From contig JBBTSX010000001.1 of NCBI GenBank assembly GCA_038064535.1, positions 1 to 63,744 on the forward strand: DNA of 63,744 bases, in the 5' to 3' direction. Source of the DNA: Patescibacteria group bacterium. GTDB lineage: Bacteria; Patescibacteriota; Minisyncoccia; Phycocordibacterales; UBA2100. The notes beneath the pieces were generated by a model that had not been told where the DNA came from, ran no database searches, and saw nothing but the letters and a program-made list of their open reading frames with translations. Numbering within the stretch: the first letter of the stretch is position 1; each line of letters opens with the position of its first letter. Positions 1-63,744 of this stretch are shown one piece after another. Both the position numbers and the translations under genes were made by a program.

Positions 1-87
1 ACCCCCCTTGACGTCAATGGGGAAAATGGGTGGATTACGAGTGTATAAACCTGTGTATATCTCGGGCAGTTGCTATAGTAAGTAGCA

Positions 88-879
88 ATGGCAAGCCGAT
101 TCGGGCGTTCTCTTCTCCTCGTGTGCATGATGAGTTATGCACTTCCTGGGATTGTTTTTGCTTCTGCGGCGGCAGGATTCGCGCCGGGGTCACTCTGGCT
201 CTCGAAGACGGAAGCGAAGGCCGGTGAGACGCTGAAAATTTATACGGTCGTGTACGACAGTAGTAGCAGCAACATCGAGGGTGATGTTGTGTTCACCGTT
301 GACGCAAAAGACGCCGGCACACAACACTTCAAACTCAACGCTGGAGAGACGCAGATAGTTTCTTCGGATTGGAAGGCCATAGCGGGCACGCACACATTCG
401 GCGCGTCGCTTAAAAATGTTACCGGCGTTGCGGGCGCCGCGAACACACAGACGAACTCGACAAATATCACAATCGCCGATGCGCCGCCATCCCCCATCGC
501 GCAATACTCGAATGTCGTAACGAATATTATTTCTTCATCAAGTCCCGCTGTTCAAAATATCGTCCAATCGGTAGCGAGCACAACAGAAAATTGGCGGCAG
601 GCGGGGGTCGATTTCTTGTCGAAAGCCCTCTACACCGACCAAGTCCTCGCGACGGACAACCGCAGGCAGGAGCCCGCAGTGCTCGGCACGAGCACCTCCA
701 ACGTCATTTCCTCAAGCACGGCGAAAAAGAGCGGATTTTTCGGCTCTGTATGGCGCTATATCCTCCAAGCGCTCTTGTTCATTTTCACCATCAAACTACT
801 GTTCTACTTCGCGCTCCTCGTCGTCGTCTATATATTGTACAAAATCATCCGCGCCATCTTCTCGGAGCGCCGTCCCTGA
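88..879 (+). CDS. hypothetical secreted / membrane-anchored protein
   Basis: 263-aa ORF; N-terminal hydrophobic signal-like segment (SLLLVCMMSYALPGIVFASAAA) and C-terminal TM (LLFIFTIKLLFYFALLVVVYILY); no family recognised. Confidence 0.6.
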   Translation: MASRFGRSLLLVCMMSYALPGIVFASAAAGFAPGSLWLSKTEAKAGETLKIYTVVYDSSSSNIEGDVVFTVDAKDAGTQHFKLNAGETQIVSSDWKAIAGTHTFGASLKNVTGVAGAANTQTNSTNITIADAPPSPIAQYSNVVTNIISSSSPAVQNIVQSVASTTENWRQAGVDFLSKALYTDQVLATDNRRQEPAVLGTSTSNVISSSTAKKSGFFGSVWRYILQALLFIFTIKLLFYFALLVVVYILYKIIRAIFSERRP

Positions 880-883
880 AGAA

Positions 884-1219
884 TTATCTGAGCGCAAGAA
901 CAACGAACGCTGCGACAGCAAGCATGACACCCACGTATTGCGTCGATGTCAGCACTTCGCCGAGGAACAGATAACCGAGAAGGTTGGCGAGCATGATGGA
1001 GGCCAGTGCAAAGAGCGATGCGTTCCTGCCAAGCTCTACGAACGTCAGCAGATACAGCTGGCCGAACATTGCGACCGTGCGCAGCGTGAAGTACGCGAAA
1101 AACCAAGGACTAAGAAAATTGCTGAGTGTGAACCCGTACGTGCCCATGAAATGCCGCGCCAAAAGGTCGGCCGACGTATAGAGCACTTGCGTCAATAAAA
1201 CTAAAACGATTATATTCAT
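884..1219 (-). CDS. small EamA/SMR-like integral membrane protein (about 111 aa)
   Basis: Internal ATG at 1219 of tracked ORF 884..1615 starts a hydrophobic product MNIIVLVLLTQVLYTSADLLARH...; the upstream part of the tracked ORF is Arg-rich and overlaps the next gene. Confidence 0.6.
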   Translation of the reverse strand: MNIIVLVLLTQVLYTSADLLARHFMGTYGFTLSNFLSPWFFAYFTLRTVAMFGQLYLLTFVELGRNASLFALASIMLANLLGYLFLGEVLTSTQYVGVMLAVAAFVVLALR

Positions 1220-1233
1220 GCGAGCCCCGCAGC

Positions 1234-1602
1234 TTACTTGCCGCTGTCCTGAATGTCTTTTGTTTGTATCGGACTCTCTATGCCGGGCTTCCATTCGGCG
1301 TTGATGGTCGCAAATTTCTTTTCGTAGTCGGCGACCTGTGTCGCAAGATATTGCGACAGTCGCTTCATGTGCTGCGGCGTGAGCACATAGAATGTCCCCT
1401 GCTCGCCGTTGAGCATTCCCATCACAAAAGACTCCTGCGAAAAGCCGACGGTGATGTTTTCGCAAAACTGTTTCGGTACTTTGTTGAGGTCCATAGAGGT
1501 ATATTCTACTCCTCTTTCCGTGACTCGCCAGACGTCGGACAAAAAGTCCCGCTCGTGGACATCCTGCCGCGGCAATGCTATATCTCTTATCAGCACGTGC
1601 AT
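1234..1602 (-). CDS. DUF3467-like small protein
   Basis: FCENITVGFSQESFVMGM...VLTPQHMKRLSQYLATQVADYEKKFATI resembles the DUF3467 family; start uncertain (ATG at 1602 or 1494). Confidence 0.55.
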   Translation of the reverse strand: MHVLIRDIALPRQDVHERDFLSDVWRVTERGVEYTSMDLNKVPKQFCENITVGFSQESFVMGMLNGEQGTFYVLTPQHMKRLSQYLATQVADYEKKFATINAEWKPGIESPIQTKDIQDSGK

Positions 1603-1613
1603 GGGGAAATAAC

Positions 1614-2123
1614 ATGCGGTATCATTTCGTTTTTCATCGTCCACCCGACGACCAAGATATGGCTCACGGGTTCAAGATGATGCTGCTCGCCATGGCCCGC
1701 AAACCGGTTGAGGGCAGCTTCTTCGACATGATGACTAGGGACATCCGTGACATCGCGGACGACCGCGAGTTCTTGGCACGGCTCGAGTGTCGAGGCTACG
1801 ACGCCGGCATAGCCGAAGAGGACGGCAAGGTGCGCAGTGTCATTGCGTTCCAGCGACATTGGCTGGAGCTCCACTGCTTCCACTACCAGTCATTCAGGCC
1901 GGGGCAACGTATTACCTCGGCGCTTCTAAAGGAAGTGATGCAGCTGGCGTGGGACACTCAAGCCAAGCATGTCCTTATCTGGGGCGGCAATCAGCTCGGG
2001 AAACTTTCTCCCGAAAACGAAGCCGCCATGAGGGCCCTATACAAAAAGACGGTGGAGAACCGGCTGGGATTGGATTTTCCGGTCCGTGCCGGATTACTCG
2101 AAGGTGAAGCCATTCTCGGCTAA
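1614..2123 (+). CDS. hypothetical protein, weakly GNAT-acetyltransferase-like
   Basis: ATG 1614 (MRYHFVFHRP...); VIAFQRHWLELHCFHYQSFRPGQRITSALLKEVMQLA looks like a GNAT core; functional call weak. Confidence 0.5.
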   Translation: MRYHFVFHRPPDDQDMAHGFKMMLLAMARKPVEGSFFDMMTRDIRDIADDREFLARLECRGYDAGIAEEDGKVRSVIAFQRHWLELHCFHYQSFRPGQRITSALLKEVMQLAWDTQAKHVLIWGGNQLGKLSPENEAAMRALYKKTVENRLGLDFPVRAGLLEGEAILG

Positions 2124-2186
2124 CAGAATCCGATCGCGAGGCCGCCATTTGGGCGGCCTCTTGTTTTTTGTTGCTATACTTTCTCC

Positions 2187-3836
2187 ATGCTCCTTGCGGA
2201 GAGACTTGCGCGCGTTATCAAAGGCGACGCCCTCGACGATGCGGCGACTCGCGAAAAGTACAGTCGCGACACCAGTATTTTCGAGCGGCGACCTGAAGTC
2301 GTCGTGTTCCCCAAAGATGCCGATGACGTCGTCACGGTCGTCCGCTACGCGCACGAGGCGCGCGGGCGCGGCGAGAATGTCTCCGTCACTCCCCGCTCTG
2401 CCGGCACCGACATGACGGGCGGCGACCTTACCGATTCCATTTCACTCGTCTTCACCAAATACATGAATCACGTCGTCGAGGTCGGCGGCGATTATGCCGT
2501 CACCGAGCCGGGCGTCTATTACCGTGATTTTGAAAAAGCGACGCTCGCAAAGAACGGTAAGATACTCGCCTCCTACCCCGCATCGCGCGAAATCTGCGCG
2601 ATGGGCGGTATTGTGTCCAATAATTCCGGCGGCGAGCTCACGCTCCGGTACGGGAAAACCAACGACTACGTCCGCGAACTCGACGTCGTACTCTCCGACG
2701 GTTCGCAAATTACCGCACATCCGCTTTCCGCCGCCGAACTCGCCGAGAAAGAGCGCGAACAGACCTTTGAAGGAGAGATTTACCGCAAACTGCATGCGCT
2801 CATCGATGCTCATGCGACCGAGATTGAGGCCGCGCGACCGAATGTGACTAAAAATTCAGCAGGGTATGCACTCTGGAACGTGACGGACAGAAAACATGGG
2901 ACGTTCGACCTCACGCAGCTTTTTTGCGGCGCACAGGGCACGCTCGGCATCATCACCAAAGAAAAGCTCGGCCTCGTGAAGCTCAAGGAAAAGCGCGCAA
3001 TGCTCGTGATATTTCTCACCGACATCGGTATATTGCCGGAGATTGTGCGCCGCGTGATGAAATTCAAACCCGAATCGTTTGAATCCTACGATGACCAGAC
3101 CTTCAGTCTCGCGGTGAAATTTATCCCGCAAATAATCAGTCATGTAGGCTTTTTCAAAATGATTGCCCTCGGCTTCGCATTCCTGCCCGAAGTGTGGCTC
3201 GCGCTCACCGGCGGGATTCCCAAGCTCGTTTTGATGGCTGAATTTGCCGAAGACACCGCGGAAGAAGCATTCGAGGTCGCAAAACAGGCACGTGCCGAGC
3301 TCGACGGTATGGCGGTTCGTACAAAGATAGCGCGAAGCGAAGCGCAGACCGCAAAGTATTGGACCATCCGCCGCGAAAGTTTCAGTTTGCTGCGCAAAAA
3401 TCTCCGCGGGATGTTCGCGGCACCGTTCATAGACGACATTGTCGTGCATCCCGACGACTACCCGACATTTCTTCCGGAGTTGCATGAGCTTATCGAAGGT
3501 CACCGCTTCATTTACACGATTGCGGGGCACATCGGCGACGGCAATTTCCACATCATTCCGCTGGAACATATGGACAACCCCGCCGCACGCGCCGAGATAA
3601 CGGACCTGATGCCCAAGGTGTTCGCACTCGTCGCAAAATACAAGGGCTCTATCACCGGCGAACACAACGACGGAATCATCCGCACGCCGTATTTGCCTAT
3701 TATGTTCGGTGACAAGATGTGCGGGCTTTTTGCGGAAGTGAAGAGCATCTTCGACCCGCTCGGTGTTTTGAACCCAGGCAAAAAAACCGGCGGCACCATA
3801 GAAGACATCAAGCGAAGCATGATTACGCACGCATGA
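2187..3836 (+). CDS. FAD-binding oxidoreductase (GlcD / D-lactate dehydrogenase-like FAD-linked oxidase)
   Basis: 549 aa; N-terminal FAD-binding PCMH-type region (VVVFPKDADDVVTVVRYAHE...TPRSAGTDMTGG) and C-terminal FAD-oxidase region (GSITGEHNDGIIRTPY...DPLGVLNPGK). Confidence 0.88.
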   Translation: MLLAERLARVIKGDALDDAATREKYSRDTSIFERRPEVVVFPKDADDVVTVVRYAHEARGRGENVSVTPRSAGTDMTGGDLTDSISLVFTKYMNHVVEVGGDYAVTEPGVYYRDFEKATLAKNGKILASYPASREICAMGGIVSNNSGGELTLRYGKTNDYVRELDVVLSDGSQITAHPLSAAELAEKEREQTFEGEIYRKLHALIDAHATEIEAARPNVTKNSAGYALWNVTDRKHGTFDLTQLFCGAQGTLGIITKEKLGLVKLKEKRAMLVIFLTDIGILPEIVRRVMKFKPESFESYDDQTFSLAVKFIPQIISHVGFFKMIALGFAFLPEVWLALTGGIPKLVLMAEFAEDTAEEAFEVAKQARAELDGMAVRTKIARSEAQTAKYWTIRRESFSLLRKNLRGMFAAPFIDDIVVHPDDYPTFLPELHELIEGHRFIYTIAGHIGDGNFHIIPLEHMDNPAARAEITDLMPKVFALVAKYKGSITGEHNDGIIRTPYLPIMFGDKMCGLFAEVKSIFDPLGVLNPGKKTGGTIEDIKRSMITHA

Positions 3837-4993
3837 GGCGCTCACTGAATGACGCGGCACAGGCCGGCAAAGACATCGCCTGCCGGCGCCCCCGCGCCCC
3901 TATAGTCGGCCGCCAAAACGCGCGAGGTTCTTTTGCTGCACGGAAAGTCTTTGCCGGCCTGTGCCGCGTCATACCTCCCACGCTAGTCACACTGACACTT
4001 CCCCTCGTCGCCTCCGCGCACGAAGTATACGTACTTGACCAGACGACCGTCTTGCGCGATGTAGCGGCGCAATCTCCGAATCCGTTCACCGCATATACCG
4101 GAAACGAAGCGGACTTCTTTTTTTGGGGTACCGTCTCCCTCGCCACGACCCTCGCCGTCCTGTTTGCGTCGCTCTACCGACGCATAGAGAGCCGGTTCGA
4201 TTCAGTGGTTCGCCAGCTGAAACGCCTTGCTCACCCGATGGCCCGCGTTACTTGTGGAGTGTGTCTCATCGCCTCGGGCTACTACGGAGCGCTTTTCGGA
4301 CCCGAACTGCCTCTTGGCCAACTATTCGGCGTCTCAGGCTCTTTGCTGCAACTCGTTTTCATTGCGGGGGGCGCCCTCATTCTGATAGGACTGTATACTA
4401 CACGCCACGTCGCCGCCATACTGCTTGTTCTCTACCTTTTCGCAGCCAAAGAGGGCGGCTGGTACCTGCTCACCTACGCCAGCTATCTCGGCATGTTCCT
4501 GTTCCTCCTGATTCTCGGCTCGGGCATCTGGTCCGTGGAAAGGACGTACGGACTTAAAACGTTGCCGCGTATGGTTTCCCGGTTTATGCACCGCTTCGAC
4601 CACTTTGCCTTCCCCCTCATGCGCATGCTGTTCGGGATTGGCGTCGTGTACGCGTCGGTATATGCAAAATTCCTGCACTCCCAACTTGCGCTTGATGTGG
4701 TGACACAGTATCACCTGACGAACTATTTCCCGTTCGACCCGCTGTTCATCGTCTTGGGCGCGCTCATTATCGAATTCCTCGCGGGTCTTTTCCTTATTAT
4801 CGGATTCGAGATTCGCTGGACCTGCCTGTTCCTTCTCTTCTGGCTTACGTTGAGCCTTCTCTACTTCGGCGAATCGGTGTGGCCGCACCTGGTGCTTTTC
4901 GGCCTTGGCCTGGCCATCTTCTTTCACGGATACGACAGATACTCCCTCGAGGGAATATTCTTCAAGAAGCGTAAGCTCGAGCCCGTGCTCTAA
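3833..4993 (+). CDS. polytopic integral membrane protein, unknown function
   Basis: ATG 3833 overlaps the upstream stop (ATGA); many hydrophobic helices; first ~45 codons are encoded by a 26-bp inverted repeat, so the true start is uncertain. Confidence 0.6.
   Translation: MRRSLNDAAQAGKDIACRRPRAPIVGRQNARGSFAARKVFAGLCRVIPPTLVTLTLPLVASAHEVYVLDQTTVLRDVAAQSPNPFTAYTGNEADFFFWGTVSLATTLAVLFASLYRRIESRFDSVVRQLKRLAHPMARVTCGVCLIASGYYGALFGPELPLGQLFGVSGSLLQLVFIAGGALILIGLYTTRHVAAILLVLYLFAAKEGGWYLLTYASYLGMFLFLLILGSGIWSVERTYGLKTLPRMVSRFMHRFDHFAFPLMRMLFGIGVVYASVYAKFLHSQLALDVVTQYHLTNYFPFDPLFIVLGALIIEFLAGLFLIIGFEIRWTCLFLLFWLTLSLLYFGESVWPHLVLFGLGLAIFFHGYDRYSLEGIFFKKRKLEPVL
3849..3972. repeat. perfect 26-bp inverted repeat (ATGACGCGGCACAGGCCGGCAAAGAC / GTCTTTGCCGGCCTGTGCCGCGTCAT) with 72-nt spacer
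   Basis: Arms 3849..3874 and 3947..3972 are exact reverse complements; lies inside the annotated 5' end of CDS 3833..4993. Confidence 0.9.
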
Positions 4994-5009
4994 GAGTCTT
5001 GTTTGCGTG

Positions 5010-5105
5010 CCCCGTTAGAGAAAACTGTCACATGCTTCTCACCGACCCGGCGTTCGGTGAGGCTCCTTTTTGAAAACCGCCGTCTAGTATGTTTCTCTAA
5101 CGGGG
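5010..5105. repeat. family A foldback element copy A1 (CCCCGTTAGAGAAA ... TTTCTCTAACGGGG)
   Basis: 14-nt perfect arms at 5010..5023 and 5092..5105; direct repeat GCGTGC at 5005..5010 and 5105..5110; interior carries a terminator. Confidence 0.85.
5038..5071 (+). terminator. intrinsic terminator after CDS 3833..4993
   Basis: CTCACCGA-cccggcgt-TCGGTGAG followed by GCTCCTTTTT. Confidence 0.65.
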
Positions 5106-5620
5106 CGTGCAATAAGCGCGATGAGGATGAAGAGCGCGAACGCCGAGAGCGCCATCCACGGCATGGTGATGTAGCCGAACTCAAAAATACTCCTGACCGC
5201 GCAAGCACCTGTCGCATCACACGGAATGAGTGCGCCGGCGGGTAGCATCTGTAAAAGGTGCTGGTAGAGCGCGACCAGTGCGCCCGGAATAGAGAGCACG
5301 AGCACGTAGTCCGCGATGTCGGAAAATCTGACGTTCTTCAAGAGCGCTACTCCCGAGATAAACGCGATCGGGTACATGAAAATCCTCTGCCACCAGCACA
5401 GGTCGCACGGAGGGAGAAATACGACGTACTGGATGAAGAGTGAACCGACGAGACAGCCGGTTGCAAATACAAACGTGACGAGGAGCGCGTAGCGGCGGAT
5501 GAATGCGAGTGTAGATACCCGCCATGCAGGGCTCAAGAGGCCCGCGAGGACGAGTACGACCGCCGCGTTCATAGCGACCGTGCCGAGACCCATAAGCGTG
5601 ATGAATATGTTGGACTGCAT
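5084..5620 (-). CDS. disulfide bond formation protein, DsbB/BdbC family
   Basis: Membrane protein with CDLCWWQRIFMYP (CxxC-x-QR motif typical of the family); last 8 codons (RPVRETY) are encoded by the arm of repeat A1. Confidence 0.85.
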   Translation of the reverse strand: MQSNIFITLMGLGTVAMNAAVVLVLAGLLSPAWRVSTLAFIRRYALLVTFVFATGCLVGSLFIQYVVFLPPCDLCWWQRIFMYPIAFISGVALLKNVRFSDIADYVLVLSIPGALVALYQHLLQMLPAGALIPCDATGACAVRSIFEFGYITMPWMALSAFALFILIALIARPVRETY

Positions 5621-5629
5621 GAGACGCTG

Positions 5630-6310
5630 TTATTGCTGGCTCGATGAGGCGAGTGCCGCATCAATAACCGCCTTGAATGCCGCCGCACTTTGCGGATTCG
5701 GTATCTGTTTGAGGTCGACGAAGAACGTCGGCGTGTGGTTTACCTTCGCGGCGTTTGCGGTTGCCATGTCCGTCTGGATTTTCTGCTTCACTGTCGGCGA
5801 ATTTATGTCCGTATTGAATTTCGCGACATCAAGCCCGAGCGACTGTGCATACACAGCAAGATATTTCGAGACTATCGTACCTGCGGCGGCATCAGACCAT
5901 TCGGCCTGCTTCGCATAGAGGAGGTCGTGCATTTCCCAGTACTTGCCCTGCAAGCCGGCGGCTTCGGCCGCTTGCGAGGTTATCATCCCGTTTTGGTGTT
6001 GGGGAAGCGGATAATTGCGGAATACAAATTTCACGTCGGACGCATACTCTTCTTCGAGCTGTTGCAAGATGGGCTCATACGCGGCGCACGCCGGACATTG
6101 AAAATCTCCGTATGTTATCACGCTGACTTTGGCATTCTTATTGCCGGTCACCCAATCAGCCGGCGTAATGTCCGCTACGGTCGTCGCCTCGAAGCCTCCC
6201 TGCGGCAAGACGGTGCCGGAAGAAGAAAGCCCCGCAATCACGGCAATGGCCACGATGACGACAAGGAAGCCTCCTGCCATCCACATCTGTATTTTCCGGT
6301 CATTTTCCAT
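5630..6310 (-). CDS. membrane-anchored DsbA-like thiol:disulfide oxidoreductase
   Basis: N-terminal TM anchor, thioredoxin fold with CPAC active site (YGDFQCPACAAYEP); adjacent to the BdbC-like gene. Confidence 0.85.
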   Translation of the reverse strand: MENDRKIQMWMAGGFLVVIVAIAVIAGLSSSGTVLPQGGFEATTVADITPADWVTGNKNAKVSVITYGDFQCPACAAYEPILQQLEEEYASDVKFVFRNYPLPQHQNGMITSQAAEAAGLQGKYWEMHDLLYAKQAEWSDAAAGTIVSKYLAVYAQSLGLDVAKFNTDINSPTVKQKIQTDMATANAAKVNHTPTFFVDLKQIPNPQSAAAFKAVIDAALASSSQQ

Positions 6311-6372
6311 CGCCGTATACTACCGCCGATTATCGCGGAGTGCAAAAGCTTTGCGTCTGCTACAATTCCGCC

Positions 6373-6888
6373 ATGACAAATCCGATATTGGAGGCCGAAA
6401 AAGCCCTGCACATCGAAGATGTGGACCGCGCGTTCCTTCTCAAGGTGGTCCAGCCCTCGTTGGTCGGCCTTATCGACGGCTCCATCTCCACGCTCGCCCC
6501 CCTCTTTGCGGCGGCGTTCGCGAGCCACGACCCGCACATCACGTTCCTCGTCGGCACGGCCGCGGCCATCGGCGCCGCCATCTCGATGGCTTTCGCGGAG
6601 GGACTATCCGACACGGGCGAACACACGGGGCGCGGTCACCCCGCCATTCGCGGCTCCATCGTCGGTGCGGCGACTTTCATCGGCGGTATCTTCCACACGC
6701 TTCCCTTCCTCGTCCCCGATTTGAACACTGCTCTCACGCTCGCGTATATCGTCGTGGCAGTGGAGTTGATTGCCATCAGCTACATTCGATTCCACTACTT
6801 TAAACTCAGTTTTTGGTCGTCTATCGCGCAAGTGCTCTTTGGTGGCGTACTTGTATTTCTCGCCGGTATCCTCATCGGCAGCGCATGA
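6373..6888 (+). CDS. VIT1/CCC1 (DUF125) family membrane protein, putative Fe/Mn transporter
   Basis: LVGLIDGSISTLAPLFAAAF...AFAEGLSD...hydrophobic C-terminal helices; ATG at 6373. Confidence 0.75.
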   Translation: MTNPILEAEKALHIEDVDRAFLLKVVQPSLVGLIDGSISTLAPLFAAAFASHDPHITFLVGTAAAIGAAISMAFAEGLSDTGEHTGRGHPAIRGSIVGAATFIGGIFHTLPFLVPDLNTALTLAYIVVAVELIAISYIRFHYFKLSFWSSIAQVLFGGVLVFLAGILIGSA

Positions 6889-6917
6889 TGCGGCGCCCTC
6901 TTGGCGCCGCTCGTAAA

Positions 6918-7625
6918 CTAATGATGTTTCTTCGCGCCGCACCTGCAACCATGCGGACGAATGAACTCGTCGAAATACTCATCGCCATAGTCGATGGTTA
7001 TCTCCTCTCCCTCCGTAATCTTTTTAATGGCAGAAATGATGATGCGGCCGCCTGCCTGCCGCGCCCCTGTCTGCGTGCTACGCACAGGCAGGCGACCGGC
7101 TTTTATTTCTCGCTTAATCCACTTTCGGCCAAACCCGGTTTTCAACCACTTTTCTCTGGCAACTGCCTCCTCACGACTAGAGTATTCTTCCGAATGAACT
7201 ATGCCGCGTGGTCTGTACTTTGAAGTGTACTCAGCGCCTCTGCCAGTGGTATGCTCGTTCCACCTTTTCAACAAATTTTGGGTTTGGCCGATATACATCG
7301 CTCCATTTTCACATTCGATGACATAAACAAAAAAGGTATTCGGTCGCGGCGCAGGCAGGTCAACGATTTCCGCTTCGGTGTTGGGGTCGCAGGAATGATT
7401 GATGTATCGGGCGACACTGCCACCGTGCTCAGCGTCTATCGTCCATTCATCGTCTATTTCAAACAGGTATTTGCTTTTCATCGCATCTGCCTCTTTAGAG
7501 TCAACTTTTGTACCCGTGTATTCGGCAACGAACGCCCCTTTCTTGATATCGGCATCCGCAAAAAGCCCCTGCCCTTTGCCGGAGCTGGCATCTTTCACTG
7601 TCACAGACGGGGCTGTCGCTTCCAT
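6918..7625 (-). CDS. SET-domain protein with an in-frame GIY-YIG (URI/YhbQ-like) nuclease domain inserted in SET-C
   Basis: SET motifs GKGQGLFA...ARYINHSCDPN and GGRIIISAIKKITEGEEITIDYG...CRCG are split by FFVYVIECENGAMYIGQTQNLLKRWNEHTTGRGAEYTSKYRP...EEAVAREKWLK (GIY-YIG). Confidence 0.8.
   Translation of the reverse strand: MEATAPSVTVKDASSGKGQGLFADADIKKGAFVAEYTGTKVDSKEADAMKSKYLFEIDDEWTIDAEHGGSVARYINHSCDPNTEAEIVDLPAPRPNTFFVYVIECENGAMYIGQTQNLLKRWNEHTTGRGAEYTSKYRPRGIVHSEEYSSREEAVAREKWLKTGFGRKWIKREIKAGRLPVRSTQTGARQAGGRIIISAIKKITEGEEITIDYGDEYFDEFIRPHGCRCGAKKHH
7051..7092. repeat. GC-rich family D hairpin (CCTGCCTG ... CAGGCAGG) inside the SET gene
   Basis: Arms 7051..7058 / 7085..7092 are complementary; encodes the linker RLPVRSTQTGARQAG; a third arm GCAGGCAGG sits at 7351..7359 on the other side of the GIY-YIG module. 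Confidence 0.7.
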
Positions 7626-7648
7626 ACGGCGTGAGTATAATACGGGTA

Positions 7649-8911
7649 ATGACAAAACGGGAGAAGCTCTCTACCGAAAGCTACAAAGGGGTCCGGGATT
7701 TTTACCCCGAAGACCAATTCCTCCAGCGCTACCTTTTCGAGCACATGGAACGCGTCTGCGAGCTGTTCGGCTACGAAGAGTACAGCGCGAGCATCCTTGA
7801 GCACTCCGAGCTCTACCGGAGCAAGACTTCGGAAGAAATCGTAAACGAGCAGACGTACACCTTTACCGACCGCGGGAATCGCGAGGTGACGCTCCGTCCC
7901 GAGATGACGCCGACACTCGCGCGCATGATTGCCGCGCGCTCGCGCGACATTCCCCTCCCTGCGCGCTGGTACACTATCGCCAATGTCTTCCGCTACGAGC
8001 GCCCGCAGCGCGGCCGTCTGCGCGAGCACTGGCAGCTCAACGCCGACCTCGTCGGCGCCGAAGGCGTGGAAGCTGATGCGGAGATAATCGCGGTCGCGCA
8101 CGGCGTGATGCGAAGCCTCGGTGCTGAAGAGCGTGATTTCGAGATACGTGTTTCCGACCGCCGCATTCTCGACTCTATCTATCAATCCGTCGGCATCGCC
8201 AAGGAATATGCCGCCGACATTACGCGCCTCCTCGACCGTCGCGCGAAAGTGGACGACTTCGAGAAGCGCCTCACCGATATGATCGCTCACGAAGAAAAAG
8301 CCGTGAAGCTCATCGAAGAATTGGAACGCGTGACATCGAGCGCCTATCTCGAAGAGCTGCGCATCACTCTCGAGCGCATGGGCGTCCACAACATGATAGT
8401 GGACACGTCCATCACGCGCGGGTTTGACTACTACACGGGCATGATATTCGAGGTGTACGACACTCACGAAGACAATCGCCGCTCGCTCTTCGGCGGCGGT
8501 CGCTATGACAACCTGCTCGGTATGTTCGGCGGCGAAAGCATTCCCGCCGTCGGCTTCGGCATGGGCGACGTGACCGCGCGGGACTTCCTCGAGGCTCACA
8601 ACCTCCTTCCCGAGTACGCACCGGCGACCGAGCTCATGCTCTGCGTCGTTGACAAAGAATCGAGCGCTCACGCCATCCAGCTCGCGCAGGCACTCCGGCG
8701 CGAAGATGTCACCGTCGCTATCAATTTCTCAGGCAAACGCATCGGCGACCAAATCCGTCAGGCCGACAAAATGAAAGTACCGTTCGTTATCGCCATCGGT
8801 GAAAAAGAGCGTGTTGAGGGCCGCTATGCTATCAAAAATCTCGCAACCGGCGCCGAAATGACGCTTCCGGCGGACCGCATCGCGGAACACCTTTTTAGCA
8901 GTCTCGGGTGA
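7649..8911 (+). CDS. hisS: histidine--tRNA ligase
   Basis: YKGVRDFYPED, FRYERPQRGRLREHWQ, GGGRYDNL motifs; TATAAT (7636..7641)-N7-ATG 7649 supports the start. Confidence 0.92.
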   Translation: MTKREKLSTESYKGVRDFYPEDQFLQRYLFEHMERVCELFGYEEYSASILEHSELYRSKTSEEIVNEQTYTFTDRGNREVTLRPEMTPTLARMIAARSRDIPLPARWYTIANVFRYERPQRGRLREHWQLNADLVGAEGVEADAEIIAVAHGVMRSLGAEERDFEIRVSDRRILDSIYQSVGIAKEYAADITRLLDRRAKVDDFEKRLTDMIAHEEKAVKLIEELERVTSSAYLEELRITLERMGVHNMIVDTSITRGFDYYTGMIFEVYDTHEDNRRSLFGGGRYDNLLGMFGGESIPAVGFGMGDVTARDFLEAHNLLPEYAPATELMLCVVDKESSAHAIQLAQALRREDVTVAINFSGKRIGDQIRQADKMKVPFVIAIGEKERVEGRYAIKNLATGAEMTLPADRIAEHLFSSLG

Positions 8912-9004
8912 GTGTCGTAAGCGTTGTACACGTTGTAAACGTTCAAATCGCCGATATTTTCCCTTGCATAAAACGAATAGAACGTCTATAACGACTTGAA
9001 CGTC

Positions 9005-9580
9005 ATGCGCATTGTTACTTTTGATATTGAAACGGCCAATTGGATGAACGAGACCGGTTCCTCCGACCCCGCGGCGCTCACCATCGCACTCGTGTGTGCG
9101 CACGATTCGGAGACCGGCGAATACACGAGTTATCTGGAAAACGAACTCCACAAATTTTGGCCGATACTCGAGCGCACCGATGTGCTTGTAGGTTACAACT
9201 CCGAGCATTTTGATATCCCCCTTTTGAATAAATACTACCCAGGCGACCTCACGCGCATCAAAAGCCTCGACATCATGAAAGAGGTGTACGAGACACTCGG
9301 CCGGCGGCTCAAGCTCGACACCATCGCGGAGGCGACGCTCGGGGTCAACAAAAGCGCGAGCGGTGCGCAGTCGCTCCAATGGTGGCGCGCGGGAGAGGTG
9401 GAGAAGGTGCGCGAGTACTGTCTCAAGGATGTGGAGATAACAAAAGGTATTTGCGACTACGCACTTGAGCATGGACTCTTAAAATATAAAGAGCTCGGCA
9501 AAACACGCGAAATAAAGCTCGACACATCAAAATGGCTCGCCCCGACCGGCGGCGCAATGACGTTTTCTCTCGGTTTCTAA
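9005..9580 (+). CDS. RNase H-like DEDD 3'-5' exonuclease
   Basis: MRIVTFDIETANW (ExoI) and VGYNSEHFDIPLL (ExoII) motifs; possible promoter TTGCAT(8964)-N17-TATAAC(8987). Confidence 0.7.
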   Translation: MRIVTFDIETANWMNETGSSDPAALTIALVCAHDSETGEYTSYLENELHKFWPILERTDVLVGYNSEHFDIPLLNKYYPGDLTRIKSLDIMKEVYETLGRRLKLDTIAEATLGVNKSASGAQSLQWWRAGEVEKVREYCLKDVEITKGICDYALEHGLLKYKELGKTREIKLDTSKWLAPTGGAMTFSLGF

Positions 9581-9611
9581 AAAAAGTCGGGCATGATAAA
9601 GTGTCCACGAA

Positions 9612-9684
9612 GCTTGGGTAGCTCAGTTGGTAGAGCATTCCCCTGAAGAGGGAAGGGTCGCCGGTTCGATCCCGGCCCCAAGCA
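9612..9684 (+). tRNA. tRNA-Phe (GAA)
   Basis: Acceptor GCTTGGG/CCCAAGC, D-arm TAGCTCAGTTGGTAGAGCA, anticodon loop CTGAAGA, T-arm GGTTCGATCC; CCA not encoded. Confidence 0.9.
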
Positions 9685-9698
9685 CAAAAGTTTCTTAG

Positions 9699-9992
9699 CT
9701 ACTGCGACGGCATGAACTTCTCGGTGAACTGTTGCCACGCCTTTTGCATATCCGAGAACTGCGCCGAAGCTTGCGCACCGGTACCTTGCATCTGTTTTAC
9801 TGTGTTAAACATCTGGTCCACGACAGGGGCAAGATACTGCATGTAGAACCATATCGGAGCGAGCAGTAGAGCGCCGTATACCATGAAGCTCACAAGCCGG
9901 CTCCAGAACGCCGAGCGCCGCATCTTGTGAAGCAACTTATTGTTCTCGAGCGAAAGACGGTACGTCTCGCGCAGCAAGTCGTCGGATTCCAT
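9699..9992 (-). CDS. hypothetical small membrane protein
   Basis: 97 aa, one strongly hydrophobic helix (LVSFMVYGALLLAPIWFYM); the start codon directly abuts repeat A2. Confidence 0.6.
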   Translation of the reverse strand: MESDDLLRETYRLSLENNKLLHKMRRSAFWSRLVSFMVYGALLLAPIWFYMQYLAPVVDQMFNTVKQMQGTGAQASAQFSDMQKAWQQFTEKFMPSQ

Positions 9993-10109
9993 CCCGTTAG
10001 AAGCAGGACGCGGACAGATGCTCCGCGCATGCTCGGTTAGTTTCTCCTAATGTCGACCATTCTGTACTGTGCATATGTTTTGTATTGTGCGTCCGCGGCT
10101 TCTAACGGG
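9993..10109. repeat. family A foldback element copy A2
   Basis: CCCGTTAGAAGC (9993..) / GCTTCTAACGGG (..10109); flanked by direct repeat GGATTCCAT at 9984..9992 and 10108..10116. Confidence 0.85.
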
Positions 10110-10118
10110 ATTCCATAC

Positions 10119-10379
10119 TCACATTGTATCAGTCTTCCTTGTACGAATGATGCGCCACTGTTGGTACGCGAGGATGACCCACGCAAGAAGAAGCGAAGCG
10201 GCGGAAATGCCGGAGACAATGAGCCCGAGAGTCAGGTAACTTACCATGAACGTGGCGACGCACGCGCATGTAAGTAAGGACGAGGAGAGGGCCGGCTTGT
10301 CCTTACTGAAAATCGACGGCACCAGCGCGGCGACAGCCGCCCACTGGGCTACGCTGATAGCGATGTCCTGCCACTGCAT
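10119..10379 (-). CDS. hypothetical 3-TM small membrane protein
   Basis: ATG at 10379 (MQWQDIAISVAQW...); the longer tracked start at 10409 would overlap tRNA-Arg. Confidence 0.5.
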   Translation of the reverse strand: MQWQDIAISVAQWAAVAALVPSIFSKDKPALSSSLLTCACVATFMVSYLTLGLIVSGISAASLLLAWVILAYQQWRIIRTRKTDTM

Positions 10380-10397
10380 GCGTGAAGTATACCTTAG

Positions 10398-10469
10398 TGC
10401 CCCCGCCAAGAGTCGAACTTGGATTCTCGCGTTAGGAGTGCGAAGTTCTATCCATTGAACTACGGGAGC
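10398..10469 (-). tRNA. tRNA-Arg (CCU)
   Basis: Reverse complement folds as GCTCCCG...anticodon loop CTCCTAA...T-arm CCAAGTTCGACTCTTGG...CGGGGGC-A; one mismatch in the anticodon stem. Confidence 0.85.
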
Positions 10470-10595
10470 TAGTGAGGAACAAAGTCAGAATATCTTATAT
10501 TCGGACTTTTTCCGAGCGACGCTCACGAAAGCCTTGCTTACGGGAGCGGTGCACGCAATGTAGCATGCACCGCTCTCTTTCAAAAAGACGCCAGG

Positions 10596-10835
10596 TTAGA
10601 CAGCCAGGAGTTCTCGCAATTTCTCTTCATCAAAGCCCACGACGAGCTGGTCGCCTACCGTGATGACGGGCACTCCCATCTGTCCGCTCTTCTCTATCAT
10701 CTCCTTTCTCTTCTCGAGGTCAGAGCCTACGTTGTAGTCGGAAAACTTCACGCCGTTTGCGGTGAAGAAATCCTTTGCCGCATGACAGAAGTGGCAGGTC
10801 GGAGTCGAATAAATGGTTACGCTTGGTGTAGCCAT
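10596..10835 (-). CDS. glutaredoxin-like protein (NrdH/YruB-like)
   Basis: 79 aa, TCHFCHAAKDFF CxxC motif, GVPVITVGDQLVVGFD. Confidence 0.85.
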   Translation of the reverse strand: MATPSVTIYSTPTCHFCHAAKDFFTANGVKFSDYNVGSDLEKRKEMIEKSGQMGVPVITVGDQLVVGFDEEKLRELLAV

Positions 10836-10885
10836 ACTAGATAGGTATTAGTTGCTAGTTAATAGTTTGTAGTTAACGGAGTATA

Positions 10886-11473
10886 TCATGCGGACTTTTG
10901 TCGCGCCTCTTTCAGCGCTATTGTCCACCAGAGAAGCTGGTCGATAAGCCCTGTCGCACGTTCCGTGTAGGGCGCGAATATCTCGGCATCCGGGGTTCCT
11001 TTCCCCGCGGCAACAATCACATCATAGGGCATGTGTATCGCGTTCCTGATAGGCGCAAGCTGGAGTTCGACGGCCACCCCGCGGAGCTGCTCCACCGAAC
11101 GGGCACCCATCGCCGAGCCGTAACTGATGAATCCGATGGCCTTTTTGTTCCACTCCGGATAGACGTAATCAAATGCATTCTTGAGAACGGCCGGATAGCC
11201 GTGATTGTACTCAGGCGCTATGACGATGAATCCGTCAGCTTCTTTAACCTTGTTGCGCCAGCGCTCAACAGCCTCATGCTTGTACTCCTCCTGTTTATAG
11301 CCCGGCGAGACCGGCTCGTCGAAAAAAGGCATTTGGTAATCACGCAGGTCAAGAAGCTCGGCGCTCACGTCATTGCGCTTCTGCAGCTCGCCGAGAATCC
11401 AGTTCCCCGGCTTCTCGCTGAAACGACCTTGTCGTGTGGAGCCTAGTATCACTTTTATGTTTAGTTTTTCCAT
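10886..11473 (-). CDS. NAD(P)H-dependent FMN reductase family protein
   Basis: KVILGSTRQGRFSEKP...APEYNHGYPAVLKNAFDY typical of the FMN_red family. Confidence 0.85.
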   Translation of the reverse strand: MEKLNIKVILGSTRQGRFSEKPGNWILGELQKRNDVSAELLDLRDYQMPFFDEPVSPGYKQEEYKHEAVERWRNKVKEADGFIVIAPEYNHGYPAVLKNAFDYVYPEWNKKAIGFISYGSAMGARSVEQLRGVAVELQLAPIRNAIHMPYDVIVAAGKGTPDAEIFAPYTERATGLIDQLLWWTIALKEARQKSA

Positions 11474-11542
11474 ATAGTTTGTCCGAATATTCTTATCGTT
11501 CTGATAATTAGTAATGAGTTAAGGAGGTTCAGTATATTCCAT

Positions 11543-11561
11543 CACTTTACTTTGTAAAGTG
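11543..11561. promoter_or_regulatory. candidate HxlR operator palindrome CACTTTAC-TTT-GTAAAGTG
   Basis: Perfect 8-bp inverted repeat in the divergent FMN-reductase / HxlR intergenic region. Confidence 0.45.
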
Positions 11562-11585
11562 GATAACTCGTGCTACTGTTGTGTA

Positions 11586-11912
11586 ATGTTGCGGACACAG
11601 AAACAGCGCGACGAGCTCTGTAGCTCGTGCCCAGTCGCAAAGGTGGCCGATATCATCGGCGACCCGTGTTCCCTATTGCTCTTGCGCGACCTCATGGACA
11701 GTCCGCGCCGTTTCGGCAATCTCGACGAATCCCTCGGCATGAGCACGCGTACGCTCACCAAAACGCTCCGCCGGCTTACGAAGCTCGGTTTTGTGGAGCG
11801 CAAAGTATATAAACGCCTCCCGCCGCGCGTCGAATACCGCCTCACCGCCAAAGGCCGCGCCCTCAAAGGCGTCCTCGGTGAGATGCGCGCGTACGGAAAG
11901 AAGTATCTCTAA
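11586..11912 (+). CDS. HxlR-family winged-helix transcriptional regulator
   Basis: CPVAKVADIIGDPCSLLLLRDL...RFGNL...LPPRVEYRLTAKGRAL; divergent from a flavin reductase as is typical. Confidence 0.85.
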   Translation: MLRTQKQRDELCSSCPVAKVADIIGDPCSLLLLRDLMDSPRRFGNLDESLGMSTRTLTKTLRRLTKLGFVERKVYKRLPPRVEYRLTAKGRALKGVLGEMRAYGKKYL

Positions 11913-11990
11913 CCAGCACAAGATACTCAAAATTGAACTGATTGCATCGCCGACGATTTCGAGTTCTTTGCCAGCGAATCAAAGACGAAA

Positions 11991-12644
11991 CTATTTCGTT
12001 TTTTCAACAACAAGATCCACGTAGGTTTCGTTATCAGTCTTAACTATGATCGTGTCATATCCATAGGCTCGGACACGATTTTTGTCTATCTGCACGTGTG
12101 CACCTTGCCCCAAGCGAAGTTCGAGTTCGACACCCACACTAGAAGAGGTGCACTGAGGTTCTGTCGGACAAAACGCCCTAATAAATACCTCTATACCAGT
12201 GTCGGCAATTTTAGCAGCCTGACCTTTTCTCAAAGTAAATTGCTGCCCCAGTGAAACTGTAACGCTGTTTCTAAGTGTTTCTTGAATCTGCCTCTCTTGC
12301 TCTAATGCATTTTCTGCTTTTTTCGCATTATCTTGTTTTTCAGTATATATGTTCAAGAATCTTCCTCCGACGAAAAAGAACATAACCGCCATGTACACCC
12401 CAGCTATAACAGGTATCCCCAATCCTGCTTTAGACATTGTTCCGTTCCTGATACTTCGAATACTCCAAACAAGAAGGCAGGGTGGCAGTATGATAAGGAC
12501 GGCGATTAGAGAAACGGCCGCAATATTTATGGGCAACGCATTTTCTGGAAGCGTATCTGCTCCAGTGAGCGCGAGCATAATAAGTCCCACACTGCCGGCC
12601 CATAACCCCGTTGAGAGCGCATAGCCTACGAGTAACTTACTCAT
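11991..12644 (-). CDS. hypothetical membrane protein (4 TM plus a soluble C-terminal domain)
   Basis: 217-aa ORF, visibly AT-richer than its neighbours, adjacent to tRNA-Gly. Confidence 0.6.
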   Translation of the reverse strand: MSKLLVGYALSTGLWAGSVGLIMLALTGADTLPENALPINIAAVSLIAVLIILPPCLLVWSIRSIRNGTMSKAGLGIPVIAGVYMAVMFFFVGGRFLNIYTEKQDNAKKAENALEQERQIQETLRNSVTVSLGQQFTLRKGQAAKIADTGIEVFIRAFCPTEPQCTSSSVGVELELRLGQGAHVQIDKNRVRAYGYDTIIVKTDNETYVDLVVEKTK

Positions 12645-12664
12645 AAAATGATTTTATTCATAAC

Positions 12665-12738
12665 TGGTGCGGGCGGCGGGAATCGAACCCGCATCTAATG
12701 CTTGGGAAGCATTCATTCTACCACTGAACTACGCCCGC
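12665..12738 (-). tRNA. tRNA-Gly (CCC), CCA encoded
   Basis: Reverse complement GCGGGCG TAGTTCAGTGGTAGAAT...anticodon loop TTCCCAA...GGGTTCGATTCCCGC CGCCCGC ACCA. Confidence 0.92.
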
Positions 12739-12860
12739 CTTCGCTAAAGCTTCGGCGGGCAAGCCCGCTGCTTCGCGCAATAAGTGAACTTTTTGCGTCT
12801 TCACTCGGACGAAGTGTGAGCAAGCTCCCGCTTCGCTCCTCGCTAGACGCAATAAATGTA

Positions 12861-12990
12861 ACGCATTTCACCGCCGCAAGCGAGTGCGGCGTTGCTATTT
12901 TGCCGTCTTCGCAGGGCCGACGGGCCCGAGACCGAGCGCTGGCGCAGCAGCGCCAGACAGCGACGGCAAAATAGCAACGCCGCCGAGCGC
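12861..12990. repeat. family B structured ~125-nt element, copy 1
   Basis: Long outer stem 12889..12908 / 12962..12981 enclosing hairpins GGGCC-gacg-GGCCC and CTGGCGC-agca-GCGCCAG; homologous to 42037..42163. Confidence 0.85.
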
Positions 12991-12991
12991 A

Positions 12992-13366
12992 TCACCAAAA
13001 GGGCAGGAATTTGCGCACCCACTGCATGATGGTGGATGAAGCCTGCCGGGGAGTGTCCGCCCGCGGGTCGACGATGACGATAAGCCCCTCCCCTTTTTTG
13101 CCGACCGCATACTGCTGACGCAAAGCGGCTTCCTTGCCGCGGTCGGTCTCCAAGCTCGCGATGTCACTTTGCAATTGCGTTTGCTGTTGCGAAAGCGTGT
13201 TGTACTGATTCTCCGCTTCGGAGCGAAGCTGGAGAGATTCCCGCTCTTTTTGATACACACTCCATACCCCCGAGGCCGCAATCAGCACAAGAATAAAAAG
13301 AGCGGCGATGCCAAGCCGTCGCCAGAGAAGCCGCACAATATGCCTCCGCCGGTCGGATATTGCCAT
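12992..13366 (-). CDS. FtsB/DivIC-like septum formation initiator (putative)
   Basis: 124 aa: N-terminal TM (IAALFILVLIAASGVW), coiled-coil (LQLRSEAENQYNTLSQQQTQLQSDIASLE), conserved tail ALRQQYAVGKKGEGLIVI. Confidence 0.6.
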   Translation of the reverse strand: MAISDRRRHIVRLLWRRLGIAALFILVLIAASGVWSVYQKERESLQLRSEAENQYNTLSQQQTQLQSDIASLETDRGKEAALRQQYAVGKKGEGLIVIVDPRADTPRQASSTIMQWVRKFLPFW

Positions 13367-13496
13367 TCTGCAATTTTACCCCGTACCAACCTCAATGCAT
13401 ACGCGAGTTCACAACAAGGTCCATATAGCTTATAATGCCCAAGTTCGCCCTTGCGCACGGCCATGAGAGGTTTGGTGCGGGGCGTACCAAAAATAC

Positions 13497-13625
13497 ATGA
13501 GTTTTCTTTTTGACAAACGGACCAAGAAGGTTATCCACGTCGTGTGGGGCGTCGTGGCCGTCCTCGTTTCGCTGAGTATGGTGGTTTTCTTCGCGCCCGG
13601 TCTCGTGAATATTTTCCTGGCCTAG
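13497..13625 (+). CDS. possible 42-aa single-TM micro-protein
   Basis: ATG..TAG ORF below the track cutoff: MSFLFDKRTKKVIHVVWGVVAVLVSLSMVVFFAPGLVNIFLA; no other support. Confidence 0.35.
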   Translation: MSFLFDKRTKKVIHVVWGVVAVLVSLSMVVFFAPGLVNIFLA

Positions 13626-13660
13626 CCGACGCGGCTGTCAGGCGTTCGTGTCGCGAACCA

Positions 13661-13690
13661 CCCCATTAGAAAGCTTCGCTTCTAACGGGG
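13661..13690. repeat. family A short hairpin copy A3
   Basis: CCCCATTAGAAAGC TTC GCTTCTAACGGGG (imperfect). Confidence 0.8.
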
Positions 13691-13705
13691 CAGGCATCGT
13701 GCTGA

Positions 13706-13774
13706 CTATGCATTTGTATCTCGAACCACTTTCAAGAAAACGTCATGTGGTATATCTACCTTGCCGCGCGCGAG
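13706..13774 (-). pseudogene. orphan duplicate of the lepA 3' end (LARGKVDIPHDVFLKVVRDTNA*)
   Basis: 22 codons plus stop align codon-for-codon with the intact lepA tail (13813..13881): 15 synonymous differences, 2 replacements, 5 identical. Confidence 0.85.
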
Positions 13775-13803
13775 CCCCGTTAGAAGCGTTGCTTCTAACG
13801 GGG
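13775..13803. repeat. family A short hairpin copy A4
   Basis: CCCCGTTAGAAGC GTT GCTTCTAACGGGG, perfect 13-bp stem; flanked by direct CGAG. Confidence 0.9.
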
Positions 13804-13812
13804 CGAGCATTT

Positions 13813-15603
13813 TTAGTCTGACGTATCACGGACAACCTTTAAAAAAACGTCATGCGGGATATCAACTTTCCCCCGGGCCAACATGCGCTTCTTGCCTTTC
13901 TTTTGCTTTTCGCGAAGCTTCATCTTGCGCGTGATGTCGCCGCCATACATGTGCTGCGTGACGTCTTTCTTCATCGCGGACTTGCGGCGTGAGGCAAGAA
14001 TGCGTCCCGCCGCCTTCGCCTGAATCTTGAGTTCGAACATTTGCCGCGGCAGAAGTTTTTCAAGTTTCTCCACCATTGCCTCCGCCTCCTGCTGGAGGCG
14101 CCGGCGTGACACGATGCGGGCAAAAGCGGGCATCGGCTCTTCGGCGACCAGCACGTCGAGCCGCACCACATCGGCATCACGCATGCCGATAATTTCGTAT
14201 GAAAGCGACGCGAACCCGCTCGAAACACTTTTGAGCCGGTCAAAAAATCCGCGCATCAGCTCGCGTAGCGGCATTTGCGCGTGGACGCCTGTTTTCCTGT
14301 CCGGTAGCGTTTCGCTCTCTCCGACCACGCCCTCGTGGTCGTACATGAGCTGCGCGATACCGCCGAGGTATTCGGGAGGCGTTATCACCAAGACATTCGC
14401 CCATAGTTCACGGATTTTCTTGGCCCCGCCCTCCTCGGGAAATTTCGCGGGAGCGTACACGTCCTCGACTTCGCCGTTCAGGTGCGTGACCTCGTACGCG
14501 GTCGTCGGCATTGTAACGACAAGATTGAGATTAAATTCGCGCCGTAGACGCTCGACGATTATTTCGAGATGAAGCATACCCAAGAAGCCGCAACGGAATC
14601 CCCTGCCCATAATGCCGGATGATTCTTCTTCGTAGGAGAGCGACGAGTCGGAAAGGCGAAGGCGTTCGAGCGATTGGCGCAATATCACGAGGTCGTCCTG
14701 ACTCTCCGGATACACGCTCGCCCAGATGACTGGCGTCGGTACTGAATATCCCGAAAGAGCGGGTGCCGGATTGCGCACCGATGTTACCGTGTCGCCCACG
14801 CTGGCGACTCCTGGCTTTTTGATGCCTGTCACGATGTAACCAATCTCGCCCTCGGAGAGATGCTCGCGCGTCTTTTCTTCCGGAGACAAAATGCCCACCT
14901 CAAGTGCCGCAAATTCCGCTTTCGCTTCGACGAGTTTCAGTGTATCGCCTTTTTTTATCGAGCCGCCGAACACGCGTGCGTAGACGATAACGCCGCGATG
15001 GTCCGAGTACCCAAAGTCGAAGACGAGCGCCTGCGGGGAGGCTCCGCTCGAGCGCGGAGGCGGGACGCGCTTGACGATGGCATCGAGAACTTCCGGCACA
15101 CCCTCCCCCGTTTTGCCGGAAGCCGGCAACACATCGCTTTCGTCACACCCGAGAAGGCGCGCGAGCTCGGTCGTAATCTCTTGGACACGGGCATTCGGCG
15201 CATCTATTTTCGAAACGACCGGCACGACGACGCGCCCCAATTCGCGCGCGACGGAGAGCACCGAGAGTGTTTGTGCTTCCACACCCTGCGTCGAATCGAC
15301 AAGCAAGACGACGCCTTCGACGGCCGTGAGCGCTCTTGATACCTCGTATGAAAAGTCGACGTGCCCCGGCGTGTCAATGAGATTCAGAACATATTCCGTG
15401 CCGGCATGTTCCCACTGCATACGCACCGGTTGCATTTTGATGGTGATGCCACGCTCGCGCTCGAGGTCCATGCGGTCCAGTACCTGCTCCTGCATTCGCC
15501 GCGGCTCTATCGTGCCGGTGAGCTCAAGCATGCGGTCGGCAAGCGTAGACTTGCCGTGGTCGATATGAGCGATGATGGAGAAATTCCTGATGTTAGCTGC
15601 CAT
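13813..15603 (-). CDS. lepA: translation elongation factor 4 (LepA)
   Basis: MAANIRNFSIIAHIDHGKSTLADR...DTPGHVDF...; 596 aa from ATG 15603; the longer tracked ORF (to 15753, TTG) reads through hairpin repeats. Confidence 0.93.
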   Translation of the reverse strand: MAANIRNFSIIAHIDHGKSTLADRMLELTGTIEPRRMQEQVLDRMDLERERGITIKMQPVRMQWEHAGTEYVLNLIDTPGHVDFSYEVSRALTAVEGVVLLVDSTQGVEAQTLSVLSVARELGRVVVPVVSKIDAPNARVQEITTELARLLGCDESDVLPASGKTGEGVPEVLDAIVKRVPPPRSSGASPQALVFDFGYSDHRGVIVYARVFGGSIKKGDTLKLVEAKAEFAALEVGILSPEEKTREHLSEGEIGYIVTGIKKPGVASVGDTVTSVRNPAPALSGYSVPTPVIWASVYPESQDDLVILRQSLERLRLSDSSLSYEEESSGIMGRGFRCGFLGMLHLEIIVERLRREFNLNLVVTMPTTAYEVTHLNGEVEDVYAPAKFPEEGGAKKIRELWANVLVITPPEYLGGIAQLMYDHEGVVGESETLPDRKTGVHAQMPLRELMRGFFDRLKSVSSGFASLSYEIIGMRDADVVRLDVLVAEEPMPAFARIVSRRRLQQEAEAMVEKLEKLLPRQMFELKIQAKAAGRILASRRKSAMKKDVTQHMYGGDITRKMKLREKQKKGKKRMLARGKVDIPHDVFLKVVRDTSD

Positions 15604-15619
15604 ATAGTTATGCCGCCTG

Positions 15620-15650
15620 CCCCGTTGGAAGCGAAGCTTTCCAACCGGGG
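15620..15650. repeat. family A variant hairpin copy A5
   Basis: CCCCGTTGGAAGC GAA GCTTTCCAACCGGGG (imperfect), 17 nt upstream of the lepA ATG. Confidence 0.8.
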
Positions 15651-15657
15651 TGGTCGA

Positions 15658-15689
15658 CCCCATTAGAGACGCGAAGCGCTCTAACGGGG
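15658..15689. repeat. family A variant hairpin copy A6
   Basis: CCCCATTAGAGACGC GAA GCGCTCTAACGGGG (imperfect). Confidence 0.8.
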
Positions 15690-15693
15690 CGGG

Positions 15694-15733
15694 TATGAGC
15701 GATGATGCTGAAATTGCGGATATTTTCGGCCAT
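15694..15733 (-). pseudogene. orphan duplicate of the lepA 5' end (MAENIRNFSIIAH)
   Basis: 13 codons align with the intact MAANIRNFSIIAH: 4 synonymous differences and 1 replacement; preceded by TATACT (15743..15748); continues as a 41-codon ORF ending 4 nt before the real ATG. Confidence 0.85.
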
Positions 15734-15762
15734 AGTGTAGCGAGTATAGCCAAAATCCCGCT

Positions 15763-17460
15763 CTATGTCTCGGCCGACGTAACGAGTGTGACACCCTCCT
15801 CTTCGGCCCTGCGCCACAGTCTCGCGCGCACAGAGGCAAGTGTCTCTTTGTACTCACGACTGCCGAGCAAGTGATACGTCAAAGCCGTCGCGATAATGCC
15901 GCTGATGCCTCCGAGAAGTCCCAACAGAAAGACCGGCAGTGTCTCGGTCGACGGGAAGAGCGGGCTGAAAAGTGAAAGCGCGACATAGGCCCCCGCGCCG
16001 CCCAAAAGTGCGGCGGCGCAGCTCTCGAGAAATGCACGACGTACCTGCGCGAAAAATCCGCCGAAGCGATACTCGAAGTGAATGGTAAGTACAATAGCCC
16101 CCACAATAGACGCAAGCGCGTACGAAAAGCTGAGAGCGACCACCCGCGCGCCCTGCACGTCCTCGATGCGCAACAGCGCACTGACCACATGCAGTATCCC
16201 AGCGTTATCAAGTATGGCGAGCGTACCAATCGCGCATCCGAGGGTCGCCACCATAGTGCCGAAAGAAATGACGAACGGCATAAAGGTCCTGCCGGCGGCG
16301 TAGTACCCGCGCACGAGCAAAAGCTGGAGTCCTTGTGCGGCGAGCGCGAGCGAGAAAAGCGCAAAACAGGCCGCGGTAAGTCGGGTATCGGTCCAATCGA
16401 ACGCACCGCTCCCCAAAATAACGCGCACCACATACGCGCGTAGTACGAGAATGAGCGCGCTTATCGGTATGGACCAGAAGAAAACATAGCGCGCGGCAGT
16501 TGCCACGTGCTCGATAAATTGCACGCGCGCGCCGCGCGAAAGTGCTTCCGCGAGCGTCGGAAACGCGGCGACGGAGTACGATGCTCCGATGATGGCGAGC
16601 GGCACGCTGGCAAGGTTGTACGCAAACATAAAGACCGCGATGGAGCCGGATACGAGCGTGCCGGCAAGCGCGGTAAGTCCGAGAAACGTAAGTTGGCCCA
16701 TGGAGAGCGCGAGGGCGCGCGGCACCGATACAAGCGCCGTATGCAGGAGTGCGCGAGGTTCACGTAGCCGAGGGATGCGCCGCAAAAACCCGTCGGAAAC
16801 GACCGCGGGAATCTGGATTCCCGCGTGAAAGAGCGCACCGATTACGACTCCCCACGCCAGTCCCGCGATGCCCCACACCGGATAGAGGAACGCTACACCG
16901 GCAATGATGCCGATGTTGTAGAGAAGCGGAGAGAGCGCATAGAGCGCATAGCGATGCCGGCTTTGGGTTATGGCCGCGAGAATATTCGATAATCCGAGAA
17001 GAATCGGCTGCAACAGCAGGATGCGTGTGACTGTGACGAGCTGGGACGCATGTTCGCCCGTGAACGCGGGGAACAGATAGCCCAATATAGAGGGCGCGAG
17101 GAGTGCGGCAGTACACGCGACGAAAACTGCAAATAAGGAAAATCCGGCGACTATCGTGTCGATATAATCGCGCTGTCCGCCCTCGTTGCGCCGCGCCAAT
17201 TCCGGAATAAGCATGTATACCGAGACCAGCGCAGCGGTTCCCACGAAGATAAGGTCGGGAATGCGGAAACCGGCGTAGTACAAGTCGAGCGTCGTGGAAG
17301 CGCCGAAGGAGTGTGCGAGGAGCCTGTCGCGTACGAGTGCCAAGAGCGACGAGAGGAGCGCGCAGGCCGCAAGCACGTACGCCGCGGCATGCAGGCCGCG
17401 CACCTCGGATGAAAGAAAGCGCAGGGCGCGTCCGGTGAGATCTATGCCGTTTTTTATCAT
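15763..17460 (-). CDS. murJ: lipid II flippase MurJ (MviN family)
   Basis: 565 aa polytopic protein; N-terminus LALVRDRLLAHSFGASTTLDLYYAGFRIPDLIF is typical of MurJ. Confidence 0.9.
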   Translation of the reverse strand: MIKNGIDLTGRALRFLSSEVRGLHAAAYVLAACALLSSLLALVRDRLLAHSFGASTTLDLYYAGFRIPDLIFVGTAALVSVYMLIPELARRNEGGQRDYIDTIVAGFSLFAVFVACTAALLAPSILGYLFPAFTGEHASQLVTVTRILLLQPILLGLSNILAAITQSRHRYALYALSPLLYNIGIIAGVAFLYPVWGIAGLAWGVVIGALFHAGIQIPAVVSDGFLRRIPRLREPRALLHTALVSVPRALALSMGQLTFLGLTALAGTLVSGSIAVFMFAYNLASVPLAIIGASYSVAAFPTLAEALSRGARVQFIEHVATAARYVFFWSIPISALILVLRAYVVRVILGSGAFDWTDTRLTAACFALFSLALAAQGLQLLLVRGYYAAGRTFMPFVISFGTMVATLGCAIGTLAILDNAGILHVVSALLRIEDVQGARVVALSFSYALASIVGAIVLTIHFEYRFGGFFAQVRRAFLESCAAALLGGAGAYVALSLFSPLFPSTETLPVFLLGLLGGISGIIATALTYHLLGSREYKETLASVRARLWRRAEEEGVTLVTSAET

Positions 17461-19766
17461 AGGCTTTTCTTTTTTGCTGACGTTGGCGTACCGGTGGCGG
17501 ATGAGAGCGCGGGTTTACCTGCCTGAATGTTTTGTATCATTTTTGGAAGTGTCGCGTCCGTCGGATTCAGCCGCTGTACGTGCATGAGCACATTGAGCGC
17601 ATCATCGGTACGGCCGAGGTTGTCGTAAGAAAGTCCAAGCACAAAAAGCGCGTCGGCGTAATCCTGCTGTAGCGCTACCGCTTTTTGGAGTGCATTCGCC
17701 GCATCCGCATACGAGCCCGCGCTGTAGAGCACAATACCGAGATTGTACCAACTTTGCGGGTCGTCCGGTGTCGCTCGTGTGACAGTAGTCGCGTCTGCGA
17801 TAGCGGCGGGAATGTTGCTCAGAGCCACGTGTACTTGTGCGCGCAATGTGTAGGCCGCAGGCAAATCGCCTTTCAGTGCGATTGCCTGATTGAGAAGCTC
17901 AAGCGCGTCGGAGTATTTCTTCTCGGCAATGTTGAGCTGTGCGAGTGAAATGAGCGGTAGCGGACTGCCGGGGTTATCCGTTCGTGCACGTTCGTATGCC
18001 ATCTTCGCGTTCTCGTATGCACCCTGCACACCGACACCGGCGAGACTCTGGTAGAGATTTGCGATTGCGAGCCAATTACGATAACCACCGCTGTCTATCG
18101 ATACGGCGGCAAGACCGTGCTCTATGGTCGCCTGCAGTGATTTCTGAAGCCCTGCGGCCGCCGGCGTAGCGCCTTGCGAAGAGATTTGAGACAGTTCGAG
18201 CAGGCCTATTTCCACTGCCGCGCGTTGTGCGCGTGCGTTGTGCGGATTGACGGTAAGCGCCCTGCCGACAAGCGAGAGCGCGTGTTGAGTATCGTTCGTC
18301 TTGGTGTAGGCGACCGCGCTCGCGCTCACCAACACATCGGACAGTACTGCGCGAAGCGTGAATACCGACGAGAAGACAAGCGCCACGGGGATGAAGAGGA
18401 CGGCAACTGTTCTTGCGACACCGGACCTGTTGTGCGAGCGTAGCGGGATATTCCAGCGCCCGTCATGAACGCCACCGACCGCAAGCGCGCCGAGCAACGC
18501 AAACGTGAGAGCAGAGAGCCCGGCACCCGGAACATACAGAATATGAAACAGGACGAGATACAAGACCGAAGCAAATATTGCCGCGGTGACGGTGCGCGCC
18601 GGTGCGCGCGCCCGTTCGCGCATAAAATCAAAAGCCGCCGCGAAGAGCGCTAGCAACAGAAGCAGCCACGCGCCGACACCGAGAATCCCGACCGTCACGA
18701 AGGCCGTCGGAATGAATCCTACGCCCGCATTGAAATCAACGTTCCAGAAATCCGTGTTGTTTACGCCGGCAGGCTTATACAGACTCCACTCGCGGGTAAA
18801 TGTGTTCGGCCCCGAGCCGAACAAAACGGGTACCACACCCGTGAAAACGCCCTTGCCGACCGCAAATGTCGCGTTCCACGAGGGACGCACTTCGGTGTTC
18901 AGGACCCGCATCGGAGCCGGCAAATGGCTATATATAAACGACCCGCCGTAGCCACATACGAGCGCCACGATGCCGATAATGAGCATGGCTATTACCCGCG
19001 AGGCTGCGGTGTTATCTCCCCTCCGCGAAACAAATTCCGAAACGGAGGTACGCCATTGGTACAATCCGAACAAAATGATGAGTGCGCCGAGCGCATACCA
19101 GACATCACTCACGTTGACGACAAAGAGCATCAGACCGGAGCTGATGCCGAGCGCGACAAATATCCATTTCCATCTTCCCTCCGCGGCGGGTGTACCCCAC
19201 AAAGCGCAGGAGACAAAAAGGAGCAGTCCGGAGATGATACCAAGTTCGTGCCACGACCCGAAGATACTCGTCGCGGAACTTGTGAGCACCCCGAGCGTCA
19301 CACCGGGCACCAAGATATGAAATAGTTGCACGACCATGAGCGCGAGACCGCCGAGCGCAAACGAACGCGTGTATGCCACGGTCGCATCCGCGCTGTCCTC
19401 AAACGCAACCGCACACAGTAGGAGGCATCCGAATAAGAGCGACATCGCGGCGACCGTGTCCTGTTCGCCCATTCCACCGGCGAGCGACGCAGCGGACGCA
19501 CCGTGGATGAGTGCGGAGAGCACGTAAGTGACCGGGAGCAAAAGTGCGGCCAGAGGAATGAGACCGCTCGGGAGACGCACCGTCCTATCCCGGTAGCGCC
19601 CCACTCCCCATGCGATAACCGCGACGAGAATGATGACTGCGAGCAATATCGTCTTCGCCTGTGCGACCGTTACCGATGCGACGGGAACAAAAAAAACGAC
19701 CAGAAATCCGGGCAAAAGAACGGCACAGAAACGGACGATTGTATCGGCAGTGGAATCTCTCCTCAT
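17457..19766 (-). CDS. O-antigen ligase (Wzy_C)-like polytopic membrane protein with C-terminal TPR repeats
   Basis: About 450 aa of TM helices followed by TPR-like repeats (AYTLRAQVHVALSN..., WYNLGIVLYSAGSYADAANALQKAVAL, ALFVLGLSYDNLGRTDDAL); stop overlaps the murJ start. Confidence 0.8.
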   Translation of the reverse strand: MRRDSTADTIVRFCAVLLPGFLVVFFVPVASVTVAQAKTILLAVIILVAVIAWGVGRYRDRTVRLPSGLIPLAALLLPVTYVLSALIHGASAASLAGGMGEQDTVAAMSLLFGCLLLCAVAFEDSADATVAYTRSFALGGLALMVVQLFHILVPGVTLGVLTSSATSIFGSWHELGIISGLLLFVSCALWGTPAAEGRWKWIFVALGISSGLMLFVVNVSDVWYALGALIILFGLYQWRTSVSEFVSRRGDNTAASRVIAMLIIGIVALVCGYGGSFIYSHLPAPMRVLNTEVRPSWNATFAVGKGVFTGVVPVLFGSGPNTFTREWSLYKPAGVNNTDFWNVDFNAGVGFIPTAFVTVGILGVGAWLLLLLALFAAAFDFMRERARAPARTVTAAIFASVLYLVLFHILYVPGAGLSALTFALLGALAVGGVHDGRWNIPLRSHNRSGVARTVAVLFIPVALVFSSVFTLRAVLSDVLVSASAVAYTKTNDTQHALSLVGRALTVNPHNARAQRAAVEIGLLELSQISSQGATPAAAGLQKSLQATIEHGLAAVSIDSGGYRNWLAIANLYQSLAGVGVQGAYENAKMAYERARTDNPGSPLPLISLAQLNIAEKKYSDALELLNQAIALKGDLPAAYTLRAQVHVALSNIPAAIADATTVTRATPDDPQSWYNLGIVLYSAGSYADAANALQKAVALQQDYADALFVLGLSYDNLGRTDDALNVLMHVQRLNPTDATLPKMIQNIQAGKPALSSATGTPTSAKKKSL

Positions 19767-19823
19767 AACAATTAACCTATCGTAACACGGAGACTCTTTT
19801 CATTGATTGGGGATGTTTTATAC

Positions 19824-19849
19824 AAAAAGAACCCTTTCGGGTCCTTTTT
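19824..19849 (-). terminator. intrinsic terminator after rnpB
   Basis: Minus strand AAAAAGGACCC-GAAA-GGGTTCTTTTT. Confidence 0.7.
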
Positions 19850-19850
19850 G

Positions 19851-20302
19851 CTCTGCGTAATGAGCCGGATTCTGTTCCGATTCTACCCACCGCAGGTGGC
19901 TGCAGAATCGAGAACCCTGAGTTCATCGAAGGGTTGCCCCTCGACTTCGCTCGGGACGCTCGATTTTGCAACTGCCTGCGGCAGGCAAAATTGGCGACAG
20001 TCATGCATCTGGGATGAATGTTGCCATTCACCTCGAGCGACTCTTTCGTGAGGTCCAATTGGTCCCCCACGAACACGGTCTTGCACGCAGGTAGGATTTT
20101 TGCCGTTGCACCCTCTGTGTTTCCACAAAGGCTACTCCTTGCGGAGCCCCTCGCCTCTCGGCTTGGGCGTCTCTGTTCGCATCCCTGGGATTACCCCGGC
20201 GGGCGTTACCCGCTACCGTCCTCCATATCTCTTGCGAAACATGGGCGTGTCCGGACTTTCCTCAGTCGGTCTTGCGACCAACCGCGACTGCCTAACGCAG
20301 GC
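19851..20302 (-). ncRNA. rnpB: RNase P RNA (bacterial, type A-like)
   Basis: Minus strand carries the universal P4 strands GAGGAAAGTCCGGAC (revcomp of 20249..20263) and ACAGAATCCGGCTCA (revcomp of 19861..19875); P1 pairing CTGCGT/ACGCAG; no credible ORF in the region. Confidence 0.88.
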
Positions 20303-20380
20303 GTGTAGAATATCATACTTGACTTCTAAAATCAAGATTGTATAGTCACTTTGGCAATTCTCTTGGTCTGGAGGCCGCAC

Positions 20381-20626
20381 ATGCAAGTTAAGTTCCAAGC
20401 CACCTTATCTCATGGGGCTATCTCGTCTATGCTACTCGACGTCACAACCGGCGATCGCATCAGGGACGTCCTCAAGGCGGCCCAGGCAGAAGGGTTTCAG
20501 ATCGGCTACATGCGCCTTTGGCTGAACCAGAAACCTGTCAATGACCCGATAGCGGGACTCGGCCTGCCTGTACAAGCAGGCGATCAAATCCGTATCGAGT
20601 ATCCACAATGCTGGGAGCTTGACTAA
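20381..20626 (+). CDS. hypothetical small protein (possible beta-grasp/ubiquitin-like fold)
   Basis: GGAGG 6 nt upstream of ATG 20381; 81 aa; followed by a terminator. Confidence 0.5.
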   Translation: MQVKFQATLSHGAISSMLLDVTTGDRIRDVLKAAQAEGFQIGYMRLWLNQKPVNDPIAGLGLPVQAGDQIRIEYPQCWELD

Positions 20627-20642
20627 CGGTATCAATCAAAAG

Positions 20643-20675
20643 GCTCCCGGCGGAAACGTCGGGCGCTTTTCTTTT
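20643..20675 (+). terminator. intrinsic terminator
   Basis: GCTCCCGGCG-GAAA-CGTCGGGCGC followed by TTTTCTTTT. Confidence 0.7.
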
Positions 20676-20677
20676 AT

Positions 20678-21949
20678 ATGAATGCTAGGATGCAGCGCAT
20701 GAAGACGGGAATCTGGGACGTGGCGGTTATCGGTGGCGGACCTGCGGGCATGATGGCTACCGGGCGCGCTGCGGAGCTCGGCGCAAAAGTCGTGCTTATT
20801 GAAAAGAATACAACGCTCGGTAAAAAGCTTCTCATCACCGGCGGCGGACGATGCAATGTCACGAATGCGGAGCCGGACACACGAAAACTGTTGGCGAAGT
20901 TCAAACGCGGAGGAAAATTCCTCCCCTCTCCTTTTTCACAATGGAACAACGCAAACGCCGTGAACTTCTTCAATAAGCGCGGCATGCCGACGAAAGTCGA
21001 GGCCGAACAGCGCGTGTTCCCCGTTTCCGATTCTGCACGCTCGGTGTGGGACGTACTCGTACGCTACATGAAAGATGGCGGCGTCACCGTAGTCTCCAAT
21101 TCTCCCGTCACACGACTTGAGAAAGATAGTGAGCGGATAACAAGAGTTATTCTCAAAAACGGTCGCGAGATACGGGCGAAGAATTTCATCCTCGCGACGG
21201 GCGGACTCTCCCGCCCCGAGACCGGCTCGACCGGCGACGGGTTCGCGATACTGAAAACGCTTGGACACAAAGTGAACGACACCAATGCCGCGCTCGTCCC
21301 CGTCGCACTCAAGGAGAGTTGGGTGAAACGGGCCGCGGGCGTGAGCATGACGAACGTGAAGATAACTATCTATCAGAACGAAAAGAAACAGGAGTCGCGC
21401 GAAGGTAAAATTCTTTTCACACATGTCGGCTTGAGCGGCCCGGCAATCCTTAACATGAGTCGCGACATCGGCGAACTTCTGCAATACGGCGAAGTGACGC
21501 TCGAACTCGACCTGCTACCCGACATGGGGCCGGAGAAAGTGAACGCACGTCTGCAGGAAGTATTGAAAACTGATATCAACAAGAAAGTAAAGAATGTGCT
21601 TGGCTCACTCGTTCCCCCCGCCCTTGTTGCCGTACTTCTCGAACTCGCAGACATCAAGAGTGATACGCCTTGCCACAGTGTGACGCGCCTAGAGCGCCTC
21701 ACCCTCGCGCACCTGCTCAAACACCTGCGCGTCACGGTTAAGAGCCTGCTCGGGCTCGATAAAGCGATTATCACCTCCGGCGGTATCGCGCTTGAAGAGA
21801 TTGATTTTAAGACGATGCGCTCGCTCAAATATCCCAATCTCTACATCGTCGGCGATTTACTCGACATCGACCGCCCCTCCGGCGGCTACAGCCTCCAGCT
21901 TTGCTGGACCACCGGCTTTGTCGCCGGCTCCTCCGCATATCAAGGTTAA
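20678..21949 (+). CDS. HI0933/YhiN-like FAD-dependent oxidoreductase (aminoacetone oxidase family)
   Basis: DVAVIGGGPAGMMA dinucleotide fold plus ITGGGRCNVTN signature. Confidence 0.85.
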   Translation: MNARMQRMKTGIWDVAVIGGGPAGMMATGRAAELGAKVVLIEKNTTLGKKLLITGGGRCNVTNAEPDTRKLLAKFKRGGKFLPSPFSQWNNANAVNFFNKRGMPTKVEAEQRVFPVSDSARSVWDVLVRYMKDGGVTVVSNSPVTRLEKDSERITRVILKNGREIRAKNFILATGGLSRPETGSTGDGFAILKTLGHKVNDTNAALVPVALKESWVKRAAGVSMTNVKITIYQNEKKQESREGKILFTHVGLSGPAILNMSRDIGELLQYGEVTLELDLLPDMGPEKVNARLQEVLKTDINKKVKNVLGSLVPPALVAVLLELADIKSDTPCHSVTRLERLTLAHLLKHLRVTVKSLLGLDKAIITSGGIALEEIDFKTMRSLKYPNLYIVGDLLDIDRPSGGYSLQLCWTTGFVAGSSAYQG

Positions 21950-22113
21950 ACCTTGATACTCACGGTTCCTATTCGGCTTCTCGTTGAAGCACGAATGAGG
22001 ATTTCCCTTGCGCATAACATTTTGTGTTGACAACTCAGGCAATATGATGTTAATTGTCCCCAGTAATTGGCCGTGCGCGAGGGTCCCCCTCCCGCATATT
22101 GGAGGTTCAAATC

Positions 22114-22353
22114 ATGGCGACGAGCACTGGACAATCCACAAGGGTAGGTCGACCTGTAAGAAAGCCAACTTTCACGAGAAAGCAATTGGCGGTAATTGAA
22201 CGTGCTCGCAAACGGACTCTTCGCCTATATAAAGATCCGAACGACGAGGTTAAACGAGCACTTTCCCTTTACGAATCGCTACTCAAGGCACAATCCAAAC
22301 GCAAGACACGTCCGCGTCAATCACGGCGCAGAGCAAAACTGCGACGACGATAG
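22114..22353 (+). CDS. hypothetical small basic protein
   Basis: GGAGG-N7-ATG 22114; 79 aa, Lys/Arg-rich tail (KRKTRPRQSRRRAKLRRR). Confidence 0.5.
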   Translation: MATSTGQSTRVGRPVRKPTFTRKQLAVIERARKRTLRLYKDPNDEVKRALSLYESLLKAQSKRKTRPRQSRRRAKLRRR

Positions 22354-22370
22354 GATTTGCCATGTCGTAC

Positions 22371-22400
22371 AAAAACCCCGGCGACGTTGCCGGGGTTCTT
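22371..22400. terminator. bidirectional intrinsic terminator between convergent genes
   Basis: AAAAACCCCGGC-gacgtt-GCCGGGGTTCTT. Confidence 0.7.
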
Positions 22401-22434
22401 ACTACGTTCTACGTTCTATCAACTATCAACTGTT

Positions 22435-24795
22435 CTAGATTATTTCGCACGTGCCGCCGGCACAGGCCAACTCCTTCTTCTGCTCGGTCTCGTCGGTGCG
22501 TTCGTAGATGACGAGCTTCGAGTAGTCGATTTGCGGGAATTTCTTCGCGAGTTCCTCGTAGCGCTTTTTGTCTATCGTTTCGTACGGAGCAAGTCGGTAG
22601 ACGTGATTCTCGCGCGGGAGGAACGAGAGACCGCCGATGATGTCCCAATTTTCGTAGAGCCATGAGACGACCGCGACCCACTCTTCTTCTCCTACGGAAA
22701 TTGTTGCCGAAGGATTGTGCTCGGTGAAATTGAGTTTCACCATCTTCCAGTACTCGAGCTGTTCAAGTGCGGAGAGGTCGTTCTTGTAGAGGGACCCGTT
22801 CGGAGACTTCACCGGAAATTCCAAGACGTAGGTGTTGGCTTCGCCCGCGGTCTGCCCCACTTCGGGAGAATGCGGGATGCCCTGATCGCGGACCATCTTG
22901 AAGAGCGAGTCGGTCGCGCTGATGCGGACGCGGCGGATGTAGTACTGCGAGTGACGCGGGTGGATGCCCGATGAGCAGTCGAATGTCTGCGAGACGGTTC
23001 CCGACGGCTTCACGCATGTAATGGAGCTCGACGGATTGATACCGAAGCGCTTGGCGTAGACCGCATTGGTCTTCTTGGTTACCTCGCGCATCTTTTTCAT
23101 CATTTTGCCGTCGCGCACTGCCGGACAGTCCCACTGACCGGTGATGCTCACGCCGAGCAGTCTCTCCGCTTTGCAGTTCTCTTCCCACTCTTTCGAGATG
23201 TAGTTGAAATTCACGAGCGTGGACTGATACGTGCCGAGAAGCGTCGCGAGTTTCGCTTTGCGCATGAGCGATTTCGGCGTGTCGTCGGCGCGGGCGATGA
23301 CTTCGGAGAGATTGCAGAACTGTTTGGACTGCAGGATTATCTCGCCGCATGGATTGGTGCCCACCTGACCGATGAAGTTGCCTTTTTTGCCGTATTTCTT
23401 CTGCAGGAGCTTGATACGGCGCTCCGGCATCGTCTTTTCGAGGCTGCCGCGATTGAAAATACCGCGCTCGCCCGTGCCGGATTTCATGAGAGCCACCCAT
23501 TCGTCCATGAGCTCCGCATTTGTCGGCTTCTGCTCGTAGACGGCGGAGTTGTTGGCGACGGAGCGGTACGGGTCGGTGAGGAAGAATTGTCCTTTCTTCG
23601 CATCGCGTATCTCGACGTCATCGAGGTCGGAAAGAGAAATCATCGCAGTGCGGCGCACACCGCCGGCGACGACACACTCGCCTATTTTGCAAATGATGTC
23701 GTGCGCGTCGATATTATGGAGACGGCGCCCCTGCCGGCGGAGGATGCGTTCGCGTGCGAACATGAGGAGAGAGCGAAGCGGCTCCGGACCGGATGCCTTG
23801 CCGCCCATGGTCTTGAGGCGCGCACCCGCCGGACGGATCATTGAGAAATCAAATTCGACATCCTTGCCCGAGTACCATGCCTTGAGTCCGAGTGTCAGCG
23901 AGTCGCACCAGCCTTCTTTGGTATCCGCAACGACGTGCGTCGGTAATTTTTCTCCCGTCTGCTTTTCTATCTGCGGCAATTGCTGAATGTTGTAACTCTC
24001 CACCGCGTAGCCCACACCGCATCCCTGCATCGAGAGGTACATAATCTCGGCGAAATCATCGAGGCGGACCGGAGCGGTGAATGAGCAGTTGTAAAAACAG
24101 GTGTTGCACTTTTTTGCCGGCGCGCCCGCGAATTGCATCGCGCGCATACTCGGCATGACTTCTTGTTTGAGAATTGCTTCGCGGATTTCCCGGTACTCAC
24201 GTACGTTAAGTTTCTCGCCGAGATTCTCGCGCATGAATCCGACGTAGCGGTCCACCGTTTCTACCCACGTCTCGCGCCGCTGCTCGCTCTCCACCCAACG
24301 CGCATACGTGCGCAGGTAGACAAACTCACCGAGCGGATTGTTTTTGAAATATTTTTTGGACTCTTCCGCAAGCTCTTTGAAGTGCTCAGGCACTTCTCCC
24401 TGCTCTTTGCGTATCTTGGAGCGTTCCGCGCGGTAGAGAATGTAGGATTTTGACGTGCCCACGTAGTCGGAGAGCATCAATTGACGCTCCACTTCGTCCT
24501 GACAGCCCTCCACGGTCGGCAAAAAGTTCCTGTAGGTCTTGCCGATGCGCATCATCTCGCCCGCCACCTTGTGCCCCACTACGACGGCCTCATCCGGAGA
24601 GCCTTCGTTGCTCGCTTTCATCGCTTTTTCTATCGCGCTGACAATTTTGTCGAAGTCGAACGGCACGATGCGGCCGTCGCGCTTCTGGATTTGCGGTAAA
24701 TATTTCTTGTAAACGCGGTTCGCCGCGGTCTCCGAAGTGACTCGGGCCGGTGCTGTCCTCGTCTTGCGAGCTGATGATGTGTGAGCCATGCGCAT
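22435..24795 (-). CDS. nrdJ: class II (adenosylcobalamin-dependent) ribonucleotide reductase with N-terminal ATP-cone
   Basis: ATP-cone (IQKRDGRIVPFDFDKIVSAIEKA), active-site TNPCGEI, C-terminal redox tail ACAGGTCEII. Confidence 0.9.
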   Translation of the reverse strand: MRMAHTSSARKTRTAPARVTSETAANRVYKKYLPQIQKRDGRIVPFDFDKIVSAIEKAMKASNEGSPDEAVVVGHKVAGEMMRIGKTYRNFLPTVEGCQDEVERQLMLSDYVGTSKSYILYRAERSKIRKEQGEVPEHFKELAEESKKYFKNNPLGEFVYLRTYARWVESEQRRETWVETVDRYVGFMRENLGEKLNVREYREIREAILKQEVMPSMRAMQFAGAPAKKCNTCFYNCSFTAPVRLDDFAEIMYLSMQGCGVGYAVESYNIQQLPQIEKQTGEKLPTHVVADTKEGWCDSLTLGLKAWYSGKDVEFDFSMIRPAGARLKTMGGKASGPEPLRSLLMFARERILRRQGRRLHNIDAHDIICKIGECVVAGGVRRTAMISLSDLDDVEIRDAKKGQFFLTDPYRSVANNSAVYEQKPTNAELMDEWVALMKSGTGERGIFNRGSLEKTMPERRIKLLQKKYGKKGNFIGQVGTNPCGEIILQSKQFCNLSEVIARADDTPKSLMRKAKLATLLGTYQSTLVNFNYISKEWEENCKAERLLGVSITGQWDCPAVRDGKMMKKMREVTKKTNAVYAKRFGINPSSSITCVKPSGTVSQTFDCSSGIHPRHSQYYIRRVRISATDSLFKMVRDQGIPHSPEVGQTAGEANTYVLEFPVKSPNGSLYKNDLSALEQLEYWKMVKLNFTEHNPSATISVGEEEWVAVVSWLYENWDIIGGLSFLPRENHVYRLAPYETIDKKRYEELAKKFPQIDYSKLVIYERTDETEQKKELACAGGTCEII

Positions 24796-24904
24796 AAATC
24801 TTAGTTTTAAATCGGATGCTCATTGTACGCCCGCCAACGCGCGAAAAATCAAAAAAAACGGTGGATAACTCACCAAAATCTGAAGCTCATCAGGGTGCCT
24901 CGCG

Positions 24905-25375
24905 TTAGAGCCCTGCAATATCCCCCACTTTGACTCCGTGCATCTCCGCGAAGCCCGCAGGCACCTCCAAAACGTACCGCGCAGGGGTCGGAGAGACGAA
25001 ATCCTCCGGATACGTCGTGGGCGGGGCATTCGGGGCGATGTACACGATACGCCCGTCTGCTGAAATCCAGATGATGTCAATGGAGAAGGTCATATCCTTC
25101 ATCCAGAACGCATATTTCCCGTCGCGCGGAAATACGAAAAGCATTCCTTCGTCGTCTGCGAGCCCGGTGCGACCGCTAAGACCCCGTTCACGCGCCGCTT
25201 CCGTTGCCGCGACCGTCACGCGGAGTGTCTCGCCTCCTATCTGAACGGTAGATGAGGCAGAGTTTTGAGTCGTTGCGACCGGAAGCGGCGTTTGCGCGGA
25301 GTTCTGCATGTAGAAAAACGCCGCAAGCACAACGCACGCGGCTCCTACGAGCATGTATATCAACCCTTTTCTCAT
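24905..25375 (-). CDS. DUF192 domain protein, N-terminally anchored
   Basis: MLFVFPRDGKYAFWMKDMTFSIDIIWISADGRIVYI...RYVLEVPAG is typical of DUF192. Confidence 0.8.
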   Translation of the reverse strand: MRKGLIYMLVGAACVVLAAFFYMQNSAQTPLPVATTQNSASSTVQIGGETLRVTVAATEAARERGLSGRTGLADDEGMLFVFPRDGKYAFWMKDMTFSIDIIWISADGRIVYIAPNAPPTTYPEDFVSPTPARYVLEVPAGFAEMHGVKVGDIAGL

Positions 25376-25384
25376 ATCCGCGTA

Positions 25385-25789
25385 TCAATACAGAAGTACG
25401 AGTGCCATCACAATGAATGCGACAAGCCAGTATCCTGAAACGATTGCATAGTAGCGAATTGGTTTTTGTTCCCAAAGCACAGTGCCAAGCATCGCAGGTG
25501 CGACGAATCCTATCCAGCAAGAAAATCCGAGCGTAACGGCACCGACCCAGTCGTACACTCCGAGAGCGACGCCGATGAATCGCATGACATACGCCGCAAC
25601 CATGCTCGCGAGAAACGCAACGAGAACGCGTACGAGCATACTTTTCTTCCCACGCTCCGTCATTTCGGGAGTGAGGTTTAGAAAACGTATCCACGTGCCG
25701 CCGAACACATTGGGGTGATACCAGATAAATCCGACGATGACGTTTGCAACTCCCGCCGCAAGCAACGGCAACCATGTAGCTGTGCTCAT
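25385..25789 (-). CDS. DUF1761 family membrane protein
   Basis: ATG 25789: MSTATWLPLLAAGVANVIVGFIWYHPNVFGGTW. Confidence 0.72.
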   Translation of the reverse strand: MSTATWLPLLAAGVANVIVGFIWYHPNVFGGTWIRFLNLTPEMTERGKKSMLVRVLVAFLASMVAAYVMRFIGVALGVYDWVGAVTLGFSCWIGFVAPAMLGTVLWEQKPIRYYAIVSGYWLVAFIVMALVLLY

Positions 25790-25849
25790 GCGTTCATGAT
25801 AGCGCCCGCGCGATTCGCGTCCACGACCGCGTGTGCACAATTCAGTGTG

Positions 25850-27073
25850 TCAAAAGTCTTTTAGATTTTTCTCGACATGGTCCCAAACGGAAATAGCAAC
25901 CCGCGACGGCGTGCCCGTGAGCGGGAGATAATGCAGATCAATATACGGAACACTGTTCGCTTCGATGATTCCCCACCGTTGTGTATCCGGATCTTTTTCG
26001 GGGTCAGCGATGATGAGATCAAAACCGACGATGGGTGCTCTGAGTAGCACGGCGGCACGTTCGAGGTACGCACGCAGATGCGGATGTTCGTGTCCGAGAA
26101 GTTCGCGTGTGTGCCCACCGAACAATCTTCCCGTTCGATGCGTCAGTGGTATCGTCAGCCCTTCGGTCAAGATTGTGTCGGGTGTGTAACCGCTTCTCGC
26201 GAGAAACGCACGATGCTCGTCGGTGAGCACAATATCCTGCACACGCTCCGGTTTTCGCGCGTTTTCCCACGCGACAAGCTCGGCAATAGTGGAATGACCG
26301 TCTCCAGTCACTCGGGGTGGGTACGCCTGAAAGAAACCCTCCAGTTTGCCCCCTACGACCGTGCCGCGACACACACTTCCCTCAATATGCTCCTCGATAA
26401 CGACGTACCGGCAGAGCTTTTGAGCGACCCTGAACGCGACGGCAAGGTCTTCGCGGGTGCGAACGTTGACAGTGACATGTCTGCCGCGCGAACCTACACG
26501 CGGTTTCACGGCAACCGCCGTGCCGAGACGTTCGAATTCTTTGAGAGCATCGTGTTCGGTCGTGACGGAGACCGCGCGCGGCGAAGGAATGCCGGCTTTC
26601 GCGAGCGCGCGCTTGAGAAGATATTTATCGTCCATCCAATCGCAACTCTCGCGTGAAAGCGAAGACGAAACCGGTAGACTTTGGAAGTAACGCCATCCGC
26701 CTGTTTTGCGGGCGCGATATATTTCGGTTCCTTTGCCGAAGACGGTCAACTGTTCCATCGAAATGCCGCGCCGCTGTGCTTCTTCCCACACGACCTGCGA
26801 GCGATATGTGTTGGCTCGGCCCGGGTCATGTGCGAAGTGTGTCACCGGCAAAGCCGCGACGCACGCATATATCACCGGCTCAATGCGGAAGAAGAGTGCG
26901 TCCATCCACTCGGTGAGCTTGCGTCGCAATCCTTCCTCCGAGCCCGCCGTCCCCGACGACCACACGCCGAACGACTGAGAAAGACATTGTCCGAAATGAT
27001 TCACCGGACTGTTGCCGCAGTGCATGCACGCACCCGGCTTCTCTTTGTATTCATGCGGTGCACCCTCCGTCAT
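25850..27073 (-). CDS. ATP-grasp enzyme, cyanophycin-synthetase-like ATP-grasp domain
   Basis: AVKPRVGSRGRHVTVNV...VVIEEHIEGSVCRGTVVGGKL...VTGDGHSTIAELV; start set by TATAAT (27080..27085)-N6-ATG 27073. Confidence 0.7.
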   Translation of the reverse strand: MTEGAPHEYKEKPGACMHCGNSPVNHFGQCLSQSFGVWSSGTAGSEEGLRRKLTEWMDALFFRIEPVIYACVAALPVTHFAHDPGRANTYRSQVVWEEAQRRGISMEQLTVFGKGTEIYRARKTGGWRYFQSLPVSSSLSRESCDWMDDKYLLKRALAKAGIPSPRAVSVTTEHDALKEFERLGTAVAVKPRVGSRGRHVTVNVRTREDLAVAFRVAQKLCRYVVIEEHIEGSVCRGTVVGGKLEGFFQAYPPRVTGDGHSTIAELVAWENARKPERVQDIVLTDEHRAFLARSGYTPDTILTEGLTIPLTHRTGRLFGGHTRELLGHEHPHLRAYLERAAVLLRAPIVGFDLIIADPEKDPDTQRWGIIEANSVPYIDLHYLPLTGTPSRVAISVWDHVEKNLKDF

Positions 27074-27099
27074 GCCCTGATTATATAGTGTGCGCACAA

Positions 27100-27122
27100 G
27101 AAAAGCCCCAACGGGGCTTTTC
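27100..27122. terminator. terminator-like hairpin GAAAAGCCCC-AAC-GGGGCTTTTC
   Basis: Perfect 10-bp stem with flanking T-rich sequence on both strands; closes the unassigned 27123..27366 region. Confidence 0.55.
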
Positions 27123-27366
27123 TTTCCTTAGTGACTGCCGAGCGACATAGGTATGTACGTTCGCTAGTAACTCCCTTTCAGTATGGCACGCGCCGCGCGC
27201 GTGCGCGCGCCGCGTGGGGATAAGAGAATTGCGGGCCGCTCGCAGTTCGAGCTTTCGCAGTCATGCCCCATAAGAGTTTTCCGGCGACTTTTCCGATGGC
27301 AAACTGAGGCCTCGACAGCAAAGATTACTTTTACCTTGAAAGATAGATTACGGAGGTATTTCTTGA

Positions 27367-28089
27367 TTAGACGATGCGTCTCCAACTCTTGAATGCCCTT
27401 ATATCTGCCGAATTCAGATCAAACCATTCTCCATTCATTCTCTTGTCCTCAAACCTGCGGTGCCAATATGCCTCAACGCCACTTGGATCATCAGTTTTAA
27501 TTTCATGGATTAAATCCAAATCTTCAGGTAATTGGATCTTAAGCTCATTTCCTCTCCGTACAGTATCGCTAGTTTTTCCAATTTTGTAATATCTACCATG
27601 TTTGAAAAGATAAACAGAACCAAGAATCTTTTTACTATCAACTTCTTCCTTCTCATTAGTTTTTCCGGAAACCTCCTCACAAAATTCAACTATATCTTCA
27701 TAACCACTTTTGGTATTACAATATTCGGCTAGTTTTAAGGCAAACTGCTCCTTGGAACCAAAGGCTCGGGTAAAAGCACCGTAGTCTGGAAATTCTGGGT
27801 TGTTGATCTTTTCCATGCGAATTTCCCTTGAATTAGGAAATTTATTCAACTGCCGCGCAAGAGAAATAATCCTCTCGAAAAGAATTCTATCTGAATAAGC
27901 CACCTGAAGTTGATTTGGAGAAAAGCCGGCTTCTAGCTGTGCTTTGCTAAATTGAGTCCAATATCTTTGCCAGTCATAAGGTTTAATCCCTGTTTCTTTT
28001 TCAAATCTATTCATACCCAAAGGCCTTCCTCCATTTTCATTGGCAGTGCGTTTTATCTCCTCCAATATCTGTTCCTTATTCAAGGCCAT
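27367..28089 (-). CDS. T5orf172 (GIY-YIG superfamily) domain protein with two N-terminal homing-endonuclease-associated-like repeats
   Basis: C-terminus GSVYLFKHGRYYKIGKTSDTVRRGNEL...EAYWHRRFEDKRMNGEWFDL; N-terminal repeats ILEEIKRTANENGGRPLGMNRFEK... and ILFERIISLARQLNKFPNSREI...; strongly AT-rich versus its surroundings; TATAAT-N6-ATG. Confidence 0.75.
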   Translation of the reverse strand: MALNKEQILEEIKRTANENGGRPLGMNRFEKETGIKPYDWQRYWTQFSKAQLEAGFSPNQLQVAYSDRILFERIISLARQLNKFPNSREIRMEKINNPEFPDYGAFTRAFGSKEQFALKLAEYCNTKSGYEDIVEFCEEVSGKTNEKEEVDSKKILGSVYLFKHGRYYKIGKTSDTVRRGNELKIQLPEDLDLIHEIKTDDPSGVEAYWHRRFEDKRMNGEWFDLNSADIRAFKSWRRIV

Positions 28090-28176
28090 AGTTTAATTAT
28101 ATCGCTGTTCCGTATTTAAGGAACCGTGCATCAGGGTGGCATGCGTCCGCATACCTCCGATACTAAAAACTTCGGG

Positions 28177-28261
28177 CGGAGGCGGTGAGATTCGAACTCA
28201 CGATACCTTGCGGTATGCCGCCTTTCCAAGGCGGTGGAATAAACCACTATCCGACGCCTCC
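28177..28261 (-). tRNA. tRNA-Ser (GGA)
   Basis: Reverse complement GGAGGCG...anticodon stem-loop CCGCC TTGGAAA GGCGG, long variable arm CATACCGCAAGGTATC, T-arm GTGAGTTCGAATCTCAC, CGCCTCC-G. Confidence 0.9.
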
Positions 28262-28308
28262 CAAACGACGTTAGTATACTTCATCCACAGCGTGCTACAA
28301 AACCTATT

Positions 28309-28338
28309 CCCAATATAGCGATATATCGCTATATTGGG
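28309..28338. repeat. perfect 30-bp palindrome CCCAATATAGCGATA|TATCGCTATATTGGG (family E copy 1)
   Basis: Ends 3 nt before ATG 28342; same core as 28736..28761. Confidence 0.92.
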
Positions 28339-28341
28339 TAG

Positions 28342-28743
28342 ATGGCACATATATCAAAGTTCAGGATGAAACCGGCATTATCGATACGCATCAAGAAAAA
28401 TTTGATGTCTGCTTCTACGCGTAACAGAGGTGTTATGTTGGAATGTTTACTCACGCCGACCGAAACAACAATGCTCGCGAAGCGCCTCGCCATGATTGTT
28501 ATGCTCGAGCGCGGTGATTCGAGCTACCACATCAGCAGGTCACTTCGCGTAAGCGATTCTTCGGTGCAACGATTCAGACGAATGCTTGATGCGGGATTAT
28601 TCAAGCCGGTGGTGAGAGAGCTTCGAAAGAAAAACCGTTCTCTCTTGGATGTGCTAGAGCTCATCCTGTCCGCGGGACTCCCCTCTATCGGCGGTCCGCG
28701 CTCGCAACGACGGCTTCAGAAAATGAGAGATGGGGCAATATAG
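28342..28743 (+). CDS. TrpR/YerC-YecD-like helix-turn-helix protein
   Basis: LLTPTETTMLAKRLAMIVMLERGDSSYHISRSLRVSDSSVQRFRRML resembles the Trp-repressor-like YerC/YecD family. Confidence 0.7.
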   Translation: MAHISKFRMKPALSIRIKKNLMSASTRNRGVMLECLLTPTETTMLAKRLAMIVMLERGDSSYHISRSLRVSDSSVQRFRRMLDAGLFKPVVRELRKKNRSLLDVLELILSAGLPSIGGPRSQRRLQKMRDGAI

Positions 28744-28761
28744 CGATATATCGCTATATTG
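28736..28761. repeat. perfect 26-bp palindrome CAATATAGCGATA|TATCGCTATATTG (family E copy 2)
   Basis: Overlaps the last codons and the TAG stop of CDS 28342..28743. Confidence 0.92.
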
Positions 28762-28817
28762 TTGGATGTGGAATTCAATTGCAGACCGTTGGTGAGATGT
28801 GGAATTGTTGCTATATA

Positions 28818-28848
28818 TAAAAAGTGGAGCGGCCGCTTGCGCGGCCGC
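28818..28848 (-). terminator. intrinsic terminator after CDS 28854..29390
   Basis: Minus strand GCGGCCGC-GCAA-GCGGCCGC followed by TCCACTTTTTA. Confidence 0.65.
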
Positions 28849-28853
28849 GGTGT

Positions 28854-29390
28854 TTAACGGACATTCCTCAATATCGTAAGTAGCGATTCGAGTTCGGTGA
28901 CACTGGCATAGAGAACGCCGATGGACTTTCCGTTGTTATCGGTTTCCTTCTTCACCAGCTCAATTGCACGCCTTATCTCCCGCACTTCCCCTTCGAGCTG
29001 GAGCACGAGCGTCTTGGCCAGATGCGCCGCCGATACAAACGATGTGTCCGACCCTTTGTAATTGTAGGCCGGGTCCGAACGATATGTCATCAACGGCATC
29101 AACACTCCCGGCACCGGCGTAGGTGCAAACTGCGGCGGCAAAAGTCTCGGGAACGGCAGTGATTTGGTAGCGGCCGAAATTTCTATCGGCGGAACAGGCG
29201 CCGGCTCCACTGTGGTACTCGGTCCCTTCGGGTTCCGTCTTCGTCGTCGTCGATTGGGCTCCGAATCGGCGTTGGATTCAGCACGCTCTACCCGGATGAC
29301 CGGAAGAATAATCACTGTCGCGGGCTCCTCGTGGAAGCCCTTATACGTACCCATCGACATCAGGTCGGGAAACCCGACGACTTCACCCAT
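28854..29390 (-). CDS. hypothetical protein
   Basis: 178-aa ORF with an Arg-run and Pro-rich middle (NRRRRRRNPKGPSTTVEPAPVPP) and a helical C-terminus; no family recognised. Confidence 0.55.
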   Translation of the reverse strand: MGEVVGFPDLMSMGTYKGFHEEPATVIILPVIRVERAESNADSEPNRRRRRRNPKGPSTTVEPAPVPPIEISAATKSLPFPRLLPPQFAPTPVPGVLMPLMTYRSDPAYNYKGSDTSFVSAAHLAKTLVLQLEGEVREIRRAIELVKKETDNNGKSIGVLYASVTELESLLTILRNVR

Positions 29391-29420
29391 GGCACTGCCC
29401 TTTCCTTCTCTCTCTTCTCA

Positions 29421-30314
29421 CTATACCTCCATCCCCTGCAATGCGGCAATTCTTTCTTCAACAGGCGGATGTGTGGAGAAAAGCTTTGATACCCAAGCGC
29501 CCGCCGGATGCGCGCCGAACGGGTTGGAGATAAAGAGATGCGCGGTCGTCGTCGAGGCGCGCGCCATCGGTGCACGGTACGAACTTATTTTCTGTAGAGC
29601 GGACGCCAACCCTTCGGGATAACGGGTGAGGAGCGCGCCCGAGGCGTCGGCGAGAAATTCGCGCTTGCGGGAAACGGCGAGCTGGATGAGTTGTGCCGCA
29701 AGCGGTGCCAAGATTATCGAAGCGACGAACGCAACAAGAATGAGCGGATTGTTATTGCCTTTGCGGTCGCCCCCGCCGAAGTGACTCATGTGTATCGCAA
29801 TGTTAGCGAGCACCGAAATAATGCCGACAAGCACGACCACGACCGTCATCACGAGAATGTCGCGGTTGCCGACGTGCGCGAGCTCGTGTGCAATGACGCC
29901 CTCAAGCTCGCTTCTGTCCATCATGGCGAGCAACCCGGTCGTCACGGCGATGACCGCATGCTCTTTGTCGCGCCCCGTCGCAAACGCGTTGGGCTGGGGG
30001 TCTTCTATTATGTAGACACGCGGTTTCGGCAGTCCCGCCGTGATGGCGAGGTTTTCAACGATGCGATGCAGTTCAATATATTGTGTCTCATCGGCTGGCT
30101 TTGCACCCACACTCGCGATAGCCACCTTGTCGGAAAACCAGTACGCACCGATGTTCATCGCAAAAGAAAACACGACGGCGACATACAGGATTGCCGGGTT
30201 GCCGTAGTACTGCGAGAAAACGAAACCTATCGCAACGATGAGCACGAGAAAAACGGTCATCAGGACCCACGTGCGAAAAACATTCTTGCTTTGTTGAGTG
30301 TATAAGGTAGCCAT
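29421..30314 (-). CDS. htpX: zinc metalloprotease HtpX (M48 family)
   Basis: HELAHVGNRD HExxH motif, 4 TM, C-terminal STHPPVEERI. Confidence 0.92.
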   Translation of the reverse strand: MATLYTQQSKNVFRTWVLMTVFLVLIVAIGFVFSQYYGNPAILYVAVVFSFAMNIGAYWFSDKVAIASVGAKPADETQYIELHRIVENLAITAGLPKPRVYIIEDPQPNAFATGRDKEHAVIAVTTGLLAMMDRSELEGVIAHELAHVGNRDILVMTVVVVLVGIISVLANIAIHMSHFGGGDRKGNNNPLILVAFVASIILAPLAAQLIQLAVSRKREFLADASGALLTRYPEGLASALQKISSYRAPMARASTTTAHLFISNPFGAHPAGAWVSKLFSTHPPVEERIAALQGMEV

Positions 30315-30332
30315 AAAAGTTGTAGACGTTGT

Positions 30333-30368
30333 AATCGTTCAAATCGTTCAAATCGTTCAAATCGTTCA
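30333..30368. repeat. tandem 9-mer AATCGTTCA x4
   Basis: Four exact head-to-tail copies between the htpX start and the upstream gene stop (the stop lies in the last unit). Confidence 0.9.
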
Positions 30369-30743
30369 AGACGAAGAACTCATCGATTTTCCGAGTGCTA
30401 CGAGCTTAAAGTACTCTTGTTCCAGAAGTTTTTCCAGTGGTGCGGTGTCAGCCACCTTCACGAAATTTTCCTGCAAAGCAACTTTGATGCAAGCGACACA
30501 CTCAAGTGTCGAAGACTTTGAGCGATGGACGTACACCGCAAATCCTTTCTTCGTCGGTTGCCCCGAATCCTCTGCAACGTTCAATACGATTGATGTTGCG
30601 GCTCTTCGCAACTGATCTGTCAGTGCGAATGTCTCGGTCTTGGGAAACAATCGAGTAACACGATATGTTTCGCGCACCACCTGCATCCCAATGTGCCAAA
30701 CGTCTAGTTCTTCGAAACGATACCTAACAAATTGTCCTGCCAT
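30366..30743 (-). CDS. four-helix-bundle protein (23S rRNA intervening-sequence protein family)
   Basis: FEELDVWHIGMQVVRETYRVTRLFPKTETFALTDQLRRAATSIVLNVAEDSG; TATAAT (30750..30755)-N6-ATG. Confidence 0.85.
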   Translation of the reverse strand: MAGQFVRYRFEELDVWHIGMQVVRETYRVTRLFPKTETFALTDQLRRAATSIVLNVAEDSGQPTKKGFAVYVHRSKSSTLECVACIKVALQENFVKVADTAPLEKLLEQEYFKLVALGKSMSSSS

Positions 30744-30775
30744 CCTACGATTATAACGCTTTGAACGTTGAACGT

Positions 30776-31336
30776 TTAGAACGTGACCTTGACGGCGTCT
30801 CGCGCCGCTTGGTCACCCTCCCCGAGTTGGAAGAAATCGCTCGATTTGAATCCGAATGCGCCGCCGATAAGATTGCTCGGGAATGACGCAAGCTTGGTAT
30901 TGAGTTCCATCACGACGCCGTTGTAGAAACGGCGCGCGGCCTGAATTTTGTTTTCGGTGTCCGAGAGCTCGCGCTGGAGCTCGACGAAATTCGCATTCGC
31001 TTTGAGGTCGGGGTAATTCTCAGAAACGGCAAAGAGTGATTTGAGCGCTCCCGTCAGCATATTTTCCGCGTCCGCTTTTTCCTCCGGTGCCGTGGCGTTC
31101 ATGGCGCGCGTGCGCATCTCGGTGACCTTCTGCAATGTCCCCGCTTCGTGCGCGGCGTAGCCTTTGACCGTCTCGACGAGATTGGGGATGAGGTCGTAGC
31201 GACGTTTCATCTGCACTTCGATATCCGACCATCCCTCTTTCACTCTATTGGTAAGCGTGACGAAGCCGTTGTACGCGGCAATAGCCCACACGATAAAGAC
31301 TGCGACAACCCCCAGAGCAATATATGTAAGTGACAT
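30776..31336 (-). CDS. lemA: LemA family protein
   Basis: N-terminal TM then NRVKEGWSDIEVQMKRRYDLIPNLVETVKGYAAHE. Confidence 0.9.
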   Translation of the reverse strand: MSLTYIALGVVAVFIVWAIAAYNGFVTLTNRVKEGWSDIEVQMKRRYDLIPNLVETVKGYAAHEAGTLQKVTEMRTRAMNATAPEEKADAENMLTGALKSLFAVSENYPDLKANANFVELQRELSDTENKIQAARRFYNGVVMELNTKLASFPSNLIGGAFGFKSSDFFQLGEGDQAARDAVKVTF

Positions 31337-31377
31337 GCGTGCCAGTATATCACTACCCTTTTTGTGCGCTACAACGG

Positions 31378-34300
31378 CTACTTCTTGGGCGGAGTGGCCG
31401 TTACGATTACCCGCCTGCTCGCCTCGTTGTTTACTCTGCCCGAACTGTCGTAGATGGGATTCCGTGCCCCCATCGACGAAATGGTAATGCTTCCGAGAGG
31501 AATGCCGTAAAAGGTGGCGAGCGTTTGTTGAATTGTTTTCGCTCGCTCCAAGCCCAGAACATCGTTGTTGTTATTCCAACGGGAAGAAGGCGTATTGGGG
31601 TCCGTGTTGCCTTGGATGTTGAATGTATATCCTTTGTCGTACAGTTCCTTCATGGCCTTTCCCAGCGGCTCGACATCCGCGCGATTCGTGAGCGCCGCCG
31701 AATCAACTCTGAATTGAATACCAAGACTGACCGGCCGGCCCGCATCGCTGTTTTCTCCACCCCCGAGTCCGATGGCGATATCTTCTGCGGTAGGCCCGAC
31801 ACCTGTGCCGAGAACGGGCGACGCGACCACCGGTAGCGGAAGCTTACTCGCCTCCTCCGCCGCTTTCTTCGCCGCATTCTCGTCGGCAATCCGCTGTGCC
31901 TCGAGCCGTGCATTCAAATCCGTCTGTCTCCGTGCTATCTCGGCGTCTACCGCCTGCCGCTGCGCCTCCCACTGTCTGTCTCTCTCCTCTTGCTCCCGCT
32001 GATTCGCGAGACGTTGCGCCTCCACTCGCGCCGCCACCCGCTCCGCTTCCTCGGCCGCCCGCTGTCTTCTTTCCTGCAATTCATACTCGGGAGAACCGGG
32101 CTCCCCGGGCTTTGGTCCTCCCAAATTGACAGACTGGGGCGGCGCAGGTTGAGCGTCTTTGTTTTCCGTAAAGAGAGATTTCGGTGCTCCCGAATCCCCC
32201 GGAGGAATGATTACAGGAGATGCGAGCTTGGGAGCTTCTTCAACCGCCGGCGGAACAGACGAGCTCGCGGGCGCGGCGGGTGGCGTGATTTCTTGGGTGG
32301 CCGCGGGCGCCGCCGGTGCTTGGGGAGCGGCTGGTTCCTCCGGCACGGGCGGAGTGACGGGCGCCGGCGGAGCAACCGGAGCGGGCGGCTCCTCGACCGG
32401 CGTGGTCTTCGGTAACTGTGCTTCATGCTCCTTTTCGGAAGTGAGGTCGACAGTGAGCGTCTGCTCCTGTGGTGACGGTTTGGATGCGGTGCAAAACTCG
32501 ATACAAAAGACGACTCCGCCGACGACCGTCGTTCCGCCCAAGAGGCCTTTCATCGACATCTTTTCAACTTCCGGCTCAAGAATCTTCGGGCCGGCCGACA
32601 CGTCGAGGGAGCCGGAGCGCGCAACTTTCTCAGTCGCCGGTACAACGGCCGACGGCACCTCCGCGACCGGTGTCTCGACCGGAACTGCCGGCCTGCCCGC
32701 GGCTATGGCCCTCGCTTCCGCAACCGCACTGTCGAGCGCCGCTGTCGGGCCGGACGCGGGAGCGGTCCTTGCAGGCGCGTCAAAAATCGTTCCGGATTTC
32801 GGCATGCCTCCGAGGGTCTCCGGCGCTTTCGTCTCGACAACCGGATTTTTCATGAAATCTCTGATGGCATCCGTCGCTCTGTTGAATTGCGCGGCAGGAC
32901 CCGTCTCTGCGATAGGAGCGGCACCGGCGGATTCAATGTTCGCCGCGCGCGGAAGCCCTCCAGCACTCTCGACTCTTACCCCCGCGCTTGGCCATGGCCC
33001 CACTCCGGAGAGCGGCACCTCCCCTGCTCTTGTCACCCCTCCGAGTGCTCCCGCGCCGCTGTCGGCCATATCAGAACCGGCTGTTCGCGCACCCGCCATC
33101 CCGAACACCCCCGGTTCGCTCCGCACAATACCCGTCTCTCCCAATCCAAGCGCGTAATCAATCCCTTTGTTTGCGGTGGTGGTAATACCTTTAATCGGAC
33201 TAAACAGCGGTGAGACGATGAGGCCGTCAACGGTCGTTTCAACGATCGCACCGGTCGGGTCTATCTTTCTCCCCAACTCGCGGGAAAGGTCACCGGTAAA
33301 TCCGGGAACTACCCCTGTCATTTCCGCGAGATTGCGGGCACTCCCGAATACTGCTCCGCCGACGGAACCGAGAATACCCGGAACCCCCCATCCGATTGTC
33401 TTTCCGAGGTCCCCCACCGAATTGATTTCGCCCGGCATTTGTGATGAGGCGATTGCACCGGCCTCTTTTCCTTTATCTTCAATGACAGAAAAGAACTTTG
33501 ACAGTGTTCCCTCTTCCGTATTCTGGATGATACTTTTTATCTCGGGAGAAGGACCATTGAGCACGTAATCGGCGACTGCATGTTCGAGGTCCGCACGGCG
33601 GGTCGCCGCAATCTGGAGCGCATTTTCAGCGGTCGAAAGGACGGACGTCGGCACGCTCATGTCCGGGTCACTCAGGACCGGAGCACCGCCGATAAGGTTT
33701 TCGTATTTGTATCCGCTCCGCAGTTTATCGGCATAGGTCTGACATTCCGGACAATTCTCGACGGATTCCCCTGCATACGCTTGCAGCAAATTCGCCGCCC
33801 GTTGTGCACAAGGAATATCGCTTGACGGGCATGCGTCCCACACTGCAAACAAATATTGACTTCCCTGCGTATTCAGATTTCTCTCTTCGGGCGGCTTTGC
33901 GCTTTCTTCCGTTGCAAATCTAAATGCAGGCAGTGGTGCCGGCACGTTCGACGGCTGACCTTGCGGATTGCGCTCCTGCGAGTATGCAAGTATTCGCTCA
34001 GACACGGACGGGAGGTCGGTTTTCGCAACGGCAATGACCGGCACAGCGCGCTCGGAATCCGGCTGCGGCCCGTACGCTTCTTGCAGTGCTTTTTTCAGCG
34101 GAGCCGCATCGCCCTCGAAAATCGACCGGAGAGCTGCCGGACCGACTTTTAAAGAAGGGGGTACCGGGTCTCTCGTCGCGCCGACGCTTTCCGCCGCCCC
34201 CCTTCTCACCTCTTCCTCCGTCACCTGTTGTCTCTTTGCGTCGAACAGCCGAGTTTCGATGGATTTTAATTCAGCAGGGGTTCTGTCCATATCCGCGAAC

Positions 34301-35499
34301 GGTGGAGCCGACTGCGGAACAGGTGCCGCCGTACTCGGGCCGGTGGTTTTCGGCGAGTCGTTCGCCGCGACCTGCTGATTCGGTGCGGCCGGAATACTGT
34401 TTTCAGTTGAGGCGTTGGCGTTGGTGACGACTTTTACTTCGGCTCCGGTCACCGGTGTGACCTGTTGCGGCGACTGCTCGAACGAATTCAGAAAGGCAAT
34501 CGGAGCGGGCACGACGAATGGCTGTCGAGTGGTCTGATTCGCCCGTGCATTCGCCGCAATCACGTCCGCATCCGTTTGATTTGTTCCCGCCTGCGCAGAC
34601 GAGTCCCAGATGGAACCGCTGGCGAATGAATTCCGTATTTTCTGAAACCAGCACGACCACGCGCCGTCTGTGCATGTGGAAGTTTGAGTTCCGGTTTGTT
34701 CGGAGGAGCCGAATCCGCTCTGTGAGGAGAATTCGGAACCTTGCGGCGATTGCGGAGCGCCGAGTGCTTCGTTGACTTGAGAGACGGGATTGCCCAAGTC
34801 GGATACGGCGCCGGCCGGCGGGCCGAAGTAATTGTAATTTTGAGAAGCATTTGTCGACAAACCGGTAGCGCCGTTCGAATCACCCGAAGAACCGCCGGAC
34901 TGCCCCGCGGCGTTCAGGCTTTCGAGTTGCCCAGTAGTTGGGTTCACGATGTACTGCCCGTCCAATGGTTTTGCGGCGTTTGCATCAAAGGCTGCGGTGA
35001 TTTGTTGTGCGGTAAGTTGCGACGACACGGATTGCCATGGTGCATTCGCTCCGGTCCCCGCAGTAGAAGGTTGCGCGATAGCGGCGCCCGGGACTGTACC
35101 GGCGGTAGAGAAATATTTCTTGAGATACTCCGACTCTGCGACCGATACCTTCTTACAATTCCCCTGTCTCTTACAGTCAGGATAATTATCAATATACGTC
35201 TCTATGTGACACTTCAGTTTGGCGTAGCAATGACCTTCGAGAAAAGATTTCCCCGCAGTGGTCTCTTCGCATGGTTTGTCCAACATGCACAATTCACCTT
35301 TTGAATTCTTCGCAGTGCCGTTCTTATAAGTGCATTTCCAGTCGACGGGCACGTCCTTGCCGGCATCGCACATGGCGTTCGCCGGATCTTTGGCCGGGTC
35401 CTTTGCTGGAGTTGTTACCTGCGCGTATGAGAGGGAGAAGAACGCGAGACTCAAAAAGACCGACAAGAAAAGAGTAGTCGCTGTGCGACTGCGGTACAT
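31378..35499 (-). CDS. giant secreted protein 1 (1373 aa) with coiled-coil and C-terminal OmpA/MotB-like peptidoglycan-binding domain
   Basis: Signal peptide MYRSRTATTLFLSVFLSLAFFSLSYAQ; Cys-rich N-domain; long low-complexity P/A/G/S regions; OmpA-like tail (31381..31752: IQGNTDPNTPSSRWNNNNDVLGLERAKTIQQTL...ASRRVIV). Confidence 0.85.
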   Translation of the reverse strand: MYRSRTATTLFLSVFLSLAFFSLSYAQVTTPAKDPAKDPANAMCDAGKDVPVDWKCTYKNGTAKNSKGELCMLDKPCEETTAGKSFLEGHCYAKLKCHIETYIDNYPDCKRQGNCKKVSVAESEYLKKYFSTAGTVPGAAIAQPSTAGTGANAPWQSVSSQLTAQQITAAFDANAAKPLDGQYIVNPTTGQLESLNAAGQSGGSSGDSNGATGLSTNASQNYNYFGPPAGAVSDLGNPVSQVNEALGAPQSPQGSEFSSQSGFGSSEQTGTQTSTCTDGAWSCWFQKIRNSFASGSIWDSSAQAGTNQTDADVIAANARANQTTRQPFVVPAPIAFLNSFEQSPQQVTPVTGAEVKVVTNANASTENSIPAAPNQQVAANDSPKTTGPSTAAPVPQSAPPFADMDRTPAELKSIETRLFDAKRQQVTEEEVRRGAAESVGATRDPVPPSLKVGPAALRSIFEGDAAPLKKALQEAYGPQPDSERAVPVIAVAKTDLPSVSERILAYSQERNPQGQPSNVPAPLPAFRFATEESAKPPEERNLNTQGSQYLFAVWDACPSSDIPCAQRAANLLQAYAGESVENCPECQTYADKLRSGYKYENLIGGAPVLSDPDMSVPTSVLSTAENALQIAATRRADLEHAVADYVLNGPSPEIKSIIQNTEEGTLSKFFSVIEDKGKEAGAIASSQMPGEINSVGDLGKTIGWGVPGILGSVGGAVFGSARNLAEMTGVVPGFTGDLSRELGRKIDPTGAIVETTVDGLIVSPLFSPIKGITTTANKGIDYALGLGETGIVRSEPGVFGMAGARTAGSDMADSGAGALGGVTRAGEVPLSGVGPWPSAGVRVESAGGLPRAANIESAGAAPIAETGPAAQFNRATDAIRDFMKNPVVETKAPETLGGMPKSGTIFDAPARTAPASGPTAALDSAVAEARAIAAGRPAVPVETPVAEVPSAVVPATEKVARSGSLDVSAGPKILEPEVEKMSMKGLLGGTTVVGGVVFCIEFCTASKPSPQEQTLTVDLTSEKEHEAQLPKTTPVEEPPAPVAPPAPVTPPVPEEPAAPQAPAAPAATQEITPPAAPASSSVPPAVEEAPKLASPVIIPPGDSGAPKSLFTENKDAQPAPPQSVNLGGPKPGEPGSPEYELQERRQRAAEEAERVAARVEAQRLANQREQEERDRQWEAQRQAVDAEIARRQTDLNARLEAQRIADENAAKKAAEEASKLPLPVVASPVLGTGVGPTAEDIAIGLGGGENSDAGRPVSLGIQFRVDSAALTNRADVEPLGKAMKELYDKGYTFNIQGNTDPNTPSSRWNNNNDVLGLERAKTIQQTLATFYGIPLGSITISSMGARNPIYDSSGRVNNEASRRVIVTATPPKK

Positions 35500-35505
35500 G
35501 ACTCT

Positions 35506-35511
35506 ATTGTA
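35506..35511 (-). promoter_or_regulatory. -10 box TACAAT, 6 nt upstream of the giant-1 ATG (leaderless geometry)
   Basis: Same TACAAT-N6-ATG arrangement at giant 2 (41499..41504); the surrounding intergenic sequence is conserved between the two loci. Confidence 0.55.
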
Positions 35512-35565
35512 CCAGCGCGGCGGCGGTGTGCCGTAAATTACGGCTCATTTCGTGTATATAACGGA

Positions 35566-35609
35566 GATATCCCCAAGGGCTTGCTTTTTTCTTGGTTGTG
35601 TGGTATCAT
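35566..35609 (+). promoter_or_regulatory. conserved promoter module 1: box GATATCCCCAAGGGC, -35 TTGCTT, 17 nt, -10 TATCAT
   Basis: Same box, -35 and spacing at 35963..36006 and 41559..41602. Confidence 0.65.
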
Positions 35610-35659
35610 CCCATCTAGCTTAATTGGAGCTGGCCAATCATGGCCACAGAGAGGACGAC

Positions 35660-35833
35660 ATGAAAAAACTTATGCTCGCTGCCGTGGCTCTGGTTGCGCT
35701 TGCGTCTCCGGCGTTCGCCTTCGCGAACGATGGGACGCCACAGTCCGCTGCCATGACCACGACGACGCCCGCGTCTCCGGCGTCCGCCCCCGTGAACGAC
35801 GGCACGCCCCCAAGTTCCTCTACCAATCGCTAA
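35660..35833 (+). CDS. small secreted peptide 1 (57 aa)
   Basis: MKKLMLAAVALVALASPAFA signal peptide; mature part has two NDGTP repeats and is Thr/Pro/Ser-rich; AGAGAGGA region upstream of the ATG; terminator downstream. Confidence 0.6.
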   Translation: MKKLMLAAVALVALASPAFAFANDGTPQSAAMTTTTPASPASAPVNDGTPPSSSTNR

Positions 35834-35845
35834 GCGATTGCTCTG

Positions 35846-35885
35846 CCGGTCATTTGCCTCGCGCAAATGACCGGACTGCTTTTTG
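35846..35885 (+). terminator. intrinsic terminator
   Basis: CCGGTCATTTGC-ctcgc-GCAAATGACCGG followed by ACTGCTTTTT; stem homologous to the 36362 terminator. Confidence 0.75.
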
Positions 35886-35962
35886 ATGCCGGTCCTTTCG
35901 GGCGGTTGGGGAATAACAACAATACGGCTCAAATTCAAGCTATTTTCATGCTCATATCGTAG

Positions 35963-36006
35963 GATATCCACAGGGGCTTGCTTTTTACACGATTATGTGG
36001 TACGAT
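35963..36006 (+). promoter_or_regulatory. conserved promoter module 2: box GATATCCACAGGGGC, -35 TTGCTT, 17 nt, -10 TACGAT
   Basis: See module 1; downstream 5' UTR contains the identical 21-nt GGAGCTGGCCAATCATGGCCA. Confidence 0.65.
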
Positions 36007-36052
36007 GTCCCCCAGTTGTTAGGAGCTGGCCAATCATGGCCAAGGAGGACAA

Positions 36053-36346
36053 ATGAAACACATCGTTCTCGTTGCTTTGGCCATGATGGGATTCACCGCC
36101 GTGGCCAATGCGCTGAGTCTCGAGAAGTACGAGATAATCTTTCAGCCGCTGGGGCTGGAACGTGCAGTGAAGGTCAACGGCATGGACTGCCTTATGACCA
36201 CGCCGTACGACACGCACGCGCGATGCGGCACTGAACGGGTCAACCTTAAGCGCTGTGAATTTCCGGCGTTCGAGGGTGGAAGCCTTGTTTGTCATCTCGC
36301 CCCCCCGTGGCCGCCCACTGCTCCAACCCACAACATCCGCCGCTAA
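36053..36346 (+). CDS. small secreted Cys-containing protein 2 (97 aa)
   Basis: AAGGAGG-N5-ATG; signal peptide MKHIVLVALAMMGFTAVANA; 4 Cys in the mature part. Confidence 0.6.
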   Translation: MKHIVLVALAMMGFTAVANALSLEKYEIIFQPLGLERAVKVNGMDCLMTTPYDTHARCGTERVNLKRCEFPAFEGGSLVCHLAPPWPPTAPTHNIRR

Positions 36347-36361
36347 CCGGCGCATGTGTTA

Positions 36362-36399
36362 CCGGTCGTTTGCTCACGCAAACGATCGGTATTGCTTTT
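36362..36399 (+). terminator. intrinsic terminator
   Basis: CCGGTCGTTTGC-tcac-GCAAACGATCGG followed by TATTGCTTTT. Confidence 0.75.
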
Positions 36400-36452
36400 C
36401 ATATATGCAACAAACGGTGTTCCCTCTTTCAGACAGTGCTAGTATGTATCAT

Positions 36453-36743
36453 ATGGTAGAGAAATGGAGCAGACGCGATGTGTTGAAACGTGCGGTCGTT
36501 GCAGGAGCCGCACTCACTTTGGGGGCACGCGAAGGTGTCGCAAAGCAAAGCCCGTCCAACGACATGCCTGCCGTAACAGAGTCATCTGTCAAAGACCGGG
36601 AGGAAATTCAGGAATTGGATAGAATAAACCGTGAGATGCAGGATGCGATTAAAAAAGGAGATTTGGAGAAAATACGGAGACTGACCGATGACCTCGAGAA
36701 TCACCTCAAGCGACTAATGGAACGCGAGGGTAAACCCCGTTAG
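36453..36743 (+). CDS. small Tat-signal protein with coiled-coil C-terminus (96 aa)
   Basis: TAGTAT (36440..36445)-N7-ATG 36453; MVEKWSRRDVLKRAVVAGAALTLGA twin-arginine signal; last two codons and the stop come from repeat A7. Confidence 0.6.
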   Translation: MVEKWSRRDVLKRAVVAGAALTLGAREGVAKQSPSNDMPAVTESSVKDREEIQELDRINREMQDAIKKGDLEKIRRLTDDLENHLKRLMEREGKPR

Positions 36744-36833
36744 AAGCTCACGCGGGGTATTGAACCCCACGTTCGCATAATTGATTTGACATTCCTCCGC
36801 GGCAAGCCGCGGGGCATTCTGCTTCTAACGGGG
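36735..36833. repeat. family A foldback element copy A7
   Basis: CCCCGTTAGAAGC (36735..36747) / GCTTCTAACGGGG (36821..36833); direct repeat GGTAAA at 36729..36734 and 36832..36837. Confidence 0.85.
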
Positions 36834-36848
36834 TAAATGAGTTTGCGC

Positions 36849-39800
36849 TCACCGCCGTATCCATATGCCTCGAAGTCTGGCCAAGCCCGCCTCGAGCTTT
36901 GGGCTGCTGCGCAACCTTTCCATTGCAACGTTCTCAATATACGCTCGACCAACCCATCCCCTAGTAGGGTCATTGAGCGCCTCATTGATACCGGTCTGAA
37001 CTTGATTGCGGGCGGTATTGATGCGTGCTATCGAAGTGTTGACTTGGTCAATCGAACTCTGAATTTTATCGGCGAGTTTCTTGTCGCCCGCATCCAATGC
37101 CGCCTGTTTCGCTTCTTGAAGCACAGGTCTTGAATCTTTCAGCGATTCCAGCACATCGTTCCCTGCGCTCTTAAAACTGCTGAGGGTTGAGTCTGGATTC
37201 TTCAGAACTTTCTCCAGTTGGTCGGTGTTGTCTCTCACGTCTTGAAGTGCCGCGTGAGCATTGCCGACGGCCTCTTGTTTTTTTGCTTCCGTTACTTCAG
37301 GTCGGGGCTGAGGAAGCGGGATTGCCTCTCCCTCCCCGATTGCGGTTGCGGCGGTAGTTTCTTTTGCCGGTGCGCTATCGGCGGCAACCTGCGACGACGC
37401 GCCTTCACCGGCAGTTTCACTGGCAAACGACCGCGCCGCTTGATCGTTGGCGACATTTTCTGTGATTTGCTTGTCTGACAAGAGCAGGTCTTTCGGCTCA
37501 AACTGATTCAGATACGAGAGGTCCGCCACAGACAAATCCGGCTCTTTGGCTTCCGGCGCTTCTACATTCGCTACTTCATCGCCGAATGTGCGGGCGGCCT
37601 GATCATTTACAATATCTGTAGCCACTTGTTCATGCGACACGAGAAGGTCTTTTGGTGCCGCATCGTCGAGATATGCAAGATTCTTATCCGGAATTATTGT
37701 CTCCGTCGGAATCGCAGGATTCAGAGAATCGGGCGGAGCCTGATTGTAGGCTCCTACAGCGAGGTCCTGCGGAGAAGTCGCCTCTTTTACCTGCGCCTCA
37801 ATATCTTTGCCGCTTTCTGCGGTGAAGATTTTCGGATCCCATAGCGGCACCGGAATGCGTTCTTCTATTGGAATTACTTTTTCCGTTTCTTTTTCCGGTG
37901 CAAAAGTAGACGCGGCCTGTTCAATCGGGTTGCCGTTGCCGTCTATATCCTGCGGGCGCGGCGTCGGTAGCGGCACTTCCGGAGCCGACGGCGTTATGAG
38001 CGCCGCGTCTCTCCCCGTGCCGCCCAACTCCTTTTCGAGCCCGCCGGACGCGACGTAGTTATTGCTTCCGCTCCTCGTGTAATCCGTGACCGGAACATTT
38101 TCTACCGTCCTATCACCCACCTGCACGTTCACCTTGTCACCGATTTTGAGACCCTGCGGATTGTCGCGCGGCACAGCGATGCCCTGCATGTCTCCGGCAA
38201 GCGGAGTGCCTCCCGCCGCGGAGCTCCTGCTGTCTGCTCCGCACACACCTCCCCCTCCTTGGCAGCCGAGTGCGACCAGCTTCTGCCCGCCGGAATCATA
38301 CGGATTACCTCTGTTTTCTTCGATGGAATTCCACGGTTTGGCGTCTGGATTCGCGAGGCGTTCGAGCGGCGGCTGTTGTGCGGCTTCTTGCACGGATGCG
38401 GCTGTCGGCGCACCTTCCGGTCGTGCGGGCGGGAGCGGAACTGTTTCTTGAATGGGTTGCAAGCGATTGTCCGAACCGGCATTGGCGGCAATGATGTCCG
38501 CTGTCTTGCCCCCGCCGGATTCCGCCGCCGGAATACTCAACGGTCGTTCCGGTGGAAGCCGCACATCAGTTACGGTTATCTCCGGCCGCGGCGGAGGGAG
38601 CCGCACCTCATCAACGGGTGTATCTGTACCCGATGGCGGCACGTCACTGATTTTCGTTTCTCCGGGTATTGATACCGTCGGTGCAGGTGCCACATCGGTC
38701 CGAAGCGCATCGTTGGACGGGTATTCAAGTGCAAGATTGCCGACAATATTCGGCTCGGGCCAGTCTTTGGAGTCAATGGTATTGAATGCCTGTTGAGCAG
38801 CAATACTGGCATTTTCCTGTGCGCTCATCGCCGTGTTTCCTTCCCAACCGTTTGCGAAAGCGTTGAACGCCGCATTGTCGGTCATAATCTGGTTTTGCCC
38901 AGAAGATACGGCGGCACCACCCTCCCACCCTCCGGCAAATGAGTTGACAGCCGCGTTCTCGGCAAGCGTTTGATTTTGTCCCGTGGACAACGCGGCACCG
39001 TTTTCCCAACCGCCGCCAAATGCGTTGATTGCCTGATTCTGGAAGCCCTGTTCCGCAACTGCAAGATTCCCACTACTTTCACCGTACATATCGTACGGGC
39101 TGTTGGTGCCGGTCCACCCGCCGTTCATCTTCGTACTGGTGTCGACCACATCGCCGCCGTAATAACTCGCATTTTGGAGCGGCTGCTGGTCGATGTACGA
39201 TCCCGCTGGTCGCGCCGAATAGGGCAAATCATTACTGCCCCCGACATTGTCGACCGGTCTCGTCTGTGTAATCTCCGCATTTCCCGAATCCGGCAAACCG
39301 GAGTATTGCGTATACGTCTGATAACGCTCATTCAGGAACGGCTGGTTGCTCGCAAGTCTCATCGCTTCGGCGTCGGAGTTCGCGAAGCCGGTTGCAATGT
39401 CAAGCTTGTCAGGTCTTCCGACGAAATCACTCCCGGTGTCATGGATGTAGACCGGAACGTTCTCGAGCGTGTACTGTTTGCCATCAATTGCACTCCTGTA
39501 CGTGATACTAGGAATTTCGTATGTTTGGCCCATTCGTTTGGTAAGGTCGGACGCACCGGTCACATATTCTGATTCCCCGCGCCTATAATTATCGAGTGTC
39601 CGAACGAGCCTTTCGCCATCGAGCCCGGGTCGCGCGCTTTCACGACCGCCCTGCATCGGACACGCGCTTGCGCTCGGACACGGCAGATAGGCAGTCACAT
39701 CAAATTTCGTCTCCCCTATTGCCTTTACCGATATGACTCCTTCCCGCTCTTTTGAAGCATCCGGCTTCATCTCTCCTTGAATATCTCTCGGGGGTTCTTT

Positions 39801-41492
39801 CGACAATGTCTCCTCAGGTCCTTTAGGTAATTCCTTGGTCGATATCTTGCTCCAATCAATCTCCGTCGAAGCGTCTGATTTATTCGGATTATCCAATGCC
39901 GCGTTTTCCGCAAAACCGGTGGCGGGCCGGGCCGGCAGTGAACCGGGGCTGACCGACTCTGCAATGAGCGGCGGCGTAGCCGTTATGGCGTTGCCGTTTG
40001 CGTCGACTGGTGGCGCGGATGCATCTTCTGCCAGTCGCTCCGGCGTCGGCCCGAATGCAACATAGGGAGACTCCGCGTCGATGTTCACCGCGCATGCAAT
40101 GTTTGTGCACGCGGATGATCCGTTTACCCACCAGTCATTTGCCCCACTTACGACGGTACCGAAGTTTGATTGCCCCTCCCCCTTGCTCACCCAATCGCCG
40201 GAAAGATCAGCCGCAATCGGGATTACACTCTTGACGGTCGCACCTGTCTCGAACACAACCGGTTGTCCCGTCGCGTTCACGATATCTTGCGCCGTGATGC
40301 TGTTTGGATTCTCGGGAGCAGTCTGCAACGAGGCGGGCTCCTGACCCACCTGCCCGGGAGCAAAGTTCGCGGCTATTTGATTCGCCGCGTTGTACGGATA
40401 CAGAAGCGGAGTGTTTGCAAGCGACCCGTTCGCCGGAGCCGTCCAGCTGGTGGATATGGGTGGGGTGAATACGCCAGCGTTTGCTATTTCGTTGCCCAGC
40501 AGTGGGGCCAGAGCGGTCGGTATTGTAGGGCTAGTGGGCATCTGAATCGCCCATGGGTCTGAAGCGCTCGGTGCAAACGGAATGGGGGCTACTGTGTTGC
40601 CGGCGGTTGGAAACGGTGTGACGGGGCCGGAAGACGGATTAAGTGCCAGACCTTGTGTGGAGAGCGGATTAAACCCGGTCGTCGGGGCAACCGATGGTGA
40701 ATATGGCGTACCGGGATAATACCCATTGCCGGCATTGAGTGACTCGAGTCCCTGCGGAGCACCGCTCGACTGCGGGAACATTGACGAAGTATTACTCATG
40801 CCGAGATAATCAGAATTGAATGACGACACTGGGTTCAGTGTCTGTTCCAAAATGGACTGCCCCGGTTGGAATCCGGAATACCCATACCCTCCGAGTGAGT
40901 TTTCCGGGGTAATTCCGTACTGCTGGCTGAGCATATTATTAATATCCCCACCAGATGTATCCGGCGCATTTGCTGTGCCGGGAATGGTCTGAAATTCTTC
41001 GGTGCCGTTCTTAAACGCATTATCTATCTGCTCGGGCGTCTTCTGCTCCACGGGTTTCCACGGTGCATTCTCGCCCGTTTGATTGGGAGTACCTCCCGCA
41101 CCTGTCGTATCACCGGCCGGTATTTCCGGCTTTTTGACGTCTCCCGCATATTTACAATCATCTTGCGCGTGGCACTTGCCCGGCACCGTGCCCGACACGT
41201 CCGGTACAGTGGTCGGACATGACTTCCCGTATAGGTTGGTGATTGTCCTGAACGTCTTGAGCGTATTGTCCCATTCCTGCCATTGCTTCCCTTTCGTCGC
41301 GTCGTACTTATTGTTCCTGTCCGGAGCGGGACAGTCTTTATTAGCATTATTGACCGATGGTCCCGATGAAAACCCGGAACCACTGGACCCTCCCGGCATT
41401 GATAAAACCGTCTGCGCATGCGTCAGTGAAACAAATGCGAGACTCAAAAAGGCCGATAGGACAAAAGTAGTCGCTATGCGACTCCGGTACAT
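36849..41492 (-). CDS. giant secreted protein 2 (1547 aa) with 3D-like and DPBB-like putative peptidoglycan-lytic domains
   Basis: Signal peptide MYRSRIATTFVLSAFLSLAFVSLTHAQ; N-domain homologous to giant 1; 3D-like region (39378..39701: TAYLPCPSASACP...VPVYIHDTGSDFVGRPDKLDIAT); DPBB-like region (38013..38270); internal tandem repeats. Confidence 0.85.
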   Translation of the reverse strand: MYRSRIATTFVLSAFLSLAFVSLTHAQTVLSMPGGSSGSGFSSGPSVNNANKDCPAPDRNNKYDATKGKQWQEWDNTLKTFRTITNLYGKSCPTTVPDVSGTVPGKCHAQDDCKYAGDVKKPEIPAGDTTGAGGTPNQTGENAPWKPVEQKTPEQIDNAFKNGTEEFQTIPGTANAPDTSGGDINNMLSQQYGITPENSLGGYGYSGFQPGQSILEQTLNPVSSFNSDYLGMSNTSSMFPQSSGAPQGLESLNAGNGYYPGTPYSPSVAPTTGFNPLSTQGLALNPSSGPVTPFPTAGNTVAPIPFAPSASDPWAIQMPTSPTIPTALAPLLGNEIANAGVFTPPISTSWTAPANGSLANTPLLYPYNAANQIAANFAPGQVGQEPASLQTAPENPNSITAQDIVNATGQPVVFETGATVKSVIPIAADLSGDWVSKGEGQSNFGTVVSGANDWWVNGSSACTNIACAVNIDAESPYVAFGPTPERLAEDASAPPVDANGNAITATPPLIAESVSPGSLPARPATGFAENAALDNPNKSDASTEIDWSKISTKELPKGPEETLSKEPPRDIQGEMKPDASKEREGVISVKAIGETKFDVTAYLPCPSASACPMQGGRESARPGLDGERLVRTLDNYRRGESEYVTGASDLTKRMGQTYEIPSITYRSAIDGKQYTLENVPVYIHDTGSDFVGRPDKLDIATGFANSDAEAMRLASNQPFLNERYQTYTQYSGLPDSGNAEITQTRPVDNVGGSNDLPYSARPAGSYIDQQPLQNASYYGGDVVDTSTKMNGGWTGTNSPYDMYGESSGNLAVAEQGFQNQAINAFGGGWENGAALSTGQNQTLAENAAVNSFAGGWEGGAAVSSGQNQIMTDNAAFNAFANGWEGNTAMSAQENASIAAQQAFNTIDSKDWPEPNIVGNLALEYPSNDALRTDVAPAPTVSIPGETKISDVPPSGTDTPVDEVRLPPPRPEITVTDVRLPPERPLSIPAAESGGGKTADIIAANAGSDNRLQPIQETVPLPPARPEGAPTAASVQEAAQQPPLERLANPDAKPWNSIEENRGNPYDSGGQKLVALGCQGGGGVCGADSRSSAAGGTPLAGDMQGIAVPRDNPQGLKIGDKVNVQVGDRTVENVPVTDYTRSGSNNYVASGGLEKELGGTGRDAALITPSAPEVPLPTPRPQDIDGNGNPIEQAASTFAPEKETEKVIPIEERIPVPLWDPKIFTAESGKDIEAQVKEATSPQDLAVGAYNQAPPDSLNPAIPTETIIPDKNLAYLDDAAPKDLLVSHEQVATDIVNDQAARTFGDEVANVEAPEAKEPDLSVADLSYLNQFEPKDLLLSDKQITENVANDQAARSFASETAGEGASSQVAADSAPAKETTAATAIGEGEAIPLPQPRPEVTEAKKQEAVGNAHAALQDVRDNTDQLEKVLKNPDSTLSSFKSAGNDVLESLKDSRPVLQEAKQAALDAGDKKLADKIQSSIDQVNTSIARINTARNQVQTGINEALNDPTRGWVGRAYIENVAMERLRSSPKLEAGLARLRGIWIRR

Positions 41493-41498
41493 TGTCCC

Positions 41499-41504
41499 AT
41501 TGTA
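41499..41504 (-). promoter_or_regulatory. -10 box TACAAT, 6 nt upstream of the giant-2 ATG (leaderless geometry)
   Basis: Mirrors 35506..35511. Confidence 0.55.
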
Positions 41505-41558
41505 GCAGTACGGCGGCCGTGTAGTGCAAATTGCGGCCCATTTAGTGTATATAACTGG

Positions 41559-41602
41559 GATATCCCCACGGGCTTGCTTTTCCGACAGTTATGTGTTAGT
41601 AT
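41559..41602 (+). promoter_or_regulatory. conserved promoter module 3: box GATATCCCCACGGGC, -35 TTGCTT, 17 nt, -10 TAGTAT
   Basis: Third copy of the module. Confidence 0.65.
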
Positions 41603-41645
41603 TAAACGAGTGACCCTGGGCCATTTCGGCCTCAAGGAGGGAGTC

Positions 41646-41924
41646 ATGAAAAAGACCGTTCTTGCAGTCGTGCTCGCTGTATTGGCGCTGGGGTTTACCG
41701 TCCCGGCAAATGCTCAGTCGGCTCAGGAGCTGACGGCGTTCCAACACATTCGCTCGCTCGATGTGCAAACGTTCGTAGCGCGTCAGGCGCAGGCCGAAGC
41801 GTGCACATGGACCCCGACGCAGGCGAAATACTTCGAGTGCCTGCAGTCGTACAACCGCAGCATCGCGCAGTTGCAGCAAGAAGCTGCAATCGCAATCGCC
41901 AAGGACATCGCCGGCAAGAAGTAG
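41646..41924 (+). CDS. small secreted protein 3 (92 aa)
   Basis: AAGGAGGG-N5-ATG; signal peptide MKKTVLAVVLAVLALGFTVPANA; 2 Cys; helical mature part. Confidence 0.6.
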   Translation: MKKTVLAVVLAVLALGFTVPANAQSAQELTAFQHIRSLDVQTFVARQAQAEACTWTPTQAKYFECLQSYNRSIAQLQQEAAIAIAKDIAGKK

Positions 41925-41935
41925 TCGGAGCATCA

Positions 41936-41975
41936 CTGGTCACTCGCACCTCGCGGGTGACCAGCTCTCTTTTTT
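41936..41975 (+). terminator. intrinsic terminator
   Basis: CTGGTCAC-tcgcacctcgcgg-GTGACCAG followed by CTCTCTTTTTT. Confidence 0.7.
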
Positions 41976-42036
41976 GAATTATGCCTTGGCCCGTTTTCCC
42001 GACTCAAGCGAATGCGGCGATGGCGTCAGGAACATC

Positions 42037-42163
42037 GCGCAGATTTCGCACCAAAAGCGAGTGCGGATATTACTTTTACCGTCTTCGTAGGCCCGACGGG
42101 GCCGAGATTGAGCGCTGGCGCAGTAGCGCCAGATAGCGACGGCAAAAGTAATGCCCGCCGAGC
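42037..42163. repeat. family B structured ~125-nt element, copy 2
   Basis: Homologous to 12861..12990; outer stem 42068..42082 / 42138..42152; inner hairpins GGCCC-gacg-GGGCC and CTGGCGC-agta-GCGCCAG; ends 2 nt from the groEL stop. Confidence 0.85.
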
Positions 42164-42164
42164 C

Positions 42165-43820
42165 CTACATGTCCTCCCCCATGCCTCCGCCCATACCGCC
42201 TGCGGACGACTTCTTCTCTTCGGGAATGTCGGCAACCGCCGCTTCGGTCGTGAGGAGCACGGCGGCGGCTGAAGCTGAGTTCTCTACAGCAGAACGTGTA
42301 ACTTTGACGGGGTCAATGATTCCCGCCTCATACATGTCGACGATTTGTTCCGTCATCGCGTCCCAACCCATAGCGTTTGACTTTTTAACTTGTTCGAGAA
42401 TAAGCGCCGCGTCCTCGCGTCCGGTGTTGTAAACAATTTGTTTCAACGGTGCTTGGAGTGCTTTCATTACAATGAGGTATCCGCTTTGAAACTCAGCGTT
42501 CTGAGTCGATTTTTGTTTTTCGTTCATCGCGTGGAATTTCTGATGTAGTTTTTCTGCTACTTTCACAAGCGCCGCGCCGCCCCCCGGCACGATGCCTTCG
42601 GCTATCGCGGCCTTGGTCGCATTGACCGCGTCCTCGATTTTGTCTTTGAGGTATTTCATCTCCGTTTCCGTCGCCGCACCCACGCGGATGACAGCGACGC
42701 CGCCCGAGAGTTTCGCAATGCGTTCGTCGAGTTTCTCTTTGTCGAATTTGGAATCGGTCTGTTCGATTTGTGCACGCAGTTGGCCCACACGCTTTTCGAT
42801 GTCGGCCTTCTTGCCTTTGCCACCGACGATGGTCGTCGAGTCTTTTGTCGCGATGATGCGATTGGCACGACCGAGCATATTCAATTCCGCTTTTTCGAGC
42901 GAGAGACCGAGGTCTTCGGTGATGACCTGCGCGCCCACCGTGATGGCGATGTCAGAGAGCATTTCTTTCTTGCGGTCGCCGTATCCCGGCGCTTTGACCG
43001 CAAGCACGTTGAACACACCTTTCAATTTATTGACGACGAATGTCGCGAGAGCTTCCCCGTCCACATCGTCGGCGATGATGACAAGGTCCCGCTTGCCGCT
43101 CTGCGCAAGCTTTTCGAGCAGTGGGAGAATGTCTTTGATAACGGAAATCTTTTTGTCGGTAATGAGAATGGATGCGTCCTTTGCTTCGGCTTCCATGCGC
43201 TCCGCATTCGTAATCATGTACGCCGAGACATAGCCCTTGTCGAACTCCATTCCTTCCACATAGTCGGTCTCGATGCCGATAGATTGTGATTCTTCTACCG
43301 TAACGACGCCGTCCTTGCCGACTTTCTCGACGATGTCCGCAATCGCTTTGCCGAGCTCCGCGCTTTCGGCGGCTATGGTCGCAACTTGGCGCACGTCTTC
43401 TTTGCCTTTGACCGGCTTCGCCATCGTTTTGAGCGCAGCGACCGCATCAGCGGCCGCGGCTTCGATACCGTGGCGCACCATCATGGAATTAGCGCCCATC
43501 GCGGTGCGCTTGAGTCCCTCGTGAATGATTGCCTGCGTGAGAACGACTGCGGTAGTCGTGCCGTCACCGGCCTTGTCGTTGGTCTTGGTCGCGACTTCTT
43601 TCACGATGCTCGCGCCCATGTTCTCGAATTTGTCGGCAAGCGTGATTTCCTTGGCGATAGAAACGCCGTCGTTGGTAATGGTGGGACCGCCCCACGATTT
43701 ATCGAGGGCGACATTGCGTCCTTTGGGACCGAGCGTGACGCGCACCGCGCCTGCGACGATATCGACGCCGCGCTTGAGCGCCGCGCGGACCTCTGTGTCA
43801 AAAATTACCTGTTTTGCCAT
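42165..43820 (-). CDS. groL: chaperonin GroEL
   Basis: [20 protein letters not shown]...AGDGTTTA...; C-terminal GGMGGGMG tail. Confidence 0.97.
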
Positions 43821-43847
43821 AAGAATAGGTTGTAGGTTTTAGTAAAA

Positions 43848-44165
43848 TTAGAAGGTGCCGAGGATGTTGTTCTCCGTGATGACGTAGTAATCTTCCTCGT
43901 CGATGGTGACTTCGTCGTAGCCGTACTTGGAGAACATCACCTTGTCGCCCACCTTGTAACGCATCGGGAGCACGTCGCCCTTGTCGTTGCGCTTTCCCTC
44001 GCCGACAGCAACGATAGTGCCCCGCTCGGGCTTTTCCTTTTGTGCGGTGTCGGGAATGATAATGCCAGAGGCGGTTTTCTGGTCCTCCGCAACTTCGGGC
44101 TTCACGAGCACGCGGTCGCCCGCAGGCTTGAACTTAATCTTGCTGGTTTTTGTGTCTTTCTTCAT
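43848..44165 (-). CDS. groS: co-chaperonin GroES
   Basis: ATG 44165: [23 protein letters not shown]...[23 protein letters not shown]. Confidence 0.93.
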   Translation of the reverse strand: [105 protein letters not shown]

Positions 44166-44271
44166 ACGGGGTGAAACTAACGCTAATAAGTCGTGGGGGC
44201 AATATACACGAGGTAAAGCCATGGGGCAACACCTTTGACTTCCCCGCGGCCATTTGTTACATTAGCTGGGC

Positions 44272-44505
44272 ATGGCTCTTCTCCACGGCGTTCTGCCGTA
44301 CGTACAGATAATTCTGTCCGCACTCCTCATCGTGTGTATTCTTCTACAGCGCACGGGGGCAAGCTTGGGCGGAGCATTCGGTGCCGACAACTTCTCGTCG
44401 GGCTTCCACACACGCCGCGGATTGGAAAAGACACTCTTCTATACGACCATTGTGCTCGGTATTTTGTTTGCCTTGTCAGCACTTATTAACCTCCTAACCA
44501 GCTAG
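44272..44505 (+). CDS. secG: preprotein translocase subunit SecG
   Basis: 77 aa, two TM, LLQRTGASLGGAFG signature. Confidence 0.8.
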   Translation: MALLHGVLPYVQIILSALLIVCILLQRTGASLGGAFGADNFSSGFHTRRGLEKTLFYTTIVLGILFALSALINLLTS

Positions 44506-44536
44506 AATATTTCATTCACGGGACCGATATATCGGA

Positions 44537-44647
44537 CCCCGTTAGAAATCGAGGGCACACGTTCAATTGCCCACCTCTCCAAGACAGATATGGAAGACAA
44601 CTCTCCCAATGATGACAGTGCTCGCGTATCGTTTATTTCTAACGGGG
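44537..44647. repeat. family A foldback element copy A8
   Basis: CCCCGTTAGAAAT (44537..44549) / ATTTCTAACGGGG (44635..44647); contains the only in-frame ATG (44590) of the downstream gene. Confidence 0.85.
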
Positions 44648-46440
44648 CGGAGCTAAAAACTAAATTAACGACCGAGCGCCGCCTCTCTTGGTTGCGTCGC
44701 GTCGAAGAACTCCTGAAAACCTTCTCACCCGCGGAGCGCCTCGCTCTGTATGTGTTCTCCATCCTGCTTGGTCTGTCCACGCTCGCGCTTCTTGCGGCCG
44801 CCAACAAGGCCGTCTCTGTCGTCATTCCCGCGCAAGGCGGTTCGCTCACCGAAGGCGAAGTGGGGCCCGTGCGTTTTATCAATCCGGTTCTGACGCTTAG
44901 CCGGGCCGACGAGGACCTCACCGCGCTCATCTATTCCGGTCTCACGCGCACACTTCCCGACGGCACCGTCATCCCCGACCTTGCTTCAGACTATGAAGTA
45001 TCGACCGACGGTACGACCTACACATTTCACCTGCGACGCGACGCTGTCTTCCACGACAATACGCCCGCGACTTCCGCCGACGTTCTCTTCACCGTACAGC
45101 TTGCTCAAAACCCCGAAATCAAGAGTCCGCATCGCGCGGATTGGGAGGGTGTCGCCGCCTCTGCTCCCGACAAATACACAGTGATTTTCAAATTGCCGCG
45201 CGCCTACGCTCCCTTTATTCAGAACACGACCATGGGCGTTCTTCCTCAACACCTCTGGAAGAATGTGTCGGCCGATGAATTCCCGTTTAGCCTGCTCAAT
45301 ACGCATCCAGTGGGCACCGGTCCGTACCAAGTGAGCGACGAAAGCATAGACGCGACCGGTAGCGCGACGCGCTACGAATTGTCATCGTTTGCAAAATTTA
45401 CGCTCGGCGCGCCGTACCTCAAGCGCATCACCTTCCTGTTCTACCAGAACGACGCGGCGATGATTCAGGCGCTGAACGCGCGTGAAATCGATGCTATAGC
45501 CGGCGTCTCACCGGAGACGCTCGACGAAATCCGCCGCCCGGACCTCACGACAATGACCGCACTCTTGCCGCGGGTCTTCGGTGTCTTTTTCAATCAGGGA
45601 CACTCCGTCGTGCTCGCCGACAGCTCTGTGCGATTTGCGCTCGACACCGCGATCGAAAAAAGTCGCCTCGTCGACCTTGTCCTCAAGGGCTATGGCGCCG
45701 GACTCGACTCCCCCATTCCGCCCGGACTCATGGGAGACGCGTCGCGGGGCGTCAATGCATCGAGCACGCTCGTGCAGAGCGCGTTCACCGACGAGACGAT
45801 TGGGGGCGCGCACGCGATTCTCGCAAAAGGCGGCTGGACGTATGATGCCGAGTCGAATACATGGAGTAAGAAATCCGCCAAAGGCGGATCCGCCTCCGGC
45901 GGAAAGCAGACACTCGGGTTTACACTTTCGACCGCCGACTCCCCACAGCTCGTCGCAACGGCGAACGCCGTCGCGGACGCGTGGAAAAAACTCGGCGTGG
46001 ATGTAAAAGTGCAGGTGTATTCCCTTTCCGACCTCAACACGACCGTCTTGCGCCCGCGACAATACGACGCACTGCTCTTCGGCGAAGTCGTTGGACGCGA
46101 AGTCGACCTGTTTGCGTTCTGGCATTCGTCACAGCGCAACGACCCGGGACTAAACCTCTCGCTGTACACCAACAGCAAGGCGGACTCCCTGCTTTCGCAG
46201 GCCCGGGCTACGACCAACGCGGCGGATCGCGACAAACTCTACGCGCAGTTCGCGTCGCTCGTGAAGAAAGACGACCCTGCCGTATTCCTTTACGCTCCGG
46301 AATTCGTCTATGTCGTCCCGAAAGACATCGAGGGCATTGAGCTGGGCGCGCTCACGACACCGGCTGAACGCTTCCTCAATGTGTACCGGTGGTACACCGA
46401 TACACAGCACGTCTGGAGCTTCTTTACTTCTAACAACTAA
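44590..46440 (+). CDS. ABC transporter substrate-binding protein, family 5 (peptide/nickel type), N-terminally anchored
   Basis: TM anchor LALYVFSILLGLSTLALL then SBP_bac_5-like core (FHLRRDAVFHDNTPATSADVLFT...GTGPYQV); start uncertain because ATG 44590 lies inside repeat A8. Confidence 0.8.
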   Translation: MEDNSPNDDSARVSFISNGAELKTKLTTERRLSWLRRVEELLKTFSPAERLALYVFSILLGLSTLALLAAANKAVSVVIPAQGGSLTEGEVGPVRFINPVLTLSRADEDLTALIYSGLTRTLPDGTVIPDLASDYEVSTDGTTYTFHLRRDAVFHDNTPATSADVLFTVQLAQNPEIKSPHRADWEGVAASAPDKYTVIFKLPRAYAPFIQNTTMGVLPQHLWKNVSADEFPFSLLNTHPVGTGPYQVSDESIDATGSATRYELSSFAKFTLGAPYLKRITFLFYQNDAAMIQALNAREIDAIAGVSPETLDEIRRPDLTTMTALLPRVFGVFFNQGHSVVLADSSVRFALDTAIEKSRLVDLVLKGYGAGLDSPIPPGLMGDASRGVNASSTLVQSAFTDETIGGAHAILAKGGWTYDAESNTWSKKSAKGGSASGGKQTLGFTLSTADSPQLVATANAVADAWKKLGVDVKVQVYSLSDLNTTVLRPRQYDALLFGEVVGREVDLFAFWHSSQRNDPGLNLSLYTNSKADSLLSQARATTNAADRDKLYAQFASLVKKDDPAVFLYAPEFVYVVPKDIEGIELGALTTPAERFLNVYRWYTDTQHVWSFFTSNN

Positions 46441-46470
46441 TTACTATTCACTACTAACTATTTTATGGAA

Positions 46471-46586
46471 CCCCGTTAGAAATTACGGACTGTAAAACAA
46501 ACGGGGTAACTTATCAAAAACAAAATTTATGAACCAATCAAACAACAGGCATTCAGTTTCGGGGCACCGCCCTATTTCTAACGGGG
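46471..46586. repeat. family A foldback element copy A9
   Basis: CCCCGTTAGAAAT (46471..46483) / ATTTCTAACGGGG (46574..46586); direct repeat TGGAA at 46466..46470 and 46587..46591; a degenerate extra arm CACCCCGTGAGAGAAAT follows. Confidence 0.85.
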
Positions 46587-46644
46587 TGGAACTTCACCCC
46601 GTGAGAGAAATACTCCGGTCTTCCAGAAAAACACAGAACATACT

Positions 46645-48738
46645 ATGAACAAAAACTACAGTAACAATTCCGACGCCCTCTCTCACGGGGCAAGCCCTGA
46701 ATTTTCCAACAAAGGCCTGCCTGCGTCGGGCGAATACGCGCGGCAGGCAGGCGGCGCCTACGTACCGGCCCCGCAGGGGCGCGGCCAAAGCGGACCCACG
46801 CGACACAGCCCTTCACGAGGAACCCCCTCGCGCCTGCCTGCGTCGCACGCGTCGCCTGCCCGCGCGGAGCACGCAGGCGGGCGGCAGGCAGGCCACGGCC
46901 CACAGCGTGAACCCCAGCGCGGACCTGCGCGAGGACGCCCCGGTAGCGCACCGCGCCGCCGACCGCTCCACCTGCGACCTGCGCGCCCGCCCCGCGGACG
47001 CACGAAGGTCGAGCATCAGGCTCCGACGAGCCGCTCTATGCACGCCGGCCCCGCCATCCCGCCGCCCGCGCCCGACACGGTGCGCATCATTCCGCTCGGC
47101 GGCGTCGAAGAAGTCGGACGGAACATGACCGCCGTCGAATTCGGCAACGACATCTTTATCCTCGACTGCGGATTCCAATTCAGCGAGGACGAAACACCGG
47201 GCATCGATTACATCCTTCCGAATACAGGTTATCTCGAAGAGCGTCGCGACAAAATCCGCGGTCTCATCATCTCGCACGGCCACCTCGACCACATCGGCGG
47301 TATCCCCTACATCCTCGACCGCATCGGCAATCCGACCATCTACACTCGCAAGCTCACGGGCAAAATGATTCAGAAGCGCCAAGAGGAATTTGCACAAACG
47401 ATTCCCGTCACCATTCGCGAAGTCGAAAAGGACGAAGTGATAAAGCTCGGCGCGGCGACCATCCGCTTCTTCGGCGTGACGCACACCGTGCCGGATTCTA
47501 TGGGTATCATCATTGAGACACCGTACGGCGACGTCGTATTCACCGGCGACATCAAGCTCAATCACGAGAACGGCGAACCTTCCGACGAAGAAAAACGCGA
47601 GTTCGGCATCTTCAAAGAGCGCAAAGTACTCGCGCTCCTTATGGACTCGACCAACGTCTGGCAGCCGGGCTTCTCCATTCCCGAGAGCACGGTGTACCGC
47701 ACACTTGAGAAAATCATCGAAGAGTCTAAAGGCCGCCTCATCATCGCGATGTTCGCCTCGCACCTTGAGCGTCTTATCCGCGTCGTGCACTTCGCCGAGC
47801 AGTACGGCAAGAAAATCGTCATCGACGGCCGCTCAATGCGCACCAACATCGAAATAGCGCGCGAGATAGGCCTCATCAAGTACAAAGACGACACCGTCAT
47901 CGCTGTCGAGAACATGGGCCAATATCCCAAAGAGCGCATCATCATCCTCGCGACCGGTGCGCAAGGCGACGAATTCGCCAGTCTCGCCCGCATAGGCAAC
48001 AAATCGCACAAGTACATCCGCCTCGAGCCGACCGACACCATCGTCCTCTCCTCGTCGGTCATTCCGGGCAACGAACGCGCCGTGCAGAAGCTCAAAGACA
48101 ATCTCTCGCGTCAGGGCGCGCATATTATCACCTACCACGCCTCCGACGTGCACGCCTCAGGTCACGGCAATCGCGAGGAAGCGGCATGGATACACAAGCA
48201 AATCCGGCCGAAATTCTTCATCCCCGTCCACGGTTATCACTACATGTTGCGCGTGCACGGCGACCTCGCCGTCGAGATGGGCGTCCAGCCGCAAAATGTC
48301 TGCATCCCCGACAACTCTTCTGTCGTTGAAATAATCGCCGGCGAGAAAATCGCGAAGCACGCAATCAAGGCTCCGTCCGAATTGCGCGTGGTGGAAGGCC
48401 AGACCGTCTCTGAACTGAGCGATGTCCTCATGCGCGACCGCAAGGCGCTCGGACAGGAGGGATTCTGCGTCGTCGTCGCGACGGTAGACCGCCGCACGGG
48501 CAAGCTCCACAAATCCCCCGACATCATTTCCCGCGGATTCGTGTACCTGCGTGACAACAAAGAGCTGATGGATCAGACGCGCCTCATCATCCGCAAATCA
48601 GTAGAGACCTCGATGCGCAATCCGCGTGCCGCAGACCTCGACGTCGCCCGCGACGACCTCGCCGAAGCCGTCTCCCGCTTCTTGCTGCAGCGCACCATGA
48701 AGCGTCCCATCGTGATTCCGGTAATAGTTAGCATCTAA
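46645..48738 (+). CDS. rnj: ribonuclease J (metallo-beta-lactamase / beta-CASP) with Arg/Pro-rich N-terminal extension
   Basis: VRIIPLGGVEEVGRNMTAVEF...ISHGHLDHIGG...; canonical-length product would start at ATG 47038; 46645..47037 is GC-rich repeat-derived sequence open in several frames. Confidence 0.88.
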   Translation: MNKNYSNNSDALSHGASPEFSNKGLPASGEYARQAGGAYVPAPQGRGQSGPTRHSPSRGTPSRLPASHASPARAEHAGGRQAGHGPQREPQRGPARGRPGSAPRRRPLHLRPARPPRGRTKVEHQAPTSRSMHAGPAIPPPAPDTVRIIPLGGVEEVGRNMTAVEFGNDIFILDCGFQFSEDETPGIDYILPNTGYLEERRDKIRGLIISHGHLDHIGGIPYILDRIGNPTIYTRKLTGKMIQKRQEEFAQTIPVTIREVEKDEVIKLGAATIRFFGVTHTVPDSMGIIIETPYGDVVFTGDIKLNHENGEPSDEEKREFGIFKERKVLALLMDSTNVWQPGFSIPESTVYRTLEKIIEESKGRLIIAMFASHLERLIRVVHFAEQYGKKIVIDGRSMRTNIEIAREIGLIKYKDDTVIAVENMGQYPKERIIILATGAQGDEFASLARIGNKSHKYIRLEPTDTIVLSSSVIPGNERAVQKLKDNLSRQGAHIITYHASDVHASGHGNREEAAWIHKQIRPKFFIPVHGYHYMLRVHGDLAVEMGVQPQNVCIPDNSSVVEIIAGEKIAKHAIKAPSELRVVEGQTVSELSDVLMRDRKALGQEGFCVVVATVDRRTGKLHKSPDIISRGFVYLRDNKELMDQTRLIIRKSVETSMRNPRAADLDVARDDLAEAVSRFLLQRTMKRPIVIPVIVSI
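46715..46752. repeat. family D GC-rich hairpin (GCCTGCCTGC ... GCAGGCAGGC)
   Basis: 10-bp complementary arms inside the rnj 5' extension. Confidence 0.75.
46832..46893. repeat. family D GC-rich hairpin, longer copy
   Basis: Same arms GCCTGCCTGCGTCG (46832..) and CGGCAGGCAGGC (..46893) as at 46715..46752. Confidence 0.75.
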
Positions 48739-48787
48739 TTCGACAGCTAACGTCTAGTCTGATAGGTTAAATCCAGCTAAAAGGACA

Positions 48788-49081
48788 ATGACTATGACCA
48801 GAGAACAAATTGCAGAAAAGGTACGCTGGTCATTCATTATTTGGATGATTAGCATCATAAATCCACTAATGACAGCACCTCAGCTGTGGTCTGTATGGCG
48901 AACGGGGGAAACAGCTGGACTCTCAATGGGCTTTCTTTCGATTCTCTTGTTCGTCCAAGGCGGCTTTTCCCTGCACGGATTTTTTACCCGTGACCGCTTC
49001 ATTATGGGAAGCAACGGTCTCGCCGCTGCAATGACGCTGATAACAATGCTCTCCACCCTCTACTTCCGACACCTTATCTAA
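48788..49081 (+). CDS. SemiSWEET-like (PQ-loop) 3-TM membrane protein
   Basis: 97 aa, LMTAPQLWSVWRTGETAGLS PQ motif; AT-richer than its neighbours. Confidence 0.6.
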   Translation: MTMTREQIAEKVRWSFIIWMISIINPLMTAPQLWSVWRTGETAGLSMGFLSILLFVQGGFSLHGFFTRDRFIMGSNGLAAAMTLITMLSTLYFRHLI

Positions 49082-49099
49082 CGATGAGGTGTCGCGTCT

Positions 49100-49978
49100 T
49101 TAAGAGACACGCCACTTCCCTTTTTCTTTCACGATAAGCCCGTCGCGCTCTAGCCCCGCCAGAGCCTTTTGAACTATTCTCTTATTCGTGCGAATTAGAG
49201 AATAAACCTCATTCTGTGAATGGGCACCATTCACACCGAGTTCGCGAAGAACTGCGCCGCGGACTTGGCGCAGACTGCCTTTGAATTTTGATTGTTTTGT
49301 ATAGTGCGCACTTCGGCGATTGTTGCGAACGCCCGAACGTTTCAAATGCGCGCCGTAGTCCATGAGTGCCCAGTGCCACGTCCTCGGGTCCTGCCCTTCT
49401 GCCGCCTTTTGCGCCAACGGCAAAATCTCCGCATCCGTTATGCTAGTCTTTTGCAAAACACTAGAATAGAAATGGTGGATGTACGCCGCCCGGATGTTGG
49501 TCTCGATAAGGATGTCGGGTTCGTTGAACGCGAACACTTTGACCGCCGCCTCTGTATAGGGTCCTATGCCGGTACATTTTAACAAGCCGGTCGGCTTGTT
49601 AAAATGTACTCCGTTTTTGGTGAGGATTTTTGCAGCGTCGTGCAAATACTTGGCACGCCTGTTGTAGCCGAGCCCGCTCCACACTTTAAGCACATCTGAA
49701 AGCGGGGCTTTTGCCAATGCTTTTGCAGTCGGAAATGCCTGTAAAAATTCTTTGTACTTCCCTATTACTCGCGGCACCTGCGTCTGCTGCAGCATCATTT
49801 CGGAAACGAGAATGCGGTACGTGTCTTTGGTCTTGCGCCACGGCAGGTCGTGTCTCCCCTCTTTTTTCCAATATCTCCACACGGTTGAACGAAAAGCGCG
49901 CAAGCGTGCGGCAGGTATTTTATGAAGAACTTCGCCAGCTTTGTCGGTTGAGTCGGTCGCGGTGATACATGTACGCAT
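49100..49978 (-). CDS. HhH-GPD DNA glycosylase, MutY/adenine glycosylase-like
   Basis: LPWRKTKDTYRILVSEMMLQQTQV...WSGLGYNRRAKYLHDAAK...CTGIGPYTEAA. Confidence 0.78.
   Translation of the reverse strand: MRTCITATDSTDKAGEVLHKIPAARLRAFRSTVWRYWKKEGRHDLPWRKTKDTYRILVSEMMLQQTQVPRVIGKYKEFLQAFPTAKALAKAPLSDVLKVWSGLGYNRRAKYLHDAAKILTKNGVHFNKPTGLLKCTGIGPYTEAAVKVFAFNEPDILIETNIRAAYIHHFYSSVLQKTSITDAEILPLAQKAAEGQDPRTWHWALMDYGAHLKRSGVRNNRRSAHYTKQSKFKGSLRQVRGAVLRELGVNGAHSQNEVYSLIRTNKRIVQKALAGLERDGLIVKEKGKWRVS
49572..49609. repeat. family C 38-bp palindrome GTACATTTTAACAAGCCG|GT|CGGCTTGTTAAAATGTAC (inside the glycosylase CDS)
   Basis: Perfect palindrome; homologous copy at 54164..54201 with compensatory differences. 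Confidence 0.88.
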
Positions 49979-50020
49979 ATCTCAAACACGGTGTTCTGCA
50001 GAAAATACCTGCCGCACGCA

Positions 50021-50713
50021 TCACAACTCGTACACCACATCCTTGCGCTCGACGACGACTTTCCATTTCATCCGTTTCGCATATTTATAGAGTTTCGCAT
50101 TCGGGTTGAAGCAAATAGGCTTTGCGACCATATCAAGTATGGGAATGTCGGTCTCGGTGTCTCCCACACCAATCGAGTGGCTCAGTGTCAGATTTTCTTT
50201 TTCTATTGCACGCTTGAGAATATTGGCCTTGTTCATGATGAGGTGCTCGTCACTGATTCCGCCGGTGAAAAGTTCCTGCGGGCCGATGTCGTACACGATG
50301 CCGTATGCCTTATCAAAACCCATCTTCGGGCAAAATTTGTCCAGCACTGTTTTCGGCGAATGCGACACCGCGAGCAGGAAGTATCCTTTCGCCTTCAGTT
50401 CTTTGAGAAGGTCCCGCGTATAGCGATACGTGCGCTTCCACTGTTCGTCGACAAGCTCCTCCGCCGCATCCGCAAGTTCGCCGTAATGCACGCCCTTGAG
50501 ATGGGCGCGAAACGCTTTCACGACCGCTTCGATGTACTCCTCGTAATCGCCCTCGCGGTCGAGCCACTTCTGATGCTCTTTCTCGTACACTTTCTGTGCG
50601 TCGCCGGGGAATGCACCACGCTCGATGAGCTTATCCACGAGCTGTATCAAAAGCGACGAGCGAAATATCGTCCCGTCCACATCAAATACCGCCACTTTCC
50701 TTTTTTCCGCCAT
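50021..50713 (-). CDS. HAD-IB family hydrolase (SerB-like phosphatase)
   Basis: MAEKRKVAVFDVDGTIF DxDGT motif; ...GVGDTETDIPIL; TACCAT-N6-ATG 50713. Confidence 0.8.
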   Translation of the reverse strand: MAEKRKVAVFDVDGTIFRSSLLIQLVDKLIERGAFPGDAQKVYEKEHQKWLDREGDYEEYIEAVVKAFRAHLKGVHYGELADAAEELVDEQWKRTYRYTRDLLKELKAKGYFLLAVSHSPKTVLDKFCPKMGFDKAYGIVYDIGPQELFTGGISDEHLIMNKANILKRAIEKENLTLSHSIGVGDTETDIPILDMVAKPICFNPNAKLYKYAKRMKWKVVVERKDVVYEL

Positions 50714-50774
50714 GCCCCCATGGTACACAAAATGATGCTGTTTGCGACCCTCCCGAAAGTGCTATTCTGGCTTG

Positions 50775-51845
50775 ATGAAACGAAAGATACGGGTGGCGAT
50801 ACTTTTTGGCGGAAAATCGGCCGAGCACGAAGTGTCCATCCGGTCGGCAAAGAACGTCGCCGATGCGATGGACAAGAGCAAGTATGATGTCGCGCTTATA
50901 GGCATTGATAAGCAGGGCCACTGGCTTCCGCCTCAGAAATCGGCGGCACTTCTCGGCAAACCAAGCGTTCCCCCGTCGGAAACAAGCATCGCGCTCGCAC
51001 CCGGGGAAAACGGCCTTATCACAAGCGCCGAGGAGCCGCAGGCCGGACAGATTGACGTCGTCTTCCCCATTTTGCACGGACCGTTCGGCGAGGACGGTAC
51101 TGTTCAGGGACTTCTGCGTCTTGCAAATGTGCCGTTCGTCGGCGCCGGTGTACTTGGTTCTGCGGTCGGCATGGACAAAGACGTGATGAAGCGCTTGCTC
51201 CGCGATGCCGGAATTCGCATCGGCAAATTCCTTGTCTCAACGGAAACAAATCCCGTTCCGTTCGCGCAGGCAAAGGCGGAGCTCGGGTTGCCCATGTTCA
51301 TCAAGCCTGCAAACCTCGGCTCTTCTATCGGCATCAGCAAGGTCAAAGACGAGGAGAGTTACCGCGAAGCCATGCAAGAAGCGTTCGCGTACGACACGAA
51401 GGTTATCATCGAAGAATTCATAAAAGGACGCGAGATAGAATGTTCTGTTCTGGGCAACGAGAACCCCATCGCTTCAGTTCCCGGCGAAGTTATCGTTCAC
51501 AGTGAATTTTATTCCTACGACGCGAAATACCTCGACGAGAACGGAGCCTCGTTACAGATCCCCGCCGACCTTCCGGAGGAGACCAAAAAAGCAGTCCAAG
51601 AAGCCGCGGTGAAAACTTTCAAAGCACTGTGTTGCGAAGGCATGGGCCGCGTCGATTCTTTCGTGACCGACGACGGGCGCGTATTTGTAAATGAAATCAA
51701 CACCATCCCCGGATTCACCAACATCAGCATGTACCCGAAAATGTGGGAAGCATCAGGCATCTCCTACTCCGACCTCATCGACAAACTCATCACGCTCGCT
51801 ATCGAACGTTTCGAGAAACAACAGAAACTCCGGACAAATAAATAG
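50775..51845 (+). CDS. ddl: D-alanine--D-alanine ligase
   Basis: MKRKIRVAILFGGKSAEHEVSIRSA...HGPFGEDGTVQGLL...NEINTIPGFT; TATTCT-N6-ATG 50775. Confidence 0.92.
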   Translation: MKRKIRVAILFGGKSAEHEVSIRSAKNVADAMDKSKYDVALIGIDKQGHWLPPQKSAALLGKPSVPPSETSIALAPGENGLITSAEEPQAGQIDVVFPILHGPFGEDGTVQGLLRLANVPFVGAGVLGSAVGMDKDVMKRLLRDAGIRIGKFLVSTETNPVPFAQAKAELGLPMFIKPANLGSSIGISKVKDEESYREAMQEAFAYDTKVIIEEFIKGREIECSVLGNENPIASVPGEVIVHSEFYSYDAKYLDENGASLQIPADLPEETKKAVQEAAVKTFKALCCEGMGRVDSFVTDDGRVFVNEINTIPGFTNISMYPKMWEASGISYSDLIDKLITLAIERFEKQQKLRTNK

Positions 51846-52508
51846 CTACTTGGCCTTGGGCCAACGCTGTGCCGCCTGTGGCCAGAGCTTCGTAAGCGGG
51901 TGCGCTTCGCACTCGTGCGGGCGGGCGGTACAAATGTAGCGGCCGTAGAGCACGAGACCGTTGTTCACATATTTCCAGTCTTTTTTCGGGACAAGAGCTT
52001 CGAGTTCTTTTGAGATTTTCGTAAGGTCCACGCTGTCGACGAGGTCGAAGCGGAGCGCGAAGCGGCGCACGTGCGTGTCGGTCGGTATCCCCTCCCAGAT
52101 ATCATAGAGCTCGCCGAGAACGACGTTGGCCGTTTTGTATGCGACACCGGGAAGAGTCGTAAGCTCTTGGACGGTGCGGGGTACCTTGCCCTTGAAGTCT
52201 TTCTCGATAACGTTCGCTGCGGCAATGATTGCCTTCGCCTTATTGCGAAAGAATGAAACGGAAGAAATCTTTTTCTCAAGATTGCGCGGTTTGGCCCGGG
52301 CGAAGTCGACGGCTGTTTTATATTTTTTGAATAAGGTTTCCGTAACCTTGTTTACCTGCTTATCAGTCGTCTGCGCCGAGAGCATCACCGCAACGACGAG
52401 CTGGAACAGTGTTTTGTACTTGAGCTCGGTCTTGGGGACCGGATACATTCTCTTGAGCGCCGCCACAATCTTTTTCGCCCGTTTCTTACGCTCAGAAAAG
52501 CTCGCCAT
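51846..52508 (-). CDS. nth: endonuclease III-like HhH-GPD glycosylase/lyase
   Basis: LVVAVMLSAQTTDKQVNKVT...LPGVAYKTANVVL...DTHVRR; the C-terminal Fe-S Cys motif appears degenerate. Confidence 0.82.
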   Translation of the reverse strand: MASFSERKKRAKKIVAALKRMYPVPKTELKYKTLFQLVVAVMLSAQTTDKQVNKVTETLFKKYKTAVDFARAKPRNLEKKISSVSFFRNKAKAIIAAANVIEKDFKGKVPRTVQELTTLPGVAYKTANVVLGELYDIWEGIPTDTHVRRFALRFDLVDSVDLTKISKELEALVPKKDWKYVNNGLVLYGRYICTARPHECEAHPLTKLWPQAAQRWPKAK

Positions 52509-52591
52509 GCCGACATCGTACAGCAGGGGCCGGACTTTGACATGGTGAAAACAGCGTGGTAGAAATCGCCCAGAACAATTGAGGACAAGCC

Positions 52592-53227
52592 ATGGATAAT
52601 GACCCTGTTTCAGCTTTCCGCGCCAAGCTTCAAGAGGCGCAGTGGGACGGGTCTATGGCCTGCCCTATTGCCGTGCCGTTGCCGAAAAAGCGCAGACTGC
52701 ATGAAGTTCCAATCGAACTGCGGGCCAAACTTGTCTGTATTGCGGATGAGCGCAGACGATTGAACGCCCGCGTAAACACGGATTCTCCGCTATACGGAAA
52801 GCTTCCGGATGATGAACGCAGGGCATTGAACCTGCGTTGCGTCGCGCCGGAAGAACACTACCGGCTTTCGTCTGCGGTTGAAGTTGAGTTCGAGAACATC
52901 GTGCGTACCTTGCGACAATGCGCACATGCGAGCGAAAACGCCATCATCGAAATTCACGAAGGGTGGAAATTCAGTGCTACCACGCACTGGCACTTGGCTC
53001 GCGCGTATCAGGCATCGCAAAGAAAGAAGCCGAGAGTCGCCAGCGTGGAACATGCCGGTAAGCCTTCGGGCCCGAACAACGACTGTTACCACCCGTCTTC
53101 GACGAACGAAGTCTGTCACTTGCTTGCGTACTACCAATCTCGGGCTCTCGGGCAAGTTACGCTCGAATCGTACCTTGCGCGCGAACGGAAAGTGCACAAG
53201 AAACCGGTCGAATTAGCGGCATCCTGA
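52592..53227 (+). CDS. hypothetical protein (paralog A)
   Basis: 211-aa ORF; shares CP..(4)P(K/R)(K/R)..VP.ELR and ..E(I/F)H..W.F blocks with the next ORF. Confidence 0.5.
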   Translation: MDNDPVSAFRAKLQEAQWDGSMACPIAVPLPKKRRLHEVPIELRAKLVCIADERRRLNARVNTDSPLYGKLPDDERRALNLRCVAPEEHYRLSSAVEVEFENIVRTLRQCAHASENAIIEIHEGWKFSATTHWHLARAYQASQRKKPRVASVEHAGKPSGPNNDCYHPSSTNEVCHLLAYYQSRALGQVTLESYLARERKVHKKPVELAAS

Positions 53228-53238
53228 AAGGATAGACG

Positions 53239-53562
53239 ATGGGGCGCAAACGGAACTTAGCGCTGCGGATATCGCAAGCTCTCAACGGCAGTGCTCCGCG
53301 TCAGTGTCCCGTCACAACGGGGCCGCGGCGCGGAACAAAAGTGCTCACCGTTCCGAAGGAATTGCGAGGACTCGTCGCGCTTCACCACCAGCTGGTGCGC
53401 GAAGAATTCGAGACGCACTGGCGAAAGCGCTCGTACGACCAAACCGAGGCCGTGCAGGCAGTAGAGCTTCTCCTTCGGGATGCCCTAAAGCGCGGCGGGC
53501 ATTGTCCGAAAAGCACGACATCCGTCGAATTTCACTGCGATTGGGTATTCAACGCGTGGTGA
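53239..53562 (+). CDS. hypothetical protein (paralog B)
   Basis: 107-aa ORF 11 nt downstream of paralog A; terminator follows. Confidence 0.5.
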   Translation: MGRKRNLALRISQALNGSAPRQCPVTTGPRRGTKVLTVPKELRGLVALHHQLVREEFETHWRKRSYDQTEAVQAVELLLRDALKRGGHCPKSTTSVEFHCDWVFNAW

Positions 53563-53589
53563 CCCGACAAGCACACGAACGAATCGAAG

Positions 53590-53621
53590 AAACGGCGCGT
53601 CCTACGCGCCGTTTGATTTTT
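53590..53621. terminator. bidirectional intrinsic terminator
   Basis: AAACGGCGCG-tccta-CGCGCCGTTT followed by GATTTTT. Confidence 0.75.
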
Positions 53622-53625
53622 ATGA

Positions 53626-54084
53626 TTATTTGACCGTTATCGGAATGCTTACGGAATCGTCGTTTTGCGGCAAGCCCGACGGGTTGTCGCGCATTAAAAT
53701 GAGCGTTGCCGGACCGGAGTAGTCCGCCACCGTGATATCGGCCTTGAACGGCACCTGCGCAGTCGTCATCCAGTCCGATTGAGCCTGCGCGATACCCTGC
53801 CCGACTTTGTTGTTGCCCGCGTCACGAACCTCAATCGGGAACGATGCTTCGAAGTACCAATTGCCCGGCGCCTCCCCCGCCACCGTAAACGTTTTCCCGA
53901 CGGTCGCACCAGATACCGGGACCGTCACTACGACCAGCTCACGAAGCGGTCGTGTGCCGATCGGCGTCGATGTTGCGATTACTGGCGCTTGCGCCGGAGC
54001 CGGTATCAATATCAGCGCAAGAAGAAGCACAGCGATAACGGCAAGAAGAAGGGCGATTATTGTCCACCAGATGCGTGCGTTCAT
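53626..54084 (-). CDS. Gmad2 immunoglobulin-like domain protein, N-terminally anchored
   Basis: ATG 54084 MNARIWWTIIALLLAV...; FTVAGEAPGNWYFEASFPIEVRDAGNNKVG...ATLILMRDNPSG. Confidence 0.7.
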   Translation of the reverse strand: MNARIWWTIIALLLAVIAVLLLALILIPAPAQAPVIATSTPIGTRPLRELVVVTVPVSGATVGKTFTVAGEAPGNWYFEASFPIEVRDAGNNKVGQGIAQAQSDWMTTAQVPFKADITVADYSGPATLILMRDNPSGLPQNDDSVSIPITVK

Positions 54085-54163
54085 ATAAAGGATGACGCTC
54101 TGATGATACACCTTATTACGGACGACATAGAGCGAGCGAAACGACACTTAGCTTCGAGATAGA

Positions 54164-54201
54164 GTACATTATAACAGGCCGGTCGGCTCGTTATAATGTA
54201 C
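54164..54201. repeat. family C 38-bp palindrome GTACATTATAACAGGCCG|GT|CGGCTCGTTATAATGTAC (divergent intergenic region)
   Basis: Perfect palindrome; contains TATAAT reading outward on both strands. Confidence 0.88.
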
Positions 54202-54360
54202 TGCTCCGAGGAGTCCGAAAACCGGCAACCGGTTTACAGGTGCGCAACAGCACCCCTTCTGGTAGTATTGCCGGAACTTGTATGGCGGCTAGCGAAAAGC
54301 GGAATGAGGACAAAGTTCTCATTTCCTTTGAGCGAAGACGACATATGGGCGATAGCGAAT

Positions 54361-55350
54361 ATGGCGGCTAAAAAACGTAAGAATATCGTGGTTATAGGGG
54401 GTGGCACGGGTACCTTTACCGTGCTTTCGGGTCTCAAGAAGTACCCTCACAATCTGACGGCCATCGTCACCATGTCCGACGACGGCGGCTCCACGGGGAC
54501 GCTCCGTGACGAGCTGGGGGTGCTTCCACCGGGTGATGTGCGGCAATGTCTCGTAGCCCTCTCTTCTTCGGACAAGCTCATGCGCACGTTGATGAATTAC
54601 CGTTTCGACAACGGCAAACTCAAAGGTCATAGCTTCGGCAATCTACTTCTTTCGGCGCTTGAAAAAATTACCGGCAGTTTCGATGAGGCCGTGGAAAAAG
54701 CGAGCGAGGTACTGCGCATCCGCGGACGCGTCGTGCCCGCGACACTCGACAAAGTGCGTCTCATGGCACAAGTAGGAAAACGGGTAATTCGCGGTGAAGA
54801 AAAAATCCAGAACTCCCATCTCAACGGCTCCCTCAATAAGCTGTGGCTCGAACCCGTCGCACGCGCAAATCCGAAGGCACTGTCCGCAATACGCGAAGCC
54901 GACTGCATTATCATCGGCCCCGGCAACCTCTACGCGAGTCTCATTCCCAATCTTCTGGTACGCGGCATTCCGGAGGCCATCAGAAAGAGCAAGGCAAAGA
55001 AGATATTCATCTGTAATCTCATGACCAAAATGGAGCACACGCACGGCTGGAGCGTTGCCGATTATGTGCAGACCGTCGAAACGTATCTCGGAGCTCCGCT
55101 ACATGTCGTCGTCTACAACAACAAACGCCCCGACGCACATATACTCAAGAAATACGCGCGGGCGGGCGACACACTGACGTGCTGGGACACGCTTCCCTCC
55201 GGCCACACGCTCGTCGGCGCCAATCTCATGTCGGGCCGTGCGCACGCCACCAACAAAATCGGCACACCTGCAAAGGAAAGCTCTCTCGTGCGTCACGACC
55301 CCTCGAAGCTCGCCGCTATCGTGCTGCGCATTCTCGACAAGAAAATGTAG
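54361..55350 (+). CDS. yvcK: YvcK / CofD-like (UPF0052) gluconeogenesis factor family protein
   Basis: IVVIGGGTGTFTVLSGLKKYPHNLTAIVTMSDDGGSTGTLRDELGVLPPGD. Confidence 0.85.
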   Translation: MAAKKRKNIVVIGGGTGTFTVLSGLKKYPHNLTAIVTMSDDGGSTGTLRDELGVLPPGDVRQCLVALSSSDKLMRTLMNYRFDNGKLKGHSFGNLLLSALEKITGSFDEAVEKASEVLRIRGRVVPATLDKVRLMAQVGKRVIRGEEKIQNSHLNGSLNKLWLEPVARANPKALSAIREADCIIIGPGNLYASLIPNLLVRGIPEAIRKSKAKKIFICNLMTKMEHTHGWSVADYVQTVETYLGAPLHVVVYNNKRPDAHILKKYARAGDTLTCWDTLPSGHTLVGANLMSGRAHATNKIGTPAKESSLVRHDPSKLAAIVLRILDKKM

Positions 55351-55385
55351 CTTGCGCCGGCCACGGTGCGTGTTATCATCGGCGC

Positions 55386-55565
55386 ACAGCAAAATATCGT
55401 ATCAAGAGTGTGGCAACCCGCCTTCGCCGAGGCTTCGGCAGGGCAAAGGAGTACCGGCTCCAACCACCAGCAGCGTGCTCGAAAGAGTAATGTGCTTCAT
55501 CCGGCCCGAAAGGGAAAGATGCCGCTCTGTCGAAGCAGTCTCCCCAACGGGAGATGTTTTGTTTT
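55386..55565 (+). promoter_or_regulatory. structured metK leader with terminator; candidate SAM-responsive riboswitch (class unresolved)
   Basis: Possible promoter TTGCGC-N16-TATCAT (55352..55379); TCAAGAG, GGCAACC and AGCAGCG..GAAAGAG stretches are reminiscent of SAM-I-clan cores; terminator TCTCCC-caac-GGGAGA plus T-run at 55539..55565. Confidence 0.35.
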
Positions 55566-55611
55566 ATGCATTTACTAAAACCTATAACCTAGTCCCTAGA
55601 ACCTAATTCAT

Positions 55612-56691
55612 ATGTTCCACTTACTCGAAAGGTATACGGTAGAAAGCGTCACGTGCGGTCACCCCGACAAAACGTGCGACCAAATATCGGACGCGATACT
55701 CGACGCCCTGCTTGCGCAGGACCCCTTCAGTCGCGCAGGTGTTGAGGTTTTCGGTAGCCACGGCACACTCATGATAGGCGGCGAAGTGAAGACGAAGGCA
55801 AAAGTTGATTTCGAGAAAATCGCGCGCAAGGTGTACAAGGAAATCGGTTACAACGACAAACTCGAGGTATTCGTGCGCGTTGCTCAGCAATCCCCCGACA
55901 TCGCGATGGGAGTGGACACCGGAGGTGCCGGCGACCAGGGCATCATGTACGGCTACGCGACCAACGAAACGAAAGAGATGCTCCCGCTCGGTGTGGTACT
56001 CGCGCACGCACTCGCACGCCGTCTCGAAAAACTGCGACGGGACGGGACACTGAAATGGCTGAAGCCCGACGGCAAGACGCAGGTGACTATTTCAAAAGGC
56101 AAAGTCATTACGGCACTCTGTTCGACACAACACGATAAAAAAGTCTCGCAGGAGGAAATACGGAAACAGCTCATCAAACATCTCTTCACGCCTGTGCTCG
56201 GCTCGCTGAAACATATCGAGATACTCGTCAATCCGACGGGGCGCTTTGTGCAGGGCGGCTTTGAAGCAGATGCGGGATTGACCGGTCGCAAAATACAGGT
56301 CGACACGTATGGCGGCCTCATGCCGCACGGCGGCGGATGTTTCTCCGGCAAAGAACCGATGAAAGTCGACCGAAGTGCCGCATACATGTGTCGCTTTGTC
56401 GCCAAGAATCTGGTCGCGAACGGATATGCCAAGAAGGCGCTCGTCTCGGTCGCCTACGCGATTGGCCGCGCCGAACCGGTGATGATAGAAGCGTTCGATG
56501 AGAAAGGAAAAAACCTGACCCATATCGTGACAAAGAACTTTGACTTCCGCCCGCAGGCAATCATCGAACGCCTTGACTTGCGCCGGCCCATCTACCAAGA
56601 AACCGCCACCTACGGACACTTCGGCCCGCCTGCGCGCGGCGCGCGGGCAGGTGTCGCCGGCCGCCCGTGGGAGAAGATAATAAAAATATAA
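55612..56691 (+). CDS. metK: S-adenosylmethionine synthase
   Basis: TVESVTCGHPDKTCDQISDAILD...GAGDQGIMYGYA...DTYGG...YGHFG; carries a 12-aa GC-palindrome-encoded insertion before the conserved PWEK. Confidence 0.93.
   Translation: MFHLLERYTVESVTCGHPDKTCDQISDAILDALLAQDPFSRAGVEVFGSHGTLMIGGEVKTKAKVDFEKIARKVYKEIGYNDKLEVFVRVAQQSPDIAMGVDTGGAGDQGIMYGYATNETKEMLPLGVVLAHALARRLEKLRRDGTLKWLKPDGKTQVTISKGKVITALCSTQHDKKVSQEEIRKQLIKHLFTPVLGSLKHIEILVNPTGRFVQGGFEADAGLTGRKIQVDTYGGLMPHGGGCFSGKEPMKVDRSAAYMCRFVAKNLVANGYAKKALVSVAYAIGRAEPVMIEAFDEKGKNLTHIVTKNFDFRPQAIIERLDLRRPIYQETATYGHFGPPARGARAGVAGRPWEKIIKI
56626..56661. repeat. GC-rich imperfect palindrome embedded in the metK 3' region (family D-like)
   Basis: CCGCCTGCGCGCGGCGCGCGGGCAGG encodes PPARGARAGVAG between YGHFG and RPWEK. 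Confidence 0.6.
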
Positions 56692-56728
56692 TGTACCGGG
56701 CAACCGCCTGTTGCCGTATAAAGGAAGG

Positions 56729-56760
56729 CCGCGCGGCAATGTGCCGCGCGGTTGTGTTTG
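56729..56760. terminator. intrinsic terminator between convergent metK and CDS 56764..58023
   Basis: CCGCGCGGCA-atg-TGCCGCGCGG followed by TTGTGTTTG. Confidence 0.65.
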
Positions 56761-56763
56761 TGC

Positions 56764-58023
56764 TCAATAGGACCAAGGTTGGCGTGCAGGCTCCGGGACC
56801 ATCCCGATAAGCGGCCGGAACGAGCCCCAGACCTCCTTTTCCAACACCGGCTCAAGACCTTTCCAGAACGTGTCTGCGTACTCGCAATTGATGACGGCGG
56901 TACCGGGATTATCCCGGAGGTACATCGCCTCTGCGATATAGAACACGTTGTTGGCGATGGTCCGTCGTAAACCGCGCACCGGGTCTATCTTGTGGAGACT
57001 TTGGTATGAAGGTCTCGTCTCTACCCGCTCCATGTAGATCTCTTCGGCTACCGATTGGTATTTGAGCGCGAGCGTGTGCGCATGCCCGATGTAGTTGCCG
57101 ATGTAGCCGGTCCACGTCGTCTCTTTGACGTCGGTTCCCGACTCGGCGCACAGCGGTTCCACGATTTCTCGCACCAATCCGTCTCCGGAGCGATCGAGTG
57201 CACGTGCGACCTCGGCATCGCTTCGGGCGTGAGAGTGCTCCGCACCAAAGAGCCGCGGCATGTGTCCGATCGTCGTACCGAGGTGCGCGCCCACCTCGCC
57301 CAGTCCCATGAACATGAACGGATGGAAGTGGTCTCTCAATACCTCGCATACAAGGTCACCGCGAGGAACGATGAAGCGGATGTCCATCACGCCCGATTCC
57401 TGTAAGACAGGCGCGAGCGTATCGAGAACCATCCGTTTCTTTTCCTTCGGCAGCGCGTCGACCACATCGGTGTGCGGTTTGTTGAAAAGTGCGCAGCCGG
57501 TGACGACGAGTTGCGTAACCTGCGCGACGCCTTGCGACTGAAAGATCGGGGCGACGCGATGCAGGAGCCGCTCCACTGCGGGCGTCCCGTTCAGCACGCC
57601 CTCCGCTTTCGCGTGCCACGATGCGAAGCTTTCGTGCGGTTTCCCGTCGCGCCAATCCGGATTCCACGGCGCTTCAGGCCGCTTCATCCACGACCCCCAC
57701 TTTTCGTAGCGTGTTGCCATCTCGAGCAGTGCAACTTCAAGACCGCGTGGATTCACCCGTGCGTTGGGCGCGCTTACCGCGACAAGAAACGGATTCGGTT
57801 TACACCATTCAGGAGCAACGATACCTTCTTCTTCCATCCGGTTACCCGATAGTCGTAGGAACCGGTTGCGGACATCCCCTTCGAAACCGAAGATGCAGAT
57901 GGCCGTGGGCGGTGCGCTCTGCCCGTTTTGCAGCAGCATGGTTTTCTCGCCGCACCCGCTCAACCGCCGTAGTGCAAGGCACCCGACCGCATCCCCGGCA
58001 TGTGCAACAAACAACGTCTTCAT
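56764..58023 (-). CDS. hypothetical protein (419 aa), no family recognised
   Basis: Long ORF with ordinary amino-acid composition, ACGGAGG-N5-ATG ribosome-binding site, own leader and terminator. Confidence 0.6.
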   Translation of the reverse strand: MKTLFVAHAGDAVGCLALRRLSGCGEKTMLLQNGQSAPPTAICIFGFEGDVRNRFLRLSGNRMEEEGIVAPEWCKPNPFLVAVSAPNARVNPRGLEVALLEMATRYEKWGSWMKRPEAPWNPDWRDGKPHESFASWHAKAEGVLNGTPAVERLLHRVAPIFQSQGVAQVTQLVVTGCALFNKPHTDVVDALPKEKKRMVLDTLAPVLQESGVMDIRFIVPRGDLVCEVLRDHFHPFMFMGLGEVGAHLGTTIGHMPRLFGAEHSHARSDAEVARALDRSGDGLVREIVEPLCAESGTDVKETTWTGYIGNYIGHAHTLALKYQSVAEEIYMERVETRPSYQSLHKIDPVRGLRRTIANNVFYIAEAMYLRDNPGTAVINCEYADTFWKGLEPVLEKEVWGSFRPLIGMVPEPARQPWSY

Positions 58024-58116
58024 TATGGCCTCCGTGTGAATGTGCTCGGTGCCTCACGGGCACCATGCTGGCGGTTTCTAGACCCCACCAGCATGACGAC
58101 CGCAGTGACCCGCCCA

Positions 58117-58147
58117 ACGAAAAACCCCGCTCCTCTCGGAGGCGGGG
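58117..58147 (-). terminator. intrinsic terminator after glmS
   Basis: Minus strand CCCCGCCTC-cgaga-GGAGCGGGG followed by TTTTTCGTT. Confidence 0.7.
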
Positions 58148-58282
58148 CCTTAATGTCGTGTCGGGTCTTTCTCTACGCGAGCATGGCAACAGCCGCCTCC
58201 AGGGAGGTTTCCGGACGCTTCATCATATGACGGCGCTGTGCCATATTTCGAATGTATCACAGGCCCGAAACCGCGCAAGTGA

Positions 58283-60103
58283 CTATTCCACTGTCACTGA
58301 TTTGGCAAGATTGCGCGGGCGGTCGGGATTGTAGCCTTTGCCGAGCGCGAAGTAGTACGCGAAGAGTTGCAAGGGCACGATGTTGAGGATGGGCTGGAGT
58401 ATTTCAATCGTTTTTGGCACGTACACGACATCGTCGGCCAGTTTCGATATTTCCTTATCTCCTTCCGTTGCAATGGCGATAACGGGCCCCTTGCGCGCTT
58501 TTATCTCCTGAATGTTCGAAAGCATCTTCTCGTAGACCCGGTCGTTCGGCACGAGTGCCATCGTCGGGAAGTTTGTGTCTATCATCGCGATAGGGCCGTG
58601 TTTCATCTCTCCGGCACCGCATCCTTCGGCGTGGATATACGAGAGTTCCTTGAGCTTGAGTGCGCCTTCGTATGCGATGGGCGCGTTGTACGTACGACCG
58701 ATGTACAGGAAGTCCCGTGCGCTCGAGTATTTTTTCGCCAGAGTCCTTAGTTTCTCGCGTTTTGCGAGAATGCTCTCGATTTTTTGCGGGAGCACCTTCA
58801 GCTCTTCGGCGATTTTCTTCCCGTCCGCTTCTGTCATACCGCGCTGCCTGCCAAGGAAAATGGTGAGGAGTGCGAGCGCGGTAAGCTGTGAGATAAACGC
58901 CTTGGTGGACGCGACGCCGATTTCGGGACCCGCGTGATTGTAGACGCCCGCATCAGTCGCCCGCGCGATGGTCGAACCGACGGTATTGACGATACCGAGC
59001 GTCAGCGCACCTTTGCGCTTCCCTTCCCGTATCGCTTCAAGCGTGTCGGCGGTCTCGCCGCTTTGCGATATGGCGAGAAGAATGGTCTTTTGATTCAAGA
59101 CCGGCCGGCGATAGCGGAATTCCGACCCGAGTTCCACTTCGACGGGCATGCCCGCGAACTCTTCGAGCATGTACTCGCCGACGAGCCCCGCGTAATACGC
59201 CGTGCCGCACCCGACGATAATAATGCGCTCCATTTTCTGCAGCTGCTCTTTGACGCTCTCGAGCCCGCCGAGCTTCACGAGACCCTGCTCCGGAATAAGG
59301 CGGCCGCGCATCGTGTTCACGATGACCTCGGGACCTTCCATGATTTCTTTGAGCATAAAGTGGTCGTAGCCGTCGCGCTGCGCGGCCTCGGCATTCCAGT
59401 CGACCTGTTCCGCCGCACGGGAGACGGGCTCGCCCCCTATCTTCGTGATGGTATGACCTTCTGGGGTGATGACCGCGACTTCGCCGTCCTCAAGAAAAAC
59501 GATTTGCCGCGTGTGACGGAGAATGGGAGATGCGTCGGATGCGATGAAGTTTTCGTGCTCCCCGAGTCCGAGCACCACCGGTGCCCCCATTCGCGCACCG
59601 ATTATGCGGGCCGGGTCCTGCTTGTATTGTATGGCTATGCCGTATGTGCCCTTCACTTCCCTCAGTGCCGCAACCGCCGCTTTTTCAAAATCCTTCTCGG
59701 TCTTCAGGTGCTCCTCGATGAGGTGCGTAAGCACTTCCGTGTCGGTGGACGAAACGAACGTGTGCCCCGCCGCCTCCAGTTTTTTCCTCAGCTCCTTGTG
59801 GTTTTCGACGATGCCGTTGTGCACGACCCACACATTTCCCGTGCAGTCCTTGTGCGGATGGGCGTTGTCTTCCGTCGGTTCTCCATGAGTCGCCCAGCGC
59901 AGGTGTGCGATACCGCTCGTGCCGAAAAAACCCGCCGGCATCTTGCGCCGCAGATGTGATACCGCGCCGACCGATTTCACACTCCCCGATTGCGGCGTGT
60001 ATATGCCGGCGGAGTCATAGCCGCGGTACTCAAGCGACGCGAGTCCGTCGAGCAATATTTCGCCCGCATTCCTCTCTCCCGTATACGCAAAAATGCCGCA
60101 CAT
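58283..60103 (-). CDS. glmS: glutamine--fructose-6-phosphate aminotransferase
   Basis: MCGIFAYTG N-terminal Cys nucleophile, two SIS domains, C-terminal NLAKSVTVE. Confidence 0.96.
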   Translation of the reverse strand: MCGIFAYTGERNAGEILLDGLASLEYRGYDSAGIYTPQSGSVKSVGAVSHLRRKMPAGFFGTSGIAHLRWATHGEPTEDNAHPHKDCTGNVWVVHNGIVENHKELRKKLEAAGHTFVSSTDTEVLTHLIEEHLKTEKDFEKAAVAALREVKGTYGIAIQYKQDPARIIGARMGAPVVLGLGEHENFIASDASPILRHTRQIVFLEDGEVAVITPEGHTITKIGGEPVSRAAEQVDWNAEAAQRDGYDHFMLKEIMEGPEVIVNTMRGRLIPEQGLVKLGGLESVKEQLQKMERIIIVGCGTAYYAGLVGEYMLEEFAGMPVEVELGSEFRYRRPVLNQKTILLAISQSGETADTLEAIREGKRKGALTLGIVNTVGSTIARATDAGVYNHAGPEIGVASTKAFISQLTALALLTIFLGRQRGMTEADGKKIAEELKVLPQKIESILAKREKLRTLAKKYSSARDFLYIGRTYNAPIAYEGALKLKELSYIHAEGCGAGEMKHGPIAMIDTNFPTMALVPNDRVYEKMLSNIQEIKARKGPVIAIATEGDKEISKLADDVVYVPKTIEILQPILNIVPLQLFAYYFALGKGYNPDRPRNLAKSVTVE

Positions 60104-60155
60104 TTTTGCACTCTACCACGTTCGTTTCAAGCTTACCCGTCAGAGCGCCGCTCGT

Positions 60156-61169
60156 TTATCCGAAAACAATATCCGCGATATCGCGGCGAAATATATTTAT
60201 GGCGCAATCCGGCGAGATGGCGTCGGGCGGACGCTGCGGATATGTGCGGTTCGAGAGAATGACAAGCCCGATACCGCGTGCGATGTCGACGACGACACTG
60301 GTACCCGTGAAGCCTGTTTTGCCGAACGTGTGTGCACCCGCGTGAGTGCCCATGAAATACGGTTCGTGCAGTTGCCAGCCGAGCCCCGCTTCGGCCCCTC
60401 GCACGATGTACGGATAATCGCCCCTGAGAAGTGTCTCAAGAAAATCCAGAATATCGGGTGCTGTCGAGAAAAGTCCTGCGTGGCCGACGGCGCGCCCTGC
60501 TTTCGCAAATACATATGCACTTTCGTCGTGCGGAAATCCGCGCACTTCGCCGCGCCCGTCTATTTCCGTCGGTGCACAGTTACCCGCATCCGGGAAAAAT
60601 GTCGTATGGGCCATCTTCAGCGGCCCGAAGAAGTATTGCTGCGCAAAGACGTCGAGCGTATCTCCGCCGACGCGCTCGGCAACAATACCGAGTAGAAGCG
60701 CAGGGAGATTTGTATATTCGGATTTTCCCGAAGGCGCGGAAAATCCCTCCAAAAAAACATGTTCAAGAATTCCTTGCTGTGTTTTGTCTTTGAGCTCCGA
60801 GAGACGCACTCCATGGACACGGTATAGAAGTAAATCTTCTATCGTCGCATCGCGGTCATTCTGAAGTTCCGGCAAATAGGTGCGCACCTTGCCCGTGAGA
60901 CGCAATCTCCCCTCCTCGATGAACAGCGAGATGAGTGATGCGGTCGGAATGGACTTTGTTATCGAGGCGATGTCATAGACGGTTGTCTCACGAACAGGTT
61001 CCGCAGTATGATATATCATACTGTCATCCAACTTTTCGGTTTGATATATCAAACTACCGAACGGAAGAACCTCTCGCTTCCCGTTTTTCTCGACAATACC
61101 AATGACACACCCGGGAAATACTTTTTCCACTATCGCTTTCTGCGCCCGCCGTGCGATTTTTTCACGCAT
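60156..61169 (-). CDS. serine hydrolase, beta-lactamase (class C / PBP4*-like) family
   Basis: SxxK motif DIASITKSIPT; ATG 61169 overlaps the upstream stop by 8 nt. Confidence 0.78.
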   Translation of the reverse strand: MREKIARRAQKAIVEKVFPGCVIGIVEKNGKREVLPFGSLIYQTEKLDDSMIYHTAEPVRETTVYDIASITKSIPTASLISLFIEEGRLRLTGKVRTYLPELQNDRDATIEDLLLYRVHGVRLSELKDKTQQGILEHVFLEGFSAPSGKSEYTNLPALLLGIVAERVGGDTLDVFAQQYFFGPLKMAHTTFFPDAGNCAPTEIDGRGEVRGFPHDESAYVFAKAGRAVGHAGLFSTAPDILDFLETLLRGDYPYIVRGAEAGLGWQLHEPYFMGTHAGAHTFGKTGFTGTSVVVDIARGIGLVILSNRTYPQRPPDAISPDCAINIFRRDIADIVFG

Positions 61170-62271
61170 CCGGATAGGCTTCTCGAATCTCTTTTGCCAG
61201 ATACCCGTTCCACATTGCACCGGTCGCGGTCATGACGACATCCGCTCCCGCGTCACGGTATTCTTTGAAATCTTTCGGGACCGTCACACCGCCGCATCCG
61301 ATGATGGTGTATTTCATGCCCAGCTCTTCGCGGAGTGATGCGAGACGCTTCACCATGTCGAGCCCCGCCCATTTCACGGCATGGCCGCAGATGCCGCTCT
61401 TCACGCGATGCGCACCCGGAAGAGCCTGCGTGCCATCGGGATTCACGACCGGCGCGGGAATGGTGTTTATCGCAGAAAATCCGTCCACGATGTTTCCCAC
61501 CTCCTGTACCAGCTCGCGCAGTTCGGCCTCGCCGAAATACGCGATTTTGATGACAAGCGGCGTATCGCCGATTTTATCCTTGATGGCGGTCGCGACAACC
61601 TTCACTTTTGGCACATCAAAACACAGAAGCTGTGCCGCACCTTCGTTGGGACAGCTGAAATTCGCCTCGACGACTTGCACGCCGGCGTCCTTGAGCATCT
61701 GCATGCCGTTCGCCCAATCCTGCACGTAGTCCTCGGTCGTGAAATTCTCGTTCCACTTCGTTCCTTCGAAGCTGCACATCACAAGCTGCCCTTCCCGCGC
61801 GTGCGCGACCGCGTCTTTCAGGTCTTTCATCCACACCTCTGGCTCGTACGAAGGGTTACCGAACGAATTCGTGATGGAAAGCGGCTCTTTGTAGTTGTGG
61901 CGCACAACGATAGGCTTCTGCGCCATTTCAAGCGAGAGCTCTGCGGGAATATCGGCGCTCAGCACGTTGGGCCAGTCGTTGCAGACGCGGTAATGCGAAC
62001 GCACCGTCTTATGTACCGGAATATCAAACCCCTTGTCGAGCGCGGCTTTCACATACTTTCCGTTGAGGAGCGGGCCCGCGGGAATGCCGAGCGGATAGTC
62101 GATAGCGTGCCCGAAAAAAGAAAAGCGCGGCTTACCGCTTACGGCAACCACTTCGCCGTCGGCGAAATCGTTGAACGGCCCTTGCTCCCAATTCTCGTAG
62201 TACGTCTTTGCGGGATCAAAAAACGGTGCTCGTAACATGGGACAATCGTAGCGGGAAAATCCGAATGGCAC
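61162..62271 (-). CDS. dihydroorotate dehydrogenase-family (class 1-like) TIM-barrel flavoenzyme
   Basis: LGIPAGPLLNGKYVKAA...NFSCPNEG...IGCGGV are typical DHO_dh family blocks; exact substrate unknown. Confidence 0.68.
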   Translation of the reverse strand: MPFGFSRYDCPMLRAPFFDPAKTYYENWEQGPFNDFADGEVVAVSGKPRFSFFGHAIDYPLGIPAGPLLNGKYVKAALDKGFDIPVHKTVRSHYRVCNDWPNVLSADIPAELSLEMAQKPIVVRHNYKEPLSITNSFGNPSYEPEVWMKDLKDAVAHAREGQLVMCSFEGTKWNENFTTEDYVQDWANGMQMLKDAGVQVVEANFSCPNEGAAQLLCFDVPKVKVVATAIKDKIGDTPLVIKIAYFGEAELRELVQEVGNIVDGFSAINTIPAPVVNPDGTQALPGAHRVKSGICGHAVKWAGLDMVKRLASLREELGMKYTIIGCGGVTVPKDFKEYRDAGADVVMTATGAMWNGYLAKEIREAYPDA

Positions 62272-62277
62272 AAGGCG

Positions 62278-62463
62278 TTACCTCACTGAGGAGCTAGCCT
62301 GTACACCATCGGCAGTCGTGCTTGCATACAGCTCATCGGGGAAAACATAGGTCTCCGAGCTTGCTCTACCCACGGCCTGATTGTGCCGCACGGCAAGGTA
62401 CGAGAACGCCGCCAGCAGTACGACGATTGCGAATATTGCGAGTGACTGCTGGTACTTTGGCAT
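62278..62463 (-). CDS. hypothetical small membrane-anchored protein
   Basis: ATG 62463 MPKYQQSLAIFAIVVLLAAFSYLAV...; 61 aa. Confidence 0.4.
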   Translation of the reverse strand: MPKYQQSLAIFAIVVLLAAFSYLAVRHNQAVGRASSETYVFPDELYASTTADGVQASSSVR

Positions 62464-62501
62464 GCCTCGAGTATACACCGTCGGCCAGGATGCGGAAAAA
62501 A

Positions 62502-62798
62502 CTACAGTTGCGGCGCTGCACAGGAGCCGTTGCGGAACAGTCCCCACTCTTCGCAGACGCGACCGTCTTTGAGATGGCAGTAGCCGACCTGCCCGTTCTC
62601 CTCACTCCTGATTTCTGACGTTCCACCGAGCGTCAAAACACAATGTACTGAAGCCGGATTCGCAATGCCCGTCGGTTGCTGTTGAATTTGCCGGTTGATG
62701 CTTGTAACAGCTTGATATGAGCCTATGAAGAACCCTATACCGACCCCGACGAGGAGCGTCGCAATAAGCCATGCCCACGTTTTTCCGGACATGGTCAT
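62502..62798 (-). CDS. DUF333 domain protein, N-terminally anchored
   Basis: ANPASVHCVLTLGG...GYCHLKDGRVCEEWGLFRNGSC is typical of DUF333; ATG 62798 overlaps the upstream stop (ATGA). Confidence 0.7.
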   Translation of the reverse strand: MTMSGKTWAWLIATLLVGVGIGFFIGSYQAVTSINRQIQQQPTGIANPASVHCVLTLGGTSEIRSEENGQVGYCHLKDGRVCEEWGLFRNGSCAAPQL

Positions 62799-62965
62799 TT
62801 CATTTTCACACCCTTGAAGGCTCTTCCCTTCTTTTTCATTTGGTCCATGAAGCGGCCCGTCTTGTTGTCGACTTTCGTCCAACGCTTATTGCGCGGCGAA
62901 AGTACCTGCGAACGTTTTTTCACTTCTCCCTTTCTGCCCCTTCCTTTTGGTCCGTTCTTCGCCAT
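62795..62965 (-). CDS. small Lys/Arg-rich protein (56 aa), not in the ORF track
   Basis: TACAAT (62972..62977)-N6-ATG 62965; MAKNGPKGRGRKGEVKKRSQVLSPRNKRWTKVDNKTGRFMDQMKKKGRAFKGVKMK; stop overlaps the DUF333 start. Confidence 0.55.
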   Translation of the reverse strand: MAKNGPKGRGRKGEVKKRSQVLSPRNKRWTKVDNKTGRFMDQMKKKGRAFKGVKMK

Positions 62966-63012
62966 ACGGAAATTGTATCACCACGCGCTATTGCGCAAGT
63001 TGAGTTATTCAC

Positions 63013-63474
63013 TCATTTCGCTCGCGTGAACAAAAGGATGTTGCCCCGCCCGATGTAGGTCAGCGTGAGAGAGGTTTCGTCCAACTTGTTGACGCTAAAA
63101 TACATCACTTCCGATTGCGGAAACGTGATCTTAAACACGGTCATACCGGTGAGCGAATCGAGGGGCAACGCGCCGAAGACACCGGCCGGCTCTTTGAGCG
63201 GGTCGACCGTCGAGTATGTACCCGTCACGGTCGCGGACGCATTGCCGTCATACGCATCGGTGACCGTACCGTCGGCATTGAAGGTGCGGGTAAATTTGGC
63301 ATCCTGGTCCGACTTCCACGTGCCCGTCATGAGCGGGTCAACCGCAGAAGATTCATCCGGCGCCTGCTGCTGCCCTTGCGCGGGCTGTTGTGCGGACTGG
63401 CCGTTGCTGTACCAATATGCGGCTCCGGCGAGCAGAACGATAATAATCACTGCCCAAAGTGTTTTCGAATTCAT
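63013..63474 (-). CDS. hypothetical N-terminally anchored/secreted protein
   Basis: 153 aa; TM LWAVIIIVLLAGAAYWY, Gln-rich linker, beta-rich C-domain. Confidence 0.55.
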   Translation of the reverse strand: MNSKTLWAVIIIVLLAGAAYWYSNGQSAQQPAQGQQQAPDESSAVDPLMTGTWKSDQDAKFTRTFNADGTVTDAYDGNASATVTGTYSTVDPLKEPAGVFGALPLDSLTGMTVFKITFPQSEVMYFSVNKLDETSLTLTYIGRGNILLFTRAK

Positions 63475-63531
63475 ACGAAGACATCTAGCTTGTATGGAGC
63501 CATGATAAATGCTTCCTGCGGGGACGCAAGT

Positions 63532-63744
63532 CTACTTTTTCGAGGTTGTTTTTAAATATGCCAGTACTTCATCGTCGGTCACCTGTTCGAAACGCTCATA
63601 TGCCTGCCCGACCGCGTACAATCCGGCGGGGCTTGTGAGACAGAGGGTGTCGTCGGCTTCGCTCGCCAATTCTTTTCCGGAGCGGCCGATGCAAACCGGT
63701 GCGGCAAATACAAGCCGCGCTTTCGGATACTTGGCCCGGGCCCC
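63532..63744 (-). CDS. phosphoribosyltransferase-like protein, C-terminal fragment (5' end outside the window)
   Basis: In-frame to the window edge: ...LVFAAPVCIGRSGKELASEADDTLCLTSPAGLYAVGQAYERFEQVTDDEVLAYL*, resembling COG1926-type PRTases. Confidence 0.6.
   Translation of the reverse strand, partial: GARAKYPKARLVFAAPVCIGRSGKELASEADDTLCLTSPAGLYAVGQAYERFEQVTDDEVLAYLKTTSKK

Follow-up and report, generated by a model that had tools for sequence, protein, structure and literature searches.

Very large, poorly annotated signal-peptide proteins have been reported among CPR, ultra-small and predatory bacteria, in host-dependent or predatory lineages, and some of these giants are locally hypervariable or carry domains linked to cell-wall compounds (PMC6851277; bioRxiv 10.1101/2023.11.21.568195). 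The two giants considered here, G1 and G2, are encoded in tandem in a 63,744-nt stretch of DNA (the window) from a genome assigned to groundwater Ca. Kaiserbacteria (CPR/Patescibacteria). The giants of the present family differ from the reported ones in being smaller (1.4-2.8 kaa), in occupying one fixed locus, upstream of lemA-htpX, and in being restricted to a few lineages resembling Kaiserbacteria. Nor were type II or pilus secretion genes seen next to them, in contrast to what is described for the Omnitrophota giants.

With the fibrillar, wall-anchored adhesins of Gram-positive bacteria (MSCRAMM/LPXTG type) the giants share the order of signal peptide, variable N-terminal head, long low-complexity stalk, wall-spanning Pro-rich tract and C-terminal wall anchor, as well as strain-level mosaicism and changes in repeat number. 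Unlike those adhesins, they show on sequence inspection neither an LPXTG sorting signal nor a YSIRK motif, they have no recognisable Ig-like or adhesin fold, and it is an OmpA-like domain that would anchor G1, non-covalently. Like the OmpA/MotB/Pal-type proteins (PF00691), G1 has a C-terminal stretch of ~100 aa that scores above the gathering cutoff, keeps the TD...L..RA motif and is preceded by a helical/Pro-rich spacer, as in many wall-tethered proteins. It differs from them in that this domain is joined to a secreted, mostly disordered N-terminal part of 1260 aa, in that porin barrel, lipobox and MotB-type N-terminal membrane helix are missing, and in that it comes from a CPR organism, whose DNA, as far as examined, gives no sign of an outer membrane. 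As for the RlpA/DPBB_1 and 3D barrels (Pfam clan DPBB), a G2 orthologue (P0007) matches DPBB_1, whereas neither segment of G2 itself reaches the profile, PDB or hhalign threshold.

Here, I argue that the locus probably comprises two paralogous, modular, Sec-exported envelope giants and a copied bidirectional expression cassette, rather than a dedicated multi-protein system; the explanation as a whole, which I consider likely, places them at a lineage-specific hot spot of the Ca. Kaiserbacteria chromosome, flanked by groESL-secG and lemA-htpX (Table 1).

Table 1. Features of the giant locus and its flanks (window positions; aa positions refer to the protein named)
Feature	Position	Strand	Description
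htpX-type M48 peptidase	29421..30314	-	Pfam; downstream neighbour
23S-rRNA-IVP four-helix protein	30366..30743	-	Pfam; downstream neighbour
lemA	30776..31336	-	Pfam; downstream neighbour
Downstream block, lemA to htpX-type peptidase	29421..31336	-	
G1	31378..35499	-	1373-aa intact ORF
G1 signal peptide	aa 1-27		
G1 Cys-paired N-domain	up to ~aa 330		followed by low-complexity tract
G1 central domain	~aa 545-800		conserved, helical
G1 Gly-rich hydrophobic segment	aa 985-1005		CxxxC; followed by Pro-rich tract
G1 charged helix	~aa 1138-1215		E/R/Q
G1 OmpA-like peptidoglycan-binding domain	aa 1263-1360; 31420..31713	-	Pfam PF00691
G1 signal-peptide codons	35419..35499	-	G2 type; 6-bp hairpin at codons 4-8, then U-rich tract
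G1 extended -10	35506..35514	-	TGGTACAAT, 6 nt before ATG
s1 promoter module	35515..35609	+	upstream AAATT/palindrome element; box 35566-35588
s1 promoter	35581-35586; 35604-35609	+	-35 TTGCTT; 17-nt spacer with TG; -10 TATCAT
s1 5'-UTR hairpin	35631..35646	+	TGGCCA-ATCA-TGGCCA, directly before Shine-Dalgarno sequence
s1	35660..35833	+	57 aa; signal peptide and T/P/S-rich 35-aa peptide
s1 terminator	35846-35874		
s2 box copy and promoter	35963..36006	+	not beside a giant
s2	36053..36346	+	97 aa; signal peptide and 4-Cys mature part
s2 terminator	36360-36391		
s3	36437..36743	+	ATG 36453; 96 aa; twin-arginine-like SRRDVLK N-terminus, helical charged body
s3 terminator	36795-36814		
G2	36849..41492	-	1547-aa intact ORF
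G2 signal peptide	aa 1-27		followed by N-domain, then low-complexity tract
G2 variable cassette	~aa 514-719		contains 3D-like DTG...D motif
G2 repeats	after variable cassette		three 27-aa repeats, PLPxxRP-rich tract
G2 beta-rich segment	~aa 1060-1165		conserved; followed by helical C-terminal domain
G2 signal-peptide codons	41412..41507	-	same hairpin; includes extended -10 TGCTACAAT (41499-41507)
s4 promoter module	41508..41645	+	box 41559-41581; -35 TTGCTT; -10 TAGTAT
s4	41646..41924	+	92 aa; signal peptide and helical 2-Cys mature part
s4 terminator	41936-41964		
groEL	42165..43820	-	upstream neighbour
groES	43848..44222	-	upstream neighbour
secG	44272..44505	+	upstream neighbour
Upstream block, groEL to secG	42165..44505		

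The giant proteins and their family

The two giant minus-strand ORFs and their N-termini, first noted in a sequence-only reading, are present at the lengths given there. They have in common a cleavable signal peptide and a small disulfide-paired N-domain. The BLASTP alignment of G1 and G2 is confined to their first ~250 aa (30% identity, 29% gaps, E 1e-12), and an alignment of eight sequences retains three invariant Cys together with the G..AP and Q..AF motifs; the common Cys-containing N-terminal region proposed in that reading is thus borne out, and so is the divergence of the C-terminal parts. A third paralogue (P0004) shares the N-domain, its C-terminal part being unrelated, and a chimeric member (P0008) was found. 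The family, with 9 proteins at E<=1e-3 among 1.84 billion representatives, appears confined to a few Kaiserbacteria-like lineages.

Both giant genes are intact, and purifying selection acts on them. The dN/dS values range over 0.10-0.49 for the giants, 0.18-0.54 for the small ORFs and 0.05-0.10 for housekeeping neighbours; in G1 they lie at 0.10-0.46 across all 100-aa windows, and in G2 at 0.10-0.49 in the windows with estimable dS. Close pairs take up all 16 Cys of G1 and 8 of the 10 of G2. There are almost no DNA tandem repeats inside the genes, an independent Logan assembly contains an identical copy of G1, and several other sampling projects and independent assemblies supply full-length, frameshift-free orthologues. 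Both giants were truncated by gene callers (P0001 and P0005), whose start calls disagreed.

The C-terminus is the best conserved portion of G1, whose orthologues are 79% (P0002), 72% (L008) and 41% (P0003) identical at the amino acid level. The peptidoglycan anchor proposed for it scores 32.3 bits against PF00691 with the whole protein and 34.6 bits with the fragment (cutoff 27.2), matches MotY and OprF in the PDB (E 0.0025-0.01) and has an NTD...LGLERA motif that is invariant in four orthologues. Apart from this domain, profile and PDB searches matched no known family or structure in either giant. Residues 985-1005 (KD 1.72) are a possible membrane helix, which would put the OmpA-like domain on the wrong side of the membrane.

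The two lytic-looking barrels attributed to G2 fared less well: Pfam, NCBIfam, PHROGs, PDB phmmer, profile searches and hhalign returned no match, tblastn against phages was empty, and structure prediction did not recover them either (AlphaFold2 mean pLDDT 31; 31-32 for both giants). The G2 string 'YIHDTGSDFVGRPDKLDIA' resembles the Asp motif of 3D domains, a resemblance to be taken as a lead only; the L006 homologue has lost this motif. A match to DPBB_1, weak at that, occurs in G2 orthologues only (P0007; E 3e-5 with the full sequence, 2.8e-7 with the fragment). In P0006 and P0007 a DPBB-like domain, 53% identical between the two, substitutes for the variable cassette of G2; P0006 is otherwise 71% identical to G2 over aa 1-513 and 57% over aa 720-1547. 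Between G1 and its counterpart in the H51 strain, dS is 0.04-0.08 at aa 656-755 and 856-1061, and identity only 37-44% at aa 304-555. The comparisons show giants that evidently evolve via cassette swaps and recombination, close strains being apparent recombination mosaics.

The intergenic cassette

The conserved region noticed between each giant and its divergent small ORF is real and larger than was supposed. A DNA repeat of ~190 bp (35419-35605 versus 41412-41598) is 76% identical without gaps, the gapped alignment of both intergenic regions has a mean column identity of 84%, and full homology covers ~300 bp, from the signal-peptide codons of the giant to those of the small ORF. The conserved box GATATCCCCANGGGCTTGCTTTT has three copies (35566, 35963 and 41559; 0.00 expected), not two, and none elsewhere in ~86 kb of the source genome. 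Its promoter architecture is identical in eight instances, and the predicted promoters of the small ORFs are of the sigma-70 type, the box forming their -35 side. The s4 module, with a small GGCC hairpin and a Shine-Dalgarno sequence in its leader, is conserved in L008, L011, L015 and L023; the hairpin type found before s1 recurs before s2 (36027-36042) and is conserved in the H51 strain. Contigs of a related strain (L007, L027) break at box repeats.

On the giant side, an unvarying TGnTACAAT stands 6-7 nt ahead of the ATG of both window giants, of both L008 giants, of those in L007 and L009 and of the upstream giant of L006, with TATAAT at this position in P0003. Given this spacing, the giant mRNAs are probably leaderless; a Shine-Dalgarno sequence is absent from the giants, and leaderless starts are frequent throughout the window. 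In the signal-codon hairpin, 91.7% of cells across eight giants retain the pairing, with double changes in two pairs. Taken as a whole, the alignments show conserved intergenic DNA that evidently acts as a bidirectional expression cassette of promoters and signal peptides.

Origin of the cassette at G1

The 110 nt upstream of G1 are 75-76% identical to the G2 type but 50% to the orthologue in L008, and over the 400 nt that follow them identity is 75% to that orthologue and 52% to the G2 type; the G1 signal-peptide codons are 79.5% identical to those of G2 and 70% to those of its own orthologue. The breakpoint thus lies at about the signal-peptide cleavage site, which points to a transplanted expression cassette. 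In the sister species G1 has no box cassette, L008 and near-identical copies having a different upstream region, and L008 lacks both s1 and s2; what had been read as a duplicated module is therefore a lineage-specific transplant. The comparison shows that, in the window lineage only, the 5' end of G1 evidently received a copy of a ~300-bp cassette from the G2/s4 junction, the direction resting on two outgroups (L008 with its near-identical copies, and L006). Among related genomes, the association of giant, box and small ORF holds for the G2/s4 pair in L008, L011 and L023, but not for the sister-species G1.

Small ORFs and genomic neighbourhood

A small signal-peptide ORF does stand head-to-head with each giant (s1 and s4), and two further small ORFs, s2 and s3, lie between the giants as described, although the proposed Tat signal of s3 stays below the Pfam cutoff (TAT_signal, 14.6 bits versus 22.7). 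Beyond their signal peptides, s1-s4 have no homology to each other, and the terminators show each to be, by prediction, a separate monocistronic unit. The T/P/S-rich part of s1 stems from the signal-peptide segment of the same gene, which was duplicated in frame over 69 nt, and s1 looks like a young gene put together from a copied promoter, a signal peptide and this internal duplication. The H51 strain has orthologues of s1 (60% amino acid identity over aligned codons, dN/dS 0.22) and s2 (97%, 0.18); s3 is 72% identical in L008 and 78% in the H51 strain (dN/dS 0.24-0.36), and s4 57% in L008 (0.54). The s3 transcript would be leaderless, with TGCTAGTAT 7 nt before its ATG.

In relatives, too, the giant or giants lie upstream of lemA/htpX, with groESL on the opposite flank in three of them. 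Giants followed by lemA and the M48 peptidase are conserved in L006, L008, L009 and L011, and by lemA alone, within contig extent, in L007 and L022; the groEL-groES-secG arrangement is shared by L008 and L011, the L009 contig reaching only the 3' end of groEL. No secretion apparatus was found near the giants, whose neighbours are LepA, MurJ, RNR, RNase J and similar.

Alternative explanations

The strongest rival holds that each giant needs a divergent small exported partner (chaperone, inhibitor, immunity or docking protein), co-regulated by the intergenic region. The head-to-head arrangement of s4, box and G2 is kept in the four genomes that share its promoter module, s3 adjoins G1 or G2 in three genomes, L009 and L022 retain a box-driven small secreted 2-Cys helical ORF at the giant locus, and the box is restricted to this locus within the ~86 kb. 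Yet in L009 and L022 box and small ORF adjoin lemA, the ORF being divergent from lemA and not from a giant; in L006 the giants abut, G1 directly after G2, with no small ORF in between; and in other CPR lineages (AT-rich contigs) the same box precedes unrelated genes, namely one for a small membrane protein, with tuf behind it, and one of DksA-like type, with ftsH behind it. Along with the lineage specificity of s1 and s2, the lack of homology among the small ORFs and the terminator behind every one of them, this makes such a dedicated pairing unlikely. The same arrangements in L006 and L009/L022, together with the sister-species G1, do not bear out the duplicated functional module or apparatus of the sequence-only reading, and the non-homologous small ORFs, the box before unrelated genes and the G1 breakpoint further speak against it.

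More doubtful still are polymorphic toxins or contact-dependent effectors, with an N-terminal delivery module, variable C-terminal effectors and the small ORFs as immunity proteins. An N-domain common to G1, G2 and P0004, where the C-terminal part is unrelated, cassette replacement and chimeras such as P0008, and the DPBB-like, wall-lytic cassette of orthologues would suit them; against them, Pfam, NCBIfam and PHROGs yielded no toxin, pre-toxin or immunity family, variability is highest in internal and not C-terminal parts, G1 ending in a conserved wall anchor, no same-strand immunity gene lies downstream, and a dedicated secretion system is missing from the vicinity. That the giant ORFs are collapsed repeats, or decaying pseudogenes open by chance in GC-rich low-complexity DNA, is very improbable and already disfavoured, for in spite of long low-complexity tracts, related-strain contigs (L007, L027) ending at box repeats and start positions differing among gene callers, the Logan copy is identical, orthologues from other projects and assemblies are intact, dN/dS is <0.5 in every window with estimable dS, tandem repeats are scarce and the paired Cys are conserved.

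A model of the giant locus

Under the preferred explanation of envelope giants with a copied cassette, the extended -10 TGnTACAAT would give, on the minus strand, a giant mRNA whose first codons form the conserved hairpin and U-rich tract, and on the plus strand box and TTGCTT, 17 nt, a TG-extended TAnnAT, 5'-UTR hairpin, Shine-Dalgarno sequence and signal peptide would follow one another, a further box copy driving s2. The small proteins may be strongly expressed and exported, sharing regulation with the giants and not being obligate partners. Nothing beyond OmpA matched a family or structure and the models are of low pLDDT, so that adhesin and wall-remodelling remain candidate roles, suggested by architecture.

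G1 would form fibrils at the surface: the OmpA-like domain would fix its C-terminus in the wall non-covalently, and the variable N-terminal two-thirds would reach outward to meet a host, a partner or the environment. Secreted wall-associated proteins are what G2 and its orthologues would be, and in them the variable cassette may be, in some lineages, a lytic-transglycosylase-like barrel. Judging from their sequences, the giants appear to be undescribed cell-envelope proteins of a CPR organism, Sec-exported, largely disordered and built of exchangeable modules, which most likely form surface fibres or act on the wall.

Results

Two intact genes for giant exported proteins

The two very large minus-strand ORFs named in the sequence-only reading, hereafter giants 1 and 2 (G1 and G2), are both present exactly as described, and so is their common N-terminal region, although BLASTP aligns only the first ~250 residues (30% identity, 29% gaps, E 1e-12). 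In an alignment of G1, G2 and six homologues, the signal peptide, three invariant cysteines and the motifs G..AP and Q..AF are retained. Both proteins are rich in P, A, G, S, T and Q, and their cysteines lie in close pairs (16 of 16 in G1, 8 of 10 in G2), as expected of disulfide-bonded extracytoplasmic domains.

That the giant ORFs might be pseudogenes or products of assembly collapse is very unlikely, judging from the sequences at hand. An identical G1 is found in an independent Logan assembly, and full-length relatives are found in a number of other independent assemblies and sampling projects, namely Hainich well H51 (P0002), the sister species (contigs L008, and L011 = MFLL01000011, Ca. 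Kaiserbacteria RIFCSPHIGHO2_02_FULL_55_25), contig L006 (P0003 and its 2.8-kaa neighbour) and contig L009 (P0007). Tandem DNA repeats are almost lacking inside the giants (TRF), and codon alignments give both of them a dN/dS of 0.10-0.49 in every 100-aa window with estimable dS, the values of the neighbours GroEL, LemA and HtpX being 0.05-0.10. The small exported ORFs s1-s4 are under constraint as well (0.22 for s1, 0.18 for s2, 0.24-0.36 for s3 and 0.54 for s4).

The N-termini of the giants comprise a basic MYRSR stretch, the hydrophobic segment TATTLFLSVFLSLAFFSL and an SYA-Q cleavage site (hydropathy 1.8-2.0), that is, the basic n-region, h-region of ~15-20 aa and small-x-small site of a Sec-type signal peptide, which is kept in all homologues. 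For s3, the Tat signature sought was S/T-R-R-x-F-L-K followed by an h-region, together with Pfam TAT_signal; the protein begins with SRRDVLK and then AVVAGAALTLGA (SRRGLLK in the L008 counterpart) and scores 14.6 bits, the cutoff being 22.7. Neither tatA nor tatC was found among the window ORFs scanned. An LPXTG motif or terminal hydrophobic segment is absent from the C-termini of both giants; a hydrophobic CxxxC segment within G1 could be a transmembrane helix.

Coordinates of the features discussed (window positions unless a protein or contig is named)
Feature	Position	Strand	Remark
G1	31378..35499	-	1373 aa, ORF call
G2	36849..41492	-	1547 aa, ORF call
s1	35660..35833	+	small exported ORF
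s2	36053..36346	+	small exported ORF
s3	36453..36743	+	small exported ORF
s4	41646..41924	+	small exported ORF
Box copies	35566; 35963; 41559	+	GATATCCCCANGGGCTTGCTTTT
Direct repeat	35419-35605; 41412-41598		187 nt
D4 copies in s1	35677-35739; 35746-35808		in-frame 69-nt tandem duplication
Same duplication, H51 strain	L027 87-257
H51 contig breaks	L007 1-136; L027 1-40		in or beside box copies
Codon 4-8 hairpins	35476-35490; 41469-41483	-	G1; G2
Starts with close -10	88; 2187; 28089(-); 28342; 30743(-); 31336(-); 36453; 52508(-); 60103(-)		6-8 nt before ATG, no Shine-Dalgarno
OmpA domain (PF00691)	G1 aa 1263-1360
Hydrophobic CxxxC segment	G1 aa 985-1005
Variable cassette	G2 aa 514-719
Proposed barrels	G2 aa 560-760; 1040-1190
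Box, contig L014	4515-4537	-	40%-GC CPR contig
Box, contig L030	2434-2456	+	40%-GC CPR contig
P0004	L002/L003 10001-14437		7.9-12.3 kb left of window position 1
Palindrome CAATATAGCGATATATCGCTATATTG	28311-28336; 28736-28761		perfect, 26 nt
HTH gene	28342..28743		133 aa, Trp-repressor-like
tRNA-Ser	28175-28261
Homing-endonuclease-like ORF	27367..28089	-	240 aa
groEL	43820	-	TTTACTAAAACCTAYAACCTA upstream
Unrelated ORF	55612	+	TTTACTAAAACCTAYAACCTA upstream
htpX	30314	-	three copies of TGAACGATT upstream

Domain content of G1 and G2

The OmpA-like peptidoglycan anchor proposed for the end of G1 scores above the Pfam gathering cutoff of 27.2 bits, both in the whole protein (32.3 bits) and as a fragment (34.6 bits), peptidoglycan binding itself being predicted. 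OmpA_C-like domains contact peptidoglycan through an Asp/Arg motif, TD...N..L..RA; G1 carries this motif as GNTDPNTPSSRWNNNNDVLGLERA, with D1300, L1317, R1319 and A1320 invariant in four orthologues. N-terminal to the domain, G1 has a highly charged E/R/Q helix and a tract rich in Pro. Only in its last 100 residues does G1 belong to the OmpA_C-like family. Pfam, NCBIfam and PHROGs, run on the whole giants and seven fragments, yielded nothing besides OmpA, and a PDB search by sequence, using fragments as well as profiles A8 and A9, returned only MotY and OprF, both for this domain. Relatives of the N-domain and of the helical central domain of G1 are confined to the family (nine proteins at E<=1e-3 in a profile search of 1.84 billion representatives), with no PDB match; an AlphaFold2 model of residues 28-830, from a shallow alignment, has a mean pLDDT of 32, too low for use.

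The two lytic-looking barrels attributed to G2 find no support in Pfam, NCBIfam, PHROGs, the PDB, hhalign or tblastn against phage genomes. In the two segments concerned, PF03330 and PF06725 were not detected (no Pfam or NCBIfam hit at E<=5, no PHROGs hit at E<=1), while PDB searches gave chance-level matches of segments to unrelated proteins (E 0.04-1.3) and none for the profile. Compared by hhalign with the DPBB region of the orthologues, the segments reached a probability of <=1%, a weak negative since the alignments hold only two sequences each. The cassettes of G2 and of its orthologue P0006 had chance hits only among phage genomes. An AlphaFold2 model of G2 residues 560-1190 (shallow alignment) has a mean pLDDT of 31; it shows strands in both segments, at a confidence too low for fold comparison. 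In the orthologues P0006 and P0007, the position of the G2 cassette is occupied by another one. Their DPBB_1 matches are weak (E 3e-5 for whole P0007, 2.8e-7 for a P0007 fragment, 0.069 for a P0006 fragment) and, as whole proteins, below the curated cutoff. By inspection only, an Asp motif resembling that of 3D domains was recognised in the G2 cassette; it is missing from the L006 homologue. Membership of G2 among the DPBB or 3D proteins is not demonstrated.

Locus layout and modular evolution

In every case the giant locus is found upstream of lemA, usually with an M48/HtpX peptidase gene next; the other flank is groESL with secG in the window and in L008/L011, the L009 contig reaching only the 3' end of groEL. 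The outer neighbours are housekeeping genes, with no secretion apparatus among them. In the sister species (L008, L011; partial copies L015 and L023) the order is groEL, s4 and G2 head-to-head across the box (a 23-nt promoter element, see below), s3 and G1 head-to-head, and lemA. In L006, a G2-like giant is separated by 3 nt from a G1-like one, and L009 has a single 2113-aa giant made of a G2-like N-terminus, DPBB and the G1-like central domain. The s4-box-G2 pair recurs in the sister species; s1 and s2 are missing from L008, and the H51 strain has both.

The N-domain is also found in a third paralogue, P0004 (1478 aa), whose C-terminal part is unrelated and internally repeated. It neighbours a 1321-aa Big_2/beta-helix/PG_binding_1 protein, a CAP-domain protein and an Amidase_3, which makes up a wider cluster of wall-active exported proteins.

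P0008 (1543 aa, from a representative library; a relative of L006) joins the N-half of the L006 G2-like giant to a G1-like central domain; either the tandem giants have recombined naturally or the assembly is chimeric. Compared between strains H41 and H51, G1 is a mosaic, residues 656-755 and 856-1061 having a dS of 0.04-0.08 and residues 304-555 being only 37-44% identical. Taken with repeat numbers that vary between species, the layout fusions, the P0004 and P0008 architectures and this mosaicism argue that the giants behave as a modular, recombining surface-protein family.

Two kinds of predicted promoter

In the giants orthologous at these loci, TGnTACAAT is found 6-7 nt 5' of the ATG (minus strand) without a Shine-Dalgarno sequence, the exceptions being P0003 (TATAAT at the same place) and P0004 (TAGAAT, 11 nt before the ATG). 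A -10 hexamer so placed, and no Shine-Dalgarno, imply leaderless giant mRNAs; such starts account for the truncation of both giants by gene callers (P0001, P0005). The same spacing is frequent throughout the window, with lemA, the IVP gene and s3 among the examples, and the genome seems to make wide use of leaderless mRNAs. In the starts collected in the table, the -10 is often TGn-extended; the box-driven small ORFs, unlike leaderless genes, have clear GGAGG sites.

Codons 4-8 of the giants contain a 6-bp hairpin followed by a U-rich tract, also at the same codons in L007, L008, L009 and L006. Its pairing holds in 91.7% of cells over the eight giants compared, with compensatory double changes at two pairs (A-U to G-C, C-G to U-A). 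This conservation is only suggestive, the sample being small and the structure derived from the same sequences; the hairpin may serve in attenuation, in pausing or in mRNA stability. Rfam has no known RNA family in the region. The palindrome GCCGTAAATTACGGC, considered as a conserved operator, was dropped as a firm claim because its pairing is lost in L008.

The box occurs three times at the giant locus, for an expectation of 0.00, and nowhere else within ~86 kb of genome. On the plus strand, a box with the -35 TTGCTT is followed by a 17-nt spacer, a -10 of the form TA(T/C/G)NAT, a short GC hairpin, a Shine-Dalgarno and a signal-peptide ORF; each box instance lies 40-90 nt upstream of an ORF, and TG stands at -15/-14 in 7 of 8 instances (CTGG in L030). 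Each of s1-s4 has its own terminator hairpin. With -35 and -10 elements at 17-nt spacing, the box is a predicted sigma-70 promoter. The architecture recurs in L008, L009, L022, L027 and two AT-rich CPR contigs, L014 and L030, which carry near-identical boxes with the same -35/-10 spacing before unrelated genes (respectively a small membrane protein gene then tuf, S10 and L3, and a DksA-like gene then ftsH). A reading of the box solely as a locus-specific regulon signal is therefore rejected, and the box is better taken as a promoter type than as a giant-specific signal. Being kept across lineages of very different base composition, it may be a shared strong-promoter or factor-binding element. 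Among metagenome pattern hits to the box, 12 of 19 had no -10/TG context and were counted as chance.

A transplanted cassette and the apparent birth of s1 as a gene

The proposed conservation of the intergenic region between the two loci was confirmed as a direct repeat, 76% identical without gaps; a gapped alignment of both ~280-nt regions has 84% mean column identity, and the homology also covers about 60 nt at the start of s1 and s4. The 110 nt upstream of window G1 are 74.8% identical to those of window G2 and 50.4% to those of the orthologous L008 G1, the signal-peptide codons (81 nt) 79.5% and 70.2%, and the next 400 nt 51.5% and 74.8%. The upstream DNA is thus of G2 type (about 75-76% identity to window G2 and L008 G2). 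Together with the homology reaching into s1 and s4 and the lack of s1 and s2 in L008, this indicates that in this lineage the 5' end of G1 received a ~300-bp cassette containing a bidirectional promoter and two signal peptides. A further box copy, a putative promoter, would drive s2. What had been seen as a duplicated module would be a transplant particular to this lineage. The small proteins s1-s4 are unrelated beyond their signal peptides.

Within s1, the signal-peptide segment has undergone an in-frame tandem duplication (D4), the second copy having drifted to a T/P/S-rich peptide that is the mature part of the protein; the H51 strain has the same duplication. With its mature part so derived, s1 looks like a young gene, a recent gene birth. 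H51-strain contigs break in or beside box copies, the repeated cassette being evidently long enough to fragment short-read assemblies.

It is conceivable, if rather improbable, that the cassette is a portable unit of gene birth and co-regulation, and that the codon 4-8 hairpin and U-tract, with an upstream palindromic/AAATT element, are a switch coupling the giants to small secreted proteins during host contact. Each copy of the cassette would then endow its two flanks with a strong promoter and an export signal, s1 would have arisen de novo as an exported peptide by this route, and the shared switch would act as an attenuator or factor-binding site.

Other features of the window

Two copies of a palindrome bracket the Trp-repressor-like HTH gene beside tRNA-Ser; they may mark the two ends of a small element or act as an operator and a terminator. 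The adjoining ORF with HNH-repeat and T5orf172/MUG113 (GIY-YIG-like) homing-endonuclease domains may be a mobile-element remnant. Upstream of groEL and an unrelated ORF a common string is found, and upstream of htpX a threefold repeated one; all three genes are without a Shine-Dalgarno, and the strings could be non-SD translation signals or regulatory sites.

Discussion

Little is known of how CPR/Patescibacteria build their surface and contact their hosts, and annotation is lacking for most of the large proteins that they export. The giants described here have export signals, paired cysteines, an OmpA-like C-terminal domain in G1, modular exchange, purifying selection and a recognisable promoter anatomy. 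On these grounds, G1 would be a fibrillar surface protein, its C-terminus held non-covalently in peptidoglycan and its variable N-terminal two-thirds exposed. G2-type proteins may be secreted and wall-associated, with a lytic-transglycosylase-like barrel in some lineages, and the small ORFs would encode strongly expressed exported proteins having regulatory DNA in common with the giants rather than being obligate partners.

In the order of its parts, G1 resembles the wall-anchored adhesins of Gram-positive bacteria, but it lacks their LPXTG. As for polymorphic toxin systems, no toxin or pre-toxin family was found in the giants by Pfam, NCBIfam or PHROGs, and in place of the same-strand immunity gene expected of such systems, lemA follows G1 and the convergent s3 follows G2. 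CPR and other ultra-small bacteria are known for large exported proteins without assigned function, hypervariable in some cases (PMC6851277; bioRxiv 10.1101/2023.11.21.568195); a literature search found no paper on Kaiserbacteria surface proteins.

The locus reveals no new kind of machine. Most unusual are the transplanted two-signal-peptide cassette with its gene birth and the conserved 5' hairpin. Since gene callers mis-started both giants, the practical use lies mainly in annotation, and also in the choice of expression and localisation targets; for an uncultured lineage, two promoter definitions are provided, the leaderless TGnTACAAT and the box-type strong promoter. For the Kaiserbacteria lineage, the locus offers a fixed, easily found site of fast-evolving modular giants (upstream of lemA-htpX, adjoining groESL where contigs reach), a plausible non-covalent OmpA-type wall anchor with no sign of an outer membrane in the DNA examined, and what appears to be a clear case of a promoter-plus-signal-peptide cassette moved between paralogues, seeding new small secreted genes.

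Follow-up and report, generated by a model that had tools for sequence, protein, structure and literature searches.

Shared Promoter and Secretion Signals Flank Dissimilar Mature Regions in Three Small Paralogous Genes of a Candidatus Kaiserbacteria Genome

The present study indicates that three small secreted-protein modules in a groundwater bacterium (Ca. Kaiserbacteria, CPR; Hainich groundwater) are copies of one ancestral shell of expression and secretion signals, the middles of which have been refilled. Specifically, within the 63,744-nt stretch of DNA that was analyzed (the window, 63.7 kb), modules m1 (35566..35885), m2 (35963..36399), and m3 (41559..41975) all lie on the + strand in one 6-kb neighborhood, and each begins with a conserved promoter block that is a probable site for a sequence-specific protein. 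We assign this joint account, paralogous shells with refilled middles and a protein-binding block, a probability of about 0.55. The genes neighboring the modules encode LemA, an M48 peptidase, GroES/EL, and SecG.

Results

Architecture of the Modules

Each module opens with a 15-nt, G+C-rich box that directly abuts a −35-like hexamer. In module 1, the box GATATCCCCAAGGGC (35566-35580) is followed by TTGCTT (35581-35586) and TT, giving a block at 35566..35588 that was defined by exact pattern match and alignment; exact pattern matches define the corresponding blocks of module 2 (box GATATCCACAGGGGC, 35963-35977; TTGCTT, 35978-35983; block with TT, 35963..35985) and module 3 (box GATATCCCCACGGGC, 41559-41573; TTGCTT, 41574-41579; block with TT, 41559..41581), all on the + strand. 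The 23-nt consensus, GATATCC-[A/C]-C-[A/T]-N-GGGC-TTGCTTTT, covers about −50 to −28. Exact matches to GATATCCNCANGGGCTTGCTTTT occur in the window solely at 35566, 35963, and 41559 on the + strand, with 0 expected by chance; box plus TTGCTTTT gave 0 matches in 100 shuffles of the window, and no further such site was found in the 63.7 kb on either strand, even with 3 mismatches. The only symmetric elements of the block are the GATATC hexamer and a weak CC-N5-GG, with no consistent repeat across copies and no clear dyad or direct-repeat symmetry of the kind typical of dimeric regulators. Two other identities were tried and rejected: a role of GATATC in restriction-modification (17 observed against 21 expected, a sign of neither avoidance nor enrichment) and the block as a MITE or IS terminal repeat (all copies on the + strand and no reverse-strand match up to 3 mismatches). 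Further upstream of the box, m1 and m3 carry A/T tracts spaced ~10-11 bp apart.

TTGCTT matches TTGACA at 3/6 positions, and a standard promoter scan does not call the m1–m3 promoters. The hexamer lies exactly 17 nt from the −10 in every copy compared. The −10 hexamers (TATCAT, TACGAT, or TAGTAT) are each preceded by TGn and by TRTG and so constitute extended −10 elements (TGnTAnnAT), which the preliminary description had not mentioned: TGGTATCAT at 35601..35609 in module 1, 17 nt past TTGCTT, TGGTACGAT at 35998..36006 in module 2, and TGTTAGTAT at 41594..41602 in module 3, all on the + strand. TGn preceding TAnnnT is found in these three and in all 13 copies compared. Transcription starts, as deduced from promoter sequence, are predicted near 35616, 36013, and 41609, respectively. 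No TTG −35 accompanies the remaining extended −10 promoters of the window.

The leader of each module, ~45 nt long, contains a GGCC-type hairpin and a strong Shine–Dalgarno (SD) sequence. In module 1 the hairpin TGGCCA-ATCA-TGGCCA (35631..35646, + strand; z −1.5) is followed by the SD GAGAGGA at about 35649-35655; the same hairpin in module 2 (36027..36042, + strand) is adjoined by AGGAGG at 36043-36048; and in module 3 the hairpin is GGGCC-ATTTC-GGCCT (41618..41632, + strand), followed by AGGAGGG at 41635-41641. These hairpins are thermodynamically modest (z −1.1 to −2.2), and their stems are kept between orthologs while loop sequence and length vary, as in L054, where the m2 stem is kept with a 5-nt loop, and in L007, L050, and L052, where the m3 stem is kept with varying loops. 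Each module ends in a strong intrinsic terminator on the + strand (12-14 bp stems, −23 to −25 kcal/mol, T-runs): a 12-bp stem in module 1 (CCGGTCATTTGC, 35846..35885, z −5.0), a 14-bp stem in module 2 (CCGGTCGTTTGC, 36360..36399, z −4.4), and a 12-bp stem in module 3 (CTGGTCACTCGC, 41936..41975, z −6.5).

Pattern matching and alignment thus bear out the preliminary description in its account of three modules with box, TTGCTT, 17-nt spacing, and the −10 hexamers given above. The 21-nt leader stretch that it reported for m1 and m2, GGAGCTGGCCAATCATGGCCA, is identical between the two, and the terminator stems that it regarded as homologous between m1 and m2 are strong (z −4.4 to −6.5) and belong to a stem family that also includes m3.

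Three Signal Peptides and Three Mature Regions

Module 1 encodes a 57-aa protein with a Sec-type signal peptide and a TP-rich tail (35660..35833, + strand; homologs P0009 and L028). Module 2 encodes a 97-aa protein with a signal peptide and a 4-Cys β domain (36053..36346, + strand), a member of an unnamed ~90-aa secreted family, and module 3 encodes a 92-aa protein with a signal peptide and, in the predicted fold, a two-helix hairpin (41646..41924, + strand), the turn of which is bracketed by a Cys pair (C-x11-C). The signal peptides MKKLMLAAVALVALASPAFA, MKHIVLVALAMMGFTAVANA, and MKKTVLAVVLAVLALGFTVPANA, assigned by inspection of sequence, have the basic n-region (K/R), the hydrophobic h-region, and the AxA of SPase I substrates, with no lipobox Cys; the earlier claim that all three products carry signal peptides therefore stands. 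Values of dN/dS over the three ORFs are 0.18-0.60 (m1, 0.25; m2, 0.18-0.36; m3, 0.28-0.57), compared with 0.10 for GroEL, and by this measure all three ORFs are coding and under purifying selection.

Profile comparison (hhalign) among m1–m3 aligned the signal peptides, at 93% probability for m2 and m3, but not the mature parts, even with a 16-sequence m2 profile. The AlphaFold models, of moderate confidence (pLDDT 62 and 72), differ as well, with a β domain for m2 and a two-helix hairpin for m3. Within the limits of shallow profiles (2-16 sequences), the mature payloads are undetectably related, and the dissimilarity first noted by eye is upheld by both approaches. Profile comparison lent no support to a C-x11-C "TTP/TPT" loop that m2 and m3 seemed to share, and the large repeat proteins P0017, P0021, P0023, and P0024, which emerged from a profile search, were inspected and dismissed as repeat noise. 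Pfam and NCBIfam returned no match for m1, m2, m3, or any of the 16 m2-family members, and Foldseek found no match in the PDB better than E 1.5.

The m1 payload can be traced within the window. Positions 35746-35808 are an in-frame tandem copy of the signal-peptide region at 35677-35739; the self-match (46/63 nt, 0/300 shuffles) is present in three orthologs, including those in L054 and L028. In the two distant relatives whose context was read, the m2-type 4-Cys family adjoins lemA. Judged from these sequences, m2 looks like the module that carries the ancestral payload, and m1 is a module that lost the 4-Cys domain and was refilled with an in-frame, 69-nt duplicate of its own signal-peptide region. 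For the m2 and m3 payloads, no donor sequences were found in the window or in related loci, and the window holds no second copy of any mature region.

A fourth small exported ORF (96 aa, twin-arginine signal; 36453..36743, + strand), conserved in L007, L028, and L054, falls outside the module family: it has no box, appears to be leaderless, and has TGCTAGTAT at 36437-36445.

Conservation of the Promoter Block Across Species

At dS 0.5-1.3, orthologs that retain the full box match it at 12-15/15 positions, the −35-like hexamer at 6/6, and the extended −10 at 7-9/9; in the same comparison, the spacer matches at 7-12/14 and the leader is replaceable (21/46). The m2 box is 15/15 in four lineages at dS 0.7-1.3 and the m3 box 12-14/15, with changes in the adjacent noncoding bases, and the module 3 block is conserved in L007, L050, and L051. 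Across the m2 family, matches to the box fall off gradually as distance increases. In these alignments the 23-nt block proves more tightly constrained than are the −10 hexamer, the spacer, and the leader, and because the box and the −35-like hexamer are near constant while spacers and leaders drift, the block appears to be functional. The box is conserved above the neutral rate, in a fixed position relative to the promoter and with varying flanks, which favors its earlier designation as a candidate operator.

The box is not indispensable, because the m1 orthologs in L028, L024, and L054 and the m3 ortholog in L052 have lost its left half with their ORFs intact; these orthologs still carry CTTGCTTTT and an extended −10. 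The block itself was never found apart from CTTGCTTTT plus an extended −10, and in the CPR genomes of GTDB it was never paired with another −35 hexamer.

Duplication History of the Locus

Two of the modules lie opposite divergently transcribed giant genes on the − strand. The partner of m1 encodes a 1373-aa secreted protein with a C-terminal OmpA-like peptidoglycan-binding domain (31378..35499), and the partner of m3 encodes a 1547-aa secreted protein (36849..41492) with an ortholog in L007; the two are paralogous over about their first 250 aa (30% identity, E 1e-12). The shared control region between giant 1 and m1 (35500..35565) contains a conserved A/T-phased stretch (AAATT..ATTT..TATATAAC) and the giant-1 extended −10, TGGTACAAT, at 35514-35506 on the minus strand, 6 nt before the ATG. 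The paralogous region between giant 2 and m3 (41493..41558) contains the giant-2 extended −10, TGCTACAAT, at 41507-41499 on the minus strand.

Module homology begins ~60 nt upstream of the box. A 187-nt repeat shared by m1 and m3 (76% identity to 41412-41598) runs into the divergent giants at their start codon and signal peptide, a 40-nt repeat is present in three copies, and the 3′ ends and terminators of the modules are homologous. On this homology, m1, m2, and m3 are paralogs that arose by local duplication, of a giant-plus-small unit for m1/m3 and in tandem for m1/m2. The preliminary description had named a single recent segmental duplication as a finding that would refute its reading; local duplication did give rise to the three sites, but the duplications are old rather than recent, because the payloads are unalignable and the giants share 30% identity.

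The locus has continued to change. L007 has lost m1 and m2, with half a terminator left as a scar, and a mosaic allele (P0006/L024) combines the block and the C terminus with another leader and signal peptide. In the H51/H52 strains, m1 and m3 have both undergone the same upstream replacement; the alternative upstream sequence "X" (…CTTTAATTCAAG) of these strains is absent from the window and was seen only at the ends of contigs with 3-5x coverage. Contigs assembled from DNA in four runs revealed no structural variation around the modules, and no RNA run was found to cover the region. The mosaic alleles suggest that recombination and gene conversion between copies and strains help keep the module ends alike. 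Control-region similarity between paralogs (76-82%) is about equal to that between orthologs, and gene conversion cannot be separated from plain constraint on this similarity.

Occurrence of the Block Elsewhere

Beyond the three copies described here, one copy of the block is present in the sister genome and two single copies occur elsewhere in the GTDB and JGI collections. The latter lie on two distant low-GC contigs, L005, labeled Patescibacteria, and L035, of unverified lineage, and have an identical block and the 17-nt spacing. Downstream of the L005 copy are a cytoplasmic DksA/TraR-type gene and ftsH, not a gene for a secreted protein; the L035 copy is upstream of a gene for a small exported protein, and the L035 contig has, in addition, a canonical TTGACA-N17-TAGTAT. 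Scans relaxed to allow any central bases in the box, or any −35 beside it, added no CPR sites, and a general CPR promoter element was rejected. A match in L022 (Yanofskybacteria) proved not to be a homologous box but a terminator stem that overlaps a TTGCTT promoter, and other non-CPR matches were about as frequent as chance predicts for a pattern of this length. A regulon would have several unlinked sites; the 64-kb window has three that are linked and paralogous, the sister genome has one, and within this coverage the block does not mark a broad regulon.

Discussion

A Shared Shell and a Predicted Binding Site

Collectively, these comparisons show that a shell consisting of promoter block, extended −10, ~45-nt leader with hairpin and strong SD, Sec signal peptide, last codons, and terminator was copied at least twice, once together with a divergent giant gene and once in tandem. 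The ends of the copies stayed alike while the middles came to hold a 4-Cys β domain (m2), a self-duplicate (m1), and a helical hairpin (m3). Conserved expression signals around a variable payload, as first described, are thus a real arrangement in the module alignments and profile comparisons. The block is probably one predicted binding site for a sequence-specific protein, overlapping the −35 position as do the sites of class II activators or of −35-overlapping repressors, and it may place m1–m3 under a common control that is set apart from the ordinary promoters of the genome, which look −35 independent and leaderless. It is probably not simply a strong core promoter, given that TTGCTT matches the consensus at 3/6 positions and that a TTG −35 is missing from the window's other extended −10 promoters. 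The leader hairpin beside the SD probably serves to keep the SD exposed or to stabilize the mRNA.

The same block might instead be read by RNA polymerase alone, as an unusually complete core promoter in which the −35 and an upstream contact for σ region 4 or the α C-terminal domain of the Patescibacteria polymerase would keep expression constitutively high; a dedicated regulator would then play no part, and the three genes would have the block in common by descent. A canonical TRTGnTAnnAT −10 at a constant 17-nt distance in every copy, the unfailing coupling of block and promoter, and the strong SD and terminators, which suit high-output genes, are all consistent with this explanation, as is the recurrence of an identical block in distant contigs of very different base composition (L005 and L035), as expected of a conserved polymerase. 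A domain scan of the neighboring ORFs revealed no candidate regulator gene near the locus, and it would be unusual for a regulator to have one to three targets per genome, which counts against a dedicated regulator. However, TTGCTT is poor relative to the near-universal TTGACA and yet invariant, L035 has a canonical TTGACA promoter of its own, the G+C-rich box is unlike known UP elements, and the other promoters of the window have no such element. Moreover, a polymerase optimum would be expected at ribosomal and other highly expressed genes, whereas the block is extremely rare (about one per genome). We consider recognition by polymerase alone unlikely, though a serious alternative to a dedicated binding protein.

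The clustering of three paralogous copies in one 6-kb neighborhood, the parallel replacement upstream of m1 and m3 in H51/H52, and the lack of the 21-nt m1/m2 leader in the L054 m1 ortholog, which suggests conversion, could be taken to mean that the flanks are alike merely as a consequence of recent duplication or of gene conversion that still goes on, and that the box has no function of its own. This is scarcely credible: the duplications are old, with unalignable payloads, and gene conversion within a genome cannot explain box conservation between species (15/15 for m2 and 12-14/15 for m3 at dS 0.7-1.3), so that the proposal is largely refuted. Equally little credence can be given to the box as a recombination site at which payloads are exchanged, as in integron cassettes or site-specific shuffling. 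Homology breakpoints do fall in or beside the box in L052, L028, and L024, the locus gains and loses modules, and mosaic alleles are present; but the breakpoints lie where low-coverage contigs end and could stem from the assembly, and ordinary homologous recombination, with conserved flanks as anchors, would yield a mosaic patch like that in L024. A scan of ORFs to about 15 kb on either side of the modules revealed no integrase or recombinase, no inverted copy of the block was found on either strand, and, in contrast to integron cassettes, each unit is supplied with a promoter of its own. The original proposal, in which the box serves as operator for a wider regulon of exported effectors in this organism, draws on the signal peptides of all three local targets and on the small exported protein downstream of the L035 copy. 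It is very doubtful in view of the three sites in the 64-kb window and the single copy in the sister genome, to which GTDB and JGI add only two unrelated single copies, and of the DksA/TraR-type gene, rather than one for a secreted protein, that follows the L005 copy; no effector-like domain or fold was found with Pfam, NCBIfam, or Foldseek. The preliminary observation is confirmed and its interpretation partly supported.

Relation to Known Systems

By analogy, the closest counterparts of the modules would be the erp genes of Borrelia, with their upstream homology box (UHB), and the vsp/vpma genes of Mycoplasma, in that promoter, 5′ UTR, and signal peptide are homologous while the mature parts, as far as shallow profiles can tell, are not. 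The erp genes of Borrelia burgdorferi (ospE/ospF/elp) likewise have a conserved promoter/operator, a leader peptide, and a common location, join these to exposed-protein parts of diverse, unrelated origin that recombine, and are coexpressed via proteins that bind beside the promoter (BpaB, BpuR, and EbfC). There is no sequence relationship between the two systems, however, and erp genes encode lipoproteins and occur in many copies on prophage plasmids, in contrast to three chromosomal copies with SPase-I-type signals here; the conserved terminator and leader hairpin are additional features of the present modules. Like the modules, the Mycoplasma vsp/vpma/vlp genes are clustered in one locus of a reduced-genome, host-dependent bacterium, and in them the 5′ UTR and signal-peptide region are highly conserved while the remaining coding sequence lacks significant homology (PMC2268961). 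Those genes encode repeat-rich lipoproteins and switch by site-specific inversion or promoter repeats, whereas the modules show no recombinase, no inversion signal, and no repeats except the internal duplication in m1.

In σ70 promoters with class II activators or −35-overlapping repressors, a protein-sized site abuts or overlaps the −35, which is weak. The block, at about −50 to −28 with a weak −35 and an extended −10, resembles these promoters, a likeness known here from sequence, but differs in having no dyad symmetry. UP elements (rrn P1) share with the modules the conservation of promoter-proximal upstream DNA together with the core, and m1 and m3 have A/T tracts; unlike UP elements, the 15-nt box is G+C rich and lies directly against the −35 rather than at −40 to −60. 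A row of small, unrelated ORFs between repeated flanks is superficially like an integron array, but integron cassettes are promoterless and depend on attC and an integrase, whereas these units have their own promoter and terminator and no attC; this identity was rejected, there being no inverted or imperfect-palindrome flank common to the modules and no intI integrase among the ORFs scanned. A diversity-generating retroelement was likewise rejected: the window has no second copy of a mature region, and the scanned ORFs, which span about 20.7-50.9 kb, include no reverse transcriptase.

Implications

Almost nothing is known of transcription control in the CPR because most of its members are uncultured, and our literature search found no specific study of CPR promoters or leaderless mRNA. 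The locus described here offers a short, sharply defined cis-element under clear selection, which could serve as a probe for a CPR regulator or polymerase specificity. The block is kept letter for letter in lineages with genomes of 40 to 56% G+C. In a bolder and rather improbable version, it would be the target of an unrecognized, Patescibacteria-wide DNA-binding factor or polymerase-associated specificity, with the shell acting, in this Kaiserbacteria clade, as a portable launch pad for new secreted proteins. Only three genes in a narrow clade are involved, and Borrelia and Mycoplasma already provide instances of the general phenomenon; the modules are thus a useful example rather than a new principle. 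Nevertheless, they make the copying and refilling of a shell visible in a very small genome, with the origin of one payload, that of m1, traceable to its own signal peptide, and thereby bear on how secreted and surface proteins may diversify in host-dependent bacteria.

Results

Organization of the locus

Contigs identical to the window come from Hainich groundwater wells, and Candidatus Kaiserbacteria RIFCSPHIGHO2_02_FULL_55_25 has a syntenic contig carrying GroEL, an ortholog of the small secreted-protein gene m3, and a giant gene. This synteny, together with the housekeeping character of the window's neighboring genes (GroES/EL, SecG, a solute-binding protein, RNase J, ribonucleotide reductase, LemA, and an M48 peptidase), places the locus on the chromosome of a candidate-phyla-radiation (CPR) bacterium. 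The gene order is giant-1 (31378..35499, −); m1 (module at 35566-35885), m2 (35963-36399), and a fourth small ORF, which bears a twin-arginine signal (all +); giant-2 (36849..41492, −); m3 (41559-41975, +); and GroEL. The two giant secreted-protein genes are paralogous over approximately their first 250 residues, and giant-1 ends C-terminally in an OmpA-like peptidoglycan-binding domain. The lemA gene lies just past giant-1 (30776-31336, −).

The 23-nt pattern GATATCCNCANGGGCTTGCTTTT, consisting of a 15-nt box, TTGCTT, and TT (the block), matches the 63.7-kb window at 35566, 35963, and 41559, each time on the + strand; no further match with three or fewer mismatches occurs there, and none was obtained in 100 shuffles. 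All three copies have TTGCTT followed after exactly 17 nt by TATCAT, TACGAT, or TAGTAT, and the spacer ends in TGn preceded by TRTG, making the predicted −10s of the extended form. TTGCTT itself matches the usual −35 at 3/6 positions. Each module has a leader of ~45 nt with a GGCC-based hairpin directly 5′ of a strong Shine-Dalgarno (SD) sequence; taken alone, the hairpin is statistically unremarkable (z −1.1 to −2.2), and among orthologs its stem is kept while the loop differs in sequence and length. The intrinsic terminators are strong (12-14 bp stems, z −4.4 to −6.5) and form one stem family with compensatory changes between members. The preliminary description was accurate, both in its layout of box, TTGCTT, 17-nt spacer, and −10 and in its account of the hairpins, SD sequences, signal peptides, and terminators; the extended form of the −10 and the 3/6 match of TTGCTT are additions to it. 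The similarity is also wider than it had recognized. In each of the modules it already begins ~60 nt 5′ of the box, and between m1 and m3 it spans 187 nt and reaches into the divergent giant genes, taking in their start and signal peptide. A history of shell duplication, the shell being the block, extended −10, leader hairpin and SD, signal peptide, and terminator, is very probable for the three modules.

Other extended −10 promoters identified by sequence scan in the window are without a TTG-type −35, and many lie 6-7 nt 5′ of an ATG, a position that would imply leaderless mRNAs. TGnTAnnAT at this distance, with neither an SD nor a TTG-type −35, is found at 6358-6375, 20683-20701, and 36437-36455 on the + strand and at 35514-35497, 41507-41490, 62980-62963, and 10131-10114 on the − strand; this set includes both giant genes and the twin-arginine ORF. 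The pattern suggests that this Kaiserbacterium commonly makes leaderless mRNAs from extended −10 promoters of a −35-independent kind.

Small genes and their payloads

The ORFs encode 57 (m1), 97 (m2), and 92 (m3) amino acids, each opening with a Sec-type signal peptide, and each has a few orthologs in closely related groundwater genomes. They are coding and fast-evolving, with dN/dS of 0.18-0.60 versus 0.10 for GroEL in the same species pair. Profile-profile comparison aligned the signal peptides alone, even with a 16-sequence m2 profile (m2-m3, 93% probability over 26 columns, all signal peptide; m2-m1, 62%), and the AlphaFold models show m2 as a beta domain of six strands and m3 as a two-helix hairpin, consistent with the earlier claim that the mature parts are unrelated.

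A full HMMER search places m2 in a wider unnamed family of secreted proteins of 84-109 aa, in which four cysteines are invariant and the motif GLERAV..G..C.MTTPYD..A.C recurs. Two distant members (L083:1-171(−) and L085:1-228(−)) are divergent to lemA; their extended −10 is of the same type, a hairpin precedes their SD, and their terminator is CCGGTCG...CGACCGG. Given these shared features, the payload of m2 is most likely the one that the shell had originally. The arrangement in the window looks like an insertion of giant-1 that separated lemA from the small gene.

In m1 the mature part consists of a tandem copy, in frame and 69 nt long, of the gene's own signal-peptide region (LAAVALVALASPAFAFANDGTP -> SAAMTTTTPASPASAPVNDGTP), matching at 46/63 nt, a value reached by 0/300 shuffles, and the copy is present in 3/3 orthologs. 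This copying accounts for the two NDGTP repeats reported previously. Because the last codons and terminator of m1 also align with those of m2, m1 is an m2-type unit whose domain was lost and then replaced with material from its own shell. A search for the source of the m3 payload found none. The label "effector" given to these proteins finds no support: no m2-family member matches Pfam, and the m2 and m3 models gave no significant match among solved structures.

Constraint, exchange, and distribution

Between ortholog pairs with a full box, at a synonymous divergence of 0.5 to 1.3 (pS about 0.4-0.6), identity is 12-15/15 for the box (15/15 in all three m2 lineages), 6/6 for TTGCTT, 7-9/9 for the extended −10, and 7-12/14 for the remaining spacer bases; the leader is replaceable outright (21/46 in the L024 allele). 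Among m2 orthologs the bases immediately 5′ of the box vary and the box is constant. In more distant members of the m2 family the box is progressively eroded, to cGTATCCACAGctAC in L085 and to a weaker remnant in L083, as descent under constraint predicts. No block without CTTGCTTTT and a correctly spaced extended −10 was found among the CPR sequences compared, and no additional CPR site emerged when all of GTDB was scanned for the box followed by any −35 hexamer. Collectively, these comparisons indicate that the promoter block is under selection. The left half of the box is dispensable for gene retention, as some m1 and m3 orthologs show: m1 orthologs in L028, L024, and L054 and the m3 ortholog in L052 keep CTTGCTTTT and the extended −10 with GATATCC replaced.

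The m2 allele from Hainich well H52 (P0006) keeps the block and C-terminal half but differs in spacer, leader, and signal peptide. Comparison of L024:470-700 with L028:470-700 shows identity to the H51 allele in the upstream sequence, box, and −35, which resumes in the C-terminal half and terminator, with a divergent patch of ~250 nt between these identical stretches; the patch is best read as recombination anchored in conserved flanks. The window's m1 and m2 share an identical 21-nt leader that the m1 ortholog in L054 lacks, which suggests conversion between these neighbors. The conserved ends of the modules probably double as homology anchors for exchange, besides acting as expression signals. 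The locus loses modules as well as gaining them: the sister Kaiserbacteria genome (L007) has a single block copy, at m3, and no m1 or m2. Between giant-1 and the twin-arginine gene (L007:293-345) it retains the 3′ half of a module-type terminator (AATGACCGATGTCTCTTTTT), a deletion scar.

Scans of GTDB and JGI metagenomes found two further promoters only with an identical block, 17-nt spacing, and TGnTAnnnT. One, from a Patescibacterium of the same well (L005/L046, 40% G+C), precedes a DksA/TraR-type gene and ftsH; the other, on a Rifle aquifer contig (L035, 41% G+C) that also has a canonical TTGACA-N17-TAGTAT promoter, precedes a gene for a 143-aa exported protein between pyrF and tuf. Roughly nine distinct matches lie outside Kaiserbacteria, and for two of them to have an extended −10 in the correct place is well beyond chance (~1e-4, a rough estimate); the two are genuine relatives or convergent copies of the block. 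In Ca. Yanofskybacteria (L022:7235-7295), a terminator hairpin overlaps compactly with the extended −10 promoter of the following gene: its descending arm and T-run (GAGCAAGCCCCGCC...GGCGGGGCTTGCTTTTT) also supply that promoter's TTGCTT −35.

Other repeats in the window

A ~100-nt repeat has one copy in the interval from the m3 terminator to the groEL 3′ end (42062-42160) and another beside tRNA-Gly (12886-12983), with an 89% identical core, a related stretch at L007:5790-5830, and pieces in several other contigs of the same samples, making it multi-copy. Its predicted fold is a three-way junction, a long outer stem round two small hairpins (−55 and −73 kcal/mol; z −5.6 and −7.6), with compensatory outer-stem changes between the window copies; Rfam gave no match, and the repeat is a candidate small RNA or REP/MITE-like element. 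The interval from the twin-arginine ORF to the giant-2 end contains a short hairpin, CTCCGCGGCAAGCCGCGGGG (36797-36838), that is also present in many unrelated contigs from the same metagenomes, at depths to ~96x versus 10x, and is a widespread short repeat or shared terminator. Two 39-nt near-perfect palindromes (GTACATTTTAACAAGCCGGTCGGCTTGTTAAAATGTAC; 49572-49610 and 54164-54202; 90% alike) have TGTTAAAAT or TGTTATAAT on each strand. Their possible roles are as paired extended −10 promoters placed back to back, as a common operator, or as a terminator working in both directions. Arrays of a 9-nt unit (CGTTCAAAT / CGTTGTAAA) lie at two places 21 kb apart. One (30314-30373) abuts the opposite-strand M48 peptidase ORF at its start codon (30314); the other (8909-8950) falls in a stretch with listed ORFs on both strands. 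The arrays may be iteron-like or may contain binding sites. A perfect 26-nt palindrome (CAATATAGCGATATATCGCTATATTG) occurs in two identical copies 425 nt apart (28311-28336 and 28736-28761), just past tRNA-Ser and near a T5orf172/MUG113 (GIY-YIG-like) homing-endonuclease-type ORF (27367-28089); the copies may be small mobile element ends or paired operators.

Discussion

The block may be a single protein-binding site overlapping the −35 position, a tentative reading to which we assign a probability of roughly 45%. It is favored because the −35 is invariant, nonconsensus, and fused to a conserved box in a host whose polymerase seems not to need a −35. The block might instead be read by polymerase alone, with no dedicated regulator; we consider this less likely. 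The copies in L005/L046 and L035 argue for a trans-acting reader common across Patescibacteria (L005 is so labeled), and against both a link to secretion as such and a large regulon. The interpretation originally offered is partly upheld: the cis-element, which is under selection, and the shell-and-payload architecture are both real; the three sites are paralogs at one locus and not a dispersed regulon.

The closest precedents are the Borrelia erp genes, in which a conserved promoter/operator (the "upstream homology box") and leader peptide precede unrelated mature parts of many origins (PMC10016077), and the Mycoplasma vsp/vpma genes, with highly conserved 5′ UTRs and signal-peptide regions and no homology further on (PMC2268961). 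These are functional analogues, unrelated by descent. The present locus differs from them in phylum, in its smaller scale (three chromosomal genes), in conserving the terminator and leader hairpin as well, in its pairing with giant surface-protein genes, in its new cis-element, and in having one payload of traceable origin. Readings of the locus as an integron, a DGR, or a MITE were rejected, as the defining features of each fail. The locus thus offers a sharply conserved promoter block in an uncultured phylum whose transcription control is essentially unknown and, in m1, a small example of the birth of a secreted gene from a signal peptide.
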